Shown here piece after piece: positions 1 to 64,000 of a stretch of DNA of 64,000 nt (position 1 is the stretch's first letter; every line of letters begins with the position of its first letter). The translations under genes and the position numbers were made by a program. The notes under the pieces were generated by a model. It made no database searches and was not told the origin of the DNA. It saw nothing but the letters and a program-made list of their open reading frames with translations. Location: the NCBI GenBank assembly GCA_963662545.2, contig CAXXLL010000002.1, positions 2,048,001 through 2,112,000 on the forward strand. The letters run 5' to 3'. The stretch is from Gammaproteobacteria bacterium. Its GTDB lineage: Bacteria > Pseudomonadota > Gammaproteobacteria > Ga0077536.

Positions 1-37
1 ATTGATGTCCACCGAAGTGATGCCCGAGTTTCGCTAG
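1..37 (+). CDS. 3' end of an upstream gene, probably an LLM-class oxidoreductase (partial)
   Basis: Frame 2 reads ...LMSTEVMPEFR-TAG(35-37); EVMP is a typical LLM C-terminal motif. Confidence 0.45.
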   Translation, partial: LMSTEVMPEFR

Positions 38-69
38 GCTCACACTGATTCGAATTGGGAGAATACGGA

Positions 70-966
70 ATGGCCGCCTCACTCGGTCTCATCCAATGGA
101 CAGAAGGGACGACGGGAGCCGATCTCGTCACCCATGCGCGGCGCCTCGAAGCACTGGGCTATGAGGAATTATGGCTGCCCGAGGTTTTTGGGCGAGAACC
201 GCTGGCAACCTGCGGCTATCTCCTCGCCAAGACCGATAAGATCAATATTTCGGCCGGTATCGCAAACGTCTACGTTCGCGACGCGGACTGTGCGGCACAA
301 GCGCGCAATTGCCTGTCGGAATTAACCGGCGGCCGTTTTCGCCTCGGCCTCGGCGTCTCCCACCCGGTGCTGATCGAGCCGCGCGGCCATAGCTGGTCGA
401 AACCTGTGCCGAAAATGCGGAGCTACTTGGATCGGATCCGCGAGGCACCGATCGAAAGTCCTAAAGCCGCACATCCCGCCCCGATCATCGTCGCCGGGCA
501 CGGCAAGGGATTGATCAAGGTGGCGAGCGATCACGCAGACGGCTCGTTTCTGTTCTTGCAACCGGTCGAGGCCATTCGCATGGCGCGCGAAATCCTGGGG
601 CCTGACAAAGAGCTCCACGCGGCGGTTCGTTGCGTACTGGATCCCGATCCGGTCAGCGCCCGCGACCTTGCGCGGCGGGCCTGCGCGTTCTACATTTCCC
701 TGCCGGCCTACCAGGCACGGTGGGGCGAACTCGGTTACGACGACAGCGAGTGGGCGGACGGCGGCAGCGACCGTCTGATCGACGCTATCTGCGCCTGGGG
801 CGACGCGCAGGGACTGAAACAGAAACTCACTCAGTTCGAGGAGGCCGGCGCAACCCACATCGTGCTTTATCCATGCAATCCGGATGAGGCCTATCGACCG
901 GACAGCGCCGTTTCTAAGCACTGGCACTGGCCCTTGCTGGAAGCGCTGGCGCCGGCCCACGCCTGA
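70..966 (+). CDS. LLM-class (probable F420-dependent, MSMEG_4141-like) oxidoreductase
   Basis: LGYEELWLPEVFGRE, GIANVY.RD, GRFRLGLGVSH, GGSDRLIDA motifs; ATG at 70 after GGGAGAA. Confidence 0.85.
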   Translation: MAASLGLIQWTEGTTGADLVTHARRLEALGYEELWLPEVFGREPLATCGYLLAKTDKINISAGIANVYVRDADCAAQARNCLSELTGGRFRLGLGVSHPVLIEPRGHSWSKPVPKMRSYLDRIREAPIESPKAAHPAPIIVAGHGKGLIKVASDHADGSFLFLQPVEAIRMAREILGPDKELHAAVRCVLDPDPVSARDLARRACAFYISLPAYQARWGELGYDDSEWADGGSDRLIDAICAWGDAQGLKQKLTQFEEAGATHIVLYPCNPDEAYRPDSAVSKHWHWPLLEALAPAHA

Positions 967-992
967 TGGCGCTTGCCCCCTTAAGAGGAACC

Positions 993-1760
993 ATGGGACG
1001 TCTTCAAGACAAGGTATGCATCATCACCGGGGCCGCTGGCGGCCAGGGCCAGGTGGCCGTCGATTTGTTTGCCCGAGAAGGCGCCAAAGTGGTCGCGGCC
1101 GATCTGCAGGAGGGCGGTGCAGATGTCATGCAGCCCTTAGTTGAAGCCCATCCCGAACGGATCACCTACGTTCATGCCGACGTCACGGTCGAATCCGATC
1201 TCGATCGCTTAGTCGATACCACTGTCGAGCGCTTCGGGCGCATCGACGTCCTGTTCAACAATCACGGCGTAATGGTCGGCAGCCCGTTTCTCGAAACGAC
1301 GACCGAAGAACTCGACACCGTTCTCAACGTCAATGTGCGCGCCTCGTTTCTATTAAGCCAGCGGGTTGCGCGCCGAATGGTGTCCCAGGGCGGCGGCGGA
1401 TCCATCATTCACAACAGTTCCGTCGGCGGCCTGGTCGGTTTTCCGGACATGGCGGCCTACGGCGCATCGAAAGCCGGCATCGCTCAACTGGCCCGCTCGA
1501 TGGCTAACGACCTCAAGGCCTACGGCATTCGCGTAAACGCCGTGGCGCCCGGCGGCATCGACACGCCGATGCCGCACAAATACCTCGAGAAATTCGATAA
1601 CCGCGACGAGATTTGGGCAGCGATGGAACAGGCCCATCTGACCGGTCGCCTGGGCCGGCCCGAGGAAGTTATATGGCTGGTGATATTTCTGGCTTCCGAC
1701 GAAGCGTCTTTCATGACCGGCGCGGTGATCCCGGTGGACGGCGGCTACACGGCCATCTGA
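993..1760 (+). CDS. SDR family NAD(P)-dependent oxidoreductase
   Basis: ITGAAGGQG Rossmann motif, NNHG, YGASK catalytic motif, PVDGG; AGAGGAA RBS before ATG 993. Confidence 0.9.
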   Translation: MGRLQDKVCIITGAAGGQGQVAVDLFAREGAKVVAADLQEGGADVMQPLVEAHPERITYVHADVTVESDLDRLVDTTVERFGRIDVLFNNHGVMVGSPFLETTTEELDTVLNVNVRASFLLSQRVARRMVSQGGGGSIIHNSSVGGLVGFPDMAAYGASKAGIAQLARSMANDLKAYGIRVNAVAPGGIDTPMPHKYLEKFDNRDEIWAAMEQAHLTGRLGRPEEVIWLVIFLASDEASFMTGAVIPVDGGYTAI

Positions 1761-1785
1761 ATGCTTACCCACCGGTGAAGAACCC

Positions 1786-2712
1786 GTGAGCTCAAAGACG
1801 ATGATCATGCCCGATAAAAGCCTCGGGGTTTTTCTTTACCCCGACAATTTTTCGGCGTCCGAACTCAGCGAGTTCGCGCGCCGCGTTGAAAAACTCGGTT
1901 ACGCCGCGATTTGGTACCCGGAAGTCTTCTACTACGAAAGCTTCACGCTCGGGGAGTATCTCCTGAGCCAGACCGAACGGATCACCATCGCCAGCGGCAT
2001 TGCGAATATCTACGCCCGCGATCCGATGGCCACTTTGCAATGCAGCCGCGGCCTGCAGGCCTTTTACCCCGATCGCTACATCACGGGCCTAGGTGTATCG
2101 CACGAATCTATTGTCAACGAGGGCCGTGGGCATAAATACGGGAAACCGCTGACGACGATGCGAACGTATCTGGATGATATGGATGCCTGCCGTGTAAAGA
2201 TGATCGGAGAAGATACGCCGCTCGTGCTCGCGGCACTGGGCCCGAAGATGATCGAACTCGCCGGAGCGCGCAGTGACGGCGCTCATCCCTTCAATTCTCC
2301 ACCCGAACGTACGCATTGGGCGCGCGGAATCATCGGCCCGGACAAGTGGATTTGTACAGCTCAGCACGTCTGCCTGACGACCGATCCCGATGCAGCGCGG
2401 GCGGCCGCCCGACGCGCGCTCGAGTTTTACTTCGTAACGCCCAATCACTACCGCAACTGGCTTCGCGGCGGGTATGACGAAAGCGATCTCGAGAATGGCG
2501 GCAGCGACCGCTTGATCGACGCCCTCGTGGCCTGGGGCACGGAAGATCAAATCCGTGATCGCATTCAACAGCAATTCGATGCCGGCGCGACGCAGGTGAT
2601 CCTGAACACGATTCACCCGGGCGGCCCGGCCGATTCGAAAACGGACGTCGGCGGCTACAACTTTCAGTCAGCTCCGCATTGGGAAGCTTATGAGCTGCTG
2701 CAACCCGGCTGA
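1786..2712 (+). CDS. LLM-class (probable F420-dependent, MSMEG_4141-like) oxidoreductase
   Basis: GIANIYARD, GLGVSH, LAALGPKM, GGSDRLIDALVAWG; paralog of 70..966; start could be 1801 or 1807. Confidence 0.85.
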   Translation: MSSKTMIMPDKSLGVFLYPDNFSASELSEFARRVEKLGYAAIWYPEVFYYESFTLGEYLLSQTERITIASGIANIYARDPMATLQCSRGLQAFYPDRYITGLGVSHESIVNEGRGHKYGKPLTTMRTYLDDMDACRVKMIGEDTPLVLAALGPKMIELAGARSDGAHPFNSPPERTHWARGIIGPDKWICTAQHVCLTTDPDAARAAARRALEFYFVTPNHYRNWLRGGYDESDLENGGSDRLIDALVAWGTEDQIRDRIQQQFDAGATQVILNTIHPGGPADSKTDVGGYNFQSAPHWEAYELLQPG

Positions 2713-2867
2713 GGTCCTGCTGAAACAGCAAGTCCCGCCGATCGGTTCAAGGGCGCCCGAGAGGTCTTCCTATGCGGCCCTCGGCTCGATTCGCACCCAA
2801 CTTCATCGTAATATCATTCCGCTTCGGCCCCGTTCCACGATATGAATTCAAAACAAGGGAATGCCCA

Positions 2868-3632
2868 ATGCAATACTCCACTGTTAAGGAACTGATCGAC
2901 TGTGACGGCTTGCGCATCGTCCTGGTACAGGGTGTACCCAGTCCCTGGGGGATGGCGGCCAAGGCCATGATCGAGCACAAGGGCCTGGACTACGCAGCGG
3001 CGCCATTGATAGGGGGTGACACGAACGACGACATCGTTGCGTGGAGCGGTGTCAATAGCGGCCCCGTCGTGGCGTGGAACGACGAGGCCCCCATCAACCG
3101 CTGGAACGACATCCTGTTTCTGCTGGAGCGCCTCGCACCCCAGAAGCCGTTACTCCCTGACGAACCCGCCAAGCGCGTTCGCGCCATCGGCTTGTCGCAT
3201 GAAATTTGCGGTGAGCTCGGGCTTGGCTGGAACCGCCGCCTGAGTCTGTTCAAACCGGCCATGCAAACGAGCGAACCACCCAAAGGCATGGTGCGAATGA
3301 GCGGTAAATATGGCTATAACGAAGCCGACGTCGCGGCTGCCGAGCAGCGCCAGATCGCATCCCTGAACATGCTGACCGCCGAACTCAAGGCGCAGAGCGG
3401 GAAAGGCAGCGATTATTTCGTCGGTAATTCAGTGACTGCGGTCGATTTCTACTGGGCGGCGTTCTGCAATATCTTCGACATCCTACCGCTGGACAAATGT
3501 CCGATCGCCGAGCCGTTTCGACCGATGTTTCAAAATATAGACCCAGGCGTAAGAGCCGCCCTCGATCCGGTCCTACTGGCGCACCGCGACCGTATCATGG
3601 AAGCCCATTTCAAAATACCAATGGAATTCTGA
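2868..3632 (+). CDS. Divergent glutathione S-transferase-like protein
   Basis: N-terminal PSPW motif, PVV-WND, and C-terminal YFVGNSVTAVDFYWA resembling the GST C-domain; AAGGGA RBS. Confidence 0.6.
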   Translation: MQYSTVKELIDCDGLRIVLVQGVPSPWGMAAKAMIEHKGLDYAAAPLIGGDTNDDIVAWSGVNSGPVVAWNDEAPINRWNDILFLLERLAPQKPLLPDEPAKRVRAIGLSHEICGELGLGWNRRLSLFKPAMQTSEPPKGMVRMSGKYGYNEADVAAAEQRQIASLNMLTAELKAQSGKGSDYFVGNSVTAVDFYWAAFCNIFDILPLDKCPIAEPFRPMFQNIDPGVRAALDPVLLAHRDRIMEAHFKIPMEF

Positions 3633-3665
3633 CAACGCTTTGTCCACCATCGCAAGAGTCTCCAA

Positions 3666-4604
3666 GTGAGCATCCGCATCGGCTTCGGCCTCATCAATTA
3701 TCCGTTCGAGGATGGATTCGGCTTCTTCCGATGGGTCGAATTGCTGGAACGGAGCGGGGTCGATTCGGTATGGCAATCGGATCGATTGATCTCGACCGAT
3801 AACTACCTCGAGTCGCTGAGCGCATTGGCGTCGCTTGCGGGATGCACCGAACGCATCAAGTTCGGCATGAACGCAATCGTGGCGCCGCTGCGTGACCCGC
3901 TGGTGCTCGCCAAACAGTGCGCGACGATCGATTTTCTCAGCAACGGCAGGCTGCTGCCGATGTTCGGTGTCGGCTACCCCAAGGCCGTTGAATGGGCCGC
4001 GACGGGACGCAGTTCTGATCATCGGGGCTCACGGGCCAACGAGATGTTCGAATTGCTCGCGCGGCTGTGGAGCGAGGAATCGGTGAACTTCGAGGGGAAG
4101 TTCTTCAATTACAACAATGCCACCATCGCGCCGCGGCCCATACAGCAACCCATGCCTTTATGGATTGGCGGCACGAGTCCGGCGGCGATTCGGCGCACCG
4201 GCCGTCTGGGCAGCGGTTGGATCGGCGGTATCGCGAGCCCGGAAGACGTTCGCGTCGCGATCAAGGGGATCAAGATTGAAGCAGCCAAGGCGGGACGGGT
4301 GATCGACAATGATCATTACGGTGCTTCGCTGGGTTACCGGATCGGCAGCCCGGACGACGATGCGGTTACGAACTCACCCTTCGTCAAGCGCACGGGAATC
4401 GGTGAGAAAGTAGACCTCAACCCCCTGTTCTGCATCGGCAGCACGGGGGAGATGATCGATCGTCTGCGGGAATACGTAGACGCGGGCGCTTCGAAGTTTG
4501 TTCTGTTTCCAATCGCTGCGGGAGAAAAAGACATGATCGACCAGACCCGCCGCGTCATCGAAGAAGTTATGCCCGCCATCGAAGATCGGCCGATTGCGGC
4601 GTAG
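3666..4604 (+). CDS. LLM-class flavin/F420-dependent oxidoreductase
   Basis: GVDSVWQSDR, RDPLVLAKQCATIDFLSNGR, PLWIGG, EEVMP motifs. Confidence 0.88.
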   Translation: MSIRIGFGLINYPFEDGFGFFRWVELLERSGVDSVWQSDRLISTDNYLESLSALASLAGCTERIKFGMNAIVAPLRDPLVLAKQCATIDFLSNGRLLPMFGVGYPKAVEWAATGRSSDHRGSRANEMFELLARLWSEESVNFEGKFFNYNNATIAPRPIQQPMPLWIGGTSPAAIRRTGRLGSGWIGGIASPEDVRVAIKGIKIEAAKAGRVIDNDHYGASLGYRIGSPDDDAVTNSPFVKRTGIGEKVDLNPLFCIGSTGEMIDRLREYVDAGASKFVLFPIAAGEKDMIDQTRRVIEEVMPAIEDRPIAA

Positions 4605-4759
4605 CATCGCCGTTCTCGCGAACCGGCGACGCCGCTCCGTCATGCGGCTCCCGTACCGCAACGCCGTTGCCTTCACCCGGGGAAACGCCGGACGGGTGCG
4701 GGTTTAAGATACCCCTTAGCCGTATCCGCGACGCCCGCTTGGGCGCCATTGGATCACAC

Positions 4760-5020
4760 TTAGTGGCGGGGGCGGTCGTTACGCGGTCGCGCCTGGTTCA
4801 CCCGCGCGGTGCGGCCTTTGAGCATGGCGCCGTTCAATTCAGTGATCGCAGCTTCACCTTCACTTTGGTTCGGCATGTCAACGAAACCGAATCCTTTCGA
4901 GCGACCGGTATCACGGTCCATTATTATTTTTGCATCGGCGACTTCGCCATGCTGTTCGAATGCTTCGCGCAATTCTTCAACCGTGATTTCATAGGACAGA
5001 TTGCCTACATAGATATCCAT
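4760..5020 (-). CDS. RRM-domain RNA-binding protein
   Basis: RNP2 IYVGNL and RNP1 KGFGFVDM motifs; ATG at 5020. Confidence 0.92.
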   Translation of the reverse strand: MDIYVGNLSYEITVEELREAFEQHGEVADAKIIMDRDTGRSKGFGFVDMPNQSEGEAAITELNGAMLKGRTARVNQARPRNDRPRH

Positions 5021-5610
5021 ACGTGATTGCCTCTTGGATCGCGCCGTCACTGGTCACCATTGGGCAGCCCGCTTGACGGCAAACGAGCGGGCTACGGAAA
5101 AACAGGAAGGGAATACGGGGCGTGGCCCCCAGCATACATCGGACGCCTGGGTGTATGGCGCTGATGATGAAAGCTTAGTGGAAACCATTTCGCTTGGCGG
5201 CTACTCGAAGACCTGATCGCGGTTTATTTGTTCCGGACGCGGCATGCGCGCGCTTGGAATGAAGACTCATGATAAGCAAGGTTGAATGTCCTGGGATCGA
5301 GTGTTCGGCGAAAGGGAGAGAAAACAGCGATGTGCGATGAAGAAAAAACGGAGTCAGTAAACGGGAAACGTCTGCCGACCGGAACCGAATCCGGCTTTCC
5401 TGGTCGCCCTCTGGCTAATGCTCTTTTATTCCTCGGTTATCGTTTGGCGCCTTGCGCGCCAGATCTAATCATAGACGGCAAAAGTGGTGGCATCAACATT
5501 TAATTGATCCCCGTTTATTCGCGCTGCAACATCGAAATTCGTCTGCCATTTAGGATCCGCCGCCGACGCCTTCGGGACGACCCGACCGCAGGGCGACACC
5601 TCGGCTCCAA

Positions 5611-6468
5611 TCAGGGTTTTTTGCCCGACGCTATCCAGGTTATACCCTTCAGTCCAAATGTCATTCCGTCGCTCAGTTCCGTAACGCGACCCGTGAACTC
5701 CTGGACGAAATCTTTTCGGTTTTGCTCGTCCATCTCGTTGTAAAGCACCGCGATGGGACCGGCGAGGTCGTAGAGAATTTTCCAGTATTCACCCGCCGTG
5801 TCCGCTTCGAAGGGGGTGATCTCCATGTCTTCCACGGTCGCGCCAATAAAGCCCGCCGCCTCCATCGTCTCAGTGATACGCTTTTCGTCGGCGAACGCGA
5901 ACATTCCCGGCACGTTGGGAGATGGTTGTGGGACTTCGCGGTAATTGCGCAACACTTCGATCGAGAGGCTGATGAAGGGATTTCGATCGGGTTCGGCCCA
6001 GCAGGCCAACGCGAGATGAGCGCCGCTGCGCAGAACTCGGTGTATGCGCGTCAGCACGCCGAGCGGATCCGGCATGAACATCAAGCCCCAACGCATTGTC
6101 GCCGCGTCAAACGTACTGGCTTCGAGCTCCAGCATTTCGCTGTCGATGCAGCGAAACTCGATATTTTCGAGGCGCGCTTCTCGTGCGTGCACACGCGCGT
6201 AAACAAGCATATCCTCGACGAGGTCCGTGCCGAGGACTCTACCGCCCGCGCCGACCCGTCGAGCTGCGCTGATAGCCGGTTCGCCGCTGCCCGAGGCAAG
6301 GTCGAGCACGGCCGCGCCAGGTCGGATGCGGGCTAGTTCAAGCATGCGGGAGGTGACCGGGGCACTGCAACGGGCCAGCAGCTCATGGCGCCGATGCCAA
6401 CCGTCGGCGACGGTCGACCAGGTTTGGTGTTGCTGCTGCTTGAGCTGTTCCGGATTGGGCTGGTTCAT
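5611..6468 (-). CDS. Class I SAM-dependent methyltransferase (UbiE-like)
   Basis: VLDLASGSGEP motif I, FDAATMRWGLMFMPD. Confidence 0.88.
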   Translation of the reverse strand: MNQPNPEQLKQQQHQTWSTVADGWHRRHELLARCSAPVTSRMLELARIRPGAAVLDLASGSGEPAISAARRVGAGGRVLGTDLVEDMLVYARVHAREARLENIEFRCIDSEMLELEASTFDAATMRWGLMFMPDPLGVLTRIHRVLRSGAHLALACWAEPDRNPFISLSIEVLRNYREVPQPSPNVPGMFAFADEKRITETMEAAGFIGATVEDMEITPFEADTAGEYWKILYDLAGPIAVLYNEMDEQNRKDFVQEFTGRVTELSDGMTFGLKGITWIASGKKP

Positions 6469-6469
6469 C

Positions 6470-6517
6470 TATAGGGTCCGGTTATGGTCCGTGTATAGGG
6501 TCCGGTTATGGTCCGTG
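6470..6517. repeat. Exact 24-bp tandem duplication
   Basis: TATAGGGTCCGGTTATGGTCCGTG at 6470-6493 and 6494-6517. Confidence 0.95.
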
Positions 6518-6584
6518 CCGACGCGAAGGCCAGCTTCGCCGAAGTGAACACTCAAGACATGCGTCATTCGTGCGGATCTGATAC

Positions 6585-6959
6585 TTATTCCGTCGCGGGT
6601 TGATAGTGACAATACACCCGGCAGACGAGATTTTCATCGTCGAATACCATGGTCTCAACGGCACGAAGATTCCTGACGCTGGTATACACGAGACTAATAC
6701 TCGAGACGCCCGGCACGGTATAGCCGGGCGTGAACTTCAGATCGGGAAAATTCGCCAATGCATTGGACCAGTATTCTCGCAACGCGGCCTTACCGTCGAC
6801 AGTGGCTTTGCCGCCGGCGAATTCGATCGCGAATGGTGAAGAAAAGACCACATCTTGAGCGTAATGTTCGAGGATCCGATCGAGATCGTGGCTATTCCAG
6901 GCTGCGAACCATGCGGCCGCGAACGCGTCCGCGAATTCCTGAGTCAAGGTTTTCGACAT
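6585..6959 (-). CDS. NTF2/SnoaL-like protein
   Basis: AWNSHDLDRILEHYAQDVVFSSP, GKAALREYW; GTAAGG RBS just after the upstream gene stop. Confidence 0.85.
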   Translation of the reverse strand: MSKTLTQEFADAFAAAWFAAWNSHDLDRILEHYAQDVVFSSPFAIEFAGGKATVDGKAALREYWSNALANFPDLKFTPGYTVPGVSSISLVYTSVRNLRAVETMVFDDENLVCRVYCHYQPATE

Positions 6960-6966
6960 CCTTACC

Positions 6967-7944
6967 TCACCGTTCCATGACGACCTTGCCATAAATTTCG
7001 CGATTCTCGATCAGATGCATTCCCTGTTTGACGTCTTCGAAAGGCAAGCTACGAAAAATCAGTGGTTCGATAGCGCCCCGCGCCAGTAGATCGTATAGGT
7101 GATTTTGACAGGCCTCTCCCTTGGCCGGATCACGCCCCAGGTACTGTCCCCAGGCGAGGCCCATCACGGACATGTTCTTCAGTAGTATGCGGTTGCATTC
7201 GATTTGCGGGATACGGCCGCTGGTAAAACCGATGATGACGATACGGCCTTCCCAGTTGATGCATCGCTTGATCTGGTCAAAGGCATCGCCACCGACCGGA
7301 TCGATGATGACATCCGCACCGCGCCCGTCGGTCAAGTCCCGTACGCGCTCGACGATGTCTTCCTCACGGTAATTAACGACGTGATCTGCACCCTGGTCCC
7401 GGCAGACGTCGAGTTTCTGTGCCGTTCCTGCCGCCGCGATGACTGCGGCGCCGAGCACCTTACCCAGTTGAATGGCGGCGGTGCCGACGCCGCCAGCACC
7501 GCCGAGCACGAGCAATACTTCACCGGCTTCAATGCGGGCACGGTGAACCAGGGCGAAATAGGCCGTCCCGTAAGTCACGCTCAGCGCCGCTGCCTGGAGG
7601 TCCGACACACGGTCCGGCACCGTCCAGCCGATACTGTTGTCGATGACGAAGTAATCGGCGAGTGTACCGCCGCCGTGGTTGAAGCCGACGACCCGCTCGC
7701 CGACCTTGAACTTGCTTCGAGAGCCGGCCGCTTCGACGATGCCGACGGCCTCGCAGCCCGGCACCGCGGGTAAGGGCGCCCTCTGCTGGTAGAGGCCCTG
7801 GCAGATCAAGAGATCGGGAAAATTGAGTGAAACCGCGGCGGTCCGCACGACGGCTTCATCGGCTTTGGGCACCGGATCCGGACGCTCGGTCCAGTGCAGG
7901 ACTTCTTCGAACCGTCCGTATTGTTCGAACTGCCAGGCTTTCAT
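6967..7944 (-). CDS. NADPH:quinone oxidoreductase (MDR family)
   Basis: LNFPDLLICQGLYQ, VLGGAGGVG, GKVVM; start at MKAW (7944). Confidence 0.9.
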   Translation of the reverse strand: MKAWQFEQYGRFEEVLHWTERPDPVPKADEAVVRTAAVSLNFPDLLICQGLYQQRAPLPAVPGCEAVGIVEAAGSRSKFKVGERVVGFNHGGGTLADYFVIDNSIGWTVPDRVSDLQAAALSVTYGTAYFALVHRARIEAGEVLLVLGGAGGVGTAAIQLGKVLGAAVIAAAGTAQKLDVCRDQGADHVVNYREEDIVERVRDLTDGRGADVIIDPVGGDAFDQIKRCINWEGRIVIIGFTSGRIPQIECNRILLKNMSVMGLAWGQYLGRDPAKGEACQNHLYDLLARGAIEPLIFRSLPFEDVKQGMHLIENREIYGKVVMER

Positions 7945-8111
7945 GACGACTGTGAAGGGGCGAGCCGGAAAAAGAGAAAGCCATTTAACATGGCTTTCTC
8001 CCGGTGAGTGCCCGGCCACGGATGGCCGGGCCGGCGTAAAACGAAGGCGCTGAGTTACCGCCATGGACGGCAATCACGGAGTGAATGATCAATTGCCCGC
8101 GCGTACGGGCA

Positions 8112-8972
8112 TCAGATGAGATCGGTATCGTTGGGTTCGTCAATCACTTCGTTTTCGATGTGTCCGATGTTTTCTATTTCGACTTTGACTGAGTCGCCCA
8201 CTTGCAGGTATCTGCGGGGCTTGAAACCGATGCCAACGCCGCTTGGCGTGCCAGTAAGGATCAAATCGCCCGGTTCCAGGGTAAAGGCCTGGGTCAGGGT
8301 TTCGACCTGTTCGAAACAATCGTACACGAGCTGGCTGGTAGAGGAATCCTGACGCAGTTCGCCATTGATCCAGGTCTTGAGGGCCAGGTCATGCGGATCG
8401 CCGAATTCATCGCCCGTCACTAGCCATGGACCAAATGGACAGTGCGTATCAAAGGATTTGCCGAGGGTGAAGGTCTGTGCGCGCATCTGCCAGTCCCGCA
8501 CGCTGACGTCGTTGCACACCACATAACCCGCAATGACTTCGTGCGCTCGATCGCGCGGCACGTGACGGCAGGTCCGCCCAATGATGAATCCCAGCTCACC
8601 CTCGTAGTCGAGCTTGTCCGACACTCGAGGCAGGTGAATCGGCGCGTAAGGTCCGTTCGCCGCAGTCGACTGCTTGTTGAAGAACATGGGGAAGTCAGGC
8701 GTATCCAGCCCTGTTTCCGCAATGTGGTCCTTGTAATTCAGTCCGATCGCCAGGATCTTGGGCGGACGCAGCACTGGCGCACACAGGGTGACCTTGGTGA
8801 TTGCGAATTCCTCGCCAGCGGCAGTGGCGGCGAGCTTCATGGCGTCGCTGCCCGCCGCGAACAGGACGCTCATCTCGATCGGCAGACCCGAATCAATGAG
8901 GTCGATGATGACCTCGCCCTCGACCCGTCCGACCCGCGGAATGCCGTTTTCGATAAACGTAGCGAGCTTCAT
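8112..8972 (-). CDS. Fumarylacetoacetate hydrolase family protein
   Basis: IGLNYKDH, DYEGEL, NDVSVRDWQ, KSFDTHCPFGP, TGTPSGVG. Confidence 0.93.
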   Translation of the reverse strand: MKLATFIENGIPRVGRVEGEVIIDLIDSGLPIEMSVLFAAGSDAMKLAATAAGEEFAITKVTLCAPVLRPPKILAIGLNYKDHIAETGLDTPDFPMFFNKQSTAANGPYAPIHLPRVSDKLDYEGELGFIIGRTCRHVPRDRAHEVIAGYVVCNDVSVRDWQMRAQTFTLGKSFDTHCPFGPWLVTGDEFGDPHDLALKTWINGELRQDSSTSQLVYDCFEQVETLTQAFTLEPGDLILTGTPSGVGIGFKPRRYLQVGDSVKVEIENIGHIENEVIDEPNDTDLI

Positions 8973-9002
8973 CCACCGGTACTCCGAGTGCGCGCCTTGG
9001 GC

Positions 9003-11170
9003 TCAACGATAGTGCAGAATCTTGTACTCATCGATCCGCATTTCTCTGGCCGGCGGCACGACCACCGTGGTCATCGGATCACGGATGATCACAGGACCCT
9101 CGACGATGTTGCCGGGCGCGAGTTCACTCATTTCATAGACGTCGAATTCGATCCAGGCGTCTTTATGGTAGACCTCGCGCCGACCCACGAAAGCTGTTTT
9201 CGACGGCGTCTCATCACGGAGTTCGTACCGCCGTAACTGCGGTTGCGGCTTCGGCGCGATAGCCTCCAAGTTGACCTCTGTTAATGAGTAGCCCGCTTCG
9301 GTGAATTTGGAGCCTTCCGGATAAATATTCGAATACATGGTCTCGAACGCGTCGATCATCCGCCCGATGTCCTCCGAGCTTTCCATGCGTCCGGAATCCA
9401 GCGCCGTATCGAAGCTTTCGATCTGCCCTATGTAGCGGGCAGAGATACCATAGCGGAACGTAATGCGATCGGGATCCACGCCTTCGGCGGCCATTTCCGC
9501 GCGCGCCTCGCGTTCGAGTTCACGCCAGGCCGAGTGGATTTCGCCGGCGGTCGCATCGAGGTCCTCGGTCGTGGCGCCGGGTGGGATCAGAACACGCAGA
9601 CCGCGATCGTAGCGGTGCATGTATTCGGCACACGCGGCGCCGAAGGCAGAAAATCCCGCAGCCCAGGGCAGGGTGATGATGTCCTTGAACTCAATGCCTT
9701 CTGCAAAACCGTGCATGTGCACCGGTCCCGCGCCGCCGTAATACAGCATCGTAAAGTCGTGTGTATCGTAGCCCTTGGACGCGATCATGGTGCGTAGCAG
9801 GTCGTTCATCTCGGCGTTGATGATATCCAATACGCCAGCGCCCGCCGTGTAGACGTCCAGCCCCAGTGGTTCGGCGACCGTTTGTTCAAGGGCCTTGAGC
9901 GCGGCGTCGCGATCGAGCTTGACCTGCCCGCCAAGAAAGTAATCGGGATCGACGTAGCCGAGTGCCACGTTGATGTCGGTCACGGTCAGGCGATCGTGTT
10001 TGAAACAGATACCAACCGCGGCGCCGGCGCTGTCGGGGCCGACATGCAGACGTTTGTATTCGTCGACCCGGACGACCGAGCCGGCGCCGTTGCCGGCCGA
10101 ATCGAGTTCCACCATGGGCAGCGCGAGGCGATGCCCCGCAATGTCCGCGCTCTTGGTGATGCCGATACGGCCGTCGATCAACAAGCCCACGTCGAAACTG
10201 GTACCGCCCATGTCCGCCGTCACGATATTGGCGATGCCCATTTGTTTGGCCACGAACTGAGCGCCGATAAGCCCGCCGATCGGGCCCGAGATCAACGTTT
10301 CGTAAAGCCTCGGATAATCCATGTTGACCGCTCCTCCGTAGGACAGAAGCGTCAGCAAGCGACCGTCAAAGCCGAGTTTCTTCGCCTGATTCTCGACGTC
10401 GAGCAGCGATTCGCGTACTTGCTCGGCGGCAAAGCACTGGAACAGCAGGCTCTTCATACGGTTATTCTCTTTGGATACGGGTGCGACATCTGCCGAGCAC
10501 ACGACGGGCAGCTTAAGGCCGCGCTCGGCTACGATTTTCTCGACCAGCGCTTTCGCCTGGTGCTCGTGCACGGGATCGACGAAAGAGAAGAGGAAGAGAA
10601 TTCCGATGACCTCGCAGCCATTGTCGAGCAGCTTGTGGGCGCCCTCGCGCACCTGGCCTTCATGGACCGGGATGAGGGTATGGCCGGGCGGCAGGTGAAT
10701 GTCTCCCTGGTAGCAGCCGCCGCCTAGACGTTCACTGACGCTGACCACGTTCCCGCGCTCGACCAAGGGCCGCGTATGGCGGTGTAGTTGCTGGTGAAGC
10801 GCTTCGGCCTGGCTCTGGCCGAGGTAGGTCAGACCGCCTTCCATCACGGTGATGTCCTCAAATCCGCGGGTGACCATCAGGCCGACCTTGCGGCCCTCGC
10901 CGGTCAGTAGCGTATTGAGCATCCCCGTGCCGCAGTAGATGTCGGCCACGCACTGGCGGTGCACGTCGCTCGATTCGACCCCGATGGAGTGCGCCGCGTC
11001 GTCGACGGCGTCACGATAGCTGCGGGCCTGGTCATCGCGGCGGCTGATCGATTTGCCGATGGTGAACGTGCCGTCCGGTTTGACCAGGATGGCGTCGGTC
11101 ATGGTTCCGCCGGCGTCGAGCGCGAGAATGAACTGCGCTCTCCACCCGCGGAGGCGGCGGTCGTACTCAT
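9003..11170 (-). CDS. Hydantoinase A/oxoprolinase family protein, acetone carboxylase beta subunit-like (apparent 5' frameshift)
   Basis: ILALDAGGTMTD, ISGPIGG, DMGGTSFD, GPDSAGA, YGGAGP motifs; the RBS-led ATG at 11170 is out of frame with the main ORF (9003..11102). Confidence 0.85.
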
Positions 11171-11219
11171 GGTTTGTTCCCCGTGCTTACAGGCGGGCGT
11201 GAATCGCGTCTAGCAGAAA

Positions 11220-11783
11220 TTAAGCCCAGCCCGACGTGACTTTGCTCGACCGATCCTCGTACCAATCGTCAGCTTCGTCTGCTAGCGGCCTACCCAGGTA
11301 ATCGCGGTAAAACTTGTCGAGATCGGGCAACATTTCAAAGACGATAGGATAACCCGGCGCGACGACCTCGACAGCGTGCTGCGTCGCGCAGGATGGGCAG
11401 AAGAATTCGCGGACTTCCTGCCAGCCCGGCTCGGGCACGGCGGGCGCAGGAGCGAAAACCTGAGACATTTCGGCCGAGGTCTTGCGCGTGCGGATCCTGC
11501 ATCTGAGCTTCCAATTCTCACGGTAATCGCCGAAATCGTTGCCGCATTCACATTGGACGACACGATCGCCGTTGGCGTTCAACACCACGTATAGCTTGTC
11601 GCCCAATCGCAGCAGGATTTTGTCTTGCCAGGGAACGCGCTCCTGTAAGACCTCGATATAGTTGAAAAAACGATCCTTGTCCTTACGGGGCAACTTGAGC
11701 AGGCGTTCAGCGTTGTCGTCGTCAATGGTGCCGTCGACGAGTTGACGGATCAGGTCCTTACTGACCGCGGGGACATCCGTCAT
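11220..11783 (-). CDS. Acetone carboxylase gamma subunit-like protein
   Basis: KDKDRF, CECG..FGDYRENWK, REFFCPSC, VEVVAPGYP, PDLD.FY; four Zn-binding Cys. Confidence 0.88.
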   Translation of the reverse strand: MTDVPAVSKDLIRQLVDGTIDDDNAERLLKLPRKDKDRFFNYIEVLQERVPWQDKILLRLGDKLYVVLNANGDRVVQCECGNDFGDYRENWKLRCRIRTRKTSAEMSQVFAPAPAVPEPGWQEVREFFCPSCATQHAVEVVAPGYPIVFEMLPDLDKFYRDYLGRPLADEADDWYEDRSSKVTSGWA

Positions 11784-11786
11784 CGC

Positions 11787-14027
11787 TCAATCCTCCCCGA
11801 AATTGAAGTCGACAGGCATTTGCCAGAATCCCATAAATTCGTTTTTGAATTTGTCGAAACTCAAGCTCTGCTGGTACATTTCGGACACCTCAGGCAGGAA
11901 GGATTTTGCTTCAACCTGCTTGCGTTCGGACCGCCACCACTGCTCGACGTCGATCGACTCATCGAGGCGGGCCTGGCGCAGATCGGCGCGCTTGCGTTCG
12001 GTCGCCGCAGCACCCAAGGTCCAGCCACCGTCTGCGGCCTGCACGGCGACGACGCCATGCATCTCGGATACGAATTCGTAATCGGGACAGACACCGGTGT
12101 TGAGGTCGTCGATCACCAGGGCCGGATCGCGGTCCAGGGGATCACCCCACCCACCGCCGGTGCCCGCCGCATCGACGAAGAGGTCGTTGTTGTTGAGCGC
12201 AAGCTCGGGGCAGTCCGTCTTCCAGATCTCGAGGTTCTCGACAACCAAGCGCTTCTCCTCGATCATCTCGAGCAGTTCATTCGCATCGCGCGGGGTCTCG
12301 CCGTCTTCGATGAGTTCGTCCAGATTCGTGCCGCGCGCGGAGATCATGAAACTGGCGGGACCGGGATAGGCGCCGCTCATGCCGAGCCCGACGGAAGGCG
12401 TGCATGACAAGCCGCCGTTGGGACGGGTCAAGGCCAGGTGCTTACCGGGCTCGACACACCAGTGCACGGCAGAGTTGCCGGGTCCGCCGCGATACTTGCC
12501 GTAACCGAAGTACCCCGGTAGGAGTTTCCGTCCGAGATAGAACAAGGGCGGTACCGTGCTCTCGAATTCCTCGGCGTCGCCGATGGTCGCGATCTGTGAC
12601 CAGGCCGCCCAAACTAGGGGTTCACCGTCTTTATAGCACCACGCGCCGCGGCCGGTCCCGCCCAGCCACTCGAAGTTGGTAAAACCGTAATTCGTGCCGT
12701 CCGCGGTCGTTCCCTGGCCCTGAAACGCGCCCCAATTGCCGTCGATGGTGAAGGCTTCTTCGAGGTAGCCGCGCGAGAACATCGCCCGGCTGACCGAGCC
12801 GAAGCCGATGCTGTTCAAAGCGACGGTTTGCGCCCAGAGATTGGCGTTGCTCGTAAATTCGTTGTCCGGATTGTAGATGCTGCCCTTGGGGTAATGGCGC
12901 TGAATGGCAAGGTCGATGCCGGCCGTGACCTTGGTGTTGTGGGCGAAGGAATTGATCATGCCGAGGAACACCGCGCAGTCAGTGCCGCCCGGCGTCGCGT
13001 TATAGGAGTGATAGCCCCATTTGGAGCTCCCTTCGGTGTCCAGCAACAATCCGTTCTCGTTAGGCTCGACGCTGCCGCGCACGTGGATCAAGGTGTTCTT
13101 GTCGGCATGCGACCAGACGTGCTGCAGGCCCTTGTACTTGACCAGGCGGAAGGCGCAGCCGTTATAGGTACCGGGCACCATGGTGGAACGGATATTGTCG
13201 ACCACCATGCGGCGGCTTTCCTCGATGACTTCGCGGATCGCGCGCTTGTAATAATCAATGCCGAACTCTTCGATGAGCTTGTGCGCGGCTTCGTGAATCA
13301 TGGCGCAGCCGGCCAGGCGCATCTTGTCGTCCAGGATGTTCATCGTCGCGGCCCGCGTCCGTCGCTCCCAAATCGCCTTCCACCACGACTCCTGCTTGAG
13401 CTTGCGTCCGGTGCGCATGGGCGGGCAGACCAGCCCGTCCATGAAGGTGTCGACCGAAAACGTCGCCCAGCTACCGGCCACGGGCGCGCCGTTCTCCATC
13501 AGGTGATTGATGCCGATGGCCCAGGCGACGACTTCGCCGTCGATGCACACGGGCACGAATGAGTAGAAATCCCCCGGATGAGGAACGCCGCCGGTCAGAC
13601 CGTCGCTAACTGCGTACACGTCGCCGTCGTCGATGCCGTCGTTGACGTCATAGTCGTTATTCGCCATGTAGCGAATGGCGACTGGGAAGATCACGGTATG
13701 CGAAAGAAAGCCGAGCGATACGGCCAGGGTGTCGCCTTCGGGTGTGGCAATGCCCCACAGGCATTCGCCCATTTCCCGCGACCCCGGGCTCGCGGCCACG
13801 TAACGAGCGCTCTCGCGCGCGGCCAGCACCGCGGCGTGCAGCTTGGCATAGAAGCGCTCGTATCGAATGGGATCGGAATCGCGCAGGGTCAGCTCTTCCA
13901 CGCCGCAGTAGTGCCCAGTCTCCTGCGTGAGCCGGTCGCGCTCGGCGATCATTTCCTTCAGGGTCGGATGCTGCCTAACGGGGCTGGGGACATCTAGCCT
14001 TTCACGTTCGCTCAAAGCTTCAGCCAT
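11787..14027 (-). CDS. Hydantoinase B/oxoprolinase family protein, acetone carboxylase alpha subunit-like
   Basis: LRDSDPIRYE, AASP, HPGD and NH metal-ligand motifs, GKYRGGPG, GGGWGDPLDRDP; AGGAGAA RBS before ATG 14027. Confidence 0.88.
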   Translation of the reverse strand: MAEALSERERLDVPSPVRQHPTLKEMIAERDRLTQETGHYCGVEELTLRDSDPIRYERFYAKLHAAVLAARESARYVAASPGSREMGECLWGIATPEGDTLAVSLGFLSHTVIFPVAIRYMANNDYDVNDGIDDGDVYAVSDGLTGGVPHPGDFYSFVPVCIDGEVVAWAIGINHLMENGAPVAGSWATFSVDTFMDGLVCPPMRTGRKLKQESWWKAIWERRTRAATMNILDDKMRLAGCAMIHEAAHKLIEEFGIDYYKRAIREVIEESRRMVVDNIRSTMVPGTYNGCAFRLVKYKGLQHVWSHADKNTLIHVRGSVEPNENGLLLDTEGSSKWGYHSYNATPGGTDCAVFLGMINSFAHNTKVTAGIDLAIQRHYPKGSIYNPDNEFTSNANLWAQTVALNSIGFGSVSRAMFSRGYLEEAFTIDGNWGAFQGQGTTADGTNYGFTNFEWLGGTGRGAWCYKDGEPLVWAAWSQIATIGDAEEFESTVPPLFYLGRKLLPGYFGYGKYRGGPGNSAVHWCVEPGKHLALTRPNGGLSCTPSVGLGMSGAYPGPASFMISARGTNLDELIEDGETPRDANELLEMIEEKRLVVENLEIWKTDCPELALNNNDLFVDAAGTGGGWGDPLDRDPALVIDDLNTGVCPDYEFVSEMHGVVAVQAADGGWTLGAAATERKRADLRQARLDESIDVEQWWRSERKQVEAKSFLPEVSEMYQQSLSFDKFKNEFMGFWQMPVDFNFGED

Positions 14028-14190
14028 GGGGACTTCTCCTGGGTGCTCAGATGGCGGTGCGCGATGTGAAAAGTTGTCGATTCTTGCACAACGACGAGTA
14101 TAGCGCGACGCAGCCTGGTTGCCGCTGCCAGGCGCCATTCATACAATCCATTGGCTTTCGCGGCCACCCGGACCCGCAGGGAACGCATCG

Positions 14191-15213
14191 ATGAAAATTG
14201 CCTTCATGCCCGATACCCATTTCGGCGAATATGACCAAGCGGTTCCGCCGACGCCGGCCGCAGTGGCCGATGCCATGGAACATTGCATCGCCGAGGCCGA
14301 GTTGGCCGAAACCGTCGGTTTCGACGGCCTATGGGTGCCCGAGCGGCATCAACGCCCGGAGACATGGTGGCCCAACACGGTGACCTTGCTTGCCGCGCTC
14401 GCCGCGCGCACGACGAAGGTGACGCTTGCCTGTACGGTCATCCAACCGACCTTTCACCACCCGATCCACCTCGCCGAGGCGCTGGCGGCGGTCGATAACT
14501 TGAGCCGTGGGCGCTTGGTGTTCGGCGCAGGCGTCGGTTACCACCCCGATTACTTCCGCTGCTTCGGCGTGCCCTTCGAGCAACGCGGCAAGCGCTTCGA
14601 AGAGACCATGGACTGCATCGTCGGCGCCTGGACCGAAGAAGAATTCGACTATGAGGGCGAGTTCTTTCGCTACGAAGGCGTCAGAATGATGCCCAAACCG
14701 TATCAGAATCCGCGGCCGCCCATCTGGATCGGCGCCTTCGCGCCAAAGCCGATGGAGCGGGCCTTGAACTATGAGGGCTGGTGTCTGTGGTTTCCGCCCC
14801 ATGTCGACGAACTGGCCGTAGCAGTAAAGGGCATGCGCGAAAAAGCCGCGGCCCGCGGCAAGCAAGACTTCCAGATCACCCTCGGCTTCGAAGGCTGGCT
14901 CAGCGACGAGGCCGACGTTCGCGAGAAGCATGGTCACCGCTGGGTGCGCGAATTGAGCTTTTATGCCGAGAAGGGCTTGTCACCCGACACCGAGGCCAAG
15001 GACCTGCTGGAACCCTTGGAAAACACGTTTCTGTGCCTGGGCAATAAGCAGAAATGGGTCGACCGCATGGGCGAGATGAAAGACAAGGTCAATCCCGACT
15101 GGTTGTGTATCCGCACCCGCAACCCGGTCAATCCAGGTAAATACTATCCGCCCCGGACCGAGTGCCTGGAGGTGATAGAGCGGTTCGGGGAGATTTTGGG
15201 AGAGATTCGGTGA
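14191..15213 (+). CDS. LLM-class flavin-dependent oxidoreductase
   Basis: GFDGLWVPERH, HPIHLAE..AAVDNLSRGR, PKPYQNPRPPIWIG. Confidence 0.88.
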   Translation: MKIAFMPDTHFGEYDQAVPPTPAAVADAMEHCIAEAELAETVGFDGLWVPERHQRPETWWPNTVTLLAALAARTTKVTLACTVIQPTFHHPIHLAEALAAVDNLSRGRLVFGAGVGYHPDYFRCFGVPFEQRGKRFEETMDCIVGAWTEEEFDYEGEFFRYEGVRMMPKPYQNPRPPIWIGAFAPKPMERALNYEGWCLWFPPHVDELAVAVKGMREKAAARGKQDFQITLGFEGWLSDEADVREKHGHRWVRELSFYAEKGLSPDTEAKDLLEPLENTFLCLGNKQKWVDRMGEMKDKVNPDWLCIRTRNPVNPGKYYPPRTECLEVIERFGEILGEIR

Positions 15214-15253
15214 CTTTGTACGCCTTTTTGTTCCTGACGCCGCGTTTGTCTAA

Positions 15254-15378
15254 GGGGACAGAAAGGAATTCTGTCCCCGGTGGCTTCGGTTCGGCACCGT
15301 GGCATCGACTATACGGCGTACGGTCAGCGGCAGGCGCATCGATCATTCGGCGTGGGGAGAGAATTCCTTTCTGTCCCC
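15254..15378. repeat. Inverted pair of 25-bp palindromic REP-like units
   Basis: GGGGACAGAAAGGAATTCTGTCCCC (15254-15278) and its reverse complement with one mismatch (15354-15378). Confidence 0.75.
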
Positions 15379-15411
15379 GTTCTTGGCACGACGTTTAGGG
15401 GGAGCACATTA

Positions 15412-16452
15412 ATGAAGCTAGGACTAGTTTTCGGATACTCAGGCGCCCAGATAAAACTGCCCATGGATTTGATCCTCGAAGCAGAATCACTCGGCTTCGA
15501 TTCCGTGTGGAGCGCGGAAGCCTGGGGCTCTGATGCGGTGACGCCGGTTGCCTGGGTACTGGCCCAAACCACGAAGATCAAAGCTGGCACCGCCATCATG
15601 CAGATGGCTGCGCGCACCCCGGCGATGACTGCGATGACGGCCATGACCCTGGATCAATTGTCCGGTGGGCGCTTTCTCTTGGGCATCGGTCCATCCGGGC
15701 CACAGGTGATCGAAGGTTGGTACGGCCAGCCTTACGGCAAACCGCTGAAACGGACACGCGAGTACATTTCGATCATCCGCGCCATCCTGGCGCGCGAAAA
15801 ACCCCTGGTCCACGACGGCGAGCATTATCAGATTCCGTACACGGGCGCGGGCGCTATGGGCCTCGGCAAGCCGTTAAAAAGTATTCTGCACGGCAACCCG
15901 GATCTCCCGATCTATACCGGCGCCGTAACAGAAAATGGTGTGAAGTGCGCCGCCGAGGTGGCTGACGGCTGCTTTATGGTGTGGATGAATCCCGAGCGCT
16001 TCGAACTGTTCAAACCCGCGCTCGACGCCGGTTTCGCCAAGGCCGGCAACGGCAAAAACATGTCGAGCTTCGAATTCGCGCCCTTCGTGCGCATGCGCAT
16101 GGGACCGGATATCGACCAGTGCCGCCTGGCGATCAAAAACGAACTGGCGCTCTACGTCGGCGGTATGGGTGCGCGGGAGAAGAATTTCTACAACGATTAC
16201 ACCAAGCGGCTGGGTTACGAGGAAGCCGCGGTGAAGATTCAGGATCTCTATCTTTCGGGCAGGAGAGAGGAAGCCGCCGCCGCGGTCCCGGACCAATACG
16301 TCGACGATTGTTCCCTGGTCGGGCCGCCAGAACATATCAAAGAGCAACTCACGCGCTGGCAGGAGGCGGGACGGCGCGGGGAGGTCACCACCATGGTCAT
16401 CGCCGCAAAGCAGGTGGAAGAACTCAGACTGCTGGCGGAGACTCTGTTATAG
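15412..16452 (+). CDS. LLM-class F420-dependent oxidoreductase (Rv3520c-like)
   Basis: AEAWGSDA, ARTPAMTAMTAMTLDQLSGGR, GPQVIEGWYG, ALYVGGMGAREKNFYN. Confidence 0.9.
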   Translation: MKLGLVFGYSGAQIKLPMDLILEAESLGFDSVWSAEAWGSDAVTPVAWVLAQTTKIKAGTAIMQMAARTPAMTAMTAMTLDQLSGGRFLLGIGPSGPQVIEGWYGQPYGKPLKRTREYISIIRAILAREKPLVHDGEHYQIPYTGAGAMGLGKPLKSILHGNPDLPIYTGAVTENGVKCAAEVADGCFMVWMNPERFELFKPALDAGFAKAGNGKNMSSFEFAPFVRMRMGPDIDQCRLAIKNELALYVGGMGAREKNFYNDYTKRLGYEEAAVKIQDLYLSGRREEAAAAVPDQYVDDCSLVGPPEHIKEQLTRWQEAGRRGEVTTMVIAAKQVEELRLLAETLL

Positions 16453-16508
16453 AATTGCATCAGCGCGGCGATACGCGTTGTGAAAACACTTCAACGGGGA
16501 GAAACATC

Positions 16509-17369
16509 ATGCAATGGAAAGTGGGCGATACCACGATTACCAAACTCGAAGAAATCGTATATCCCGAGTTTCCCGACGTCATCCCGGCCGCAACGCCGGA
16601 CGTGGTCAAGAAAGTAGAGTGGCTGTTCCCACATTTCGTGACCGACGAAGGTATGCTTACGCTCAGCGTACACTCGATTATCGTCGACACGGGCGAGGCC
16701 AAGATCGTGGTCGACACCTGCATCGGCAATGGGCGCGATCGCGATCCGTTCGAGGTGATGCACATGCTTTCGACCTCGTACATGGAAGATATGAAAGGCG
16801 CGGGATACGAACCGGAAGCGATCGACTACGTGCTATGCACGCACCTGCACCTCGACCACGTCGGCTGGAACACGCACGAGGTCGACGGCAAATTCGTGCC
16901 GACCTTTCCCAATGCGACCTACCTCATGACCAAGGGTGACATGGAATTTTGGGGTGAGCAGGAGATCGACGACGATTTCATGAGACTGCAACGTCGGGTA
17001 TGGGACGATTCGGTGCAGCCGGTCTTGGACGCCGGACTCTCGAAATCGATCGAAGGGCCGGCTGAGGTCTGCGCAGGCGTGCGCCTCATTCCGACGCCCG
17101 GACACACCCCTGGGCATTGCTCGGTAATTATCGAATCCAAGGGCGAGACCGCAATGATCACGGGTGATTTCATTCACCACCCGATCCAGTTCAACGACCC
17201 GGGCCTGGTCAGCCCCTTCGACGTCGACAACGATACCGCGGTCGCCACCCGTCGCCGCATTTTCGGCGAGTACGCGGACTCACCGACACTCATCATCGGC
17301 ACCCATTTCGCCGGGCCGACAGCCGGTAAGCTCGTGCGCGACGGGGATACCTATCGCCTCGACGTATAG
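16509..17369 (+). CDS. MBL-fold metallo-hydrolase (lactonase/YtnP-like)
   Basis: THLHLDHVGWN, PTPGHTPGH, TGDFIHHP, GTHF; GGGGAGA RBS. Confidence 0.9.
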   Translation: MQWKVGDTTITKLEEIVYPEFPDVIPAATPDVVKKVEWLFPHFVTDEGMLTLSVHSIIVDTGEAKIVVDTCIGNGRDRDPFEVMHMLSTSYMEDMKGAGYEPEAIDYVLCTHLHLDHVGWNTHEVDGKFVPTFPNATYLMTKGDMEFWGEQEIDDDFMRLQRRVWDDSVQPVLDAGLSKSIEGPAEVCAGVRLIPTPGHTPGHCSVIIESKGETAMITGDFIHHPIQFNDPGLVSPFDVDNDTAVATRRRIFGEYADSPTLIIGTHFAGPTAGKLVRDGDTYRLDV

Positions 17370-17389
17370 GCGATCGTGTGCAGCACAAC

Positions 17390-17432
17390 GGGCTCCTACG
17401 CATTCCTTGCATAGGAGCCCGCTTGCGGGCGA
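17390..17432. repeat. GTAG-family REP elements between convergent genes
   Basis: GGGCTCCTAC (reverse complement GTAGGAGCCC) and ATAGGAGCCCGCTTGCGGGCGA, a REP-type stem-loop. Confidence 0.55.
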
Positions 17433-17452
17433 ACCGGCCTGCGCGCCACGGT

Positions 17453-18508
17453 TCAGAATACGAACGACACCCCGCCAATCAGCCTGAAATCGACATCGGT
17501 CTGCACACCCTTGGGCGCATCTACGATCGGATAGCCGATCGAGAGGAAAGCGCCGACCTGCCTGTACGAAACCCTCAATCCAGGTGACAAGTAGACCACC
17601 GTACCGCCCGAATGAGCTTCCGAGGCGCCGCCGATCTCGTTCTTCCAGCGCGTTTCGCCGTTGATCTCGAGCATCGCATCCCAGCGCAGATGGGGATGGG
17701 CGCCGATGTGCTCACCGTGGTGCGGGTGCCCGTTCTCCGATAGCGCATAAACCACGGCGGCGTTATAGAACAGCGCGTCGCCGAATTCCGTGTCCTGCGA
17801 ACCTTCGTTCGTGAGATGGAACAACAGGTTGGCATGCAGACCCCAGCGCCCCAGTGCGCGGCTGAGCGCGCCACCGATCAGGAAATCCCAGGAACCGGTA
17901 CCCGGCTGAAACTCGGTTTCAAGCCGCTCGCCGCGATCGGATTCGTGTGTTTCGCCGGAAGGTGCTTTGAATCCCATCTGCACGGACGCATCGAACCCGT
18001 TCGCGTGCAGCGCCCGGTAACTGCCGAGGAAAACGAGATCGCCAAGGCCTGAAGCGTCACCGTGACCGTGCGCCTCGCCCACGCCGCCTTCGAGTTCACT
18101 TTCGCGGATATTGTCTCGTGCCACGCGGGGCACACGCACGCTCAGCGTAATCTTATCGGTAGCGCCATAGGCGAGGGCGGCTGACGTGCTGTTGATCTGG
18201 TCGATGGTGTGGACGCCTTCCAGCCCCTGTGCGGCCAGGCCCGCGAGCCGAGCGCCAGAAAATGCATCGCGATCGATGATCTCGTTGCGCAGGCCAAGCG
18301 CCCATTTGCCCGCCGGCATCGCCGCCGCCGCGAGGGTATTGATGGGGCCGCTCGCCTCCGAGCCGAAGACAACGGTCGGGTGATCGGCGTTAACGGGGGA
18401 CGACAGCAGCAGAAATGCGTAAAAGAACGCGCAGCGATGTTGATCAATTATGGATGCCGTGCATCGGTTCCCGAGCATCGCGCGCATGCTACCGGCATCT
18501 CGATCCAC
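17453..18508 (-). CDS. Outer-membrane beta-barrel transporter (Phenol_MetA_deg-like), His-rich loops
   Basis: Signal-like N-terminus, GLGDL, FQPGTGSWD, VYLSPGLRV, C-terminal aromatic F; start uncertain. Confidence 0.7.
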   Translation of the reverse strand: MDRDAGSMRAMLGNRCTASIIDQHRCAFFYAFLLLSSPVNADHPTVVFGSEASGPINTLAAAAMPAGKWALGLRNEIIDRDAFSGARLAGLAAQGLEGVHTIDQINSTSAALAYGATDKITLSVRVPRVARDNIRESELEGGVGEAHGHGDASGLGDLVFLGSYRALHANGFDASVQMGFKAPSGETHESDRGERLETEFQPGTGSWDFLIGGALSRALGRWGLHANLLFHLTNEGSQDTEFGDALFYNAAVVYALSENGHPHHGEHIGAHPHLRWDAMLEINGETRWKNEIGGASEAHSGGTVVYLSPGLRVSYRQVGAFLSIGYPIVDAPKGVQTDVDFRLIGGVSFVF

Positions 18509-18558
18509 AGACCAGCGTCACCGAATTGAATCGATCGGCGCGGCTCCTTCGTCCCGGT

Positions 18559-19731
18559 TCAGTAGCTCCGCGGCATCCCCAGGTTATGTTGAGCGACGAA
18601 GTTCAGGATCATTTCCTCCGACACCGGCGCAAATCGAAACAAGCGCTGATCGCGCCACAGGCGCTCGAGATGGAACTCACTGGCATAGCCCATACCGCCC
18701 AATGTCTGCATCGCCTGAATGGTGGCCTTGTCGCAGGCCTGCGAAGCGATCAGTTTCGCCAGATTCGATTCCGCGCCGTAAGCCTCCCCGGCGTCGCATA
18801 AGGACGCGGCTTTATAATTCATCATCCGCGCGCACTGGATCTCGGCATAGGCCTGCGCCAGTGGAAACTGAATGGCCTGATAGCTGCTGATGCTGCGCTC
18901 GCCGAAGACCTTGCGGTCATTGGCGTAGTTGACCGCCAGTTCGATCGCCAGATCGGCCGTGCCGACCAGGCCTGCCGTGGTCACGATGCGTTCGGTGTTC
19001 AGCACATCCAGCAGCGGTTTCCAACCGCGGTCGACTTCAGCGATCAACTCGTGTGGTTCGATGTAGACCTCGTCGAAGAAAATCGCGCTGGAATCGAGGG
19101 TATTAGTACCGAGCTTCTCGATCTTGGTGTAGCTCAAGCCCTCGCGCTCGACATCGATCAGAAAGAGCGTGATGCCGTCCGTCTTGCGCGCGACGGCATC
19201 ACGCTTTTTGGTGCGCGCGACGACGAGGATCTTATGCGCCGAGGCGGTGCCCGTGATCCAGTGCTTTTTGCCATTCAGCCGCCAGCCGTCGCCATCGGCC
19301 CGCGCGAAGGTCTTGATCTCGATCGAGTTCGTGCCCGCATCCGGCTCGGTTAAGCCCATACAACACATGAGGTCGCCACTGATGAGCGGCGGCAGGAGTT
19401 CCGCACGCATGGCCTCTGAACCGTACTGGTTGATCGCAACGCCACCGAAGATGGGATTCAACATGAACAACTGCCCAATGGTACTGCCACCGCCGGACTT
19501 GGCCAGCTGTTCGATGGCCAGCGCCATATCGAGCATGCCGAGGCCGCTGCCGCCAAATTCCGCCGGCAGGGTGACCCCACCGATCCCTACCTCACACACT
19601 TCCTTCCAGAAATCTCCTGGGAACTCTTTCGCCTTGTCGCGCTCGCGCCAGTAATCGAGCCCGAATTTTTCGCCGACCTTGCGCGCGGTGTCGCAGATCA
19701 TGCGCTGCTCTTCAGTAAGTGAGAAATCCAT
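18559..19731 (-). CDS. Acyl-CoA dehydrogenase
   Basis: GLTEPDAGT, LNGKKHWIT, QTLGGMGY, APVSEEM. Confidence 0.93.
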   Translation of the reverse strand: MDFSLTEEQRMICDTARKVGEKFGLDYWRERDKAKEFPGDFWKEVCEVGIGGVTLPAEFGGSGLGMLDMALAIEQLAKSGGGSTIGQLFMLNPIFGGVAINQYGSEAMRAELLPPLISGDLMCCMGLTEPDAGTNSIEIKTFARADGDGWRLNGKKHWITGTASAHKILVVARTKKRDAVARKTDGITLFLIDVEREGLSYTKIEKLGTNTLDSSAIFFDEVYIEPHELIAEVDRGWKPLLDVLNTERIVTTAGLVGTADLAIELAVNYANDRKVFGERSISSYQAIQFPLAQAYAEIQCARMMNYKAASLCDAGEAYGAESNLAKLIASQACDKATIQAMQTLGGMGYASEFHLERLWRDQRLFRFAPVSEEMILNFVAQHNLGMPRSY

Positions 19732-19748
19732 GCCGTTTCCTCCCGCAG

Positions 19749-20534
19749 TTACCGGCCCTGAAAATCCGGGGCGCGCTTTTCGAGAAAAGCACGGCAGCCT
19801 TCGTGGGCGTCCTTCGAGTCGAGCAGCAGCCCGACCATCGCCTGTTCGTATTGCAGGGCCGCGGCCATGGGCATGTCGCCACCGTGGATCATCGAACGCT
19901 TCAGTAGTTTGAGACTCAACGGCGACTTGCTGCTGATCTTAGCGGCCAGCTCGGTCACGCGGGCACGCAGTTCCGAACGTGGAAACACGTGGTTGACGAG
20001 CCCGTAGCTCAGGGCCTCGGCGGCGGTGATCTGCTCGCCCGTGAACATCATTTCCCGCGCGCGGCACGGCGGCAACTGGCGGAGCAGGCGCTGCGTGCCG
20101 CCGGCACCGGGAAACAGGCCCAGCGTGATCTCGGGAACCCCCAGGCGCGCCTCCTCGGCGACAACGCGGATATCGGTCGCGAGGATGATTTCGGTGCCGC
20201 CGCCAAGCGCCCAGCCGTTGACCGCAGCAATCGTCGGCTTGTCGCAGAGCTCGATGCGCCGGAACAGGCGGTGAATGATCTCGGCGAATTCCTGATAGTG
20301 TGCCAGCCCGTCGCGCGATTGCAGATCGGCGACGTCGCCGCCGGCGACAAAGGCCCGGTCCCCCGCGCCGGTCAAAATGATGACGCGTACGCCGTCGTCA
20401 TCCTCGGCGTGTGTAAACGCCTCGTCGAGTTCGCCCAATGTTTTGACGTCGAGGGCGTTTAGCGTGTCCGGTCGATTGATCGTGATCCACGCGTGATACC
20501 CCTCTAGCTCGTAGGTAATATTGTCATAACTCAT
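19749..20534 (-). CDS. Enoyl-CoA hydratase/isomerase (crotonase)
   Basis: AFVAGGD, ALGGGTE, PEITLGLFPGAGGTQRL; both catalytic Glu present. Confidence 0.92.
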   Translation of the reverse strand: MSYDNITYELEGYHAWITINRPDTLNALDVKTLGELDEAFTHAEDDDGVRVIILTGAGDRAFVAGGDVADLQSRDGLAHYQEFAEIIHRLFRRIELCDKPTIAAVNGWALGGGTEIILATDIRVVAEEARLGVPEITLGLFPGAGGTQRLLRQLPPCRAREMMFTGEQITAAEALSYGLVNHVFPRSELRARVTELAAKISSKSPLSLKLLKRSMIHGGDMPMAAALQYEQAMVGLLLDSKDAHEGCRAFLEKRAPDFQGR

Positions 20535-20709
20535 GGCTGACTCCTGAAGCTCGCGATAGTGTGGCCGGCCGCCACGTTGCAATTACGCCGTCCAGTTTAA
20601 CGTCAAGCAAACCACCATACAGTCCCCGGGTGGTGAAGCGGGGATAGATGCGCCATGGTCGGAGGCTAATTGTGGATTTATTTCGCGCACGTCCAGCTTA
20701 TCAAAATGA

Positions 20710-20771
20710 ACCACATAGGACACCGAACCACCTTATTGAAGTTTTTCGTATCCTCTCTGTGTCTCTGTGGT
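20710..20771. repeat. Degenerate ACCAC...CTCTGTGGT palindromic repeat in a divergent promoter region
   Basis: ACCACATAGGACAC ... CTCTGTGTCTCTGTGGT imperfect inverted repeat. Confidence 0.35.
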
Positions 20772-20840
20772 AAAAATAGCCGTTCCTAGACGGTATTATT
20801 TTTCGCCCAGCCACTAAATCCTTAGACTGAGACCATTCTC

Positions 20841-22025
20841 ATGGCCGACCGAAACGCACTCGATGGCATACGGGTCATCGACTTCTCCCGTTTTATCGCA
20901 GGTCCTTACTGCGCCACCTTGCTGGCCTACCTGGGCGCGGACGTCATTCGCGTCGAAAAACCGGACGGCGGCGAAGATCGTTTCGTCAGTCCCGTCAGTG
21001 AAACGGCCAGCGCAGTGTTTCTGCAAACCGGCTGCAACAAACGCAGCCTGTGCCTCGACCTCAAGCACGCGCGTGCCCTCGAAGTCGTGCGACGGCTCGT
21101 GGAAAGTGCTGATGTCGTCATCGCCAACATGCCGCCCGCGGTGTTGCGGCGCATGGGGATCGATTACGAAAGTCTTTGCGCGATCAAGCCCGATATCGTC
21201 CTCACCACGCAGACGGCCTACGGGCACGAGGGTCCTTGGCGGGACCGTTTGGGATTCGACGGTATCGGGCAGGCGATGTCGGGATCGGCCTTTCTGTCGG
21301 GGCAGCCGGGCCGTCCATCCCGCAGCGCCACGCCATTCGTGGACTTCGGCACTGCGGCACTCGGTGCGATGGGTACGATCGCGGCGCTCTATCACCGGCA
21401 ACAGACGGGAATGGGGCAACACGTACAGGCGTCGCTGCTCGGCACCGCGCTCGCCGCATTCAGCCCCGCCCTGATCGAACAGGCGGTCCTTGGTGTCAAC
21501 CGGGTGCCGAGCGGCAACCGCGGGCAGACCAGCGCACCGACCGATATCTTCAAGACTACCGACGGCTTCGTCGCGACCTTTGTCGTCGGCGCGGGCTTTT
21601 TCAATCGGATCGCCCGTGCGATCGGCGAAGCAGGCTGGTGTGATGATCCGGAACTCGCGACCGATGAACAACGCGGTAATCGGCGCGACGAAATCTGTGA
21701 GCGCGTGGCCGCATGGTGTGCCGAGCGAACTACCGAGGACATCGTCGAGACGCTTGCTCGCGCCGGCGTCCCGTGCGGGCCGGTGCTCGATCTCGATGCC
21801 GCGATGGCCCACCCCCAGGCACGGGCCATGAATTACCTGGGCGCCGTCAGCTACCCGGAATTGTCCGGAAAAATCCCGAGCCCGCGCTTTCCGCTGAGCA
21901 TGTCGGCGCTAGAACCTACCCAGAGTCCACCGCCGCAAATAGGGCAGCACACCGTCGAGGTGCTCGGCGAACTCGGTTATTCGCCGGAAGAAATTCGAGC
22001 GCTGGCGGGTGCAGGCGCCGTTTGA
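20841..22025 (+). CDS. CaiB/BaiF family III CoA-transferase
   Basis: LDGIRVIDFSRFIAGPY, GADVIRVE, NKRSLCLDLK, catalytic Asp in PFVDFG, GQHT.EVL. Confidence 0.93.
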   Translation: MADRNALDGIRVIDFSRFIAGPYCATLLAYLGADVIRVEKPDGGEDRFVSPVSETASAVFLQTGCNKRSLCLDLKHARALEVVRRLVESADVVIANMPPAVLRRMGIDYESLCAIKPDIVLTTQTAYGHEGPWRDRLGFDGIGQAMSGSAFLSGQPGRPSRSATPFVDFGTAALGAMGTIAALYHRQQTGMGQHVQASLLGTALAAFSPALIEQAVLGVNRVPSGNRGQTSAPTDIFKTTDGFVATFVVGAGFFNRIARAIGEAGWCDDPELATDEQRGNRRDEICERVAAWCAERTTEDIVETLARAGVPCGPVLDLDAAMAHPQARAMNYLGAVSYPELSGKIPSPRFPLSMSALEPTQSPPPQIGQHTVEVLGELGYSPEEIRALAGAGAV

Positions 22026-22131
22026 CAGCCGCATCCCCTAACCGCCTGTTGATTGGTCATTACCGCACGCCGCCATTAAACTCCCCCCATTGATTTGCAT
22101 CCATAGCGAACGACCGGAGAGCCTTGCCTAA

Positions 22132-23568
22132 ATGAGTTACGGGATCCTTTCATACGGCGCTTACGTCCCGCCGCTACGCCTGTCCCGGCAGGCCATTTTC
22201 GATGCCGTCGGGTGGGCCGTGCCGTCGCTGCGGGGCCTGGCCGCGGGTGAACGCTCGGTCGCCAATTGGGATGAAGACGCGATCACGCTCGCCGTCGAGG
22301 CCGGGCGAGACTGCTTGAATGGCGTCGAGGCCGAAATCGGCGAGCTCGCCCTGGCGTCGACTACGCTGCCTTTTGCCGACCGCAGCAACAGCGGCATCGC
22401 CGCCGACGCCTTGCTGCTCGAAAACCCCATCGTCACGCAAGATCTTTCGGGCAGCCGCCGCGCCGCGACGAGCGCGCTCGCACGCCTGGCGTGTTCTCCC
22501 GCCGCGGGCGCGAACACGCTGCTCCTGGCCAGCGATTGCCGCGAGACGCAGCCCGGCAGCGCGCAGGAAATGAAATATGGCCACGGCGCCGCCGCGCTGT
22601 TGATTGGAGAAGGGGCACCGCTGGCAGAGTTCCTCGCGGCGGCATCCAGTCACGAGGATTTGGTGGATCAATATCGCGCGGCCGATGCGGATTACGATTA
22701 CTCGCTCGAAGAACGCTGGGTCCGCGAAGAAGGGTATTTGAAGATCGTCCCGCAGGTCATAGAAGAGGCGGCGGCGGCCGCCGGCATCACCGCGGGAGAT
22801 ATCGAACACATCGTGCTGCATGGTCCGAGCAATGCGGCCCGCGCGTTGGCGAAGCACCTCAAGATCGACCTTAAGCGCTTCGTCGACCCCCTCACCGGCA
22901 CTTGCGGGGATTGTGGCGCAGCGCATCCAATGCTGATGCTCACCCTCGCGCTCTCGAACGCGGCGCCCGGCGATCGCATTCTCGTCGTTGGCTTCGGGCA
23001 GGGCGCGGACGCGGTCTTGCTCAAGACAACACCTGCGCTCACCGCGCTTCAATCGGGACGGGGACCGGAACGCTACCTCGCGCACTCGCGCCCGACGGAT
23101 AACTACACTTATTTTCTGTCGCTGCGCAACCGGATTTCGATCGATTTCGGCTTGCGCTCCGAGCGTGACAATCGCACCGCCATGTCAGCCTACTACCGCC
23201 GGCGGCGCGATATCACCTCGATGCTGGGCGGCCGCTGCCGTGAATGCAATACCCTGCAGTTTCCAAGGAGCCTCTTGTGCGTCAAGTGCAGTGCACAGGA
23301 TTCACAATCGCCCGAAAGCCTGTCGCCGATGCTCGGACGCGTGAAGTCGTTCACGGAGGACTGGCTGGCCTACACGCCGTCGCCGCCTTACATCTACGGA
23401 CACGTGGAATTTCAGGACGGCGCGAACGTCATGCTCGAGTTCACCGACTTCCAAGCCGGCCAGGTTACCGTCGGCGACACGGTGCGCATGGTCTTTCGCG
23501 TCAAGGATTTCGATTTGAAGCGGAATTTCCGCCGATACTTTTGGAAACCGGCGCCGTTGCTCGATTAA
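22132..23568 (+). CDS. HMG-CoA synthase/KASIII-like domain fused to a DUF35 Zn-ribbon/OB-fold
   Basis: GILSYGAYVP, ERSVANWDEDAITLAVEA, VVGFGQGAD, then C-terminal CRECN..QFP..CVKC and OB-fold ending RRYFWK. Confidence 0.85.
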   Translation: MSYGILSYGAYVPPLRLSRQAIFDAVGWAVPSLRGLAAGERSVANWDEDAITLAVEAGRDCLNGVEAEIGELALASTTLPFADRSNSGIAADALLLENPIVTQDLSGSRRAATSALARLACSPAAGANTLLLASDCRETQPGSAQEMKYGHGAAALLIGEGAPLAEFLAAASSHEDLVDQYRAADADYDYSLEERWVREEGYLKIVPQVIEEAAAAAGITAGDIEHIVLHGPSNAARALAKHLKIDLKRFVDPLTGTCGDCGAAHPMLMLTLALSNAAPGDRILVVGFGQGADAVLLKTTPALTALQSGRGPERYLAHSRPTDNYTYFLSLRNRISIDFGLRSERDNRTAMSAYYRRRRDITSMLGGRCRECNTLQFPRSLLCVKCSAQDSQSPESLSPMLGRVKSFTEDWLAYTPSPPYIYGHVEFQDGANVMLEFTDFQAGQVTVGDTVRMVFRVKDFDLKRNFRRYFWKPAPLLD

Positions 23569-23588
23569 GGAACCAGGAGGATTCAATC

Positions 23589-24791
23589 ATGGCTAGGGGA
23601 ATCAAAGACAAGGTCGCCATCATCGGCATGGGATGCACGAAATTCGGCGAGCGTTGGGACTGCGGTCCGGAGGAATTGATCGTGGAGGCGTTCAACGAAG
23701 CGCTCGCGGACGCCGGCATCGATCGTGACGATATCGAGATGGGATGGCTGGGATTGTTCTTCCAGGAGCAGAGTGCCGGAAAATCGGCGCTGCCCTTGAG
23801 TCTCGCCCTGCGGCTGCCCAACATTCCGGTCACGCGTGTCGAAAATATGTGCGCGACTGGAACCGAGGCCTTGCGCGGCGCCGTTTACGCAGTCGCGGCC
23901 GGCGCCTGCGACATCGCGCTCGCGGTCGGCGTAGAAAAGCTGAAAGACACCGGTTACTCAGGCTTACCCGAGCGCAGTAAAGGTACTTTCGACGACCTGT
24001 GGCTGCCCAATGCCACGGCGCCGGGCGCTTTCGCGCAACTGGCCAGCGCGTATGCGTCGAAACATCAGTGTGACATGAGTGATCTTAAACGCGCGATGGC
24101 CCATATCTCGGTTAAAAGCCACGCCAATGGCGTGCTCAATCCGAAAGCGCACCTGCAGAAGGAGATCACCGAGGATCAGGCCTTGAACGCACCCATGGTG
24201 GCCTATCCGCTCGGCCTGTTCGATTGCTGTGGCGTCAGCGACGGCTCGGCCTGCGCTATCGTCACGACCGTCGAAAAGGCACGGGAGATGGGCATTAAGG
24301 ACATGGTGACGGTGAAAGCGATGCAGCTTGCCCCCAGCATGGGCCTCGAAATGTCGAATTCCGACTGGGACGGCAGCTACCTGCTGACGACGCGTGTGGC
24401 GGCCAAACGCGCCTATAAGGAAGCCGGGATCAGCAATCCGCGCGCCGAACTCGACATGACCGAGGTCCACGATTGCTTTTCAATCACCGAACTCGTGGTC
24501 ATGGAAGATCTGAACCTCGCCGATGAAGGCGGCGCGATCAAGGCGGTGCTCGATGGCAATTTCGATCGCGACGGAAACGTGCCCTGCCAGATCGACGGCG
24601 GCCTCAAGTGTTTCGGACACCCGATCGGCGCCAGCGGTCTACGCATGGCCTACGAGATTTATTTACAGCTACTGGGTCGCGCCGGCGAGCGCCAGCTAAG
24701 CAGCCCGTCGCTCGGGTTGACCCATAATCTCGGCGGGCAGCCGTACCGTAATGTTGCCAGCGTTTCGGTATTCGGTCTTCACAGCGCGTGA
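23589..24791 (+). CDS. Acetyl-CoA acetyltransferase, SCP2/archaeal-type thiolase
   Basis: VENMCATG, HDCF, GHPIGASG, THNLGG; AGGAGG RBS before ATG 23589. Confidence 0.9.
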   Translation: MARGIKDKVAIIGMGCTKFGERWDCGPEELIVEAFNEALADAGIDRDDIEMGWLGLFFQEQSAGKSALPLSLALRLPNIPVTRVENMCATGTEALRGAVYAVAAGACDIALAVGVEKLKDTGYSGLPERSKGTFDDLWLPNATAPGAFAQLASAYASKHQCDMSDLKRAMAHISVKSHANGVLNPKAHLQKEITEDQALNAPMVAYPLGLFDCCGVSDGSACAIVTTVEKAREMGIKDMVTVKAMQLAPSMGLEMSNSDWDGSYLLTTRVAAKRAYKEAGISNPRAELDMTEVHDCFSITELVVMEDLNLADEGGAIKAVLDGNFDRDGNVPCQIDGGLKCFGHPIGASGLRMAYEIYLQLLGRAGERQLSSPSLGLTHNLGGQPYRNVASVSVFGLHSA

Positions 24792-24878
24792 GTCGACCGA
24801 TCATTTGGCGCCCGCTTGCGCGCGAAATGTAAGCCATTGCATATCTTTAAACAGCATACTGGATCCGGGACCCTATAA

Positions 24879-26024
24879 ATGAACGCCTATCGCTCTCCCT
24901 GGATGACCTCAGACCATGAGATCTACCGCGACACCGTGCGAAAATTCATCACCGCGGAATTCGTGCCAGAGCGCGAGCGCTGGATCGAGCAGGGGTATCC
25001 GGAACCCGAGTATTGGACGCGAGCGGGGGAGGTTGGCCTGTTGTGTCCGGACGTCCCGGCAGAGTACGGCGGCGGCGGCGGAGATTTCGGCTTCGACGCG
25101 ATCACCTACGAGGAACTGCAACGCGCGTGCATCTCGAGCTTTGGCAACGGCATCCAGAGCATCGTCGGACATTACCTCGTGCGGTATGGAACCGAAGAAC
25201 AGAAGCATCAATGGCTGCCGCGTATGGCGACCGGCGAGATCATCACGGCCGTCGCCATGACCGAGCCCGGTACTGGATCAGATTTGCAGGCAGTCACCAC
25301 TCGCGCCATCAGAGACGGCGATGAATACCTGCTGACCGGCACCAAAACGTTCATCACCAACGGGTACAACGCCAATCTCATCTGCGTCGTGTGCAAAACC
25401 GATCCGAAAGCGCGCGCCAAAGGGATCTCCATGCTGATGGTCGAGACCGAGGAGCTCGAAGGTTTTCGCCGCAACAAGCCGTTGAAAAAAATCGGCATGA
25501 AGGGTCAGGACACCTGCGAATTGTTCTTCGACGATTGCCGCGTTCCGATCGGAAACATCCTCGGCGGCGAAGAGGGCCAGGGGTTTTATCAATTGATGAA
25601 CCAGCTCCCGCGTGAACGGCTGATCATCGCCGCGGGCGCGGTCGCGGCGATGGAAATAGTGATCGACATCACCGTCGATTACGTCAAGCAGCGCAAGGCC
25701 TTCGGCCAGACCCTGATGGATTTTCAGAACACCAAGTTCAAACTGGCGGAGCTCAAAACCGAAGCGCGGATCGCGCGCGTCTTCCTCGACGACTGCATCG
25801 AGAAGCTGAACAACGACCTGCTCGACAACGAGACCGCATCGATGGCGAAGTGGTGGTGTACTGAGAAGCAGTTCGAAACCGCGCATCAATGCCTGCAACT
25901 GCACGGTGGCTACGGCTACATGATGGAATATCCCATCGCTCACTATTTTGCCGACAGCCGTGTCAGCATGATCTATGGCGGTTCGAACGAAATCATGAAA
26001 GAATTAATTTCACGTTCTTTGTAA
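24879..26024 (+). CDS. Acyl-CoA dehydrogenase (long-chain type)
   Basis: AMTEPGTGSDLQ, KTFITNG, QLHGGYGYM, IYGGSNEIMK. Confidence 0.93.
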   Translation: MNAYRSPWMTSDHEIYRDTVRKFITAEFVPERERWIEQGYPEPEYWTRAGEVGLLCPDVPAEYGGGGGDFGFDAITYEELQRACISSFGNGIQSIVGHYLVRYGTEEQKHQWLPRMATGEIITAVAMTEPGTGSDLQAVTTRAIRDGDEYLLTGTKTFITNGYNANLICVVCKTDPKARAKGISMLMVETEELEGFRRNKPLKKIGMKGQDTCELFFDDCRVPIGNILGGEEGQGFYQLMNQLPRERLIIAAGAVAAMEIVIDITVDYVKQRKAFGQTLMDFQNTKFKLAELKTEARIARVFLDDCIEKLNNDLLDNETASMAKWWCTEKQFETAHQCLQLHGGYGYMMEYPIAHYFADSRVSMIYGGSNEIMKELISRSL

Positions 26025-26045
26025 AAACGCTGCGATTATTCAAAG

Positions 26046-27578
26046 ATGACGGCGAACGCGAACCTCTTCGCGCGGTTCGAAGCCGGATTTGTCCGCGACG
26101 CCTGTTTCCTGGAATCGGCACACACTCCGACACATACCTACCGCGACCTCGATGCATGGACAGCGCGCGCCGCGAATACCTTGGTGGAACTCGGGCTACG
26201 CCCGGGCGACCGGGTAAGCGTGATCGCCGAAAAATCGATCGGCGCGCTCTGGCTTTTCTTGGGTTGTCTGCGGGCGGGGTGCATTTATCAACCGCTAAAC
26301 CCGTCCTATACCGAGAACGAATTGTCATTTTTTCTGACCGACGCCGGTTCGCGCCTGGTGATCTGCGATCCGGCGTTGGCGTCGCGCGTCGGCGCGGCAT
26401 CCATCGATTGTTCAGAACTCGAACACGTCCTGACCCTGGACCCGCAAGGGCAGGGGTCACTGGCGGAGCTTTGGCGCGATGCGGACCCGAATTTCGAGAC
26501 CGCCACGTCGTCCACGGAGGACATTGCCGCGCTGCTTTATTCTTCGGGAACGACGGGCCGTCCCAAAGGCATTCCGCTGACGCACGGCAATCTCTATACG
26601 AATGCTGTCGATCTGATGAAGACCTGGGCGTTTTCCAAAGCGGACGTGTTGCTGCACGTCTTACCGATCTACCACGTCCACGGCCTGTTCGTCGTGCTCG
26701 GACCGGCGCTACTGGCCGGCATGCGGGTGCGCTTCCTATCCCGCTTCGATCCGGAGGCGGTCATCGAGGCGCTGCCCGGCGCTACCATCATGGCCGGCGT
26801 GCCGACCTACTATACCCGGCTGTTGCGCAGCACTGCCTTCGGACGGGAAACCTGCGCCAGTGTGCGTGTTTTTATATCGGGTTCTGCGCCCTTGAGCGAG
26901 GCAACGTTCAGGCGCTTTTACGAGCGCACAGGCCATACGATCCTCGAACGCTACGGGATGACGGAAACTGGTATCAATAACTCCAATCCGCTGAGCGGCG
27001 CGCGCAAACCAGGCTCGGTCGGCCCGCCGCTGCCGGACGTTTCACTGCGCATTGCCGACGATGCCGGCGCGCCCCTCGGCGTGACCGAGATCGGCAACAT
27101 CGAAGTACAGGGCGGCAATGTATTCAGTGGATACTGGCGCCTGCCGGAGACACATGCAGAAGCTTTCACGAACGACGGTTTCTTTCGCACGGGCGACCAG
27201 GGCTACCTCGATGACGACGGCTATTTGTTTATCGTCGGCCGCAGCAAGGACATGATCATCAGCGGCGGGCTCAACGTGTACCCCAAGGAAGTGGAGCGTG
27301 AGATCGAGTCGTTTGCTGCGGTCGACGAAGTCGCGGTCTTCGGCGTTCCCCATGACGATTACGGGGAAGCGGTTGTTGCCGTAGTCGTCGAAAAGGACGG
27401 TGCGCAGTTCGACGAAGCCGATGCGATCGACGCGCTGAAAGTAAAGCTGGCCGGATATAAGGTGCCCAAACGCATGCTCGTCATCGACGAAATGCCGTTT
27501 AACAGTATGGGTAAGGTGCAGAAATCCCGATTGCGGGATCGCTTCAACGATCTGTTCGGATGCCGCACGAGCGCTTGA
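26046..27578 (+). CDS. matB: Malonyl-CoA synthetase-like acyl-CoA ligase
   Basis: YSSGTTGRPKG, LPIYHVHGL, GVPTYYTRL, ERYGMTET, MGKVQK. Confidence 0.75.
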   Translation: MTANANLFARFEAGFVRDACFLESAHTPTHTYRDLDAWTARAANTLVELGLRPGDRVSVIAEKSIGALWLFLGCLRAGCIYQPLNPSYTENELSFFLTDAGSRLVICDPALASRVGAASIDCSELEHVLTLDPQGQGSLAELWRDADPNFETATSSTEDIAALLYSSGTTGRPKGIPLTHGNLYTNAVDLMKTWAFSKADVLLHVLPIYHVHGLFVVLGPALLAGMRVRFLSRFDPEAVIEALPGATIMAGVPTYYTRLLRSTAFGRETCASVRVFISGSAPLSEATFRRFYERTGHTILERYGMTETGINNSNPLSGARKPGSVGPPLPDVSLRIADDAGAPLGVTEIGNIEVQGGNVFSGYWRLPETHAEAFTNDGFFRTGDQGYLDDDGYLFIVGRSKDMIISGGLNVYPKEVEREIESFAAVDEVAVFGVPHDDYGEAVVAVVVEKDGAQFDEADAIDALKVKLAGYKVPKRMLVIDEMPFNSMGKVQKSRLRDRFNDLFGCRTSA

Positions 27579-27597
27579 GCGGCAGCTGATCAACACG

Positions 27598-29190
27598 ATG
27601 CCCGCGCATCGCCAAGCGCACTTCTACGAGCTACTAGCCGCCGCCGTCACGGGACTGCTGACACTGGCGTTCTATATCTTTGTTTCGCTCAAGGATACGC
27701 TGCACGGCATCAGTACCGACGCGGCGGTCTACGTGCTGATGGCGGACTATTATTCTCCTTATCGCCCGCACGAATTCACGTTTGCGGGTCATCTTTTCGA
27801 AACCTATGCCTATCCGCCGCTCTACCCGATGGTCCTCGGACTGCTCGGCGGCGGCACCGTTTCCCCCGTGGCCAACTACGCTATCGGTTCGGTATTTCTA
27901 GCCGTCTCGATGATCCTGATTTTCGTCTGGGTCGCGCGCCGCGGAGCAAATTTCGCAATGGCCGCGGTGACGACGGCCGTCATCGCGCTCAGCCCGGCGG
28001 CCCTATTCGTCGCGCTCGGCGTGTTCAGTGAGCCGCTTTATCTCGCCTTGTCGTTCGGCGCATTCGTCACCTTGACCGCCCGTCCCCCGGATGCCCGGCA
28101 CTGGCATACGGCGGCGTTGCTCTTCGGGCTCTCCGCCGTAACGCGATCCGTGGGTATCTTCGCGGTCGCGAGCTTCGTGCTCTACTGGTTCTTGCAAACA
28201 CGCGGCCGTCGCTTCCGGGGTGCGCCGGTAATCGCCCTGGCGCTGCCGGCGTGCTGGACCGCGGTCAAATGGTCGCAGGGCTGGAAGGCGAGTTATATCG
28301 GCTCTATGTTCGAAGAAGGCGCAGGCGGCGCACTGACCGATACGATCGAACAAATCCCCGTCAACTTGGAAGCGCTGTGGTATCACCTGGTGCGAAGCTT
28401 CGATTTACTCGGCGGATCCCACGTTGCTGCGGCGCTCGTCCCACTGCTCGCGCTGGCCGCGTTCACGTTTATACGGCGTTTGCGCGCGGGCGAACTCGAC
28501 GCGCTCTACGTCGCCATTTATGTCGCAGTTATCGTCGTTTGGCCGTACCCGAATCACATGCGTCGGTTTCTGCTGATGATCCTGCCTTTCATCGTCGCGT
28601 ATTGGATGTGGGGTGCCGTCGCGCTGGCACAACGGGCGCGCTTTGCATCCTTGCCGCCGCTGGTGCAGTGGACAACGGCGGCGGTCATGGTCAGCATCAT
28701 CCTACCGAGTACGCTTTTTTTCACGGTGCAGATTCAACAGTACGCGGGCACAGCGCAGGCCGACAAACCGAAAATAGCCGCCTGGTACGGCCGTGACAGC
28801 CAGGCGGAATCGCTCGCGGCGATCGAATTCGGCAGCCGCCTGCTCAACGCCATCGCCGACACGGGGCGCCATGTTCCGGATGGCGCGTGCGTGACCTCGA
28901 CGATGCCCGAGTTCGTTCAGTTGCATGCGCGACGCAAGAGCCTGCGCCCGCCGCGGGCGGGTCCAGGCAACGCCGATATCCTGCGACACGTCGAACACTG
29001 TCCCTACGTCCTCATGGTCCGCGCGGCCCTTTTTCCATCCACGGGTTACGCTTTTTATTACCCACTGCGCGAGCTGCAGCACCAGTTGGAAGTACTGCAC
29101 CGGGTGCCGCTGGACATGAACGAAGCCGGCAGCGAGCCGTTGTTGATCCTGGCCCGGTTTACGGGCCGCTCGGTGCAAGGTAATGAATAG
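27598..29190 (+). CDS. Multi-pass membrane protein, GT-C (ArnT/PMT-like) fold candidate
   Basis: Many TM segments, first-loop STDAAVY, YPPLYP, FSEPLY, soluble C-terminal domain. Confidence 0.5.
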   Translation: MPAHRQAHFYELLAAAVTGLLTLAFYIFVSLKDTLHGISTDAAVYVLMADYYSPYRPHEFTFAGHLFETYAYPPLYPMVLGLLGGGTVSPVANYAIGSVFLAVSMILIFVWVARRGANFAMAAVTTAVIALSPAALFVALGVFSEPLYLALSFGAFVTLTARPPDARHWHTAALLFGLSAVTRSVGIFAVASFVLYWFLQTRGRRFRGAPVIALALPACWTAVKWSQGWKASYIGSMFEEGAGGALTDTIEQIPVNLEALWYHLVRSFDLLGGSHVAAALVPLLALAAFTFIRRLRAGELDALYVAIYVAVIVVWPYPNHMRRFLLMILPFIVAYWMWGAVALAQRARFASLPPLVQWTTAAVMVSIILPSTLFFTVQIQQYAGTAQADKPKIAAWYGRDSQAESLAAIEFGSRLLNAIADTGRHVPDGACVTSTMPEFVQLHARRKSLRPPRAGPGNADILRHVEHCPYVLMVRAALFPSTGYAFYYPLRELQHQLEVLHRVPLDMNEAGSEPLLILARFTGRSVQGNE

Positions 29191-29374
29191 AATGTCAGAT
29201 TTTGTTCGCCCGCTCGCGGGCGAATAGAGTGATCAGATCTTATCGCGCGATCGTCTCGCTCGTCATCCGTGCAATAAGCGAAACAATTCGCGGCGCGGTG
29301 TCAGCCGGGCGTTTAGTCAGCTCGAAAATCACTATAATGTCCGTCCCGTCGCAGGGAAAAATCAGGGGGAAACC

Positions 29375-29830
29375 ATGGCAGGACTTTATTACGAGGAATT
29401 CAGTATCGGGCAGAAATTCGACCACGCCATACGCAGGACAGTCACCGAAACCGATAACATCCTGTTCACAACGATGACGCACAATCCTGCGCGGCTGCAT
29501 CTGGACGAGGAGTACTGCCGCGAGCACACCGAATTCGGCCAACGGATCGTCAACAGCTGCTTCACGCTCGCTCTCATGGTCGGTGTATCGGTGCACGACA
29601 CGACGCTCGGCACCACCGTCGCCAACCTCGGCTGGGACGAAGTGCGATTTCCGCGTCCGGTTTTTCATGGCGACACGCTGCGGTCCGAGTCCGAGGTGCT
29701 CGAAATGAGGCTGAGCAAGTCCCGACCCGAAAACGGCATCGTCATCTTCGCCCACCGGGCATACAACCAGAAAGATGAACTCGTGGCCGAATGCAAGCGT
29801 TCGGCGCTGATGTTGAGGAAACCCAACTGA
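29375..29830 (+). CDS. MaoC family dehydratase
   Basis: [31 protein letters not shown]. Confidence 0.92.
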
Positions 29831-30705
29831 TGATGCGATCACTCCTGTTCGTGCCCGGCGACAGCGAGAAGAAGCTAGCGAAAGCACTCGATCTCCTTGC
29901 CGATGGGGTGGTGCTGGATCTTGAAGATTCCGTGGTAGCGCAGCGCAAGGATCTCGCGCGAAACATGACCCGCGACTTTCTGATGGGCCGATCGAAGACA
30001 TCCACCCAGCTCTGGGTGCGGATCAATCCACTCGACAGTGGCGATGTACTCCACGACCTCGCTGCCATCGTGCCCACTGCACCCGACGGCATCATGCTGC
30101 CGAAGGCCGAGTCACCCCTGGACGTGGAAAAGGTATCCAACTTCATCGACGTGCTCGAGGTCGAACACGGCCTCGAGATCGGCAGCGTCGGCATCATCCC
30201 GGTCGCCACTGAAACGCCGACGGCCGTTTTCAACATCGGGGATTATCAATTCGGATCGCCGCGGATCCGGGCACTCACCTGGGGAGCGGAGGACCTGAGC
30301 GCCGCGATCGGCGCGAGCGAAAACGTCGACGAAATCGGCAGCTGGCTGCCGCCGCACCAGGTGACGCGCGCCTTGTGCCTGTTCGCCGCCTACGCCGGCG
30401 GCGTTCAGGCGATGGATACAGTGATGGCCGATTTTCGCAATGAGGACGGCTTGAAACGCGTGTGTAACGAAGCGCGTCGCGACGGTTTCACCGGCAAGAT
30501 CGCCATCCACCCGGCGCAGGTTCCCGTGATCAACGAGGCGTTCTCACCTTCGACTGAGGAACTCGCCCACGCGCGCGCCGTGATCGACGCATTCGCGGCC
30601 ACGCCCGACGCAGGCACCCTGAGCCTGGACGGCAAAATGATCGATCGGCCACATCTCACGCAGGCCGAGCGCATCGTCGCTCTTGCCGAGATGTTGGATC
30701 GGTAG
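29830..30705 (+). CDS. CitE-like (HpcH/HpaI aldolase/citrate lyase) CoA-ester lyase
   Basis: RSLLFVPGD, LDLEDSV, WVRINP, WGAEDL, GKIAIHPAQ, GKMIDRPH; translationally coupled to the MaoC gene. Confidence 0.9.
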   Translation: MMRSLLFVPGDSEKKLAKALDLLADGVVLDLEDSVVAQRKDLARNMTRDFLMGRSKTSTQLWVRINPLDSGDVLHDLAAIVPTAPDGIMLPKAESPLDVEKVSNFIDVLEVEHGLEIGSVGIIPVATETPTAVFNIGDYQFGSPRIRALTWGAEDLSAAIGASENVDEIGSWLPPHQVTRALCLFAAYAGGVQAMDTVMADFRNEDGLKRVCNEARRDGFTGKIAIHPAQVPVINEAFSPSTEELAHARAVIDAFAATPDAGTLSLDGKMIDRPHLTQAERIVALAEMLDR

Positions 30706-30820
30706 AGCGCCGCGCAGAAACGGAATTTCGTTTTTTCAAACGGCCTACACCGGGAATTAATCGAGGCGCGCCGGGAGCGGTACCCCGACAAAACGCAATT
30801 AATAACGAGGAGAACCGTTC

Positions 30821-31678
30821 ATGAGTAACTGGACTGAGAAGAAAAAATTCGTCACGGTCGATGGCAGCGCGATGGCCTATGTCGAAATGGGGCAGGGCCG
30901 GCCGATCGTATTCCAGCACGGAAACCCGACCTCGTCCTATCTATGGCGCAACATCATGCCCCAGCTCGAGGATCTCGGGCGTTGTCTTGCGATCGATCTG
31001 ATCGGCATGGGCGATTCCGACAAGCTGCCGGAATCAGGGCCCGAACGCTACACCTTCAAGGAGCATCGGCATTACTGGGACGGGGCACTGGATGCCTTGG
31101 GAGTCAACGAGGACGTGGTGCTGGTCATTCACGACTGGGGCAGCGCACTCGGGTTTGACTGGACGTACCGGCATCCGCAGGCGGTTGCAGGCGTGTGCTA
31201 TATGGAGGGTATCGTCAAACGCCTGAGCTGGGACGACTGGCCGACCTCGGCGGTCGACATCTTTCGTACCTTTCGCTCCCCGGCCGGCGAGGACGTCGTG
31301 CTGCAGAAAAATATATTCGTCGAAAACGTATTACCGGCTGCAGTCCTGCGCGATCTGAGCGACGAAGACATGGCCGCCTACCGGGCGCCGTTCCTAAACC
31401 CGGGCGAGGATCGCAGGCCTACCTTGACCTGGCCGCGCCAGATCCCGCTTGCCGACGAACCGCTCGAGGTGTGTGAAATCGTCGACGCTTACGGCGCGTT
31501 CATGAAGGATTCGGATATTCCGAAACTCTTCATCAAGGCCGAGCCGGGCATGATCATGAACGGCGCCCCAGGCGACTTCGCCGCCACCTGGAAGAACCAG
31601 ACCGAAGCCAAAGTGAAAGGCCTGCATTTCATGCAAGAGGATTCCCCGGACGAAATCGCCACGGCCATACGCAGCTAG
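30821..31678 (+). CDS. dhaA: Haloalkane dehalogenase (LinB/DhaA-like alpha/beta hydrolase)
   Basis: HGNPTSSYLWRNI, HDWGSALG nucleophile motif, RRPTLTWPRQIP, GLHFMQEDSP; may originally have extended to 31693. Confidence 0.9.
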   Translation: MSNWTEKKKFVTVDGSAMAYVEMGQGRPIVFQHGNPTSSYLWRNIMPQLEDLGRCLAIDLIGMGDSDKLPESGPERYTFKEHRHYWDGALDALGVNEDVVLVIHDWGSALGFDWTYRHPQAVAGVCYMEGIVKRLSWDDWPTSAVDIFRTFRSPAGEDVVLQKNIFVENVLPAAVLRDLSDEDMAAYRAPFLNPGEDRRPTLTWPRQIPLADEPLEVCEIVDAYGAFMKDSDIPKLFIKAEPGMIMNGAPGDFAATWKNQTEAKVKGLHFMQEDSPDEIATAIRS

Positions 31679-31811
31679 CTTGAGTCGATCTGAACTGGCC
31701 TCTTAATCGATCGCGACACCATGATTTCGCGGCACCCGATCATCGCGCCGCCGGCGATCCCCGATCGCTCGACTTCGACAAAACAAACGCCGCCGTAGAC
31801 AGGACAACGAC

Positions 31812-32630
31812 ATGAGTTCACACGATGAAAACGTTCGCAAGATTACGACCCGAACGCTGCGGGAGATGAAAAAAGAGGGCGAGAAAATCGCCTGCATCAC
31901 GGCCTACGACGCCGCTTTTGCACGGGTCATCGATCGCGCCGGCATGGATGTGATCCTGGTTGGCGACTCGGTCGGCATGGTGGTTCAGGGTCGTGCGACG
32001 ACGATACCGGTGACGGTCGACGAAATCGTTTATCACACGCAACTCGTTGAGCGCGGATCCGAGCGCGTGATGCTGATGGCAGACATGCCGTTTATGAGTT
32101 ATTCGTCCGCGAGCGACTGCCTGCTGAATGCCGCGCGCTTGATGAAGGAAGGCGGCGCGGAGATCGTCAAGCTCGAATGGGGAGAGCTCGAAATCGATAT
32201 GGTCGCGCGTCTGACCGAATGCGGCGTGCCGGTCTGCGCCCACCTGGGTCTGACGCCTCAGGCGATCCACAAATACGGTGGTTACCGCGTACAGGGACGT
32301 GAAGAGAAGACTGCGCAGAAGATGAAAACCGATGCGCGCGCGCTGGAAGAAGCGGGCGCCGACATTCTCCTGCTCGAGTGCGTACCGAGCGGCCTGGCCG
32401 CGGAAATTACGCGGGATGCGACGGTCCCGGTAATAGGGATCGGCGCCGGACCCGATACCGATGGGCAGATCCTGGTGTTATACGACGTTCTTGATATCGC
32501 GCCGGGCAAACGCACGCGCTTTTCCAAAAACTACATGGCCCAGGAAGGTTCGATCCACGGCGCGATCGAAACCTATGTGCGCGAAATCAAGTCCCAGGAG
32601 TTTCCGACCGCCGAATATGCATTCCAGTGA
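31812..32630 (+). CDS. panB: 3-methyl-2-oxobutanoate hydroxymethyltransferase
   Basis: TAYD, LVGDS.GMV, ADMPFMSY, AHLGLTPQ, IGIGAG..DGQILV. Confidence 0.95.
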   Translation: MSSHDENVRKITTRTLREMKKEGEKIACITAYDAAFARVIDRAGMDVILVGDSVGMVVQGRATTIPVTVDEIVYHTQLVERGSERVMLMADMPFMSYSSASDCLLNAARLMKEGGAEIVKLEWGELEIDMVARLTECGVPVCAHLGLTPQAIHKYGGYRVQGREEKTAQKMKTDARALEEAGADILLLECVPSGLAAEITRDATVPVIGIGAGPDTDGQILVLYDVLDIAPGKRTRFSKNYMAQEGSIHGAIETYVREIKSQEFPTAEYAFQ

Positions 32631-32644
32631 CGGGATGAACGAAG

Positions 32645-33499
32645 GTGGATGAATCGCTCGCGCTACTGGTAAGCGCACTCGAACTCGAACGGCTCGAGGA
32701 AAACCTTTTTCGCGGCGCCATCAGCGATACGCACCTCAAGCGCGTGTACGGTGGGAAAGTGCTGGGCGAAGCGATCAAAGCGGCGCAGTCAACCGTCGAC
32801 GAGCGTGATGTGCATTCCATCCACGCTTATTTCCTGCGCGAGGCCGACTCCCAGAATCCGGTCATCTACGAAGTCGAACGCAGCCGCGACGGTCGCAGTT
32901 TTTCCGCGCGGCGTGTGGTCGCGATTCAATACGGGCGCCCGATCTTCACGCTCGAAGCCTCGTTTCACAAGCCCGAGACGGGCCTGGAATACCAGGGCAA
33001 CATGCCCGAGGTGCCACCCCCTGAGGAACTCGCACGGGTCGTTTTCGAATCGATCAACCTGAGCAAGGCGTCGTCAAAGGTACAGCGCATCGCCAACATC
33101 GCAGCACCATTCGAGTTCCGGCCCATCGATCCCTATTTCAGCGACCCCGCACCGGGCACGCCGCCGCTGCGCCGCGTGTGGATGCGCACCGTAGACGCGT
33201 TGCCCGAAGATCCGGATCTGCACCGTGCGATCCTGGCCTACGTTTCCGACTACGGCCTGATCACGACCTTGTTGATGCCGCAGGGTGTGCGGCTCAACAA
33301 CGAGAAGCTGATGCTGGCAAGCCTCGATCACGCCATGTGGTTTCACCGACCGTTCGTAATGGACGATTGGCTGCTCTACGTCTGCGAAGGGGTGTCCTCG
33401 GGCAACGCGAGAGGTCTCGCGCGGGGTAGTTTTTACGATGCAGCCGGTACACTGGTGGTGTCAGTGGCCCAGGAAGGGCTGATTCGCCTTTTGGAGTGA
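32645..33499 (+). CDS. tesB: Acyl-CoA thioesterase II
   Basis: VYGG, HSIHAYFLR, RDGRSFSARRV, LAYVSDY, ASLDHAMWFHRP, QEGLIR. Confidence 0.93.
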   Translation: MDESLALLVSALELERLEENLFRGAISDTHLKRVYGGKVLGEAIKAAQSTVDERDVHSIHAYFLREADSQNPVIYEVERSRDGRSFSARRVVAIQYGRPIFTLEASFHKPETGLEYQGNMPEVPPPEELARVVFESINLSKASSKVQRIANIAAPFEFRPIDPYFSDPAPGTPPLRRVWMRTVDALPEDPDLHRAILAYVSDYGLITTLLMPQGVRLNNEKLMLASLDHAMWFHRPFVMDDWLLYVCEGVSSGNARGLARGSFYDAAGTLVVSVAQEGLIRLLE

Positions 33500-33711
33500 C
33501 GGTGGGCACCGGTTGAGATTTGTTGGCGTTATCGTTTGATAAACCGTCACCTTAGAAGCGCGGCATAGCTTGTGGCGGCAAGTTTTATTCGCCGCGCTAG
33601 CACGCGCACTACGACAGATTACGCAGTGGACCTGCGAGGGCCCCAATGAATTTCCTGCTACCCTCGTTCGGTGTATCTTTGCTGGCAACTCATATTACAC
33701 ACGGGAGAAAA

Positions 33712-34119
33712 ATGATCATGCTCAGGAATATCGCTTTGATGCTGGTAGTGGGATTGTCCGCAACGGCTCAGGCCAACGAAAAGTTTTACGAGTGCGATGC
33801 ACTCCACGTGTCCGAGTTGAACGATAGCGGTGAATTGGAACAGACCAATTTCGCCAAGGCCATTGCCGTGTACGAATCCCATTTCGCTGTCGACCGGGCA
33901 ACGGGTGCGGCGGCCCATGGGCCGTTCGGATCTTGGGACGCAAAAGATACGCAAGTATTGAGCCCGGGCACCGACACCGAGGCATTCAAGGTTCTATGGC
34001 TGGCAAAAGCGCCCTATGCCCATTTCAAATACCTGCTGGTTAAATCCTATGTCGAAGGCGACAAAAAACCGTTCCTGGGCCTGACCGGGAATGTCGTGAT
34101 TACCGGGCTGTGCGAGTAG
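33712..34119 (+). CDS. Hypothetical secreted protein with two Cys (islet cargo)
   Basis: GGAG RBS, signal peptide ending AQA, N-terminal YEC and C-terminal GLCE. Confidence 0.65.
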   Translation: MIMLRNIALMLVVGLSATAQANEKFYECDALHVSELNDSGELEQTNFAKAIAVYESHFAVDRATGAAAHGPFGSWDAKDTQVLSPGTDTEAFKVLWLAKAPYAHFKYLLVKSYVEGDKKPFLGLTGNVVITGLCE

Positions 34120-34639
34120 GGCGAATGCATGGAGCAAGCGCCGTGTCGACCGGCGCCTGCAGGAAAATCATCAACCCGAATTATCCGAAACGAGCGATGG
34201 GCTCAGATCAAATATTCCGGCCTAAAGTCGTATTCAACGGCACTTTTACTCTTCCTCGGTAAATGGCCTAACCCTGGCATCGAAAGGTATCTCGCCAAAA
34301 CCGGCGAGCAGAGCGCGCGCAAACGCATTACCCGTATTGGTCGCGAGTAATGGTTAAATCGATGGCGTAATCGCGACTTCACCACCAACGGGGCGTTTCA
34401 ATACACTTATGAGAAATCGTCTATATAATTATATTAATCTGATAGTTATCGTGTATATCTCATGTGATTAACGCTGTATAGAAATGCCACCTGGAACTGA
34501 TTCTGGGAAGACTGGACCGCGTCGGGTGGTTTCACTGACAGTTTGTGACGGACCATTGGCCATTATACGTCCGCGAGGGCGCGTTTTTGGGAAACCCGAG
34601 AGTCCTCGCGGGTGGGAGACGTTTCAATGTGCCGGGCAT

Positions 34640-34688
34640 ACTGGTCGTGTCGGTAAGCCAGGAAGGGCTGATTCGCCTGCTGAAGTGA
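34640..34688 (+). repeat. Displaced second copy of the tesB 3' end (att-like direct repeat)
   Basis: 41/49 identical to 33451-33499 with a 21-bp exact core CCAGGAAGGGCTGATTCGCCT; encodes LVVSVSQEGLIRLLK-stop. Confidence 0.85.
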
Positions 34689-34754
34689 AGGCCGCCGTAG
34701 ATCCGGGCCTTATTAAAGGCGGAGGATTCCTACATGCGCCGCGTACTCCGTGCT

Positions 34755-34777
34755 TACTTGCTTGTTGCAAACAAGTA
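34755..34777. promoter_or_regulatory. Probable TetR operator palindrome in the tetR-icmF promoter
   Basis: TACTTGCTTGTTGCAAACAAGTA is near-palindromic and directly precedes a TATAAC -10-like hexamer. Confidence 0.55.
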
Positions 34778-34800
34778 TATAACGCGGGATAATCTTCCCC

Positions 34801-35472
34801 ATGGACGCCCGTCTTAAATTCGATCCCGAGCGCCGCACTCAGGCCGAACGCACGGCACTGTCCGACGCGCGCATGCTCAACGCTGCCGTCTCCCTGATCT
34901 GCGAACGCGGCACGGCCGGCATGACCTTGAAGGGAGTCGGCGAGCGCGCCGGCTACAGCCGCGGGCTCGCGAGCTACCGTTTCGGCAATAAGGGCGGGCT
35001 GTTCGCCTTCATCATCCACTCGATAGGGGAGTCCTGGCTGCGCCAACTGCGCCGTACCGTGCGCGATCGGGTGGGCCTAGAGGCTATCGAGGCCGCGACG
35101 GACGCGCACTACGAGTTCGTGGTCGACGGCGCCGACCGCATACGCGCCTTCTACATCCTGTGGTTCGACTCGATCGGACCGGATCCTGAACTCAAACGGG
35201 TCGTCGCCCACATTCACGAACGGCGGCGGCGCGACGTCGCCGAATGGATCGAAAAAGGCATCGAGGCGGGCGCCATCGATGCCGACGTCGACATCGCGGG
35301 GACCGCCGAACAATTCTGCGCCGCTATTATCGGGATCGTCTATCAATGGCTGGTAACCCCCGACGCACACGCGCATATCCGCTTCCTCCATGAATCTTTG
35401 AAAAAACAAACGGCCGTCGGTCTGTCGAGACCGCGCCACAAAGTCATCGCGCAAACGGAGACCGCATCATGA
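34801..35472 (+). CDS. TetR/AcrR family transcriptional regulator
   Basis: N-terminal [28 protein letters not shown]; ATGA overlap with icmF. Confidence 0.9.
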
Positions 35473-38400
35473 GCACCCGAGCGGAAGATCTGAACAAGCT
35501 TCCCGAGGCATCCACGGCAACCGCGCCGATGCGTTTCGTCACCGCCGCGTCTCTGTTCGACGGGCACGATGCGGCCATCAACGTGATGCGTCGATTGATC
35601 CAGGCCGAAGGTACGGAAGTCGTGCATCTCGGGCATAACCGATCGGTCGCCGATGTCGTCCGTGCCGCCATCCAGGAAGATGCCGACGGCATCGCGATCA
35701 GTTCTTATCAGGGCGGTCACAACGAATACTTCCGCTACATGATCGATATGCTGCGTGACGCGGGGGCCGGCCACATCCGTGTTTTCGGCGGCGGCGGCGG
35801 CACGATTACCCCCGCGGAGATCGCCGAACTCGAATCCTACGGCGTAGAACGCATCTACCACCCGCATGACGGCATGCGCCTGGGCCTGGCCGGCATGATC
35901 ACCGATCTGGTGACCCGCACCGGCGCGGCGCGGCGCCAGTCCCCGGTGCCCGAGACCACCAGTCGTGACGATTTTCTCAGCATCGCCCAGATGCTTTCCG
36001 CTCTGGAAGACGGCGTCTTACCTGACCTACGCCTGGAGACATTACGCAAGGAATGGCGCATGGCGGCAGGGCCGGTACCGGTGATCGGTATCACGGGGAC
36101 CGGCGGCGCCGGCAAGAGCAGCGTGATCGACGAGATCCTGTCGCGTTATTGCCAGTATTTCCCGGACCAGACCATCGCCGTGCTGGCCGTCGATCCGACG
36201 CGCCGGCGCACCGGCGGCGCGTTGCTCGGCGACCGCATCCGTATGAACGCTCTGCGCCACGAAAATATCTACATGCGCTCGATGGCCACGCGCCGGCAAC
36301 ACCTCTCGACCAACGCCATGCTCGCCGACGCCATCAATCTCCTCAAGTCGTCCGGCTTCGATCTAGTGATCGTCGAAACCGCCGGCATCGGTCAGAGCGA
36401 CAGCGAAATCGTCGACCTGGTCGACCTGCCCGTTTACATCATGACCAGTGAATACGGGGCGCCCAGCCAGCTCGAGAAAATCGACATGCTGGATTTCGCG
36501 GAGCTCATCGTGCTCAACAAGTTCGACAAACGCGGTGCCGAAGACGCCCTGCGTGATGTCCGCAAGCAGTGGAAACGCAACCATGTGAAATTCGATATTG
36601 CGGACGAAGCAATCCCGGTGTTTCCGACGATCGCGAGCCAGTTCAATGATCCCGGCCTGACCTGGATGTTCGTGAACCTGTGCCGTAGCTTGCAAGAGAA
36701 ACTGGGCCTCGACGCCGCGGCCGGAATAACCGAAATCGACACCAGTATCAGAGAACCGCGGGCGACGGTACTCATTCCGGGTAACCGCATCCGCTATCTC
36801 GCCGAGATCGCGGAGCAGGGCCGCACAACGAACGGCGACATCGAACAGTTGAGCGACGCCGCAAATCAGGCTCAGCATGCCTTCGAAGCGCTGAAGACAC
36901 TCGAAGATTCCGAACTACCCGAGGCCTTCTCGCCGTATGCTCCCTCGTCGTTGACCGGCGGCGGTGATAGGTCACTGCTGACCTTGCGGCAACGCTACAA
37001 CGCGGCACTCGACGATATGGGCGTCGAAGCGCGCCAGCTGCTGGACCAATGGCCTGAGCGCTATCGTGGTATCACCAAAGAAACCTACAGCTACGAGGTG
37101 CGCGGAAAAGCAATCGAAGGGGAAAACTACAAAACCAGTCTGAGCCACCAGAGCATACCCAAAATCGCACCGCCCCGCTTCGACGGTTGGGGTGATCTGC
37201 TACGCTTTTTAATGAAAGAGAACCTGCCCGGCGCCTATCCTTATACCGGCGGCGTCTTCCCTTACCGGCGCGAGGGAGAAGATCCGACGCGCATGTTTGC
37301 CGGGGAGGGCACGCCCGAACGCACCAACCGCCGCTTCCACTACGTTGCGCACGGGCACCCGGCGGCGCGCCTGTCGACGGCTTTCGATTCCGTCACCCTC
37401 TACGGCGAAGATCCGCATGAACGACCGGATATTTACGGTAAGGTCGGAAACTCGGGGGTTTCCATCGCCTCGGTCGACGATGCCAAGAAGCTTTATTCGG
37501 GCTTCGACCTGTGTTCGCCGAAGACGTCGGTATCGATGACCATCAACGGGCCCGCCCCGATCATTCTCGCCTTCTTCATGAATGCGGCGATCGATCAGCA
37601 GATCGAGAAAACCCTCAAGGCCTCGGGTAGCTGGACCGCCGCGGAAAAGAAGATCGCCCGCTATTTCGAAGGTAAGCAACGTCCCCGTTACAAGGGGGAT
37701 CTGCCGCAGGGTAACGACGGGCTTGGTCTCGGACTGCTCGGCATCTCGGGCGACCGGTTGGTCGAGCGCGAAACTTACGAGCGCGTGAAGGCGGAAACGC
37801 TGGCCTCCGTTCGCGGCACGGTCCAGGCCGACATCCTGAAGGAGGACCAGGCGCAAAACACCTGCATCTTTTCGACCGAGTTCGCGATGACAATGATGGG
37901 CGACGTACAGCAGTTCTTCATCGATCACCAGGTGCGCAATTTCTACAGCGTCTCGATCAGTGGTTATCACATCGCCGAAGCCGGCGCGAACCCGATTTCG
38001 CAGCTCGCCTTCACGCTGACCAACGGCTTCACCATCGTCGAGTACTACTTGGCGCGCGGCATGAAGATCGACGACTTCGCACCCAATCTCAGCTTCTTTT
38101 TCAGCAATGGCATGGACCCGGAGTACACCGTCATCGGCCGGGTCGCGCGTCGCATCTGGGCACGGGCGATGCGCGAACGCTACGGTGCAAGCGCGCGCAG
38201 CCAGATGCTCAAGTACCACATTCAAACCAGCGGGCGCAGCCTGCATGCGCAGGAGATCAGCTTTAATGACATCCGCACGTCCTTGCAGGCGCTCTACGCG
38301 CTGTTCGACAATTGCAACAGCCTGCACACTAACGCCTACGATGAGGCCATCACCACACCGACAGAGCAATCGGTACGCCGCGCGGTCGCGATCCAACTGA

Positions 38401-38915
38401 TCATCAACCGCGAGCTGGGACTCAATTTCTGTGAGAACCCCTGGCAGGGCTCATTCATCATCAACGAGCTCACCAATCTCGTCGAAGAAGCCGTGTACCA
38501 GGAGTTCGAACGAATCAGCGAACGGGGCGGGGTGCTCGGCGCGATGGACACCATGTATCAGCGCGGCAAGATCCAGGAAGAGAGCCTCTACTACGAGCAC
38601 AAGAAGCACGACGGCAGCCTGCCGCTCATCGGCGTCAATACCTTCCTGCCGAAGGAGGGACAGGCAGAAGAGGTTACCGAGATCGAACTCATGCGTTCGA
38701 CCGAAGAGGAGAAGCAAGACCAGATCGCCTCGATCAGGAATTTCCAGGCGATCCATGTCGAAAGCTGCGATCAAGGTCTTCTGACACTGCAGGACGTCGC
38801 GCGCAAGCGTGGCAACTGTTTTGCGGAACTGATGGAGACCGTGAAACGCGCCTCTCTTGGCCAGGTATCGGGTGCGCTCTACGACGTCGGCGGCGAATAC
38901 CGCCGCAACATGTAA
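35469..38915 (+). CDS. icmF: Fused isobutyryl-CoA mutase/MeaB-like GTPase
   Basis: FDGHD B12-binding motif, [10 protein letters not shown]-loop, ETAG, NKFD, mutase domain RMFAGEG with Phe, [15 protein letters not shown]. Confidence 0.95.
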
Positions 38916-38973
38916 CCCAAGCGCCGCAGCCGTGTTGCCAACTATGCCGCACTGCAGGAAAATCTGAACCGTC

Positions 38974-39780
38974 ATGGCAGTCGATGCCTTCGGGCAGGAG
39001 CACGCACGCGCGGGCACTGAGGCGAGGATCGTTTCGCTGGTGCCGAGCATTACCGAGCTCTTGTTCGATCTGGGCCTTGGAGCGCAGCTAATCGGCCGCA
39101 CCGGTTTCTGCGTGCATCCCAAATCCGAAGTGCGCAAACTGACCAAGATCGGTGGCACCAAGGACGTCAATCTCGACGCGATACGCGCGCTCGCGCCCAG
39201 CCACGCAATCGTCAATATCGACGAAAACAATCGTGAGACCTTCGAAGCGCTGAACACCTTCGTGCCCCATGTGATCGTGACCCATCCCAACGCACCGCGG
39301 GACAATCTCGATCTCTACTGTCTGCTAGGCGATATCTTTGATCGCGTCGGGGCGGCGCGTCAGCTCGCGCGTGATTTCGAAACCGCCCTGGCGTCGATCG
39401 CGCGCACCCGTGAATCCCTACCCACGAAACGCGTGTTGTATCTGATCTGGCGCAAACCCTGGATGGCCGTATCGCAGGATACCTATATCTCTCGAACGCT
39501 CGAACTCGTCAACTGGGAAACCCTGCCGCGCGACTGCAGCGTCCGTTACCCGACACTGAGTGGAGAGGACATCCGGAAACTGCCGGTCGATATCTGCCTG
39601 CTCAGCAGTGAGCCTTATGCGTTTCGCGACAAACATCTCGACGAAATCGGACGGCTGATAGGTGCGCGCGAAAACGTACGTCTGATCGACGGAGAGATGA
39701 TCTCCTGGTACGGCAGCCGCGCGATTGCGGGCATCGATTACCTGGCGCGATTCGCCGCCTCATCGGCAGCCGCGCCGTGA
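38974..39780 (+). CDS. Helical-backbone metal receptor (BtuF-like cobalamin-binding protein)
   Basis: RIVSLVPSITELL, GRTGFCVHP, IGGTK, LSSEPY, DGEMISWYGSR; no signal peptide. Confidence 0.85.
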   Translation: MAVDAFGQEHARAGTEARIVSLVPSITELLFDLGLGAQLIGRTGFCVHPKSEVRKLTKIGGTKDVNLDAIRALAPSHAIVNIDENNRETFEALNTFVPHVIVTHPNAPRDNLDLYCLLGDIFDRVGAARQLARDFETALASIARTRESLPTKRVLYLIWRKPWMAVSQDTYISRTLELVNWETLPRDCSVRYPTLSGEDIRKLPVDICLLSSEPYAFRDKHLDEIGRLIGARENVRLIDGEMISWYGSRAIAGIDYLARFAASSAAAP

Positions 39781-39974
39781 AACCGGCCGCTCCGATCGCG
39801 TCACCGTGCGTCGAGGTGTGTAACATCGATGAAGCACGCGGTTATTGTTGGGGCTGCTTCCGAACGCTCGATGAAATCGCATCGTGGCTCGAATACTCGC
39901 CGGAGCAGCGCGCGGACCTGATGTTGGATCTTGAGCGGCGCCGCATAGCGTTCGGCGAGAAGGCACAATCTTAG
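39777..39974 (+). CDS. DUF1289 family Cys-rich small protein
   Basis: SPCVEVC..GYCWGCFRTLDEIASW. Confidence 0.88.
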   Translation: MKPAAPIASPCVEVCNIDEARGYCWGCFRTLDEIASWLEYSPEQRADLMLDLERRRIAFGEKAQS

Positions 39975-39999
39975 TTTGGATCACCACGGGGGAATCTCG

Positions 40000-40791
40000 A
40001 TGAGTTATGAAACCTTGACATTCGAACGCGATGGCAGCGTTGCGATAATCACCCTCAACCGGCCGGACGCTGCTAACAGCCTGAACGTCCCGATGTCCGA
40101 GGAGCTCGTCAAGGTCGCCACGCACTGCGACTCGAACCCCGACATCCGCGCGGTCGTGCTGACTGCCAAGGGCAAGATGTTCTGCGCCGGCGGCGATCTA
40201 CGCAGCTTTGCCGCCCAGGGTGACGGCATGGCCGAGTACATGCGCTACGCGACAGCTGGACTGCACGCGGCAATATCGCGCTTCGCGCGCATGAACGCGC
40301 CCTATCTGGTGGCCGTGAACGGCATGGCCGCTGGCGCCGGATTCAGTATCGCGATCACGGGCGACCTGGTCTTTGCTGCCGAATCGGCAAAGTTCACCGA
40401 AGCGTACACCAAGGTCGGCGTCTCGCCAGACGGTAGCAGCACCTGGTTTCTACCGCGCCTGGTCGGCTCGATGAAGGCCAAGCGCCTGATCTTTCTGAAC
40501 GATGTACTGACGGCGGAGCAGGCACTCGAATGGGGGCTTGTTACCGAGGTCGTGCCGGACGATAAACTGATGGAACGTACGCTTGCATGCGCCCACCAAC
40601 TCGCGACCGGTCCAACCTTGGCCTACGGTGAGGCCAAGCGGCTCATTGCCGATACCTTTAGCACCACGCTTGAAACACAGATGGAACTCGAGACGCGCGC
40701 CATCTCGGGGCTCGCAGCCTATTCGGAGGACGCGAAAACCGGCATTCACGGTTTTGCCAATAAACAGAAATTCGAGTTCAAGGGGCGCTGA
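40000..40791 (+). CDS. Enoyl-CoA hydratase/isomerase (PaaG-like)
   Basis: FCAGGDL, AAGAGFSIA, VGVSPDGSSTWFLPRLVG. Confidence 0.88.
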   Translation: MSYETLTFERDGSVAIITLNRPDAANSLNVPMSEELVKVATHCDSNPDIRAVVLTAKGKMFCAGGDLRSFAAQGDGMAEYMRYATAGLHAAISRFARMNAPYLVAVNGMAAGAGFSIAITGDLVFAAESAKFTEAYTKVGVSPDGSSTWFLPRLVGSMKAKRLIFLNDVLTAEQALEWGLVTEVVPDDKLMERTLACAHQLATGPTLAYGEAKRLIADTFSTTLETQMELETRAISGLAAYSEDAKTGIHGFANKQKFEFKGR

Positions 40792-40797
40792 TCGCCG

Positions 40798-41805
40798 ATG
40801 AAAGCACTGGTTCTAAAGGAAGTCGGCGGTCCCGAAAAACTCGTCATCGAGGAGGTGGACCTGCCGCAGCCGGGCGCCGGCGAGGTCCGTGTTCGGATCA
40901 AAACGGCGGCGCTCAACCGTCGCGACGTCTGGATCACGGTCGGCGCCTACCCGCGCATTGAATTTCCTTCCATCGGCGGCTCGGACGGCGCGGGTATCGT
41001 CGAGGCGGTGGGCGCAGGCGTCGACGAAAACCTCATAGGGCGGAAAGTAGTTATCTATCCGGCACGCGATTGGGGCGACGACCCGCGCTGCGGAGGACCG
41101 AATTTCCGCGTGCTCGGCATGCCCGATCAGGGTACTTTTGCCGAAACGATCTGCGTTCCCGCCGATTCCATCCTCGAGAAGCCCGCGCACCTGGACTGGG
41201 CGCAGGCGGCAGCCATACCGCTCGCCGGCATGACGGCGTGGCGTGCATGCGTCACCCACGGCGAGGTCCAGGCCGGACAGAACGTGCTGATCACGGGAAT
41301 CGGCGGCGGCTGCGCGACCTTCGCCCTGATGTGGGCACTGGGGCACGGCGCCGAGGTGTTCGTCACCAGCAGCAGCGAGGACAAGCTCGCCGCGGCGCGC
41401 AAGCTCGGTGCGCGCGACGGCTTCGATTACCGCACGGACGGCTGGTCGGCCGATCTCAAACAGGCGAGCGGTGGCATCGACCTTGTGATCGACAGCGCTG
41501 GCGGCGATGGCCTGCACGATAGTCTCGACACCTTGCGCGCCGGCGGCCGTTATGTTTTCTTCGGCGCGACGCGGGGCAACGCCGAGCAGGGCGTTAACAT
41601 GGCCAAGCTCTTTTTTCGCCAGATCCGGATCCAGGGTACGACGATGGGCCGTCCGCAGGAATTTACGGACATGCTCGATTTTGTCAATCTGCACGGCATT
41701 GAACCGGTCCTCGACGAGGTCGTCCCGTTCGAACAGGCGGTCGCCGCCCACCAACGCATGCTGGACGCCGAACAAATGGGCAAGATAGTCCTCGAGATTG
41801 CATGA
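40798..41805 (+). CDS. Zinc-binding dehydrogenase/NADPH:quinone reductase (MDR family)
   Basis: AALNRRD, GSDGAG, ITGIGGG, GTTMG, GKIVL. Confidence 0.9.
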   Translation: MKALVLKEVGGPEKLVIEEVDLPQPGAGEVRVRIKTAALNRRDVWITVGAYPRIEFPSIGGSDGAGIVEAVGAGVDENLIGRKVVIYPARDWGDDPRCGGPNFRVLGMPDQGTFAETICVPADSILEKPAHLDWAQAAAIPLAGMTAWRACVTHGEVQAGQNVLITGIGGGCATFALMWALGHGAEVFVTSSSEDKLAAARKLGARDGFDYRTDGWSADLKQASGGIDLVIDSAGGDGLHDSLDTLRAGGRYVFFGATRGNAEQGVNMAKLFFRQIRIQGTTMGRPQEFTDMLDFVNLHGIEPVLDEVVPFEQAVAAHQRMLDAEQMGKIVLEIA

Positions 41806-41824
41806 GCGCTTGGCGGCCCTTTCA

Positions 41825-42412
41825 ATGAACGGCTTTATCAGACGGCTCGCACCGGCCGCGCTGATCATTGCGTGTACCACGGCCGCGGCAGAGGATTCCA
41901 CAGGCGGTGAACGCCTGTTGATCCCGGTACCGGACGGTTGGGAAAAGGTCTTCCACGAGCGTATAGAGAACGTAGCGCAGGCGGAATACGTGCCGGAAGG
42001 CCAGAGCCGTGAGACATCCGAGGAGATGATCACGGCCCAGATCCTATTCGGCCGCGCGCAGGTGTTACCGGACAAAGTATTGTTGAGCGTCGCTGACGGC
42101 GCGAGCAAGCGTTGTGAGCCGTTCGAAGTCCGGCCGCTCGAATTCGACAATAAGGCCGTCTACCCGACGCTCGGGATCGTCGTGCTGTGCGGTTCCAATA
42201 CGCGCACAGGGCAGGGTGAACTCATTTTTATCAGGGCGATCGGTGGCTCCCACAATTTCTACGTCGTGCAAAAGATCTGGCACACACCGCCGTTCGACAT
42301 AACCTCCGAGTTTCCGGTGCCGCTCGCGGATCGACAGACCTGGCTCGAATACCTCACATCGATTGACGTCTGCGATCTGGATCTGAAGAACTGTCCGGAA
42401 TCAGTAAAGTAG
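41825..42412 (+). CDS. Hypothetical exported protein
   Basis: Signal-like N-terminus, paired Cys, coding-like codon usage. Confidence 0.65.
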   Translation: MNGFIRRLAPAALIIACTTAAAEDSTGGERLLIPVPDGWEKVFHERIENVAQAEYVPEGQSRETSEEMITAQILFGRAQVLPDKVLLSVADGASKRCEPFEVRPLEFDNKAVYPTLGIVVLCGSNTRTGQGELIFIRAIGGSHNFYVVQKIWHTPPFDITSEFPVPLADRQTWLEYLTSIDVCDLDLKNCPESVK

Positions 42413-42666
42413 TAGACGTCACGCCTTAAGGGTGTGAGCGGCACAGGCGAGCCGCGCGAATAAAGACGATGGTGTGCACCGAGCGAGGGCTGATGGGGAA
42501 CACTCCCTTCAGATGAGGCCCTGCTAAGGCTGCTGCTTAAACTTGAACCAATGATGCGCCCGAAGAGCCGGATTCTCCTTTAGCTACGGCTAACAACCGT
42601 CTCAATTATTCTAACGACGGACAAGCTGCTCCGAAGACGCCTTTCTATGCAGTCCACCGGTAAGCT

Positions 42667-43638
42667 TTAACACGAGTTAAAGATCGCCTGGTAGGCGGAA
42701 ACCATTTTGTCCATTGTGTAGCTTTCCAGAATTTTCTGACGGTTATATTTACCCATCGCATTGCGTTTTTCCCGATCATCGGCAAGCTCGTTTAAATATT
42801 TCAAAGCCTCGCGATTATCACCCGATGTATATAGATATCCGCCCATACCGTGATCGACCAATTCCGGCATTGATGAAATATTGGTAGTGACGATGGGCAA
42901 TCCACATGACATTGCCTCCAACAAGACCAAACTTAAACCCTCTCGCCAGGAAGGGAAGAACATTATATCGGCCTGTTGATACAGTTTGTGCATCTCCTCA
43001 TAAGGTATCCGCGGAAGCCACTCAATCCTGGTGGCGTCCTTGCCGCTATGCTTTTCATCTCGTAGGCCTCCAGTAATAACGAGATGACAGTGGTCGGGCA
43101 ACTGCTCCGCCACCGCAATTAAGGCATCCTTTCCTTTCCTGGCCGAGGGATTACCTGAAAATAGTATTCTGATCTTGTCACTTTCTGGTTTATCAATTGC
43201 GGGCTGGAAAAGCTCTATATCGACGCCGTTCTCAATTACATCACAGTCCAATCCGATGTCCTCTTTCACTAACGCCGCAGTAGCGTGACTTACTGCTACA
43301 AGACGGCTGGCTTTCTTTACGGCACTCATCACCGAAGAACGAAGCGCTGTTCGATAGAAAAGTGATCGCAGAGGATCTACTCGCGACAAGTATGCCCGAT
43401 CCAAGTAATAGTTATGGAAGGTAAGCACAACCCGACTCGCTCCGGTCAAAACGGCACTCCCCATATCCGGAGCGGTATGAATCAAATCACAGTCTTTTGA
43501 AAACCGCCCCAGTGCCGGAGTAATCAAAGCCCACTTTGGATCGATACCTCGAATCGTGTAGTTTTGCACCTTATTCGCAAGATTATTATGCAGTACAAAT
43601 GCGCCGCTACCGGTCACGATAGGAGAATAAATCTCCAT
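42667..43638 (-). CDS. Glycosyltransferase family 4
   Basis: VIENGVD, RKG, EGLSLVLLEAMSCGLP (EX7E). Confidence 0.92.
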   Translation of the reverse strand: MEIYSPIVTGSGAFVLHNNLANKVQNYTIRGIDPKWALITPALGRFSKDCDLIHTAPDMGSAVLTGASRVVLTFHNYYLDRAYLSRVDPLRSLFYRTALRSSVMSAVKKASRLVAVSHATAALVKEDIGLDCDVIENGVDIELFQPAIDKPESDKIRILFSGNPSARKGKDALIAVAEQLPDHCHLVITGGLRDEKHSGKDATRIEWLPRIPYEEMHKLYQQADIMFFPSWREGLSLVLLEAMSCGLPIVTTNISSMPELVDHGMGGYLYTSGDNREALKYLNELADDREKRNAMGKYNRQKILESYTMDKMVSAYQAIFNSC

Positions 43639-43828
43639 CCCTATAGATCTCCCACAAAACGCTGCCAATCGGAATAAGGCTGAGCGCCTATCATGCGCAA
43701 TAGAATTTTTTGAGCGCGACCTCCCTGTGTCAAGATGGATGGCCGCGTTATATCTCTCGACGATACGAAGATCAATGGTGATATCCGCAGATGCGATTGA
43801 ATACTAATGTTGTTCCTTAACCTGAGCA

Positions 43829-44554
43829 CTACTTCGTTAAAACCATAAGCGAATAGCCCCCTAACAATCTTACGGTAATATCTTTATTCAGAAGATAACA
43901 AAACTTAATGGGGTACCTCACCAATTTGGTTTTCCAATTCTGCAAGGGTATGTCTAAAGAGTTTGTATAACGATAATCTATAATGCTGTAGCCGCAATCC
44001 TTGAGGAGTTCTAACGCTAATTCCTTAGTAAAATAATGAATATGACCCAACTTTTTCCGGCTACGAAGTAGCGGGTAGGAGCGCAAAACCTTCTGAACCG
44101 ATAGATCTAAGGGTATATGAAAGAGTTTATACTCACCTTTATCCTTTAGCTTCCTGAGAAAACTAAAACAGTCTTCTACATGTTCGAAGACATCAATCGA
44201 CAAGACCAAATCAAACTTGTTCACATCTTCGTTAAGAAGATCCGCGTTATAAAAGGTTAAATTCTCTCGTTCCTTTTTCTGGGCGCATAACTCGTATGCC
44301 TGAGGAGAGATTTCATAGCCATAAAACTCCTTGCCTGAGGAGAGATTTCATAGCCATAAAACTCCTTATCAGTAAGTGCCGGATAACTCATAGAGTATGC
44401 CGCCCGCACCACAGCCGATTTCACATATTGTGTTTAAGCGCAAAGAACTATTTTCCAAGATGTCCCTTATTTTTTCTGCTTTCCACGGAGAGTCTTCGCC
44501 ATGCCAAGACGGGTTATTTTTCAGATAAGCTCCACTCGTATATATATCGTTCAC
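43829..44554 (-). pseudogene. Class I SAM methyltransferase interrupted by a 35-bp duplication and in-frame stops
   Basis: N-part NNPSWH.EDSPWK..EIGCGAG and C-part IDVFEHVED..GHIHYF lie in the same frame, separated by TGA-TAA and TGA in and beside the repeat. Confidence 0.8.
44297..44366. repeat. Exact 35-bp tandem duplication
   Basis: TGCCTGAGGAGAGATTTCATAGCCATAAAACTCCT at 44297-44331 and 44332-44366. Confidence 0.95.
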
Positions 44555-44668
44555 TGTGCACACTGCCTCTACTGAAGAGGAAAAATATTTATGGATAATA
44601 GATCTCAAGAAACAAGCGATAATTTACGCGGCACCGTCGTCCCCAAAACGATCGGTTGTTCTTAGGAC

Positions 44669-45568
44669 CTAATGAATAGTCGTTGGACGGACGATAATGA
44701 CCGAGAATAATTTTTTCAGGGCGCGATAGGTCTGTAGCATTACGACCTTTCGAAAGACAATTACGAGATAGACGGTTACCGCCAATGATTTTCGGCGAAT
44801 ACTCGAACATTGAGAATACGTGTTGTTTTCGCGAGCAATATCGCTAAATGCCTCTGCCGCAGCAGCTAAATAAGGAAGGTATAAGAATATTTTCCGCAGT
44901 TTAAATTTTCGCGCGTAGTCTCGCAATTCACTCGATTCGCCTTTAGCTTCGCGATGGATATAAGTCTCGTTTAGCGTGGCTATTTTCCCTCGGTACGCAA
45001 TCGTTGCCAAGAACTGCCAATCTGCGCTAATTTGACGATCGGACATCTCCACCGCAGTAACCACTTCGGCGCGATAGAGCCCATAAAAAACACTATTGTC
45101 GGCAACCGTGGCGTAATAATTCAGTACACGATACAAAGGTGACGCATTCCGTACGTTAATTGCCCGTGTAATACCGATTGCAACCCCCTGATCGTAAATC
45201 TTGCATCTCCCCGCAACCATGACAAGGGCCGGGTCGGAGGCCAGCCTCGATACACTCTCACTAACCAAATTTCTATCCAGCCAGTCGTCGTCCGCAAGCC
45301 ACATTCGATATGTTCCCGTAGCTCGTCTGATACAGTCATGCAGATTTGATACTAAACCGACATTGTAATTTTGACGTATGTAATGAACACGAGAGTCTGA
45401 TTGCAAATACTCGTGAGCGAGTCGTTCAGTCTCGTCTGTTGATGCGTTATCCGAAATCATTATTTCAAGATTTTTATAATCTTGACGAATTGCGCTTTCG
45501 ATCGCACGACCAAGTGAATGAGCACGGTTGTAGGTCGGGATGCAAATACTGACAAGTGGATGGGTCAA
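44669..45568 (-). CDS. Glycosyltransferase family 2
   Basis: VSICIPTYNR, ISDNASTD, WLADDD. Confidence 0.92.
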   Translation of the reverse strand: MTHPLVSICIPTYNRAHSLGRAIESAIRQDYKNLEIMISDNASTDETERLAHEYLQSDSRVHYIRQNYNVGLVSNLHDCIRRATGTYRMWLADDDWLDRNLVSESVSRLASDPALVMVAGRCKIYDQGVAIGITRAINVRNASPLYRVLNYYATVADNSVFYGLYRAEVVTAVEMSDRQISADWQFLATIAYRGKIATLNETYIHREAKGESSELRDYARKFKLRKIFLYLPYLAAAAEAFSDIARENNTYSQCSSIRRKSLAVTVYLVIVFRKVVMLQTYRALKKLFSVIIVRPTTIH

Positions 45569-45795
45569 CTTTACTACTCTTAACCGTAACTGATTTCCGA
45601 TTCCCGTTTTTAAAGCAGCGCTCTAAATACGAAGCAACTATCCGATGACTCTTGCCGGTATCACAAAATCGTTTACATATGAATTCATTTGCTTAATGGA
45701 AATGAATGCAATTCCAATTCCTTCCTTATGCAACCCTTTCATAAGTATTTGAGGCTCGCAGCCTACGCAAGCGACAAACAGAAGAGTTGCTCTTA

Positions 45796-47304
45796 TTAGA
45801 AGCGATGCCGCGCCGTTAACTCCACCAATTTACTACGTCCAAGTGGCGTAGAAATGATACTCGTCCCGATTGCGAGGATTGATGCGCCGATTAATACAAG
45901 AATATTTCGACCATTATTAGCAAATTCCGGCAGCCCCACCCACCAACGAAATCCGGTGCAAATGCATAGTACTAACGCGAGTGGGATTATCACAGCGTGG
46001 AGAAACCATCGGGCCTGTTCACCGACCAGATACTTTCTATGCATTAGCGAAACACCAACTAATATATAAATGGAATTTAACAAAATCCAGATGTAAGCCG
46101 CGCCGACCATCCCATATATGGAGATACACCAGTACATCAGCGGCACTAGTGTTAATACGGCAACCGAATTTAAAGTCACCATTAAACGAGTATATCCGTA
46201 CGCGAGTTGCAACGCGGAAGGCAAACTCACTATTCCGTTTAGTACTGTACCGAACGCGAAGATCGTCAAGATGTTTGCACTCGAAATTGCGATTACTTCG
46301 TTTTGCGTCCAAAGCATTAAGAGCTCAATCGAAAAGACGGATATAACGACGCCAGCGGGTACCAATACATTCGCCAGAACCTGAGCCAATTTGTGATAAC
46401 TTTGTCTCAGTAGCAATATTTCGTTTTTTGCTATGAGTTCTGTCATACGAGGATATGCGCCATTTACGATTGGACTCGTAAGAGAAGTCAACGCGCTGCA
46501 AACCGATGTTGCGAGGGTGTAATACCCCAAAAAGCGCAACGGTAACATCAGCGCGATCAATATCTTGTCCGCTTGCGTCAGTATCGTCGCTAGCGCATTG
46601 ATGCAGAACACACCAAACGCGAAATTCCACACGCCCTTCAAAACATCAAAATCAAATGCGATTCTTTGGTCCGGTCGCGGAATTAGCTTATAGGTTTTTC
46701 TGGCGATGACCGCGAATTCTACAACCGCCGTTAAGGCCTGAAAAAAGAAAAACGCTTCTGGCGTCGATGACACCAAAACAATAACCGGAATAACGCCAAG
46801 GCCACGCACGGTGGCGAAAAACGCTATTGTCTTATTCAACCAAACCTGTTCTTGCAACCCCATAATCGCGCCTTTGTATAAGGTCATGAACCAACGGGTG
46901 GCGATTATGACCCCTATAATCTCGATCGTTCTTTCGACCGATAACGCGGACAAATCCTCCACGCTTAGCCAAGATTCGCTCAGAGGTTTTGCAAGTAGGA
47001 AGGATGCGAGGATGACAGCGATTAAGACAACGATGTAAAGGCACTCAAGCGTGCGCAATAAACGACGAGCCGCGACGTAATCATGTTCGCCTGCTTTATA
47101 GCGGGCCATTTCTCGATTCAACGTGGGTGTCATACCAAGATCTAACAACGCAATCCAAGCTTGCATTGCGAGGTAGACGCCAATTAGTCCATACGCTTCA
47201 ACACCTAGATAATTGATATAGACGGGTACAAACGCGATACCCATCAATATAGTCCACGTTCCTCCAATATAATTGGCTATGACATTTTGTTTAAGGGTCG
47301 GCAT
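45796..47304 (-). CDS. wzx: Oligosaccharide flippase
   Basis: About 12-14 TM segments, YLGVEAYG, LLDLG, QADK, LGYYTLA. Confidence 0.88.
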   Translation of the reverse strand: MPTLKQNVIANYIGGTWTILMGIAFVPVYINYLGVEAYGLIGVYLAMQAWIALLDLGMTPTLNREMARYKAGEHDYVAARRLLRTLECLYIVVLIAVILASFLLAKPLSESWLSVEDLSALSVERTIEIIGVIIATRWFMTLYKGAIMGLQEQVWLNKTIAFFATVRGLGVIPVIVLVSSTPEAFFFFQALTAVVEFAVIARKTYKLIPRPDQRIAFDFDVLKGVWNFAFGVFCINALATILTQADKILIALMLPLRFLGYYTLATSVCSALTSLTSPIVNGAYPRMTELIAKNEILLLRQSYHKLAQVLANVLVPAGVVISVFSIELLMLWTQNEVIAISSANILTIFAFGTVLNGIVSLPSALQLAYGYTRLMVTLNSVAVLTLVPLMYWCISIYGMVGAAYIWILLNSIYILVGVSLMHRKYLVGEQARWFLHAVIIPLALVLCICTGFRWWVGLPEFANNGRNILVLIGASILAIGTSIISTPLGRSKLVELTARHRF

Positions 47305-47747
47305 TAAACTCGCAAATTCAATTTAGATATTCCGGCGGAGCTGCCGAAACTAAAAGTCTATCGTCGATCGCATTATCATTATTCCGTTTGAGGACATTGC
47401 CGTCAGCCGGCGCTGTGTTGCCAATATCGAGGCGCTCTCGATACTCGAGCATCGCGGTCTTTGCGCTATTACGCGGCCAGAAGCTTACCGTGACGGCCCT
47501 CACCCATCATCAATGCGATGCCATTGCTCGTCAACTTAACAAACGACCAAGAGAGATACTTGGGATCAATACTCCGCAGGGATGTTATGCCTTACGATAA
47601 CTACCGATGTTGCATTTCACTTGGAACTCTAAGGGGGAGGGAGGAAAGGTCGTTTATGGACAAACACTCGCTAAGGTCTTCAACGGCGTTTAGTTACCTG
47701 ATTATGGCGTCCTACATTAAACCTACGGTCGCGGATTGACAGCAATC

Positions 47748-48380
47748 ATGCACCCGTTATTGCCCGGTGATATTGACACCTATATCCGAGATACTGTTCG
47801 CTTTTACCAGGAGAACGCCGAGGAGTACTGGGAGGGAACGCGACACCACGACGTAAGTCAGAACCGAGATGCTCTTATTCGCCACATCGAGAGCGAGCCA
47901 CCGTTTCGGATCCTCGACCTTGGCTGTGGGCCGGGGCGCGACCTACGGGCTTTTTATGAGATGGGACATGAGCCCACCGGGCTGGACGCGGCGGCTAAGA
48001 TATGTGAGATGGCGCGCGTATGGTCGGGCTGTGAGGTATGGCAGCAGAACTTTCTTGATCTTGACCTCCCTGACGGCGCTTTCGACGGTATCTTTGCGAA
48101 TGCCTCGCTCTTCCATGTTCCCTCACGAGACATTGAGCGTGTCCTTGCCGATCTGATGCGTACGCTCAAGCCGGCGGGCGTGCTGCTGGCCTCCAACCCG
48201 CGCGGACAAAACCAGGAGGCATGGCAGGGCGACCGTTTCGGCGCGTTCTACGACCTGGACCGTTGGAGCAAGTGGGTAACCGCCGCCGGCTTCGAAACAC
48301 TTGAGCACTACTACCGTCCTCCCGGGCGCCCGCGACACCAGCAACCCTGGCTCGTCACGATTTGGCGCAAACACTTCTGA
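47748..48380 (+). CDS. Class I SAM-dependent methyltransferase
   Basis: ILDLGCGPGRD, FDGIFANASLFHVP, HYYRP. Confidence 0.9.
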   Translation: MHPLLPGDIDTYIRDTVRFYQENAEEYWEGTRHHDVSQNRDALIRHIESEPPFRILDLGCGPGRDLRAFYEMGHEPTGLDAAAKICEMARVWSGCEVWQQNFLDLDLPDGAFDGIFANASLFHVPSRDIERVLADLMRTLKPAGVLLASNPRGQNQEAWQGDRFGAFYDLDRWSKWVTAAGFETLEHYYRPPGRPRHQQPWLVTIWRKHF

Positions 48381-48401
48381 ACCAGATAGGTGTGGCTTCA
48401 A

Positions 48402-49529
48402 TCACCGTATCTTGATCAGACCTTTGACTAGGATGTGCAGCGCCTTTGCATTGAAAGCCGGCAGGAAGTGATCGATGTAGGGCATGGCCGCCCGCATCCC
48501 CGCGGCGCGTACCGTAAACGTCGTCGCGCCGTACATCGGATTGATCCAGACGAGCGTGCGTATGCGCCTGCGGGCCGACTCGAGTTCGCGCTCGATGCGT
48601 TGGGTCTCACCATTGTCGTAGCCGTCACTAATTACGATCAGCACGGTCGAGCGCGACGTGCCTTCGCGCAAGACGGTGCGGTTGAGTTCGCCGAGCGCCG
48701 CCCCGATATCCGTCCCGCCCGACCAGTGACGTACCGTACGCGAGATTTCCTCGAGGGTTTCTTCAATGTTGCGCCGGCGGAGCATCGCGCTGATTTCACT
48801 GACCCGCGTACTGAATACGAAGGTGCGCGAGTTTCTCAAAGTCTGCTGCAGTCCGAACATGAGTTGCAGCAGAAAGGGATTGAACACGTCCATCGAACCG
48901 CTGACGTCACAGAGCATGACGATGCGCGTCTTGCGGACCTTGCTGACGACGCGCGACAGCTCTACCAGTTCGAGCCCGTGGCGGATATTGCGTCGCACGG
49001 AGCGCCTCAAGTCGATGCGGCGCCCGTGACTGGCGGGATGCGTGCGGCGCGAAGGACGCGTGGCGAGGCGCCGGGCGAGTTCGCGGATGACCTTTTCCAG
49101 CGGCGGCGCGTCGCTGTCCCAGCGCATGAGCAGATTGGAACTGCGAGTGACTTCTTCGCCGGCGAAGGAGGCGGCCTCGGTCAGCATGTCGCGGTGGCCT
49201 TCGCGGCTGCGGCCCGCATCGAGTGATCCCCGGATCATTTCGGATCTCGCGAGGATGGTATCACCGCTTTCCGGCTCCGCCGGCTCGCCCCAGTAGGTGT
49301 CGAAGACGCGATCGAAGAGGATCTCATCCGCGCGGCCGGAGGCAAGATTAGTACGCAAGACCAGGCGGTAATCGCCAGCGTCGTGCCAATCGATCGATTT
49401 CAGCGCACGGAAGATATCGATCTCGCGCGCAGGGGTCACGGCCAGGCCCGCCGCGCGCGCCGTCTGGCAGAGTGCCAAGGTGTGGCGGACCAGGGATTCG
49501 GCGCTGGTGACGGGAGACGGCGACGCCAT
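48402..49529 (-). CDS. CoxE-like VWA domain protein
   Basis: IDLRRSVR, MIDAS DVSGSM, WSGGTDIG, ISDG, WINP. Confidence 0.9.
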   Translation of the reverse strand: MASPSPVTSAESLVRHTLALCQTARAAGLAVTPAREIDIFRALKSIDWHDAGDYRLVLRTNLASGRADEILFDRVFDTYWGEPAEPESGDTILARSEMIRGSLDAGRSREGHRDMLTEAASFAGEEVTRSSNLLMRWDSDAPPLEKVIRELARRLATRPSRRTHPASHGRRIDLRRSVRRNIRHGLELVELSRVVSKVRKTRIVMLCDVSGSMDVFNPFLLQLMFGLQQTLRNSRTFVFSTRVSEISAMLRRRNIEETLEEISRTVRHWSGGTDIGAALGELNRTVLREGTSRSTVLIVISDGYDNGETQRIERELESARRRIRTLVWINPMYGATTFTVRAAGMRAAMPYIDHFLPAFNAKALHILVKGLIKIR

Positions 49530-49539
49530 GGGACGCCGT

Positions 49540-50463
49540 TCAGTCCTGCATTTCGACCGTGCGCCCTGCGATCAAGGCGTCGAGATCGAGCTTATCGAGC
49601 TTGAGGACGTCGTCGTGATACTTGAGCACGACGCCCGCAGTCTCGCGCACGACCTCGGGCACGATTTCAGTGATATCGAGGCCGAGCAGGGCGCGAGCCC
49701 AATCGAGAGATTCGGCGACGCCCGGTCGCTTGTAAAAATCGACCGCTCGTAATCCGCCCATCACCGTGGCCACGGCGCGCGCGAGTTCCGCCTCGATTCC
49801 CGGCACGCGACGTAAGATGATCTCGCGCTCCTTCTCAGGCGTCGGATAGTCGATCCAGAGGTAAAGGCAACGCCGCTTGAGCGCGTCGTTCAATTCACGG
49901 GTGCGATTGGAAGTCAAAACGACGCAGGGCGGCTGCTCGGCGGTGAAGGTCCCGAGTTCCGGTATGGTGACCTGGAAATCAGACAGGATCTCGAGCAGAA
50001 AGGCCTCGAATTCCTCGTCCGCTCGATCGATTTCGTCGATCAACAGCACTGCGGGCCGCGGACCCGGGTGGCGGATCGCTTGCAGCAGCGGCCGGTCGAA
50101 CAGGAAGGCTTCGCCGAAGATGGAATCCTCCAGGCCTTCGCGGCGTGAGGCATCCGCCTCGGCCAGCCTGATCTGCAGGATCTGGCGCGCATAATTCCAC
50201 TCGTAGAGCGTGGAGCTGGCATCCAGGCCTTCGTAGCATTGCAGCCGGATCAGGGGCGTATCGAGAACCTTGGCGAGCACCTTGGCGACCTCGGTCTTGC
50301 CGACGCCCGCTTCGCCTTCGAGCAAGACCGGCTTTTGCAGGTCGAAAGCGAGCTTGGTCGTCAGGCACAGCGGCCGATCGGCAACGTAGTCAGCACCGTC
50401 GAAAAGCCGTTCGACGTCCTCGACCTGCGAGAAGGGGTGCTGCCAGCCGATGCTATCGCTCAT
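49540..50463 (-). CDS. MoxR family AAA+ ATPase (CoxD-like)
   Basis: GEAGVGKT Walker A, RLQCYEG, LLIDEIDR Walker B, DALKRRC. Confidence 0.92.
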   Translation of the reverse strand: MSDSIGWQHPFSQVEDVERLFDGADYVADRPLCLTTKLAFDLQKPVLLEGEAGVGKTEVAKVLAKVLDTPLIRLQCYEGLDASSTLYEWNYARQILQIRLAEADASRREGLEDSIFGEAFLFDRPLLQAIRHPGPRPAVLLIDEIDRADEEFEAFLLEILSDFQVTIPELGTFTAEQPPCVVLTSNRTRELNDALKRRCLYLWIDYPTPEKEREIILRRVPGIEAELARAVATVMGGLRAVDFYKRPGVAESLDWARALLGLDITEIVPEVVRETAGVVLKYHDDVLKLDKLDLDALIAGRTVEMQD

Positions 50464-50584
50464 TTTTTCCGATGACCTTGTCGAATAGAATGCGCGTCGC
50501 ACCGGCGATGTGCCGGCTGCCGATCGGCGCGCCGGTATTCTACCGAAACGCGCCCGGCCCACCGTACTGGAACCCCGCAAATCC

Positions 50585-50953
50585 ATGCATCCGACAAAAC
50601 ATACCCTGCCGATCACCCGGCTTTACACCGGTCGCGACGGTCAGTCCCATTTTGAGGACATCGAGGTCGAGCTCGACGATCACGGCAACATCGGCCAACT
50701 ATCGGCGCCGCGGCCCGCCACCGGCCTCATCTTCCGCCACACCGATGGCGACTACCATTACGACTGGCATAACGCCCCCCAGCGCCAGTACATTGTGATC
50801 CTGGAAGGCGGCCTCGAAATCGAGGTCGGCGATGGCACGCGCAGGGTTTTCACGGCCGGCGACATCGTTCTTGCGGAAGATCTAGAGGGTCAGGGCCACG
50901 TCAGCCGCGCACTCGATGGGAAACCCAGAAAATCGATTTTTATAACGATATAA
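50585..50953 (+). CDS. Cupin-fold protein
   Basis: LYTGRDGQSHF, WHNAPQRQY, AEDLEGQGH. Confidence 0.8.
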   Translation: MHPTKHTLPITRLYTGRDGQSHFEDIEVELDDHGNIGQLSAPRPATGLIFRHTDGDYHYDWHNAPQRQYIVILEGGLEIEVGDGTRRVFTAGDIVLAEDLEGQGHVSRALDGKPRKSIFITI

Positions 50954-50965
50954 ATCAATAAATTA
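50953..50965 (+). promoter_or_regulatory. Possible IHF site upstream of acuI
   Basis: AATCAATAAATTA matches WATCAANNNNTTR exactly, in an AT-rich patch. Confidence 0.35.
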
Positions 50966-50986
50966 TAATATAAATGGAGAATTTAC

Positions 50987-51982
50987 ATGAGTACTAACTT
51001 CAACGCCATTGTGGCCGAGCAAAGCGAAGGCGGCGAGTTTTCCGCAGGATTGAAGACCCTCGAGATCGCCGATCTGCCGAACGAGCCAGTACTCGTCGAT
51101 ATCGATTACTCGACGGTGAATTACAAGGACGGGCTCGCCGTCACCAACACCTTCCCCATCTGCCAGAAATTTCCAATGGTCTGCGGCATCGATCTGGCTG
51201 GCACAGTGGTCGAATCTTCATCTCCGGCCTGGCAACCCGGCGACCGCGTGCTCGCGAACGGCTACGGCCTTTCTGAACGGCATTGGGGCGCTTATGCGCA
51301 GAAGCAGCGCGTGAATCCGGATTTTCTGGTGCGTCTGCCCGACGCTTTTACTTCCGAACAGGCGATGGCGCTGGGCACCGCGGGTTACACAGCGATGCTC
51401 TGTGTGAACGCGATCCGGGACCACGGCACCCAAACCGACGACGGACCGGTGTTGGTAACCGGGAGCGCCGGTGGCGTCGGCTCGGTCGCCATCATGCTCC
51501 TCGCCAAGCTCGGCTACGAAGTCGTTGCCAGTACGGGCCGGCCCGAAACCGCCTCCTATCTCAAGGAGTTAGGGGCGAACGAGATCATCGAGCGCAGCGC
51601 ACTGGCACGAGAATGCAAGCCGCTGGAAAAAGAAACCTGGGCCGCCACGGTTGACAGTGTCGGCTCAACGACCCTGGCTACCGCGCTGGCACAGACCCGC
51701 TACCGTGGGATCGCGGCGGTCTGCGGCCTCGCAGGCGGTATGGACCTGCCGACCGGAGTCATGCCGTTCATCCTGCGCAACGTCACGCTCCAGGGCTGCG
51801 ACTCGGTCATGGCGCCGATGGCCGTACGCGAGCGCGCCTGGAACGACTTAGCAGACCTCATTGATCCCGCGCGCTTAGAGGGCGTCTATGCAGTCGAACC
51901 TCTAGCCCGGGTGCCGGATCTCGCGGCGGCGATCCTGCGCGGTGAGATCAAGGGCCGCGTGGTCATCGACGTCAATGCTTGA
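50987..51982 (+). CDS. acuI: Acryloyl-CoA reductase (YhdH/AcuI family)
   Basis: YSTVNYKDGLA, GIDLAG, GTAGYTAML, VTGSAGGVGS, PFILRNV. Confidence 0.85.
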   Translation: MSTNFNAIVAEQSEGGEFSAGLKTLEIADLPNEPVLVDIDYSTVNYKDGLAVTNTFPICQKFPMVCGIDLAGTVVESSSPAWQPGDRVLANGYGLSERHWGAYAQKQRVNPDFLVRLPDAFTSEQAMALGTAGYTAMLCVNAIRDHGTQTDDGPVLVTGSAGGVGSVAIMLLAKLGYEVVASTGRPETASYLKELGANEIIERSALARECKPLEKETWAATVDSVGSTTLATALAQTRYRGIAAVCGLAGGMDLPTGVMPFILRNVTLQGCDSVMAPMAVRERAWNDLADLIDPARLEGVYAVEPLARVPDLAAAILRGEIKGRVVIDVNA

Positions 51983-52369
51983 CGCAGTGCGTCATGGCCT
52001 GAATTCAAGCTACCGCTAGGTAGTCAGTGGCACGACATAGGGTGTCGCATTTCTTATATTTTAATTTAAATATATTTCATAACTATATGTAATTATTTAA
52101 CATAAAAATGCGAAACTGCGATGAATTCAGAAATTCCTAAGGGCCGGTCGTAGAGAAGGGGATCAACGTCGCAGTCGGTCTCCGCGATCCGGGCTGGCCG
52201 TGTCGACAGGCCTTGGCGATAACGGCGACGAGCCGGCGAGCCCCCTTTGAAAGCGCACTTATCGGCTATAATCCGCCGCCTGTTTGCACCGGGATCCGCG
52301 TAATTTCGCGAGCGGCTGCTACCCGTCCAGGCACCAGCCTACAAAAACCAAAATGAAAGGAAAAAACCC

Positions 52370-54475
52370 ATGGGAGACGTAGTCAGCTACCGTCGCGAAG
52401 ACGATATCGCCACTATCACCATCAACAATCCACCCGTCAACGCGCTGTCGCTGCCCGTCCGCAAGGGGATCCAGGATGCGGTCCGACAGTTTTCCACCGA
52501 CGTCGAAGCCCGTGCGGCCATTCTGATCTGCGACGGGCGTACGTTCATCGCCGGCGCCGACATTACCGAATTCGACAAACCCCGTCAGGACCCCTGGCTG
52601 CCGGAGCTCATCCAGGAGATGGAAGCCTGCGAGAAGATCATCGTCGCCGCGATCCACGGTACGGCGCTCGGCGGCGGCCTCGAAACCGCCATGGCCTGCC
52701 ATTACCGCTGCGCCGTCGCGTCGGCCAGGGTCGGCCTGCCCGAGGTGACTCTGGGCCTCCTGCCGGGCGCCTCCGGCACGCAGCGCCTGCCGCGCCTGAT
52801 CGGATTGAAAGACGCACTGGATGCGATGGTGACCGGCAAGCCGATGTCCGCCAAGACCGCCTGCGAACGCGGCGCCATCGATCACCTGGTGGACGGCGAT
52901 GACCTCCTGGCGGGCGCGAGGGCCTACACGGAGGCGATGCTGGCAGAGGGTGCGAAACCGCGCCACGTGAGCGAAATGGCTATTGATTCGAGCGCGATTG
53001 AACCCGGTTTCTTCGACGACTACCGGAAATCGATCGCCCGGCAGACCCGTGGCTTCTTCGCGCCCGAGCAAATCATCAAATGCGTCGAGGCGGCAGTTTC
53101 CATGCCCTATAACGATGCGGTGAAGCGCGAGGGCGAACTCTTCATGGAATGCATGGCGTCCAGTCACTCGGCCGCGCAACGCCATCTGTTCTTCGCGGAG
53201 CGCACCGCGAACAAGGTCCCGGACGTACCCAAGGACACGCCTTTACGTGAGATCAAAAAAGTTGCGGTCCTCGGCGGCGGCACCATGGGCGGCGGCATCG
53301 CGATGAATTTTGCCAACGTCGGCATTCAGGTGGTGATGAAGGAGATCAATTCCGAAGCACTCGACCGCGGCCTCGAGATCATCCGCGGTAATTACGAGAA
53401 CACCGTTAAGAAGGGCCGCATGAGCGAAGCCCAGCGCGACGCGTGTATGGGGCTCATCTCGGGCGTGGTGGAATACGACGACATCGCCGACGCCGATCTC
53501 ATCGTCGAGGCCGTCTTCGAGAACATGGATCTCAAGAAAGAGATCTTCGGCGAGCTCGACAAGGTCGCCAAGCCCGGCGCGATCCTCGCATCCAATACCT
53601 CGACCTTGGACATCGACGAGATTGCGGCGGCCACCGGACGGCCCGAGGACGTCATCGGCTGGCATTTCTTCGCGCCCGCCAATGTCATGACCCTGCTTGA
53701 AATCGTCCGCGGCGCCAAGACCGCCAAGGACGTGATCGCGACCTCGATGGCCATGGCCAAGACCATCCGCAAGACCGCGGTGCTGGTCGGGGTGTGCTTC
53801 GGCTTCGTCGGCAACCGCATGTTCTTTCCCTACATCCGTGAAGCCCAGCGCATGCTGCTCGAGGGCGTACCGGCCGAACGCATCGACCAAGTGGCCTACG
53901 ACTGGGGCATGGCCATGGGACCGAACGCGGTGGCCGATCTCTCCGGCCTCGACGTCATGCAAAAGGTCAAGACGGAGTGGGGCGGCAAACCCGAGGATCC
54001 GTCGTTCTGGGTCATGGTCACGAAGCTCGTCGAGATGGGGCGCATGGGACAAAAAACCGGGGCCGGTATCTACAAGTACGAAGGTCGCAAGGCCGTGCCC
54101 GATCCGGAAGTCGCGGCGCTCGCCAAGGCCGAAGCCGAGGCAGCAGGGGTCCCGCAGATCGACGTGTCGGACGAGGAGATCATCGAGCGTTTGTTGTTCT
54201 CGATGATCAACGAAGGTGCCCTGATCCTCGAGGAAGGCGTCGCCATCCGCCCGAGCGATATCGATGTGGTGTTCGTGCACGGCTACGGCATGCCGCGCTA
54301 CCGCGGTGGCCCAATGCATTACGGCGATGCGGTCGGCTTGGACAAGGTGGTCGCCGCGATGGAGAAGTATCGTGCGCGCTATGGCGATCTATGGTGGACG
54401 CCGGCACCGCTGCTGGCGGAGCTTGCCGGATCGGGGAAATCCTTTGCGGAGTGGGCGGCGGGTCGCGAAGCTTGA
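52370..54475 (+). CDS. Bifunctional enoyl-CoA hydratase/3-hydroxyacyl-CoA dehydrogenase (FadB/PimF-like)
   Basis: NPPVNAL, ALGGGLE, GGGTMGGGIA, ASNTSTL, HFF.PANVM, GFVGNRM. Confidence 0.93.
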   Translation: MGDVVSYRREDDIATITINNPPVNALSLPVRKGIQDAVRQFSTDVEARAAILICDGRTFIAGADITEFDKPRQDPWLPELIQEMEACEKIIVAAIHGTALGGGLETAMACHYRCAVASARVGLPEVTLGLLPGASGTQRLPRLIGLKDALDAMVTGKPMSAKTACERGAIDHLVDGDDLLAGARAYTEAMLAEGAKPRHVSEMAIDSSAIEPGFFDDYRKSIARQTRGFFAPEQIIKCVEAAVSMPYNDAVKREGELFMECMASSHSAAQRHLFFAERTANKVPDVPKDTPLREIKKVAVLGGGTMGGGIAMNFANVGIQVVMKEINSEALDRGLEIIRGNYENTVKKGRMSEAQRDACMGLISGVVEYDDIADADLIVEAVFENMDLKKEIFGELDKVAKPGAILASNTSTLDIDEIAAATGRPEDVIGWHFFAPANVMTLLEIVRGAKTAKDVIATSMAMAKTIRKTAVLVGVCFGFVGNRMFFPYIREAQRMLLEGVPAERIDQVAYDWGMAMGPNAVADLSGLDVMQKVKTEWGGKPEDPSFWVMVTKLVEMGRMGQKTGAGIYKYEGRKAVPDPEVAALAKAEAEAAGVPQIDVSDEEIIERLLFSMINEGALILEEGVAIRPSDIDVVFVHGYGMPRYRGGPMHYGDAVGLDKVVAAMEKYRARYGDLWWTPAPLLAELAGSGKSFAEWAAGREA

Positions 54476-54498
54476 GGTCCGGCCTCTTCGCCGCCAGG

Positions 54499-54531
54499 CT
54501 AAGGAACCTCTGAATTTCAGAGGTTCCCTAA
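54499..54531. mobile_element. Minimal IS5-like palindromic element with 4-bp CTAA target duplication
   Basis: CTAA-GGAACCTCTGAA-T-TTCAGAGGTTCC-CTAA: perfect 12-bp inverted repeats flanked by direct CTAA. Confidence 0.6.
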
Positions 54532-55661
54532 ATCCCGTACACCTTGGCGACACTGTCACCGAGCAGATTATTGCGCGCAATCTTCGACAGCGGGGCGACT
54601 AACTCCTCCAGCTCTTCCATATAATTGCCGGGGTGATCAAAGTGCGGATAGTCAGTCGCCTAGAAGAACCGATCATCGCCGACATAGTCGACAATATGGG
54701 CGAGCGCCCGTTCATCAGGATCGCCTGATATCCAGCATTGACGCTTGAAATAGGTACTGGGTTTTTCTTTTAGCGGAACAGTGTCGCCCAGACTGGTTGC
54801 GTAGGTCGTGTCCATACGGTCCAACGCCGCGCCGATCCAACCGGCGCCGGATTCCAGCACAATTATCTTGATTTGCGGGAAGCGGTCGAAAAGGCCCCAT
54901 TGAAATAGCCCGTAAAAAGCCTGTTGCGGCCCTTGCATCCCCAGTGCATTTTGCATCCAGCGCGCGCCGCGCATGCCGTTAAAGCGCTGGTAGGTGCGGA
55001 TCTTCGGATGTTCAGCCATCGGATGTATCGCCACCGGGACGTCCAGCTCCTGCGCCTTGGCCCAAAAGGCATCGTGATCGCGATGTCCATGAGGGATGCG
55101 CGTCAAGGTATAGGGTGCAAGAAAGGCTCCTTTGGCACCTTCTCGTACGGCGCGTTCAAGTTCAGTCCCGGCTTTGACGGGATCAGCCAGCGAAATATGA
55201 GCGATGGCAATCAAGCGACCATCTGAGTCTGAACAGAAGTCGCAGATCCAGCGGTTATATGCCTGGGCATAAGCGAGATGCAACTCTGCGTCTTCGAGTT
55301 CGCATTCCCAGGTTAATCCGAGGCTTGGATACAGGATGGCTTTGGCGATGCCTTCTCGATCCAGCAGCGCCACGCGTTCCTTAGGGTCCATGGAGCCATA
55401 CGGGGCGTTGCCTGGATAGGGCTGCTCCATCATCCGGGTCATTTCTTCGGTGCCTTTGCCCATCGCACCCAGCGCGGAGAGGACACGGACACTAAAGAAA
55501 CGAGACGGTTTTCCGTCTATTTCCAAAACTTCTTTACCGTCATGTTCACGAATACGTAGTGCACGGTCGCGGAAGGCCGGATCGATGTATCGTTCCCACG
55601 TATCAGCCGGTTCGAGAATGTGCCCGTCTGCGTCAATTATATTGCCGTAGTTCAGTGCCAT
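54528..55661 (-). pseudogene. Amidohydrolase_2 family protein with an internal amber stop
   Basis: IIDADGHILE, IHP, LESGAGW; after TAG (54660-54662) the frame continues ATDYPHFDH...AKVYGI-stop. Confidence 0.8.
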
Positions 55662-55795
55662 AAATTTTGGTCCTTACGTTTATGCTTCACGCTTGGGCTT
55701 ATACCGTTAGAGGAGCGTGCGCGCCGGCCAGGGAACAACTTTATTTCCCATGACAAATAAAGATGCGCCTGATTGATCAAATCTCCCCTTGTCGC

Positions 55796-56179
55796 CTAAA
55801 ACTTCACGCAGCGTCCTTCGAACCCGGCGTATACGCAATCGAAGCCGGCCGGACAATCATGGCTGACCAAACACTTTTCACCGACTTCGCGGCCCGGCAG
55901 GTGCTGCTTGATGAGTTGATCCGGATCACCCATTAACTCAATCATCCTCTCGCGCCGATCATCGGTAGTGTGACCACCGGACGATGGTGCCGGTCTGAAC
56001 TCGGGTTCGGTGGCACCGCGAGTTTCGCCGTAACATACGCCCCGCGCGCGTTTTTCACGCTTGATGCAGGTACCGCCGAGGTCGCAGTCAGCGTCCGTAT
56101 CACAGGCGATTGTCGACGGGGATCCGGCAAGCAGGCTGAAAATCAGCAAAACCAGTGTGAGATTGACAACCCTGCGCAT
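55796..56179 (-). CDS. Secreted protein with two 4-Cys modules
   Basis: Signal peptide; C-x5-C-x5-C-x10-C and C-x5-C-x5-C-x8-C. Confidence 0.7.
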   Translation of the reverse strand: MRRVVNLTLVLLIFSLLAGSPSTIACDTDADCDLGGTCIKREKRARGVCYGETRGATEPEFRPAPSSGGHTTDDRRERMIELMGDPDQLIKQHLPGREVGEKCLVSHDCPAGFDCVYAGFEGRCVKF

Positions 56180-56265
56180 GACGGGATGATCCTATCGCAG
56201 CTCCGCTCGCCCTGTCATCGCCTAGGCCGAAGGAGCGATGTGATTACGCTCGGCTTTCGTACCGA

Positions 56266-57207
56266 TCACCGCGCCTTCATATCGCGCAGCGATGCCGGCC
56301 ACTGTCCGTCCCAGGTCCAGCCATCCTTGAGGATCTTCGAACTGTAATCGAGGCAGAATGGCATCGCGACATCGGGGTAGATCCGGTTCATCTCCGCCAT
56401 CAGCTCCTTGGAGTCACCCGTTTCGCTCATCGTAGCGACGAAGGTCTTGATGTATTGGCGGGTGTAATCGATCGAGGCCGGCGAGAGGTATGCATTCGAC
56501 GGCGCATGTCCCGGCACCACGACCTCCGGCTTGAGCGCCTCGAGCTGGTCGAGCACGTCGAGCCATGCCTGGCGCAATTCGGGCGTCTTGGCGGCGGCCA
56601 GCCAGGCATGGGCGTGGTCGTAGATCGTATCCGAGGCGATCAGAGTTTTGATCGACGGGATCCACACGACACTGGAATTCGCGGCATCGCCCTGGAAGGG
56701 CCCCAAGATCTCGAGACGGCGGCCTTCTAGCAGGATCAAGGGTTCCTTCAGCGTCTCGATGAAAACCTTGGTTTTTGCGCCGTTCGCACCGAGCACGTTG
56801 TTACCCCAGTAATCCAGCTTGAAATCGAAACTCGCGTTCACGTCGTCGGCGCTCGCTTTGAGCGATACGGCCTTCGCTTTCGGGAAGGCCTGGATCAATA
56901 CCGGCAAACCCAAGAAATGATCCGGGTGCTCGTGGGTGATGTAGACGGTGGTCAATTCGCGGCCGGTCTCCAGAATCGCGGCGACCAGGCGGTGTGCATT
57001 GGACAAGGTGAACTGTGCGTCCACGACCACGGCTTCCTTCTCGCCATAGATGATCGCCGAGGCAACGCCGAGACCCATGTGGTCTTCCGAGCTCATGAAG
57101 ACCTCGACCTGCAGCGGTTTCTGAGCTTCTGCCAATACAGCGTCCGGCCATACCAGCACGGTGCAGATGAGGGTGAGTAGAATGCGCGCGGCGTGATCGA
57201 TTTTCAT
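56266..57207 (-). CDS. Exported MBL-fold metallo-hydrolase
   Basis: Signal peptide, VVDAQF, THEHPDH, VVPGH; AGGA RBS. Confidence 0.88.
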   Translation of the reverse strand: MKIDHAARILLTLICTVLVWPDAVLAEAQKPLQVEVFMSSEDHMGLGVASAIIYGEKEAVVVDAQFTLSNAHRLVAAILETGRELTTVYITHEHPDHFLGLPVLIQAFPKAKAVSLKASADDVNASFDFKLDYWGNNVLGANGAKTKVFIETLKEPLILLEGRRLEILGPFQGDAANSSVVWIPSIKTLIASDTIYDHAHAWLAAAKTPELRQAWLDVLDQLEALKPEVVVPGHAPSNAYLSPASIDYTRQYIKTFVATMSETGDSKELMAEMNRIYPDVAMPFCLDYSSKILKDGWTWDGQWPASLRDMKAR

Positions 57208-57337
57208 GCTTTCGTTCCTGTGGCTAAGAACAAGGAGGTTACGTACGAACCTCGCAGAATGTCGATTATATGAAGACTATGGGAAACATGGCTGCTGCCT
57301 TCATGCGCATCGCAGCTTGCTTTCGACCGGTGTGCGT

Positions 57338-57445
57338 TCAAACCATAGTGGGGTAGGCAAGACCGAGCGACAACTCCCTCACTAAATAGGCCCAAACGAC
57401 AACGGTAAGCATGGCAAAGACGATCTCGCTGACGATATTTTGCAT
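57338..57445 (-). CDS. Candidate 35-aa single-pass membrane microprotein
   Basis: AAGGAAAG RBS, then MQNIVSEIVFAMLTVVVWAYLVRELSLGLAYPTMV-TGA; below the ORF-track length cutoff. Confidence 0.4.
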   Translation of the reverse strand: MQNIVSEIVFAMLTVVVWAYLVRELSLGLAYPTMV

Positions 57446-57863
57446 GGTGGCTTTCCTTCGAAGTGAATTGATGGTTTTACGACAGTCCAATCATCCTTCG
57501 AATCCGATAGATGGCGCACTCCGATTCTTGGCTTCAAATTCCACTCGATTTCAACCGTGCCAGGGAAAGCCGACGCACGGAGATGCAGCGCACAGTTCCT
57601 TGTTCCAGGAGGACACCCTGCATCGCGCAATGCGAGCGGTTTAAAAAACGACGTACATGACAAAGTATCCGCCTAAAGCCGACCGCTGAAACCGATTTCC
57701 TTGCGGCGCCGGCGCTGAAGACGGGTATCGCTGTCAGTCGGACCGCAATACGCGGAGGAGGGGCGGAGAAAATATCATTTCCGTGCAGGAAGGGTTCCAA
57801 ACGCGCGCGAATTTATGAGCGTCAAACGTTCTCCACAGGCCTTGCCCGGTGAGCAGACCTCGA

Positions 57864-58979
57864 TTATTCCCCTGCGTGTTTTCGTTCCTGCGAGAGAAGT
57901 TGCCGCTTGCGGTCGATCCCCCAGCGGTAACCGGACAACCCACCGTCGCTACGCACGACGCGATGGCAGGGAATGGCGAGTGCAAGCGCGTTTGAGCGAC
58001 AGGCCTGTGCGACAGCCCGCACCGCCTTAGGCGATCCGATCCGCACGGCAATATCCTTGTAGCTCGCGGTTTTTCCGGCGGGAATTTTCTGCAAAGCTTC
58101 CCACACACGCCGCTGGAAGGCCGTACCGCGAATATCAAGGGGCAGGCCGAGGTTCCCGGTACCCGACGGGTTATCGACGAAAGCAACCACCCGCTCGACT
58201 AAGTCGGTGAAACCGGGTTCCGGCTCACTCAATGTGGCCCTGGGGAATCGCGTCTCGAGCTCCTCGACGAGCGAGTCCACATCGTCGCCGAGCAGGATGG
58301 CGCACACGCCGCTTGGCGTCGCCGCGACCAATACGTATCCCAGCGAGCACGCGCCGACGGCATGCCAGATGACCTCATCGTGCCCACCGTCTAGGTAGGC
58401 GGACGGCTTCATCCCGAGCAGTTCCGCAGAAACGCCGTAGAAGCGACCCGACGAATTAAAGCCGGCGGCATAAAGGCCTTCGGTCACGCCGGAACCGGCG
58501 GTGAGGCTGTCCTGTATTTTCTGCTGACGGTGCGCGTCCGCATAAGCCTTGGGCGTAACACCCGCAATGCGCTTGAAGATCCGGTGGAAGTGGTGTGGGC
58601 TCAGGCCGGCCGACGCGGCCAACGCGGCGAGCCGCGGCGGTTCGTCTGCGGATTCCATCGTACGGCACGCGACGGCGACCAGCGCCGCCTCGCGCTCGGC
58701 CCGCGGCGGCAGATCAGGGCGGCAACGCTTGCACGGCCGAAAGCCGGCACGCTCCGCATCGGCCGCGCTCATATGAAACGCAACGTTCTCCTGAAGCGCC
58801 GGACGCGCCGCACAGGATGGATAACAGAACACCCCCGTGGTCCGGACCGCATAGAGAAAATGCCCGTCGGCCGCGGGATTGCGATTTCTAACCGCTTTCC
58901 AGCGGGCCGCATCGGTGCTAAATCGAGGCATCGCAGTGGCTTGCTCGGTGGCGTGTCGATCGGCGAATACGGTGCTCAT
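57864..58979 (-). CDS. ada: Bifunctional transcriptional activator/O6-methylguanine-DNA methyltransferase
   Basis: VRTTGVFCYPSC and RPCKRC Zn motifs, AraC-type HTH, C-terminal PCHRV active site. Confidence 0.95.
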   Translation of the reverse strand: MSTVFADRHATEQATAMPRFSTDAARWKAVRNRNPAADGHFLYAVRTTGVFCYPSCAARPALQENVAFHMSAADAERAGFRPCKRCRPDLPPRAEREAALVAVACRTMESADEPPRLAALAASAGLSPHHFHRIFKRIAGVTPKAYADAHRQQKIQDSLTAGSGVTEGLYAAGFNSSGRFYGVSAELLGMKPSAYLDGGHDEVIWHAVGACSLGYVLVAATPSGVCAILLGDDVDSLVEELETRFPRATLSEPEPGFTDLVERVVAFVDNPSGTGNLGLPLDIRGTAFQRRVWEALQKIPAGKTASYKDIAVRIGSPKAVRAVAQACRSNALALAIPCHRVVRSDGGLSGYRWGIDRKRQLLSQERKHAGE

Positions 58980-59249
58980 CTTGGCTATCTCCGAGGTTTC
59001 CGGGCCGCATGGGGCCGCCAGTTGCAGCAAAGTATAGTTTCGACATCACCGGCCCGCACTCGGGTTCTTGCTCTCGAATTCGAGATAAAAAGCCACCATA
59101 GTCACAGCACCTTATCAGCTTCCTCGCGTTCCTCCGCGATCACCCGATCCTGCTGTTGTGCACCAGTGCCCGATCTTCGGATCGTGAGCGTGGCAGTTGA
59201 ACGCACCGCATTTTATGAATTGGTCCCCTCGCTCTGTTCGCACGGAGTT

Positions 59250-60122
59250 TCAGCTTAAAGCCGATACACGATCTGCAACCGCAAGAATACGCCGCATTTC
59301 GCGCAACACGGGCTTCTCAATCAGCTTGCCGTCAACAACGACCAGCCCGGTATCGGCCTCTGCGAATGCTTTGAGTATCTTTTTCGCGTGCGCGATTGCA
59401 GCCTCGTCCGGTGTGAACACGCCATTCAAGACCGGGATCTGTTTTGGATGGATCGCGCCCTTCCCGCTGAATCCCAGGTTTAAAGCGAGTTCGGCCTCAC
59501 GCTCCATGCCCGCGAGATCGTCGAGGTCGAGATAGGGGACGTCGATCACGTCGATGCCCGCGCTCGCCGCCGCGTGGACCACGCGCGACCGCGCGTAGAG
59601 CAGGGGCTCCCATTGATTCTTGCACCGCAGCTCGGCCGCCATATCCACACCGCCGAAAAACAATGCCTCGATGCGCGGGCTGCATCCCGCGATCGCGTGG
59701 GCGGCTTCAAGCCCGGCATTGGTTTCAATGATGATGTGAAGGCGGGTGGTATGGCCGCGCTCGCTCAAGAGATCGTCGAGCCACTGGACCTCGTCTGGCG
59801 AGATCACCTTGGGCAACATCAGCGCCGGCGGCGGATTGTCTGCCGCGAGGACCGCCTGCACGTCGGCCACGCCAAAGCCGGTACGCAGACAGTTGATACG
59901 AACGATCCGTTCGACCCCGTCGTCCGCCTGGGGTATTTCGAACAGAGCGAGTCCCTTGGCGCGTGCCTCGTCCTTGTCCTTGGGCGCAATGCCGTCCTCC
60001 AGTTCCACGCAGACGATATCGGCGCCGGATGCCAGCGCCTTCGGGAACATCTTCGGGTTCAGGCCGGGCGTAAAGATGAAACTTCGACGCGGCCGCACGG
60101 CCCGATCTGTCGTTGCGGACAT
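59250..60122 (-). CDS. CitE-like CoA-ester lyase (citramalyl-CoA lyase-like)
   Basis: RRSFIFTPG, ELEDG, IVRIN, IIET, FGGVDM, GKGAIHPKQ. Confidence 0.88.
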   Translation of the reverse strand: MSATTDRAVRPRRSFIFTPGLNPKMFPKALASGADIVCVELEDGIAPKDKDEARAKGLALFEIPQADDGVERIVRINCLRTGFGVADVQAVLAADNPPPALMLPKVISPDEVQWLDDLLSERGHTTRLHIIIETNAGLEAAHAIAGCSPRIEALFFGGVDMAAELRCKNQWEPLLYARSRVVHAAASAGIDVIDVPYLDLDDLAGMEREAELALNLGFSGKGAIHPKQIPVLNGVFTPDEAAIAHAKKILKAFAEADTGLVVVDGKLIEKPVLREMRRILAVADRVSALS

Positions 60123-60191
60123 GAATAGCCTACGTTGAACAGCGGTCAAACCGCATTTGTGAATGTTGCATTTCAACAGTGAATTCAAGCG

Positions 60192-60380
60192 TCATTTTGA
60201 CTCATCTACGCCTAGATCCCGAAATATCTTCCGAGCCAAATGATCGTTGATTTCTCGATGGCGTGGAACCGCGGAACGCCTATTTTGGGAGGGATTGTGC
60301 CACCAGGAATGGCGACCGCCCTCCCGTAGCAATTCGCAACCAGATGATTAGAGGTATCGAATCAGGTCGCGGCGCTTCAT
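60192..60380 (-). pseudogene. hicA: HicA family toxin with an ochre stop at codon 11
   Basis: MKRRDLIRYL*SSGCELLREGGRHSWWHNPSQNRRSAVPRHREINDHLARKIFRDLG; absent from the ORF track. Confidence 0.85.
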
Positions 60381-60607
60381 ACGCCGATTTCAAGTTCCTC
60401 GTAGTTGTCCGCTGCAGCTGTAATCGCATCCGAGCGATTAAATTCCAATGCTTCGCGCAGAGTTACCTTCAACGACTTCACCAATTCCTCTCGCGTCGTT
60501 TCTTGGTAATTGACTCCGGGTACTTCCTCAACCCAGCCGATCCACCATCCGGCATCTTCTTTAATGACTGCTGTGTAGCTCGTATTAATTTCAATAGTCT
60601 AGCTCAC
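60377..60607 (-). pseudogene. hicB: HicB family antitoxin with a damaged 5' end
   Basis: YTAVIKEDAGWWIGWVEEVPGVNYQETTREEL...LREALE; ATGA overlap with hicA; GTG(60607) is followed by TAG at codon 3 and only ATT codons remain near the expected start. Confidence 0.8.
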
Positions 60608-60619
60608 GATTCTTCTGAA

Positions 60620-60715
60620 ACCTAACGCTATGTTCAGCTGCGTTTGACGACGACTGACTAGAGCGGTAGCGCACTGAAGGAGCGGTCAAACGTCAGCTGG
60701 AACATTTTGTTAGAT
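60620..60715 (-). mobile_element. Integron attC recombination site
   Basis: Minus strand ATCTAAC-AAAATG-TTCCAGCTGACG...CGCAGCTGAA-CATAGC-GTTAGGT: RYYYAAC and GTTRRRY cores with paired L boxes and an unpaired base; lies just downstream of a co-oriented ORF. Confidence 0.8.
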
Positions 60716-60735
60716 GGAAGTTCGCGTCTTCAGCC

Positions 60736-61188
60736 CTACTTCTCCAGCGTTGCTCCAAAGCGACCCAAGATTTCCACGATTTTGGGCACGTCCGTGGGCT
60801 GCGGTATACCTGGCGCCACTTCCTCCGAAATAGACTTAAACATGGCGATCGACTGACTTCCCTCACCAGTAATCTCCATCATCGTCGTGCCATCCTCGCA
60901 GATCCGGAACCCGTGTACTGTGCCTGCTGGTAGGTGGAAAAACGTCCCGGCGACTGCGCGCGACGTTTTATCTTCGTATGTGAAATCCACTTCGCCTTTT
61001 ACGACGAAAAACGATTCGTCCCACGGATGGGCATGTGGCGGTGGGCCCGATCCTTCGTTACCTATTTGCAGCGTTATTTCGTAGCCGCCAGTTGCTTCCT
61101 TAGAAGCCAGAACCATTACGTCTACCCCGACCACGCTATGGGGTTCCGGGTAATTCTGCGGGCCAATATCGAAGGCTTGCTTGCTCAT
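60736..61188 (-). CDS. Cupin domain protein (gene cassette)
   Basis: GPPPHAHPWDESFFV..G, HLPAGTVHGF; GAGGAG RBS before ATG 61188. Confidence 0.88.
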   Translation of the reverse strand: MSKQAFDIGPQNYPEPHSVVGVDVMVLASKEATGGYEITLQIGNEGSGPPPHAHPWDESFFVVKGEVDFTYEDKTSRAVAGTFFHLPAGTVHGFRICEDGTTMMEITGEGSQSIAMFKSISEEVAPGIPQPTDVPKIVEILGRFGATLEK

Positions 61189-61355
61189 GGGTAGCTCCTC
61201 ATGTTGCGCAACGCATTCAGCACGTTTGTCCAGAAAATCATCATAGCTATGCGAGATCATACGCCTCAAAGGGATTCGCTGGTTCGAACAAAAAAGGTGT
61301 CAGGTTTATTTACTTGGAAGATGGGGTAAATAAACTCGATACGATTCCTTTTGCC

Positions 61356-61808
61356 TCATAACCACCGCCGTACTTTACCCTTATACGTCAAGTATTCCTC
61401 GCCAAAAAGTTCCTCTAGAAACTCTTCCTCGCGGGAAATGAACTGGTAACGAATCAACCATACAAATATGGGAATAGGAAGGAACGCAGCTGCACTGCCT
61501 AGAAATAATGCCACACCAACGAGTGCCATAACCATACCCAGATACATTGGATTACGGGTAAACCGGAACAGCCCGCTTGTCATAACTACCGTTGATTTCT
61601 CAAAAGGAACTACGGGCGTTCCAACTCTCAAGAACGCACCGGCCGCCACAGCAGCAACGCAAATTCCACCCACTACGAGCGGTATCCCGGTATATCTCAA
61701 AGGCGTTGAAAGCAGTTGATAGATTGGGGCGAGATAGTGCAGCGCGATCATCAGTGTGAGCGATACGAAAAAATAGATCGGCGGATACGGTTTGCCTTTA
61801 TATTCCAC
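61356..61808 (-). CDS. Isoprenylcysteine carboxylmethyltransferase/PEMT family membrane protein
   Basis: GLFRFTRNPMYLG, EEEFLEELFGEEY..YK.KVRRW. Confidence 0.9.
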   Translation of the reverse strand: MEYKGKPYPPIYFFVSLTLMIALHYLAPIYQLLSTPLRYTGIPLVVGGICVAAVAAGAFLRVGTPVVPFEKSTVVMTSGLFRFTRNPMYLGMVMALVGVALFLGSAAAFLPIPIFVWLIRYQFISREEEFLEELFGEEYLTYKGKVRRWL

Positions 61809-61872
61809 GAGTACCTCTAGTCACCTGAGGCCGCTGATGAGTCGTGCTTTGCAGGTGCGCTTTCTTAGCTTA

Positions 61873-62178
61873 TTAAGTGGCGCTTCCGGCGTATACGTTC
61901 TCATAGTGCTCAACGTTGGGAAATGGATCGTAATAATGATGCAGAAGTTCTTTCCATTCTTGATATTCAGGTGACCCTCTGAATCCTTTCGTGTGGTCTT
62001 CCAAGGTTTCCCAATTTACGAGAAGTATGTACCGATTAGTGTTTTCGATACTGCGTTCCAATCGGTGATCGATATAGCCATGCACCGAAGAGATTATTCG
62101 CTGAGCCGTCTCGAAGGCTTGCTGGAAATCGTCTTCCTGACCAGGAATCACATCGAGTATGGCAACCTCTAGGACCAT
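61873..62178 (-). CDS. Antibiotic biosynthesis monooxygenase family protein
   Basis: MVLEVAILDV.PG, LLVNWETLEDHTKGFRGS.EYQEWK.LLHHYYDPFP. Confidence 0.9.
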   Translation of the reverse strand: MVLEVAILDVIPGQEDDFQQAFETAQRIISSVHGYIDHRLERSIENTNRYILLVNWETLEDHTKGFRGSPEYQEWKELLHHYYDPFPNVEHYENVYAGSAT

Positions 62179-62189
62179 GACATAGCAAC

Positions 62190-62288
62190 TTTCCGATTAA
62201 GCTCAGCCGCACCTGACGGCAACCGAGCGGAGCGGCAGCGAAGAAAGGGCGCGGTCAACACGGGCGAGCTGTAACGTTTCTTGTTAAT
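62190..62288 (-). mobile_element. Degenerate attC-like site
   Basis: Minus strand ATTAAC..TTACAGCT..GTTGACCGC...GCGGCTGAGCTTAAT; R' core not intact. Confidence 0.4.
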
Positions 62289-62297
62289 CCAATGCTT

Positions 62298-62802
62298 AGG
62301 CGGCTTTAAGGTGCGCCTTATCGAGGCGGTCTAGATTTGCGCATATTTGGATTGAGCTTGTCGATATCTTCCTTAACTTGCATTTTACTTCAACGCGCTT
62401 TCGTACGGTGCGCTACTATTTCGCCAAAAAACAGTTTCCGATGTTTTGCAAGCGCTGCTAAGCGAATTGCCAATCACCCAACAGCCCATTTCAGTTTGAC
62501 GTACGCACCTCGTTTGCGTTAAAACCGGCGATTCGTTTCGCAGTGAGACCCTGAATCTCAGCAGATTTTGCACTTCACGCTTTGACAAGCGCGATTGAAA
62601 GCGGTGGCATCGACCTTAAAGCGCTTCGATTGCCTGTGCAGGGACCCTGGACCTGTCGTTTAACCTCGTTATCTCATCACCAATCTCGACGCCACCACCT
62701 TTCCTTCGCCCATGTTCATGCGGCCGCTTAAGAACTAACCTATGAGGCGGCTTTAAGGTGCGCCTTATCGAGGCGGTCTAGATTTGCGCATATTTGGATT
62801 GA
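62298..62802. repeat. Exact 58-bp direct repeat (62298-62355 and 62745-62802)
   Basis: AGGCGGCTTTAAGGTGCGCCTTATCGAGGCGGTCTAGATTTGCGCATATTTGGATTGA occurs twice, 447 bp apart. Confidence 0.95.
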
Positions 62803-63055
62803 CGACCTCTATTTCACTAATACGTTTTGATAGGACGACGACGTCAGTATTTTGGCCGTTCTCCATTCGAACTTTAATTTTCTCAGTGTCCATTTTCATT
62901 AGATCTAATTGTCCCCAGGTTCCGGTCCTGTAATTCCCACCCACGTCAACGATAAAGATTCTCGGTTGTCACCGACCCCTTTATGCTCCTTACACGTGGA
63001 CTCCATCGGTTGTATGGTGAATGTTGCCCTTCAATTGTTAGCTCAATTCGCTCTT

Positions 63056-64000
63056 TCAGAATTTTGATGAGCAGGTAATCGCGACTTGTTCTATATGCCG
63101 GTGATCGGTACCGCAGCAACCGCCAAACACGTTCAATTGCGGAAGTCGGTCTTTAAGATCGGCGTACTCCCGACCAAATTCCTCTGGATTGCCGCTGTCG
63201 AGCTCTTTCGCTTCGTCTAACTCGGCATGGCTCATTCTTGACGCGTTTGCTCTCAATCCATGTATCCGTTCCACCCAAGGTTCCTTCTTTTCGATAGTCG
63301 ATTGGAAATGCGTCGGATGCGCACAACTGACCATAAAATATGCGGGAAATCCGCCAGTCTCAGCGTCCACCTGCTCAATAGCGGACCTCAGACTTTGGCC
63401 AGTTGGTAAGTTACCGTCCGTCTCAACCGTAAACGCTATCGCAACCGGAATCTTTGAATCACGCGCCGCCAGAGCGATTCCAATGGCTTCTTCGACGTAG
63501 TTAATCGTGATACCGCACACCATGTCGGCTGCCGTTTCCGCGAATACGCCAACCTGCTGGGAATGATAATTTTCTGCTTGTGCTGAGGACATAGCCGAGT
63601 CGGGAACATAGCCGTCTCCCTTAGGTCCGACGCAGCCGCTTATAACCACTGGACGGTCGTCGCTTTCGTACAGCGATCGAATATCCGAAAGAAAACTGAT
63701 CGCTTCGCGGTTTATTTCTGCAAGATCGTAGGTTGAATAGCTTAACTTCGAACCCCAATCCGCATTAGCTCGCCAAGTCGCGCTCTCAAGAATCATGCCG
63801 CTTCCAGAGCGTTTCGCTATTTCTGCATACGCGCAGTAGTAATCTCTAAGCGCCTCTCTCCCCTTGTCGTCCCGGAGAAGCGGGAAAGATGCGAAGTGCG
63901 GAAGAGCGAAGCCCTTCAGAAAGATTAGAGTCGTTTCGATACCTCCATCGGTCAGAAACATCTTGTTACTGAGCTGAGGGAGAGATGCGCGATACTTGCT
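63056..64000 (-). CDS. Homocysteine S-methyltransferase family protein (5' end beyond the window)
   Basis: FLTDGGIETTL, GCVGPKGDGY, SCAHP, GGCCGTD Zn ligands; frame open to the window edge. Confidence 0.9.
   Translation of the reverse strand, partial: SKYRASLPQLSNKMFLTDGGIETTLIFLKGFALPHFASFPLLRDDKGREALRDYYCAYAEIAKRSGSGMILESATWRANADWGSKLSYSTYDLAEINREAISFLSDIRSLYESDDRPVVISGCVGPKGDGYVPDSAMSSAQAENYHSQQVGVFAETAADMVCGITINYVEEAIGIALAARDSKIPVAIAFTVETDGNLPTGQSLRSAIEQVDAETGGFPAYFMVSCAHPTHFQSTIEKKEPWVERIHGLRANASRMSHAELDEAKELDSGNPEEFGREYADLKDRLPQLNVFGGCCGTDHRHIEQVAITCSSKF

Follow-up and report, generated by a model that had tools for sequence, protein, structure and literature searches.

The window (the whole stretch of DNA analysed, 64,000 nt in length) contains the genes for an acetone carboxylase (Acx)-type complex together with two groups of neighbouring genes. 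On the minus strand the carboxylase genes run in the order alpha, gamma, beta, and continue with genes for an FAH-fold enzyme, an MDR reductase, a SnoaL-like protein and a methyltransferase. Two luciferase-like oxidoreductase genes (LLM1 and LLM2) and an MBL-fold hydrolase gene lie on the plus strand, divergent from alpha. The subunits are named by the Acx/PDB convention, where alpha is the HydB type and beta the HydA type.

11787–14027, minus strand: alpha subunit, AcxB/Hydantoinase_B type, 746 aa (Pfam PF02538, 1.7e-56)
11220–11783, minus strand: gamma subunit, Acetone_carb_G, 187 aa (PF08882, 4.8e-36)
9003–11170, minus strand: beta subunit, AcxA/Hydantoinase_A type, ASKHA ATPase (PF01968, PF19278, PF05378)
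8112–8972, minus strand: FAH-fold enzyme, 286 aa (PF01557, 5.5e-72)
6967–7944, minus strand: MDR/PIG3-like NAD(P)H oxidoreductase, quinone-reductase-like, 325 aa (ADH_zinc_N, ADH_N)
6585–6992, minus strand: SnoaL-like small protein (SnoaL_2, 4.5e-14)
5611–6468, minus strand: class I SAM methyltransferase (Ubie_methyltran, Methyltransf_11)
14191–15213, plus strand: LLM1, luciferase-like oxidoreductase/monooxygenase (PF00296, 1e-52)
15412–16452, plus strand: LLM2, luciferase-like oxidoreductase of an F420-type family (TIGR03559)
16509–17369, plus strand: MBL-fold hydrolase, lactonase-like, 286 aa (Lactamase_B, 1.6e-20)

The three subunits and their neighbours had been listed in an earlier note on this DNA, and all are present where it placed them, with scores far above chance. 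The gamma gene begins 3 nt past the stop codon of alpha, and the FAH gene starts 30 nt past the end of beta. The start of alpha was assigned to the ATG at 14027 rather than to the start of the open reading frame at 14138 because the homologues are 746 aa in length; the reductase starts with the ATG at 7944. None of the 60 open reading frames of the window that were scanned contains a sigma-54 activator domain, and the regulator-type genes found are of the TetR (34801–35472) and Ada/AraC (57864–59030) types. No promoter, terminator or sigma-54 site was established in the locus, where matches to the consensus are no commoner than in shuffled sequences.

The complex comprises the same three subunits, drawn from the identical three Pfam families, as AcxABC of Xanthobacter autotrophicus (PDB 5m45, 5svb), and this is the best solved match of each of them (349 bits for alpha against 5m45_A, 503 for beta against 5m45_B and 172 for gamma against 5m45_C). 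The sequences have nonetheless diverged, with identities to canonical Acx of 32.7, 35.4 and 41.8% for alpha, beta and gamma respectively, and neither the three subunits nor the FAH-fold enzyme and reductase reach an NCBIfam equivalog cut-off. In alpha, E88, H150, D153 and H175 are the putative ligands of the Mn/Fe carboxylation site, aligning with E89, H150, D153 and H175 described for Xanthobacter Acx alpha (PMC5543143). They are invariant in 69/69 sequences of the clade, save that H175 is found in 68 with an X in the other. The surrounding segments read SPGSREMGEC, HPGDFY and NHLMENG. Of the canonical counterparts given in the earlier note HPCDIH and THVIDTG are correct, but for SPIVKEEGEL the canonical references read SPIVEQEGEL. 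Two of the four metal-proximal tryptophans are changed, Xanthobacter W408 to Asn and W438 to Ala. The Xanthobacter gating contact between alpha E85 and beta N578 becomes alpha R84 and beta E562, both invariant in the clade (69/69 and 61/61 respectively), and this exchange fits a retained switch between alpha and beta.

The gamma subunit has the four cysteines that had been noted, with Cys78, Cys80, Cys129 and Cys132 aligning with the CxC and CxxC of Xanthobacter gamma. In beta the adenine-stacking phenylalanine (Xanthobacter F405) is kept in 61/61 loci, and the ASKHA motifs are likewise kept, DMGGTSFD-type in 63/64 sequences and GGAGP in 62/64.

The arrangement of the genes differs from that of canonical Acx. 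The locus of Paracoccus sp. MA, where alpha scores 1569 bits against 5m45_A, has the order beta–alpha–gamma attributed to acx operons in the earlier note, with a sigma-54-type regulator upstream. The window has the order alpha–gamma–beta and no adjacent sigma-54 regulator, as had been remarked, and its operon runs on into the FAH and reductase genes. The acetophenone carboxylase (Apc) from Aromatoleum aromaticum (PDB 5l9w) and Acr, an Apc-like acetone carboxylase from Rhodococcus aetherivorans, are members of the same superfamily; both catalyse ATP-dependent carboxylation of ketones and have a small Zn subunit like that of the window. This gamma-type subunit is described in PMC13677872 as specific to Acx and Apc. 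According to the same source Apc and Acr require an epsilon subunit as well as a further subunit of HydA type, whereas there is a single HydA-type gene here and the operon has neither of these extra Apc-like genes. The scores against Apc are far lower than those against Acx, at 118 (alpha, against Apc delta), 296 (beta) and 41 bits (gamma), and the NCBIfam Apc models give 128–317 bits on the window proteins against cut-offs of 250–1500.

Two trees were calculated (FastTree with 104 rows and IQ-TREE with 47 rows). Both give 100% support to the clade that holds the window and 99–100% to the canonical Acx clade, from which it is separate, so that the window enzyme lies outside the characterised acetone carboxylases, as had been suspected. 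Both clades lie within an Acx-like group (100%), apart from more distant representatives that are presumed to be of Apc type. A literature search found no characterisation of the window clade, in keeping with the earlier description of the system as undescribed. Deep-branching homologues of AcxB described from Arctic Ocean MAGs (PMC13714315) resemble the window in being AcxB-like alpha subunits of aquatic Gammaproteobacteria. They are placed closer to Acx than they are to either Apc or the hydantoinases, with substrate specificity left open by that source. Three such clades are distinguished there, in a text that describes them without gene context or residues.

Conservation of the gene neighbourhood was followed in 79 related loci, among them 57 close loci with alpha at least 68% identical and 19 sister loci. 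The order alpha–gamma–beta is near-universal across the 79. In the close loci gamma is next after alpha in 52/54 and beta is next in 43/44. The FAH gene follows beta within ~30 nt in 40/41, the MDR reductase lies downstream of it in 31/38, LLM1 is the divergent neighbour in 40/49 and LLM2 is present in 34/43. The MBL gene lies beyond LLM2 in only 13/39 and is thus loosely associated with the carboxylase operon. The downstream run, called unusual in the earlier note, is therefore conserved in its FAH and reductase genes and no further. In the 79 loci tblastn (E ≤ 1e-3) found the methyltransferase in none and SnoaL only as a 55-aa fragment in one (L047), and these two genes are lineage-specific and outside the conserved unit.

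The best PDB matches of the FAH-fold enzyme are the oxaloacetate decarboxylase YisK (8sky, 188 bits) and L-2,4-diketo-3-deoxyrhamnonate hydrolase (8gsr, 186 bits). The reductase scores 249 bits against TIGR02824, under the cut-off of 296.8. LLM1 is slightly below the cut-off of TIGR03619 (162.7 against 166.9), with 7bip as its best PDB match (107 bits), while LLM2 exceeds that of TIGR03559 (388 bits against 335) and has F420-dependent Mer as its best PDB matches (89 bits). The MBL protein gives weak matches to models of AidB, YtnP and 4-pyridoxolactonase, all far under cut-off.

The sister subclades share with the window a clade of 100% support, the order alpha–gamma–beta (19/19, 16/16) and the metal ligands, and their alpha subunits are 47–62% identical to that of the window. 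They differ in lacking its neighbours (0 of 15–17 loci: FAH 0/16, reductase 0/15, LLM1 0/17). Members include Cycloclasticus MAGs (L059, L060 and L069), Aneurinibacillus terranovensis (L053) and Paradesulfitobacterium ferrireducens (L068), and proteins of Kyrpidia spormannii and Paenibacillus validus group with them. In the nine sister-clade or outlying loci that were annotated, an Acs/AacS-like ligase of ~650 aa comes directly after beta in four (L058, L060, L063 and L069) and a ligase of this kind lies upstream in a fifth (L057); sigma-54 activators occur in two (L053 and L060), OYE ene-reductases in three and a PcaF-type thiolase in one (700 bits against a cut-off of 605). L053 and L068 showed no such ligase and have neighbours of the PrpD/MmgE family. 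Neighbours such as the ligase and thiolase are the expected context for conversion of a ketone via a beta-keto acid to an acyl-CoA. Sixteen positions of alpha are fixed but different between 50 FAH-linked and 19 sister loci. Four of them flank metal ligands (S83/G, V148/A, F154/T and L176/I), with F154 adjoining D153. All sixteen trace back to one split in the tree, and so do not constitute independent evidence for a change of substrate.

As assembled, the beta gene is frameshifted, which was missed in the earlier note. Twelve codons run from the ATG at 11170 before one base is lost at ~11135 (codon 13), and the remainder, from QFILALDAGGT, is in a different frame, whose first start codon is the ATG at 11102 (open reading frame 9003–11102, 699 aa). 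Compared with its relatives the gene thus has a 1-nt deletion, and this leaves the assembled reading frame starting past the DxGGT loop, the first of its ATP-binding loops. A start codon lies ahead of the loop in 71/72 related loci, and relatives with 98% identity are either 722 aa in length or have the N-terminus MSTTAASAGGERQFILALDAGG. The complex would be functional in this organism only if the deletion is an assembly error. The other reading, that the deletion is a recent inactivation and the carboxylase a pseudogene in this organism, is possible but rather unlikely; since it is about status and not function, it is orthogonal to the readings of function considered below. It would account for the start at 11170 and the loop being in different frames; the intact form is found in almost all related loci as well as in two proteins of 98% identity, and no other split gene was noticed among the window reading frames examined. 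However, there is no further decay, the other 699 codons forming an open frame that matches an intact relative at 98% identity, and an error of assembly or consensus would also appear as one lost base. Moreover, DNA alignment reveals an obvious poly-G assembly artefact at the same spot in the nearest locus (L047), which suggests that sequencing or assembly is difficult in this region.

The reading that we favour on balance is a ketone carboxylase of Acx type, ATP-dependent and independent of biotin, that would deliver its product to the FAH-fold enzyme, with a substrate that is probably not acetone. The family, the position in the trees, the conservation of the catalytic residues and the gene neighbourhood are established; carboxylation itself, predicted from homologues of only 33–42% identity, is inferred, as are the parts played by the neighbours and the class of substrate. 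By analogy with Xanthobacter Acx, the ASKHA-fold beta subunit would spend ATP in phosphorylating the enolised ketone and bicarbonate. The intermediates would then travel through an internal channel to the metal site of alpha, where the C–C bond would be made to give a beta-keto acid; gamma would be a structural Zn subunit. The FAH-fold enzyme is a candidate handler of a beta-keto or diketo acid product and may take it directly, by C–C hydrolysis of a diketo acid, decarboxylation or tautomerisation. Its activity is left unassigned because YisK, a beta-keto-acid decarboxylase, and the diketo-acid hydrolase match at equal scores, and a decarboxylase next to a carboxylase is hard to rationalise. 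This route might replace activation by CoA, sister subclades having the Acs-like ligase at the corresponding position. Preparation of the ketone, through enone reduction or alcohol oxidation for instance, could fall to the reductase together with the two divergent LLM proteins. With FAH and reductase beside the carboxylase, CO2 would therefore probably be added to a ketone other than acetone. That the substrate is larger or cyclic, as the earlier note supposed, is hinted at only by the tryptophan changes and the types of enzyme in the neighbourhood.

We consider it unlikely that the enzyme is instead an isofunctional acetone or butanone carboxylase of a deep branch, with FAH, reductase and LLM genes as neighbours from an unrelated catabolic island. 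Conservation of the metal site, of the gamma cysteines and of the ATP-site residues is compatible with this, and sister subclades have sigma-54 activators and an Acs/AacS-like ligase like acetone operons. Furthermore an Apc-like enzyme of Rhodococcus proved to be an acetone carboxylase (PMC13677872), making sequence distance a poor guide, and acetone is described as a relevant substrate of aquatic systems (PMC13714315). Yet the alpha identity to canonical Acx is less than half the 68% described between the characterised Xanthobacter and Aromatoleum acetone carboxylases (PMC10865871). The operon has no acetoacetate-activating gene and its close relatives almost always have FAH behind beta, two metal-proximal tryptophans are lost, and the residues flanking the metal ligands differ in fixed fashion from the ligase-linked sister group. 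In PMC13714315 the authors refrain from naming the deep-branching AcxB clades acetone carboxylases, though these may or may not include the window clade. A non-carboxylating ATP-dependent hydrolase or kinase (an enzyme of lactamase, lactonase or hydantoinase-like kind, or one phosphorylating carbonyls with gamma kept) is very improbable: the superfamily contains ATP-dependent lactam hydrolases (PMC5214803; PMC8453981), beta scores 338 bits against the caprolactamase alpha model, slightly over the 317 against ApcC, and a lactonase-like MBL gene is nearby, but that gene is an infrequent companion, the reportedly carboxylase-specific gamma (PMC13677872) and the full metal site are conserved, and alpha matches the caprolactamase B chain at 37.5 bits and N-methylhydantoinase at 50.7, far below its match to Acx. 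The lactam or lactone hydrolase offered as an option in the earlier note is accordingly unsupported.

Returning to the ketone carboxylase that we prefer, the window enzyme belongs to a clade that is a distinct, environmentally widespread and uncharacterised group of Acx relatives.

The genes of the locus are assigned as follows from the ORF list and from Pfam and NCBIfam scans.

Genes at the carboxylase locus (window coordinates)
5611-6468, minus strand: class I methyltransferase
6585-6992, minus strand: SnoaL-like protein
6967-7944, minus strand: MDR/PIG3-like reductase
8112-8972, minus strand: FAH-fold protein
9003-11102, minus strand: ORF of the beta subunit
11220-11783, minus strand: gamma subunit
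11787-14027, minus strand: alpha subunit
14191-15213, plus strand, divergent: luciferase-like protein LLM1
15412-16452, plus strand, divergent: luciferase-like protein LLM2
16509-17369, plus strand, divergent: MBL-fold gene

The gene list of the earlier note is borne out by the ORF list and by both scans. Subunits are named by the acetone carboxylase (Acx) and PDB convention, where alpha is the HydB-type subunit of ~85 kDa (AcxB), beta the HydA-type ATPase (AcxA) and gamma the small zinc subunit (AcxC); the letters of the large subunits are swapped in the acetophenone carboxylase (Apc) structure paper (PMC5214803). The alpha ORF is open upstream as far as 14138, and its start is placed at the ATG at 14027 because the homologues are 746 aa long. 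Three nucleotides separate the alpha stop from the gamma start, and ~30 nt the end of beta from the start of the FAH gene. Between 4500 and 17600 a sigma-70 promoter scan gave 4 matches (4.3 in shuffles) and a terminator scan 10 (11.8 in shuffles). The intergenic region between alpha and LLM1 has by eye no well-spaced sigma-54 -24/-12 element, no sigma-54 activator domain was found in the window ORFs scanned, and Rfam and tRNA scans of the whole window gave no matches. By annotation, the nearest homologues belong to uncultured Gammaproteobacteria.

The three Acx subunits form a textbook complex, and features of this type are present here: a four-Cys gamma subunit, an Mn/Fe site in alpha, and a single HydA-type subunit with no epsilon. 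The superfamily domains (PF02538 on alpha; PF01968, PF19278 and PF05378 on beta) are all far above gathering scores, and gamma matches PF08882 at 123.9 bits. The best solved match for each subunit is to the Xanthobacter Acx structures (alpha 349, beta 503 and gamma 172 bits), compared with 118, 296 and 41 bits for the Apc structures. Apc is built from five subunits, with epsilon and a duplicated HydA-type subunit among them, whereas the window operon has only one HydA-type gene, and no extra gene of ~30 kDa was found between or after the subunits. The Apc NCBIfam models scored below their cut-offs (ApcD 127.9 against 1500, ApcB 40.2 against 250, ApcC 316.8 against 1500), and no NCBIfam equivalog cut-off was reached by the carboxylase subunits. 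The alternative of a lactam or lactone hydrolase, also put forward in the earlier note, is weak, since CapAB, HyuAB and OplAB are two-subunit or fused enzymes lacking the gamma subunit that is present here, and the scores are low (CapB model 43.6 and CapA model 337.6, cut-offs 1000; alpha against caprolactamase 6yra_B 37.5 bits and N-methylhydantoinase 7hk5 50.7 bits). A gamma-type subunit is described as specific to Acx and Apc (PMC13677872), and caution has been urged in assigning function to distant members of the superfamily (PMC5214803).

A canonical reference, the locus of Paracoccus sp. MA (L080), was drawn from a search of a plasmid collection. Its alpha subunit scores 1569 bits against Xanthobacter 5m45_A, and its genes have the order beta-alpha-gamma with a sigma-54-type regulator upstream. 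Such an order with an adjacent AcxR is typical of canonical AcxABC (EC 6.4.1.6), if not strictly defining, whereas the window has the order alpha-gamma-beta and no AcxR-type gene among the ORFs scanned. The reaction of the canonical enzyme turns acetone, bicarbonate and ATP into acetoacetate, AMP and 2 Pi. The window subunits are 32.7% (alpha), 35.4% (beta) and 41.8% (gamma) identical to L080; the characterised Xanthobacter and Aromatoleum enzymes are 68% identical to one another (PMC10865871). The plasmid collection holds 78 records matching alpha, all at <33% identity, and no close relatives. It also contains a non-canonical three-subunit Acx-like operon on Sinorhizobium meliloti pSymB (L081, 4833-9673), ordered beta-alpha-gamma and followed by an SDR gene, with similar matches in 53 Sinorhizobium plasmid records. 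The alpha subunit of L081 scores 530 bits against 5m45_A and has Gln at the position of the metal ligand His150, as does the cluster representative P0145.

Among 1.84 billion cluster representatives, 2048 relatives were found at E<=1e-3, of which 131 were at E<=1e-30; some 40 other Acx-like clusters at 50% identity came from this search. A FastTree phylogeny was built from 104 full-length alpha rows (representatives 660-830 aa long, a selection of clade members, L080 and L081), with shorter fragments dropped. The window falls within a 17-row clade (support 100) that is nested in a 40-row radiation (99). The canonical clade, comprising L080 and three representatives (100), is separate from this radiation; both belong to an Acx-like group of 60 rows (100), and a more distant group outside it is presumed to be Apc-type. 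The same picture was obtained with IQ-TREE using 47 of the 104 rows rooted on six distant representatives, where support was 100 for a window clade of 12 rows, 99 for the canonical clade and 100 for the Acx-like group. The earlier note had singled out a position inside the characterised acetone carboxylase clade as an outcome that would count against it; the clades are separate in both trees. The description given there of a diverged and undescribed Acx-type complex holds.

One genome per species was scanned for related loci, giving 79 loci in which gene positions were mapped with tblastn. Close loci (57, alpha at least 68% identical to that of the window) were compared with sister loci (19, alpha 47-62% identical).

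Gene order in related loci; each denominator counts the loci whose length covers the given position
Gamma follows alpha: close 52/54, sister 19/19
Beta follows gamma: close 43/44, sister 16/16
FAH follows beta: close 40/41, sister 0/16
Reductase downstream: close 31/38, sister 0/15
LLM1 divergent: close 40/49, sister 0/17
LLM2 divergent: close 34/43, sister 0/16
MBL beyond LLM2: close 13/39, sister 0/16

These counts define the conserved unit as alpha-gamma-beta-FAH-reductase together with the divergent LLM pair. The methyltransferase occurs in 0 of the 79 related loci, and SnoaL only as one 55-aa fragment in the nearest locus (L047). Both were therefore rejected as pathway members, and are bystanders to the gene run in which they had been included. 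The genes downstream of the reductase vary, with an RRM protein in some loci, a GFA and DsbA-like pair in others and an alpha/beta hydrolase in one. In many loci synteny with the carboxylase operon extends to a further LLM gene (LLM_c, 3666-4604) and a GST-like gene (2772-3632).

The FAH-fold protein matches the FAA_hydrolase domain at 242 bits and reaches no equivalog cut-off, the best being 2,4-didehydro-3-deoxy-L-rhamnonate hydrolase (212 against a cut-off of 500). It is about equally near to Bacillus subtilis YisK (8sky, 188 bits) and L-2,4-diketo-3-deoxyrhamnonate hydrolase (8gsr, 186 bits). YisK is an oxaloacetate decarboxylase in vitro (bioRxiv 10.1101/2023.06.26.546597), and the FAH superfamily is described as including beta-diketone hydrolases, decarboxylases and isomerases (PMC4534308), so that no single reaction can be assigned to the protein. 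The likeness to oxaloacetate decarboxylases prompted the idea of pyruvate carboxylation to oxaloacetate; this was not kept as a leading idea, since a decarboxylase would reverse the step and there was no other support for it. Of the divergent pair, LLM2 resembles Mer and scores above the cut-off of an LLM family of F420 type, and LLM1 resembles the flavin-dependent LLMs. In all there are five LLM paralogues within 17 kb (55-966, 1786-2712, 3666-4604, 14191-15213 and 15412-16452), two of which pass F420-dependent NCBIfam cut-offs (TIGR03620, 271.9 against 219.8; TIGR03559, 388 against 335). These F420-type LLMs sit in an apparent Gammaproteobacterium; there is no F420 biosynthesis gene in the window.

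The neighbours were annotated for nine more distant loci, eight from the sister clade and L049, whose alpha is 72% identical to that of the window. In L049 FAH follows beta, as in the window. An Acs/AacS-like ligase of ~650 aa lies directly after beta in four of the sister loci (L058, L060, L063 and L069) and upstream in another (L057); these ligases score 490-547 bits against acetate-CoA ligase models, below cut-off. Further neighbours include sigma-54 activators (L053 and L060), OYE ene-reductases (L057, L058 and L060), a PcaF-type thiolase (L058, 700 bits, above the 605-bit cut-off) and PrpD/MmgE-family genes (L053 and L068), and CoA-transferases and acyl-CoA dehydrogenases are frequent around the annotated loci. 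This is the neighbourhood expected near an enzyme converting a ketone into a beta-keto acid that is then activated and thiolysed, and it lends support to carboxylation as the function of the wider clade. Cultured carriers of the sister clade are Aneurinibacillus terranovensis DSM 18919, Kyrpidia spormannii, Paenibacillus validus and Paradesulfitobacterium ferrireducens. In the window subclade FAH and the MDR reductase hold the place of the ligase. At the node where this subclade and the sister loci part, 16 alpha positions are fixed but different, four of which flank metal ligands (S83/G, V148/A, F154/T and L176/I). Such a shift fits a change in the handling of substrate or product; as one event in evolution it does not amount to statistical proof.

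The catalytic machinery is retained in the clade. The Mn ligands of Xanthobacter alpha (Glu89, His150, Asp153 and His175; PMC5543143) align with E88, H150, D153 and H175 of the window alpha, and are invariant in 69/69 clade sequences save for H175 (68/69, plus one X). Cys78, 80, 129 and 132 of gamma align with the CxC and CxxC of Acx gamma. In beta, the adenine-stacking Phe405 (Xanthobacter numbering) corresponds to F389 and is Phe in 61/61 loci, and Ser391 is replaced by Thr in 61/61. DMGGTSFD and GGAGP are also present in beta; we take the beta motifs to be ASKHA phosphate and adenosine motifs. The surroundings of the metal site have changed. Of the four metal-proximal tryptophans of Acx (W401, W408, W438 and W479; PMC10865871), W401 and W479 are kept, and W408 and W438 are replaced by Asn405 and Ala434. 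The comparison of alpha motifs made in the earlier note is correct, apart from one canonical string. The gating contact between alpha-Glu85 and beta-Asn578 in Xanthobacter becomes alpha-Arg84 and beta-Glu562 in the window, both invariant in the clade, from which we infer a retained switch with swapped chemistry. As the S. meliloti-type enzyme also has an Arg/Glu pair, it is the canonical enzymes that are the exception.

As assembled, the beta gene is broken, a defect that had escaped the earlier note. The first ATG of the assembled ORF, at 11102, lies just downstream of the first ASKHA loop, and FILALDAGGT is read in frame upstream of it with no preceding start codon. An ATG with a plausible ribosome-binding site is found at 11170 in another frame, encoding MSTTAASAGGER and then a stop; this start codon and the first beta loop (LDAGGT) stand in different frames. 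Of the related loci, 71/72 have a start codon ahead of the DxGGT loop; one protein at 98% identity has 722 aa, and another has the N-terminus MSTTAASAGGERQFILALDAGG. From these intact relatives it follows that the window beta lacks one C of CGC-CAG at ~11135; the remaining 699 codons are intact. Either an assembly error or a real inactivating mutation may account for this. The one other locus departing from the pattern is L047, which is 96-97% identical to the window. There a poly-G run (L047:6990-7060) destroys the beta start and DxGGT loop at the exact site of the 1-nt deletion in the window beta; such a run is typical of an assembly or read artefact.

Several features were observed elsewhere in the window. 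A 351-aa His-rich ORF (17453-18508, minus strand) with no Pfam or NCBIfam match ends in ...SFVF, reminiscent of an outer-membrane barrel, and is 97% conserved in L047, beside the MBL gene. The region 18559-32630 is dense in genes of CoA-ester catabolism (acyl-CoA dehydrogenases, enoyl-CoA hydratases, a family III CoA-transferase, an OB-fold/thiolase-like pair, an AMP-forming ligase, a MaoC hydratase and an HpcH/citrate-lyase-like aldolase), and similar enzyme types flank the sister-clade carboxylases. An IcmF-like fusion of 1148 aa (35469-38915; B12-binding, MeaB GTPase and methylmalonyl-CoA-mutase) is preceded by a TetR regulator and followed by a periplasmic-binding-protein-fold gene (38974-39780). 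The segment 42000-48000 has a GC content of 0.44-0.49 (~0.60 elsewhere) and encodes GT4 and GT2 glycosyltransferases, a Wzx-like polysaccharide flippase and methyltransferase fragments; it probably represents a surface-polysaccharide island gained by horizontal transfer. A second fall in GC, to 0.50, occurs at 60000-64000. A CoxE-like VWA protein adjoins a MoxR/AAA_5 ATPase (48402-50616), a full-length Ada-type methyltransferase/AraC regulator lies at 57864-59030, and two further large ORFs match no family (27598-29190, 530 aa; 40813-42150, 445 aa).

On the basis of homology and context the locus most likely directs the ATP-dependent carboxylation of some ketone, the product of which would pass to the FAH-fold enzyme. 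The substrates of canonical Acx are given as acetone and butanone only (PMC13677872). We consider it possible, if rather unlikely, that alpha-gamma-beta-FAH-reductase constitutes a CoA-independent route of ketone assimilation by carboxylation and then cleavage. CO2 would be added to a ketone (methyl or methylene) bearing a second carbonyl or derived from an enone, candidates being 1,3-diketones, oxo-acids and reduced apocarotenoid or isoprenoid enones, and the resulting 3,5-diketo or beta-keto acid would be hydrolysed directly by the FAH-fold enzyme into two acids.

Biotin-independent ketone carboxylases are rare enzymes that form C-C bonds and fix CO2. Given the conserved catalytic machinery, the altered residues around the metal site and the fixed FAH partnership, the clade is a candidate both for novel substrate specificity and for a new route downstream. 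No characterisation of it came up in literature searches by host genera or by the combination of genes: acetone carboxylase combined with fumarylacetoacetate and luciferase-like gave nothing, pairing acetone carboxylase with Kyrpidia, Aneurinibacillus, Paenibacillus validus and others brought up nothing of relevance, and trimethylpentadecan-2-one with carboxylation gave nothing. Marine bacteria are reportedly described in older literature as carboxylating larger isoprenoid methyl ketones, and the clade is a target for asking which enzyme does so. Cycloclasticus with acetone carboxylase returned only a study of Arctic MAGs in which 13 AcxB homologues fall into three deep-branching clades, their specificity being left open there (PMC13714315). 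The role of such clades in Arctic metagenomes may likewise be approached through the present one, an abundant clade in lake, groundwater and ocean MAGs. The clade may widen the biocatalytic toolbox for ketone carboxylation and the proposed route, if correct, would represent a new CO2-incorporating pathway across freshwater, groundwater and marine Gammaproteobacteria.
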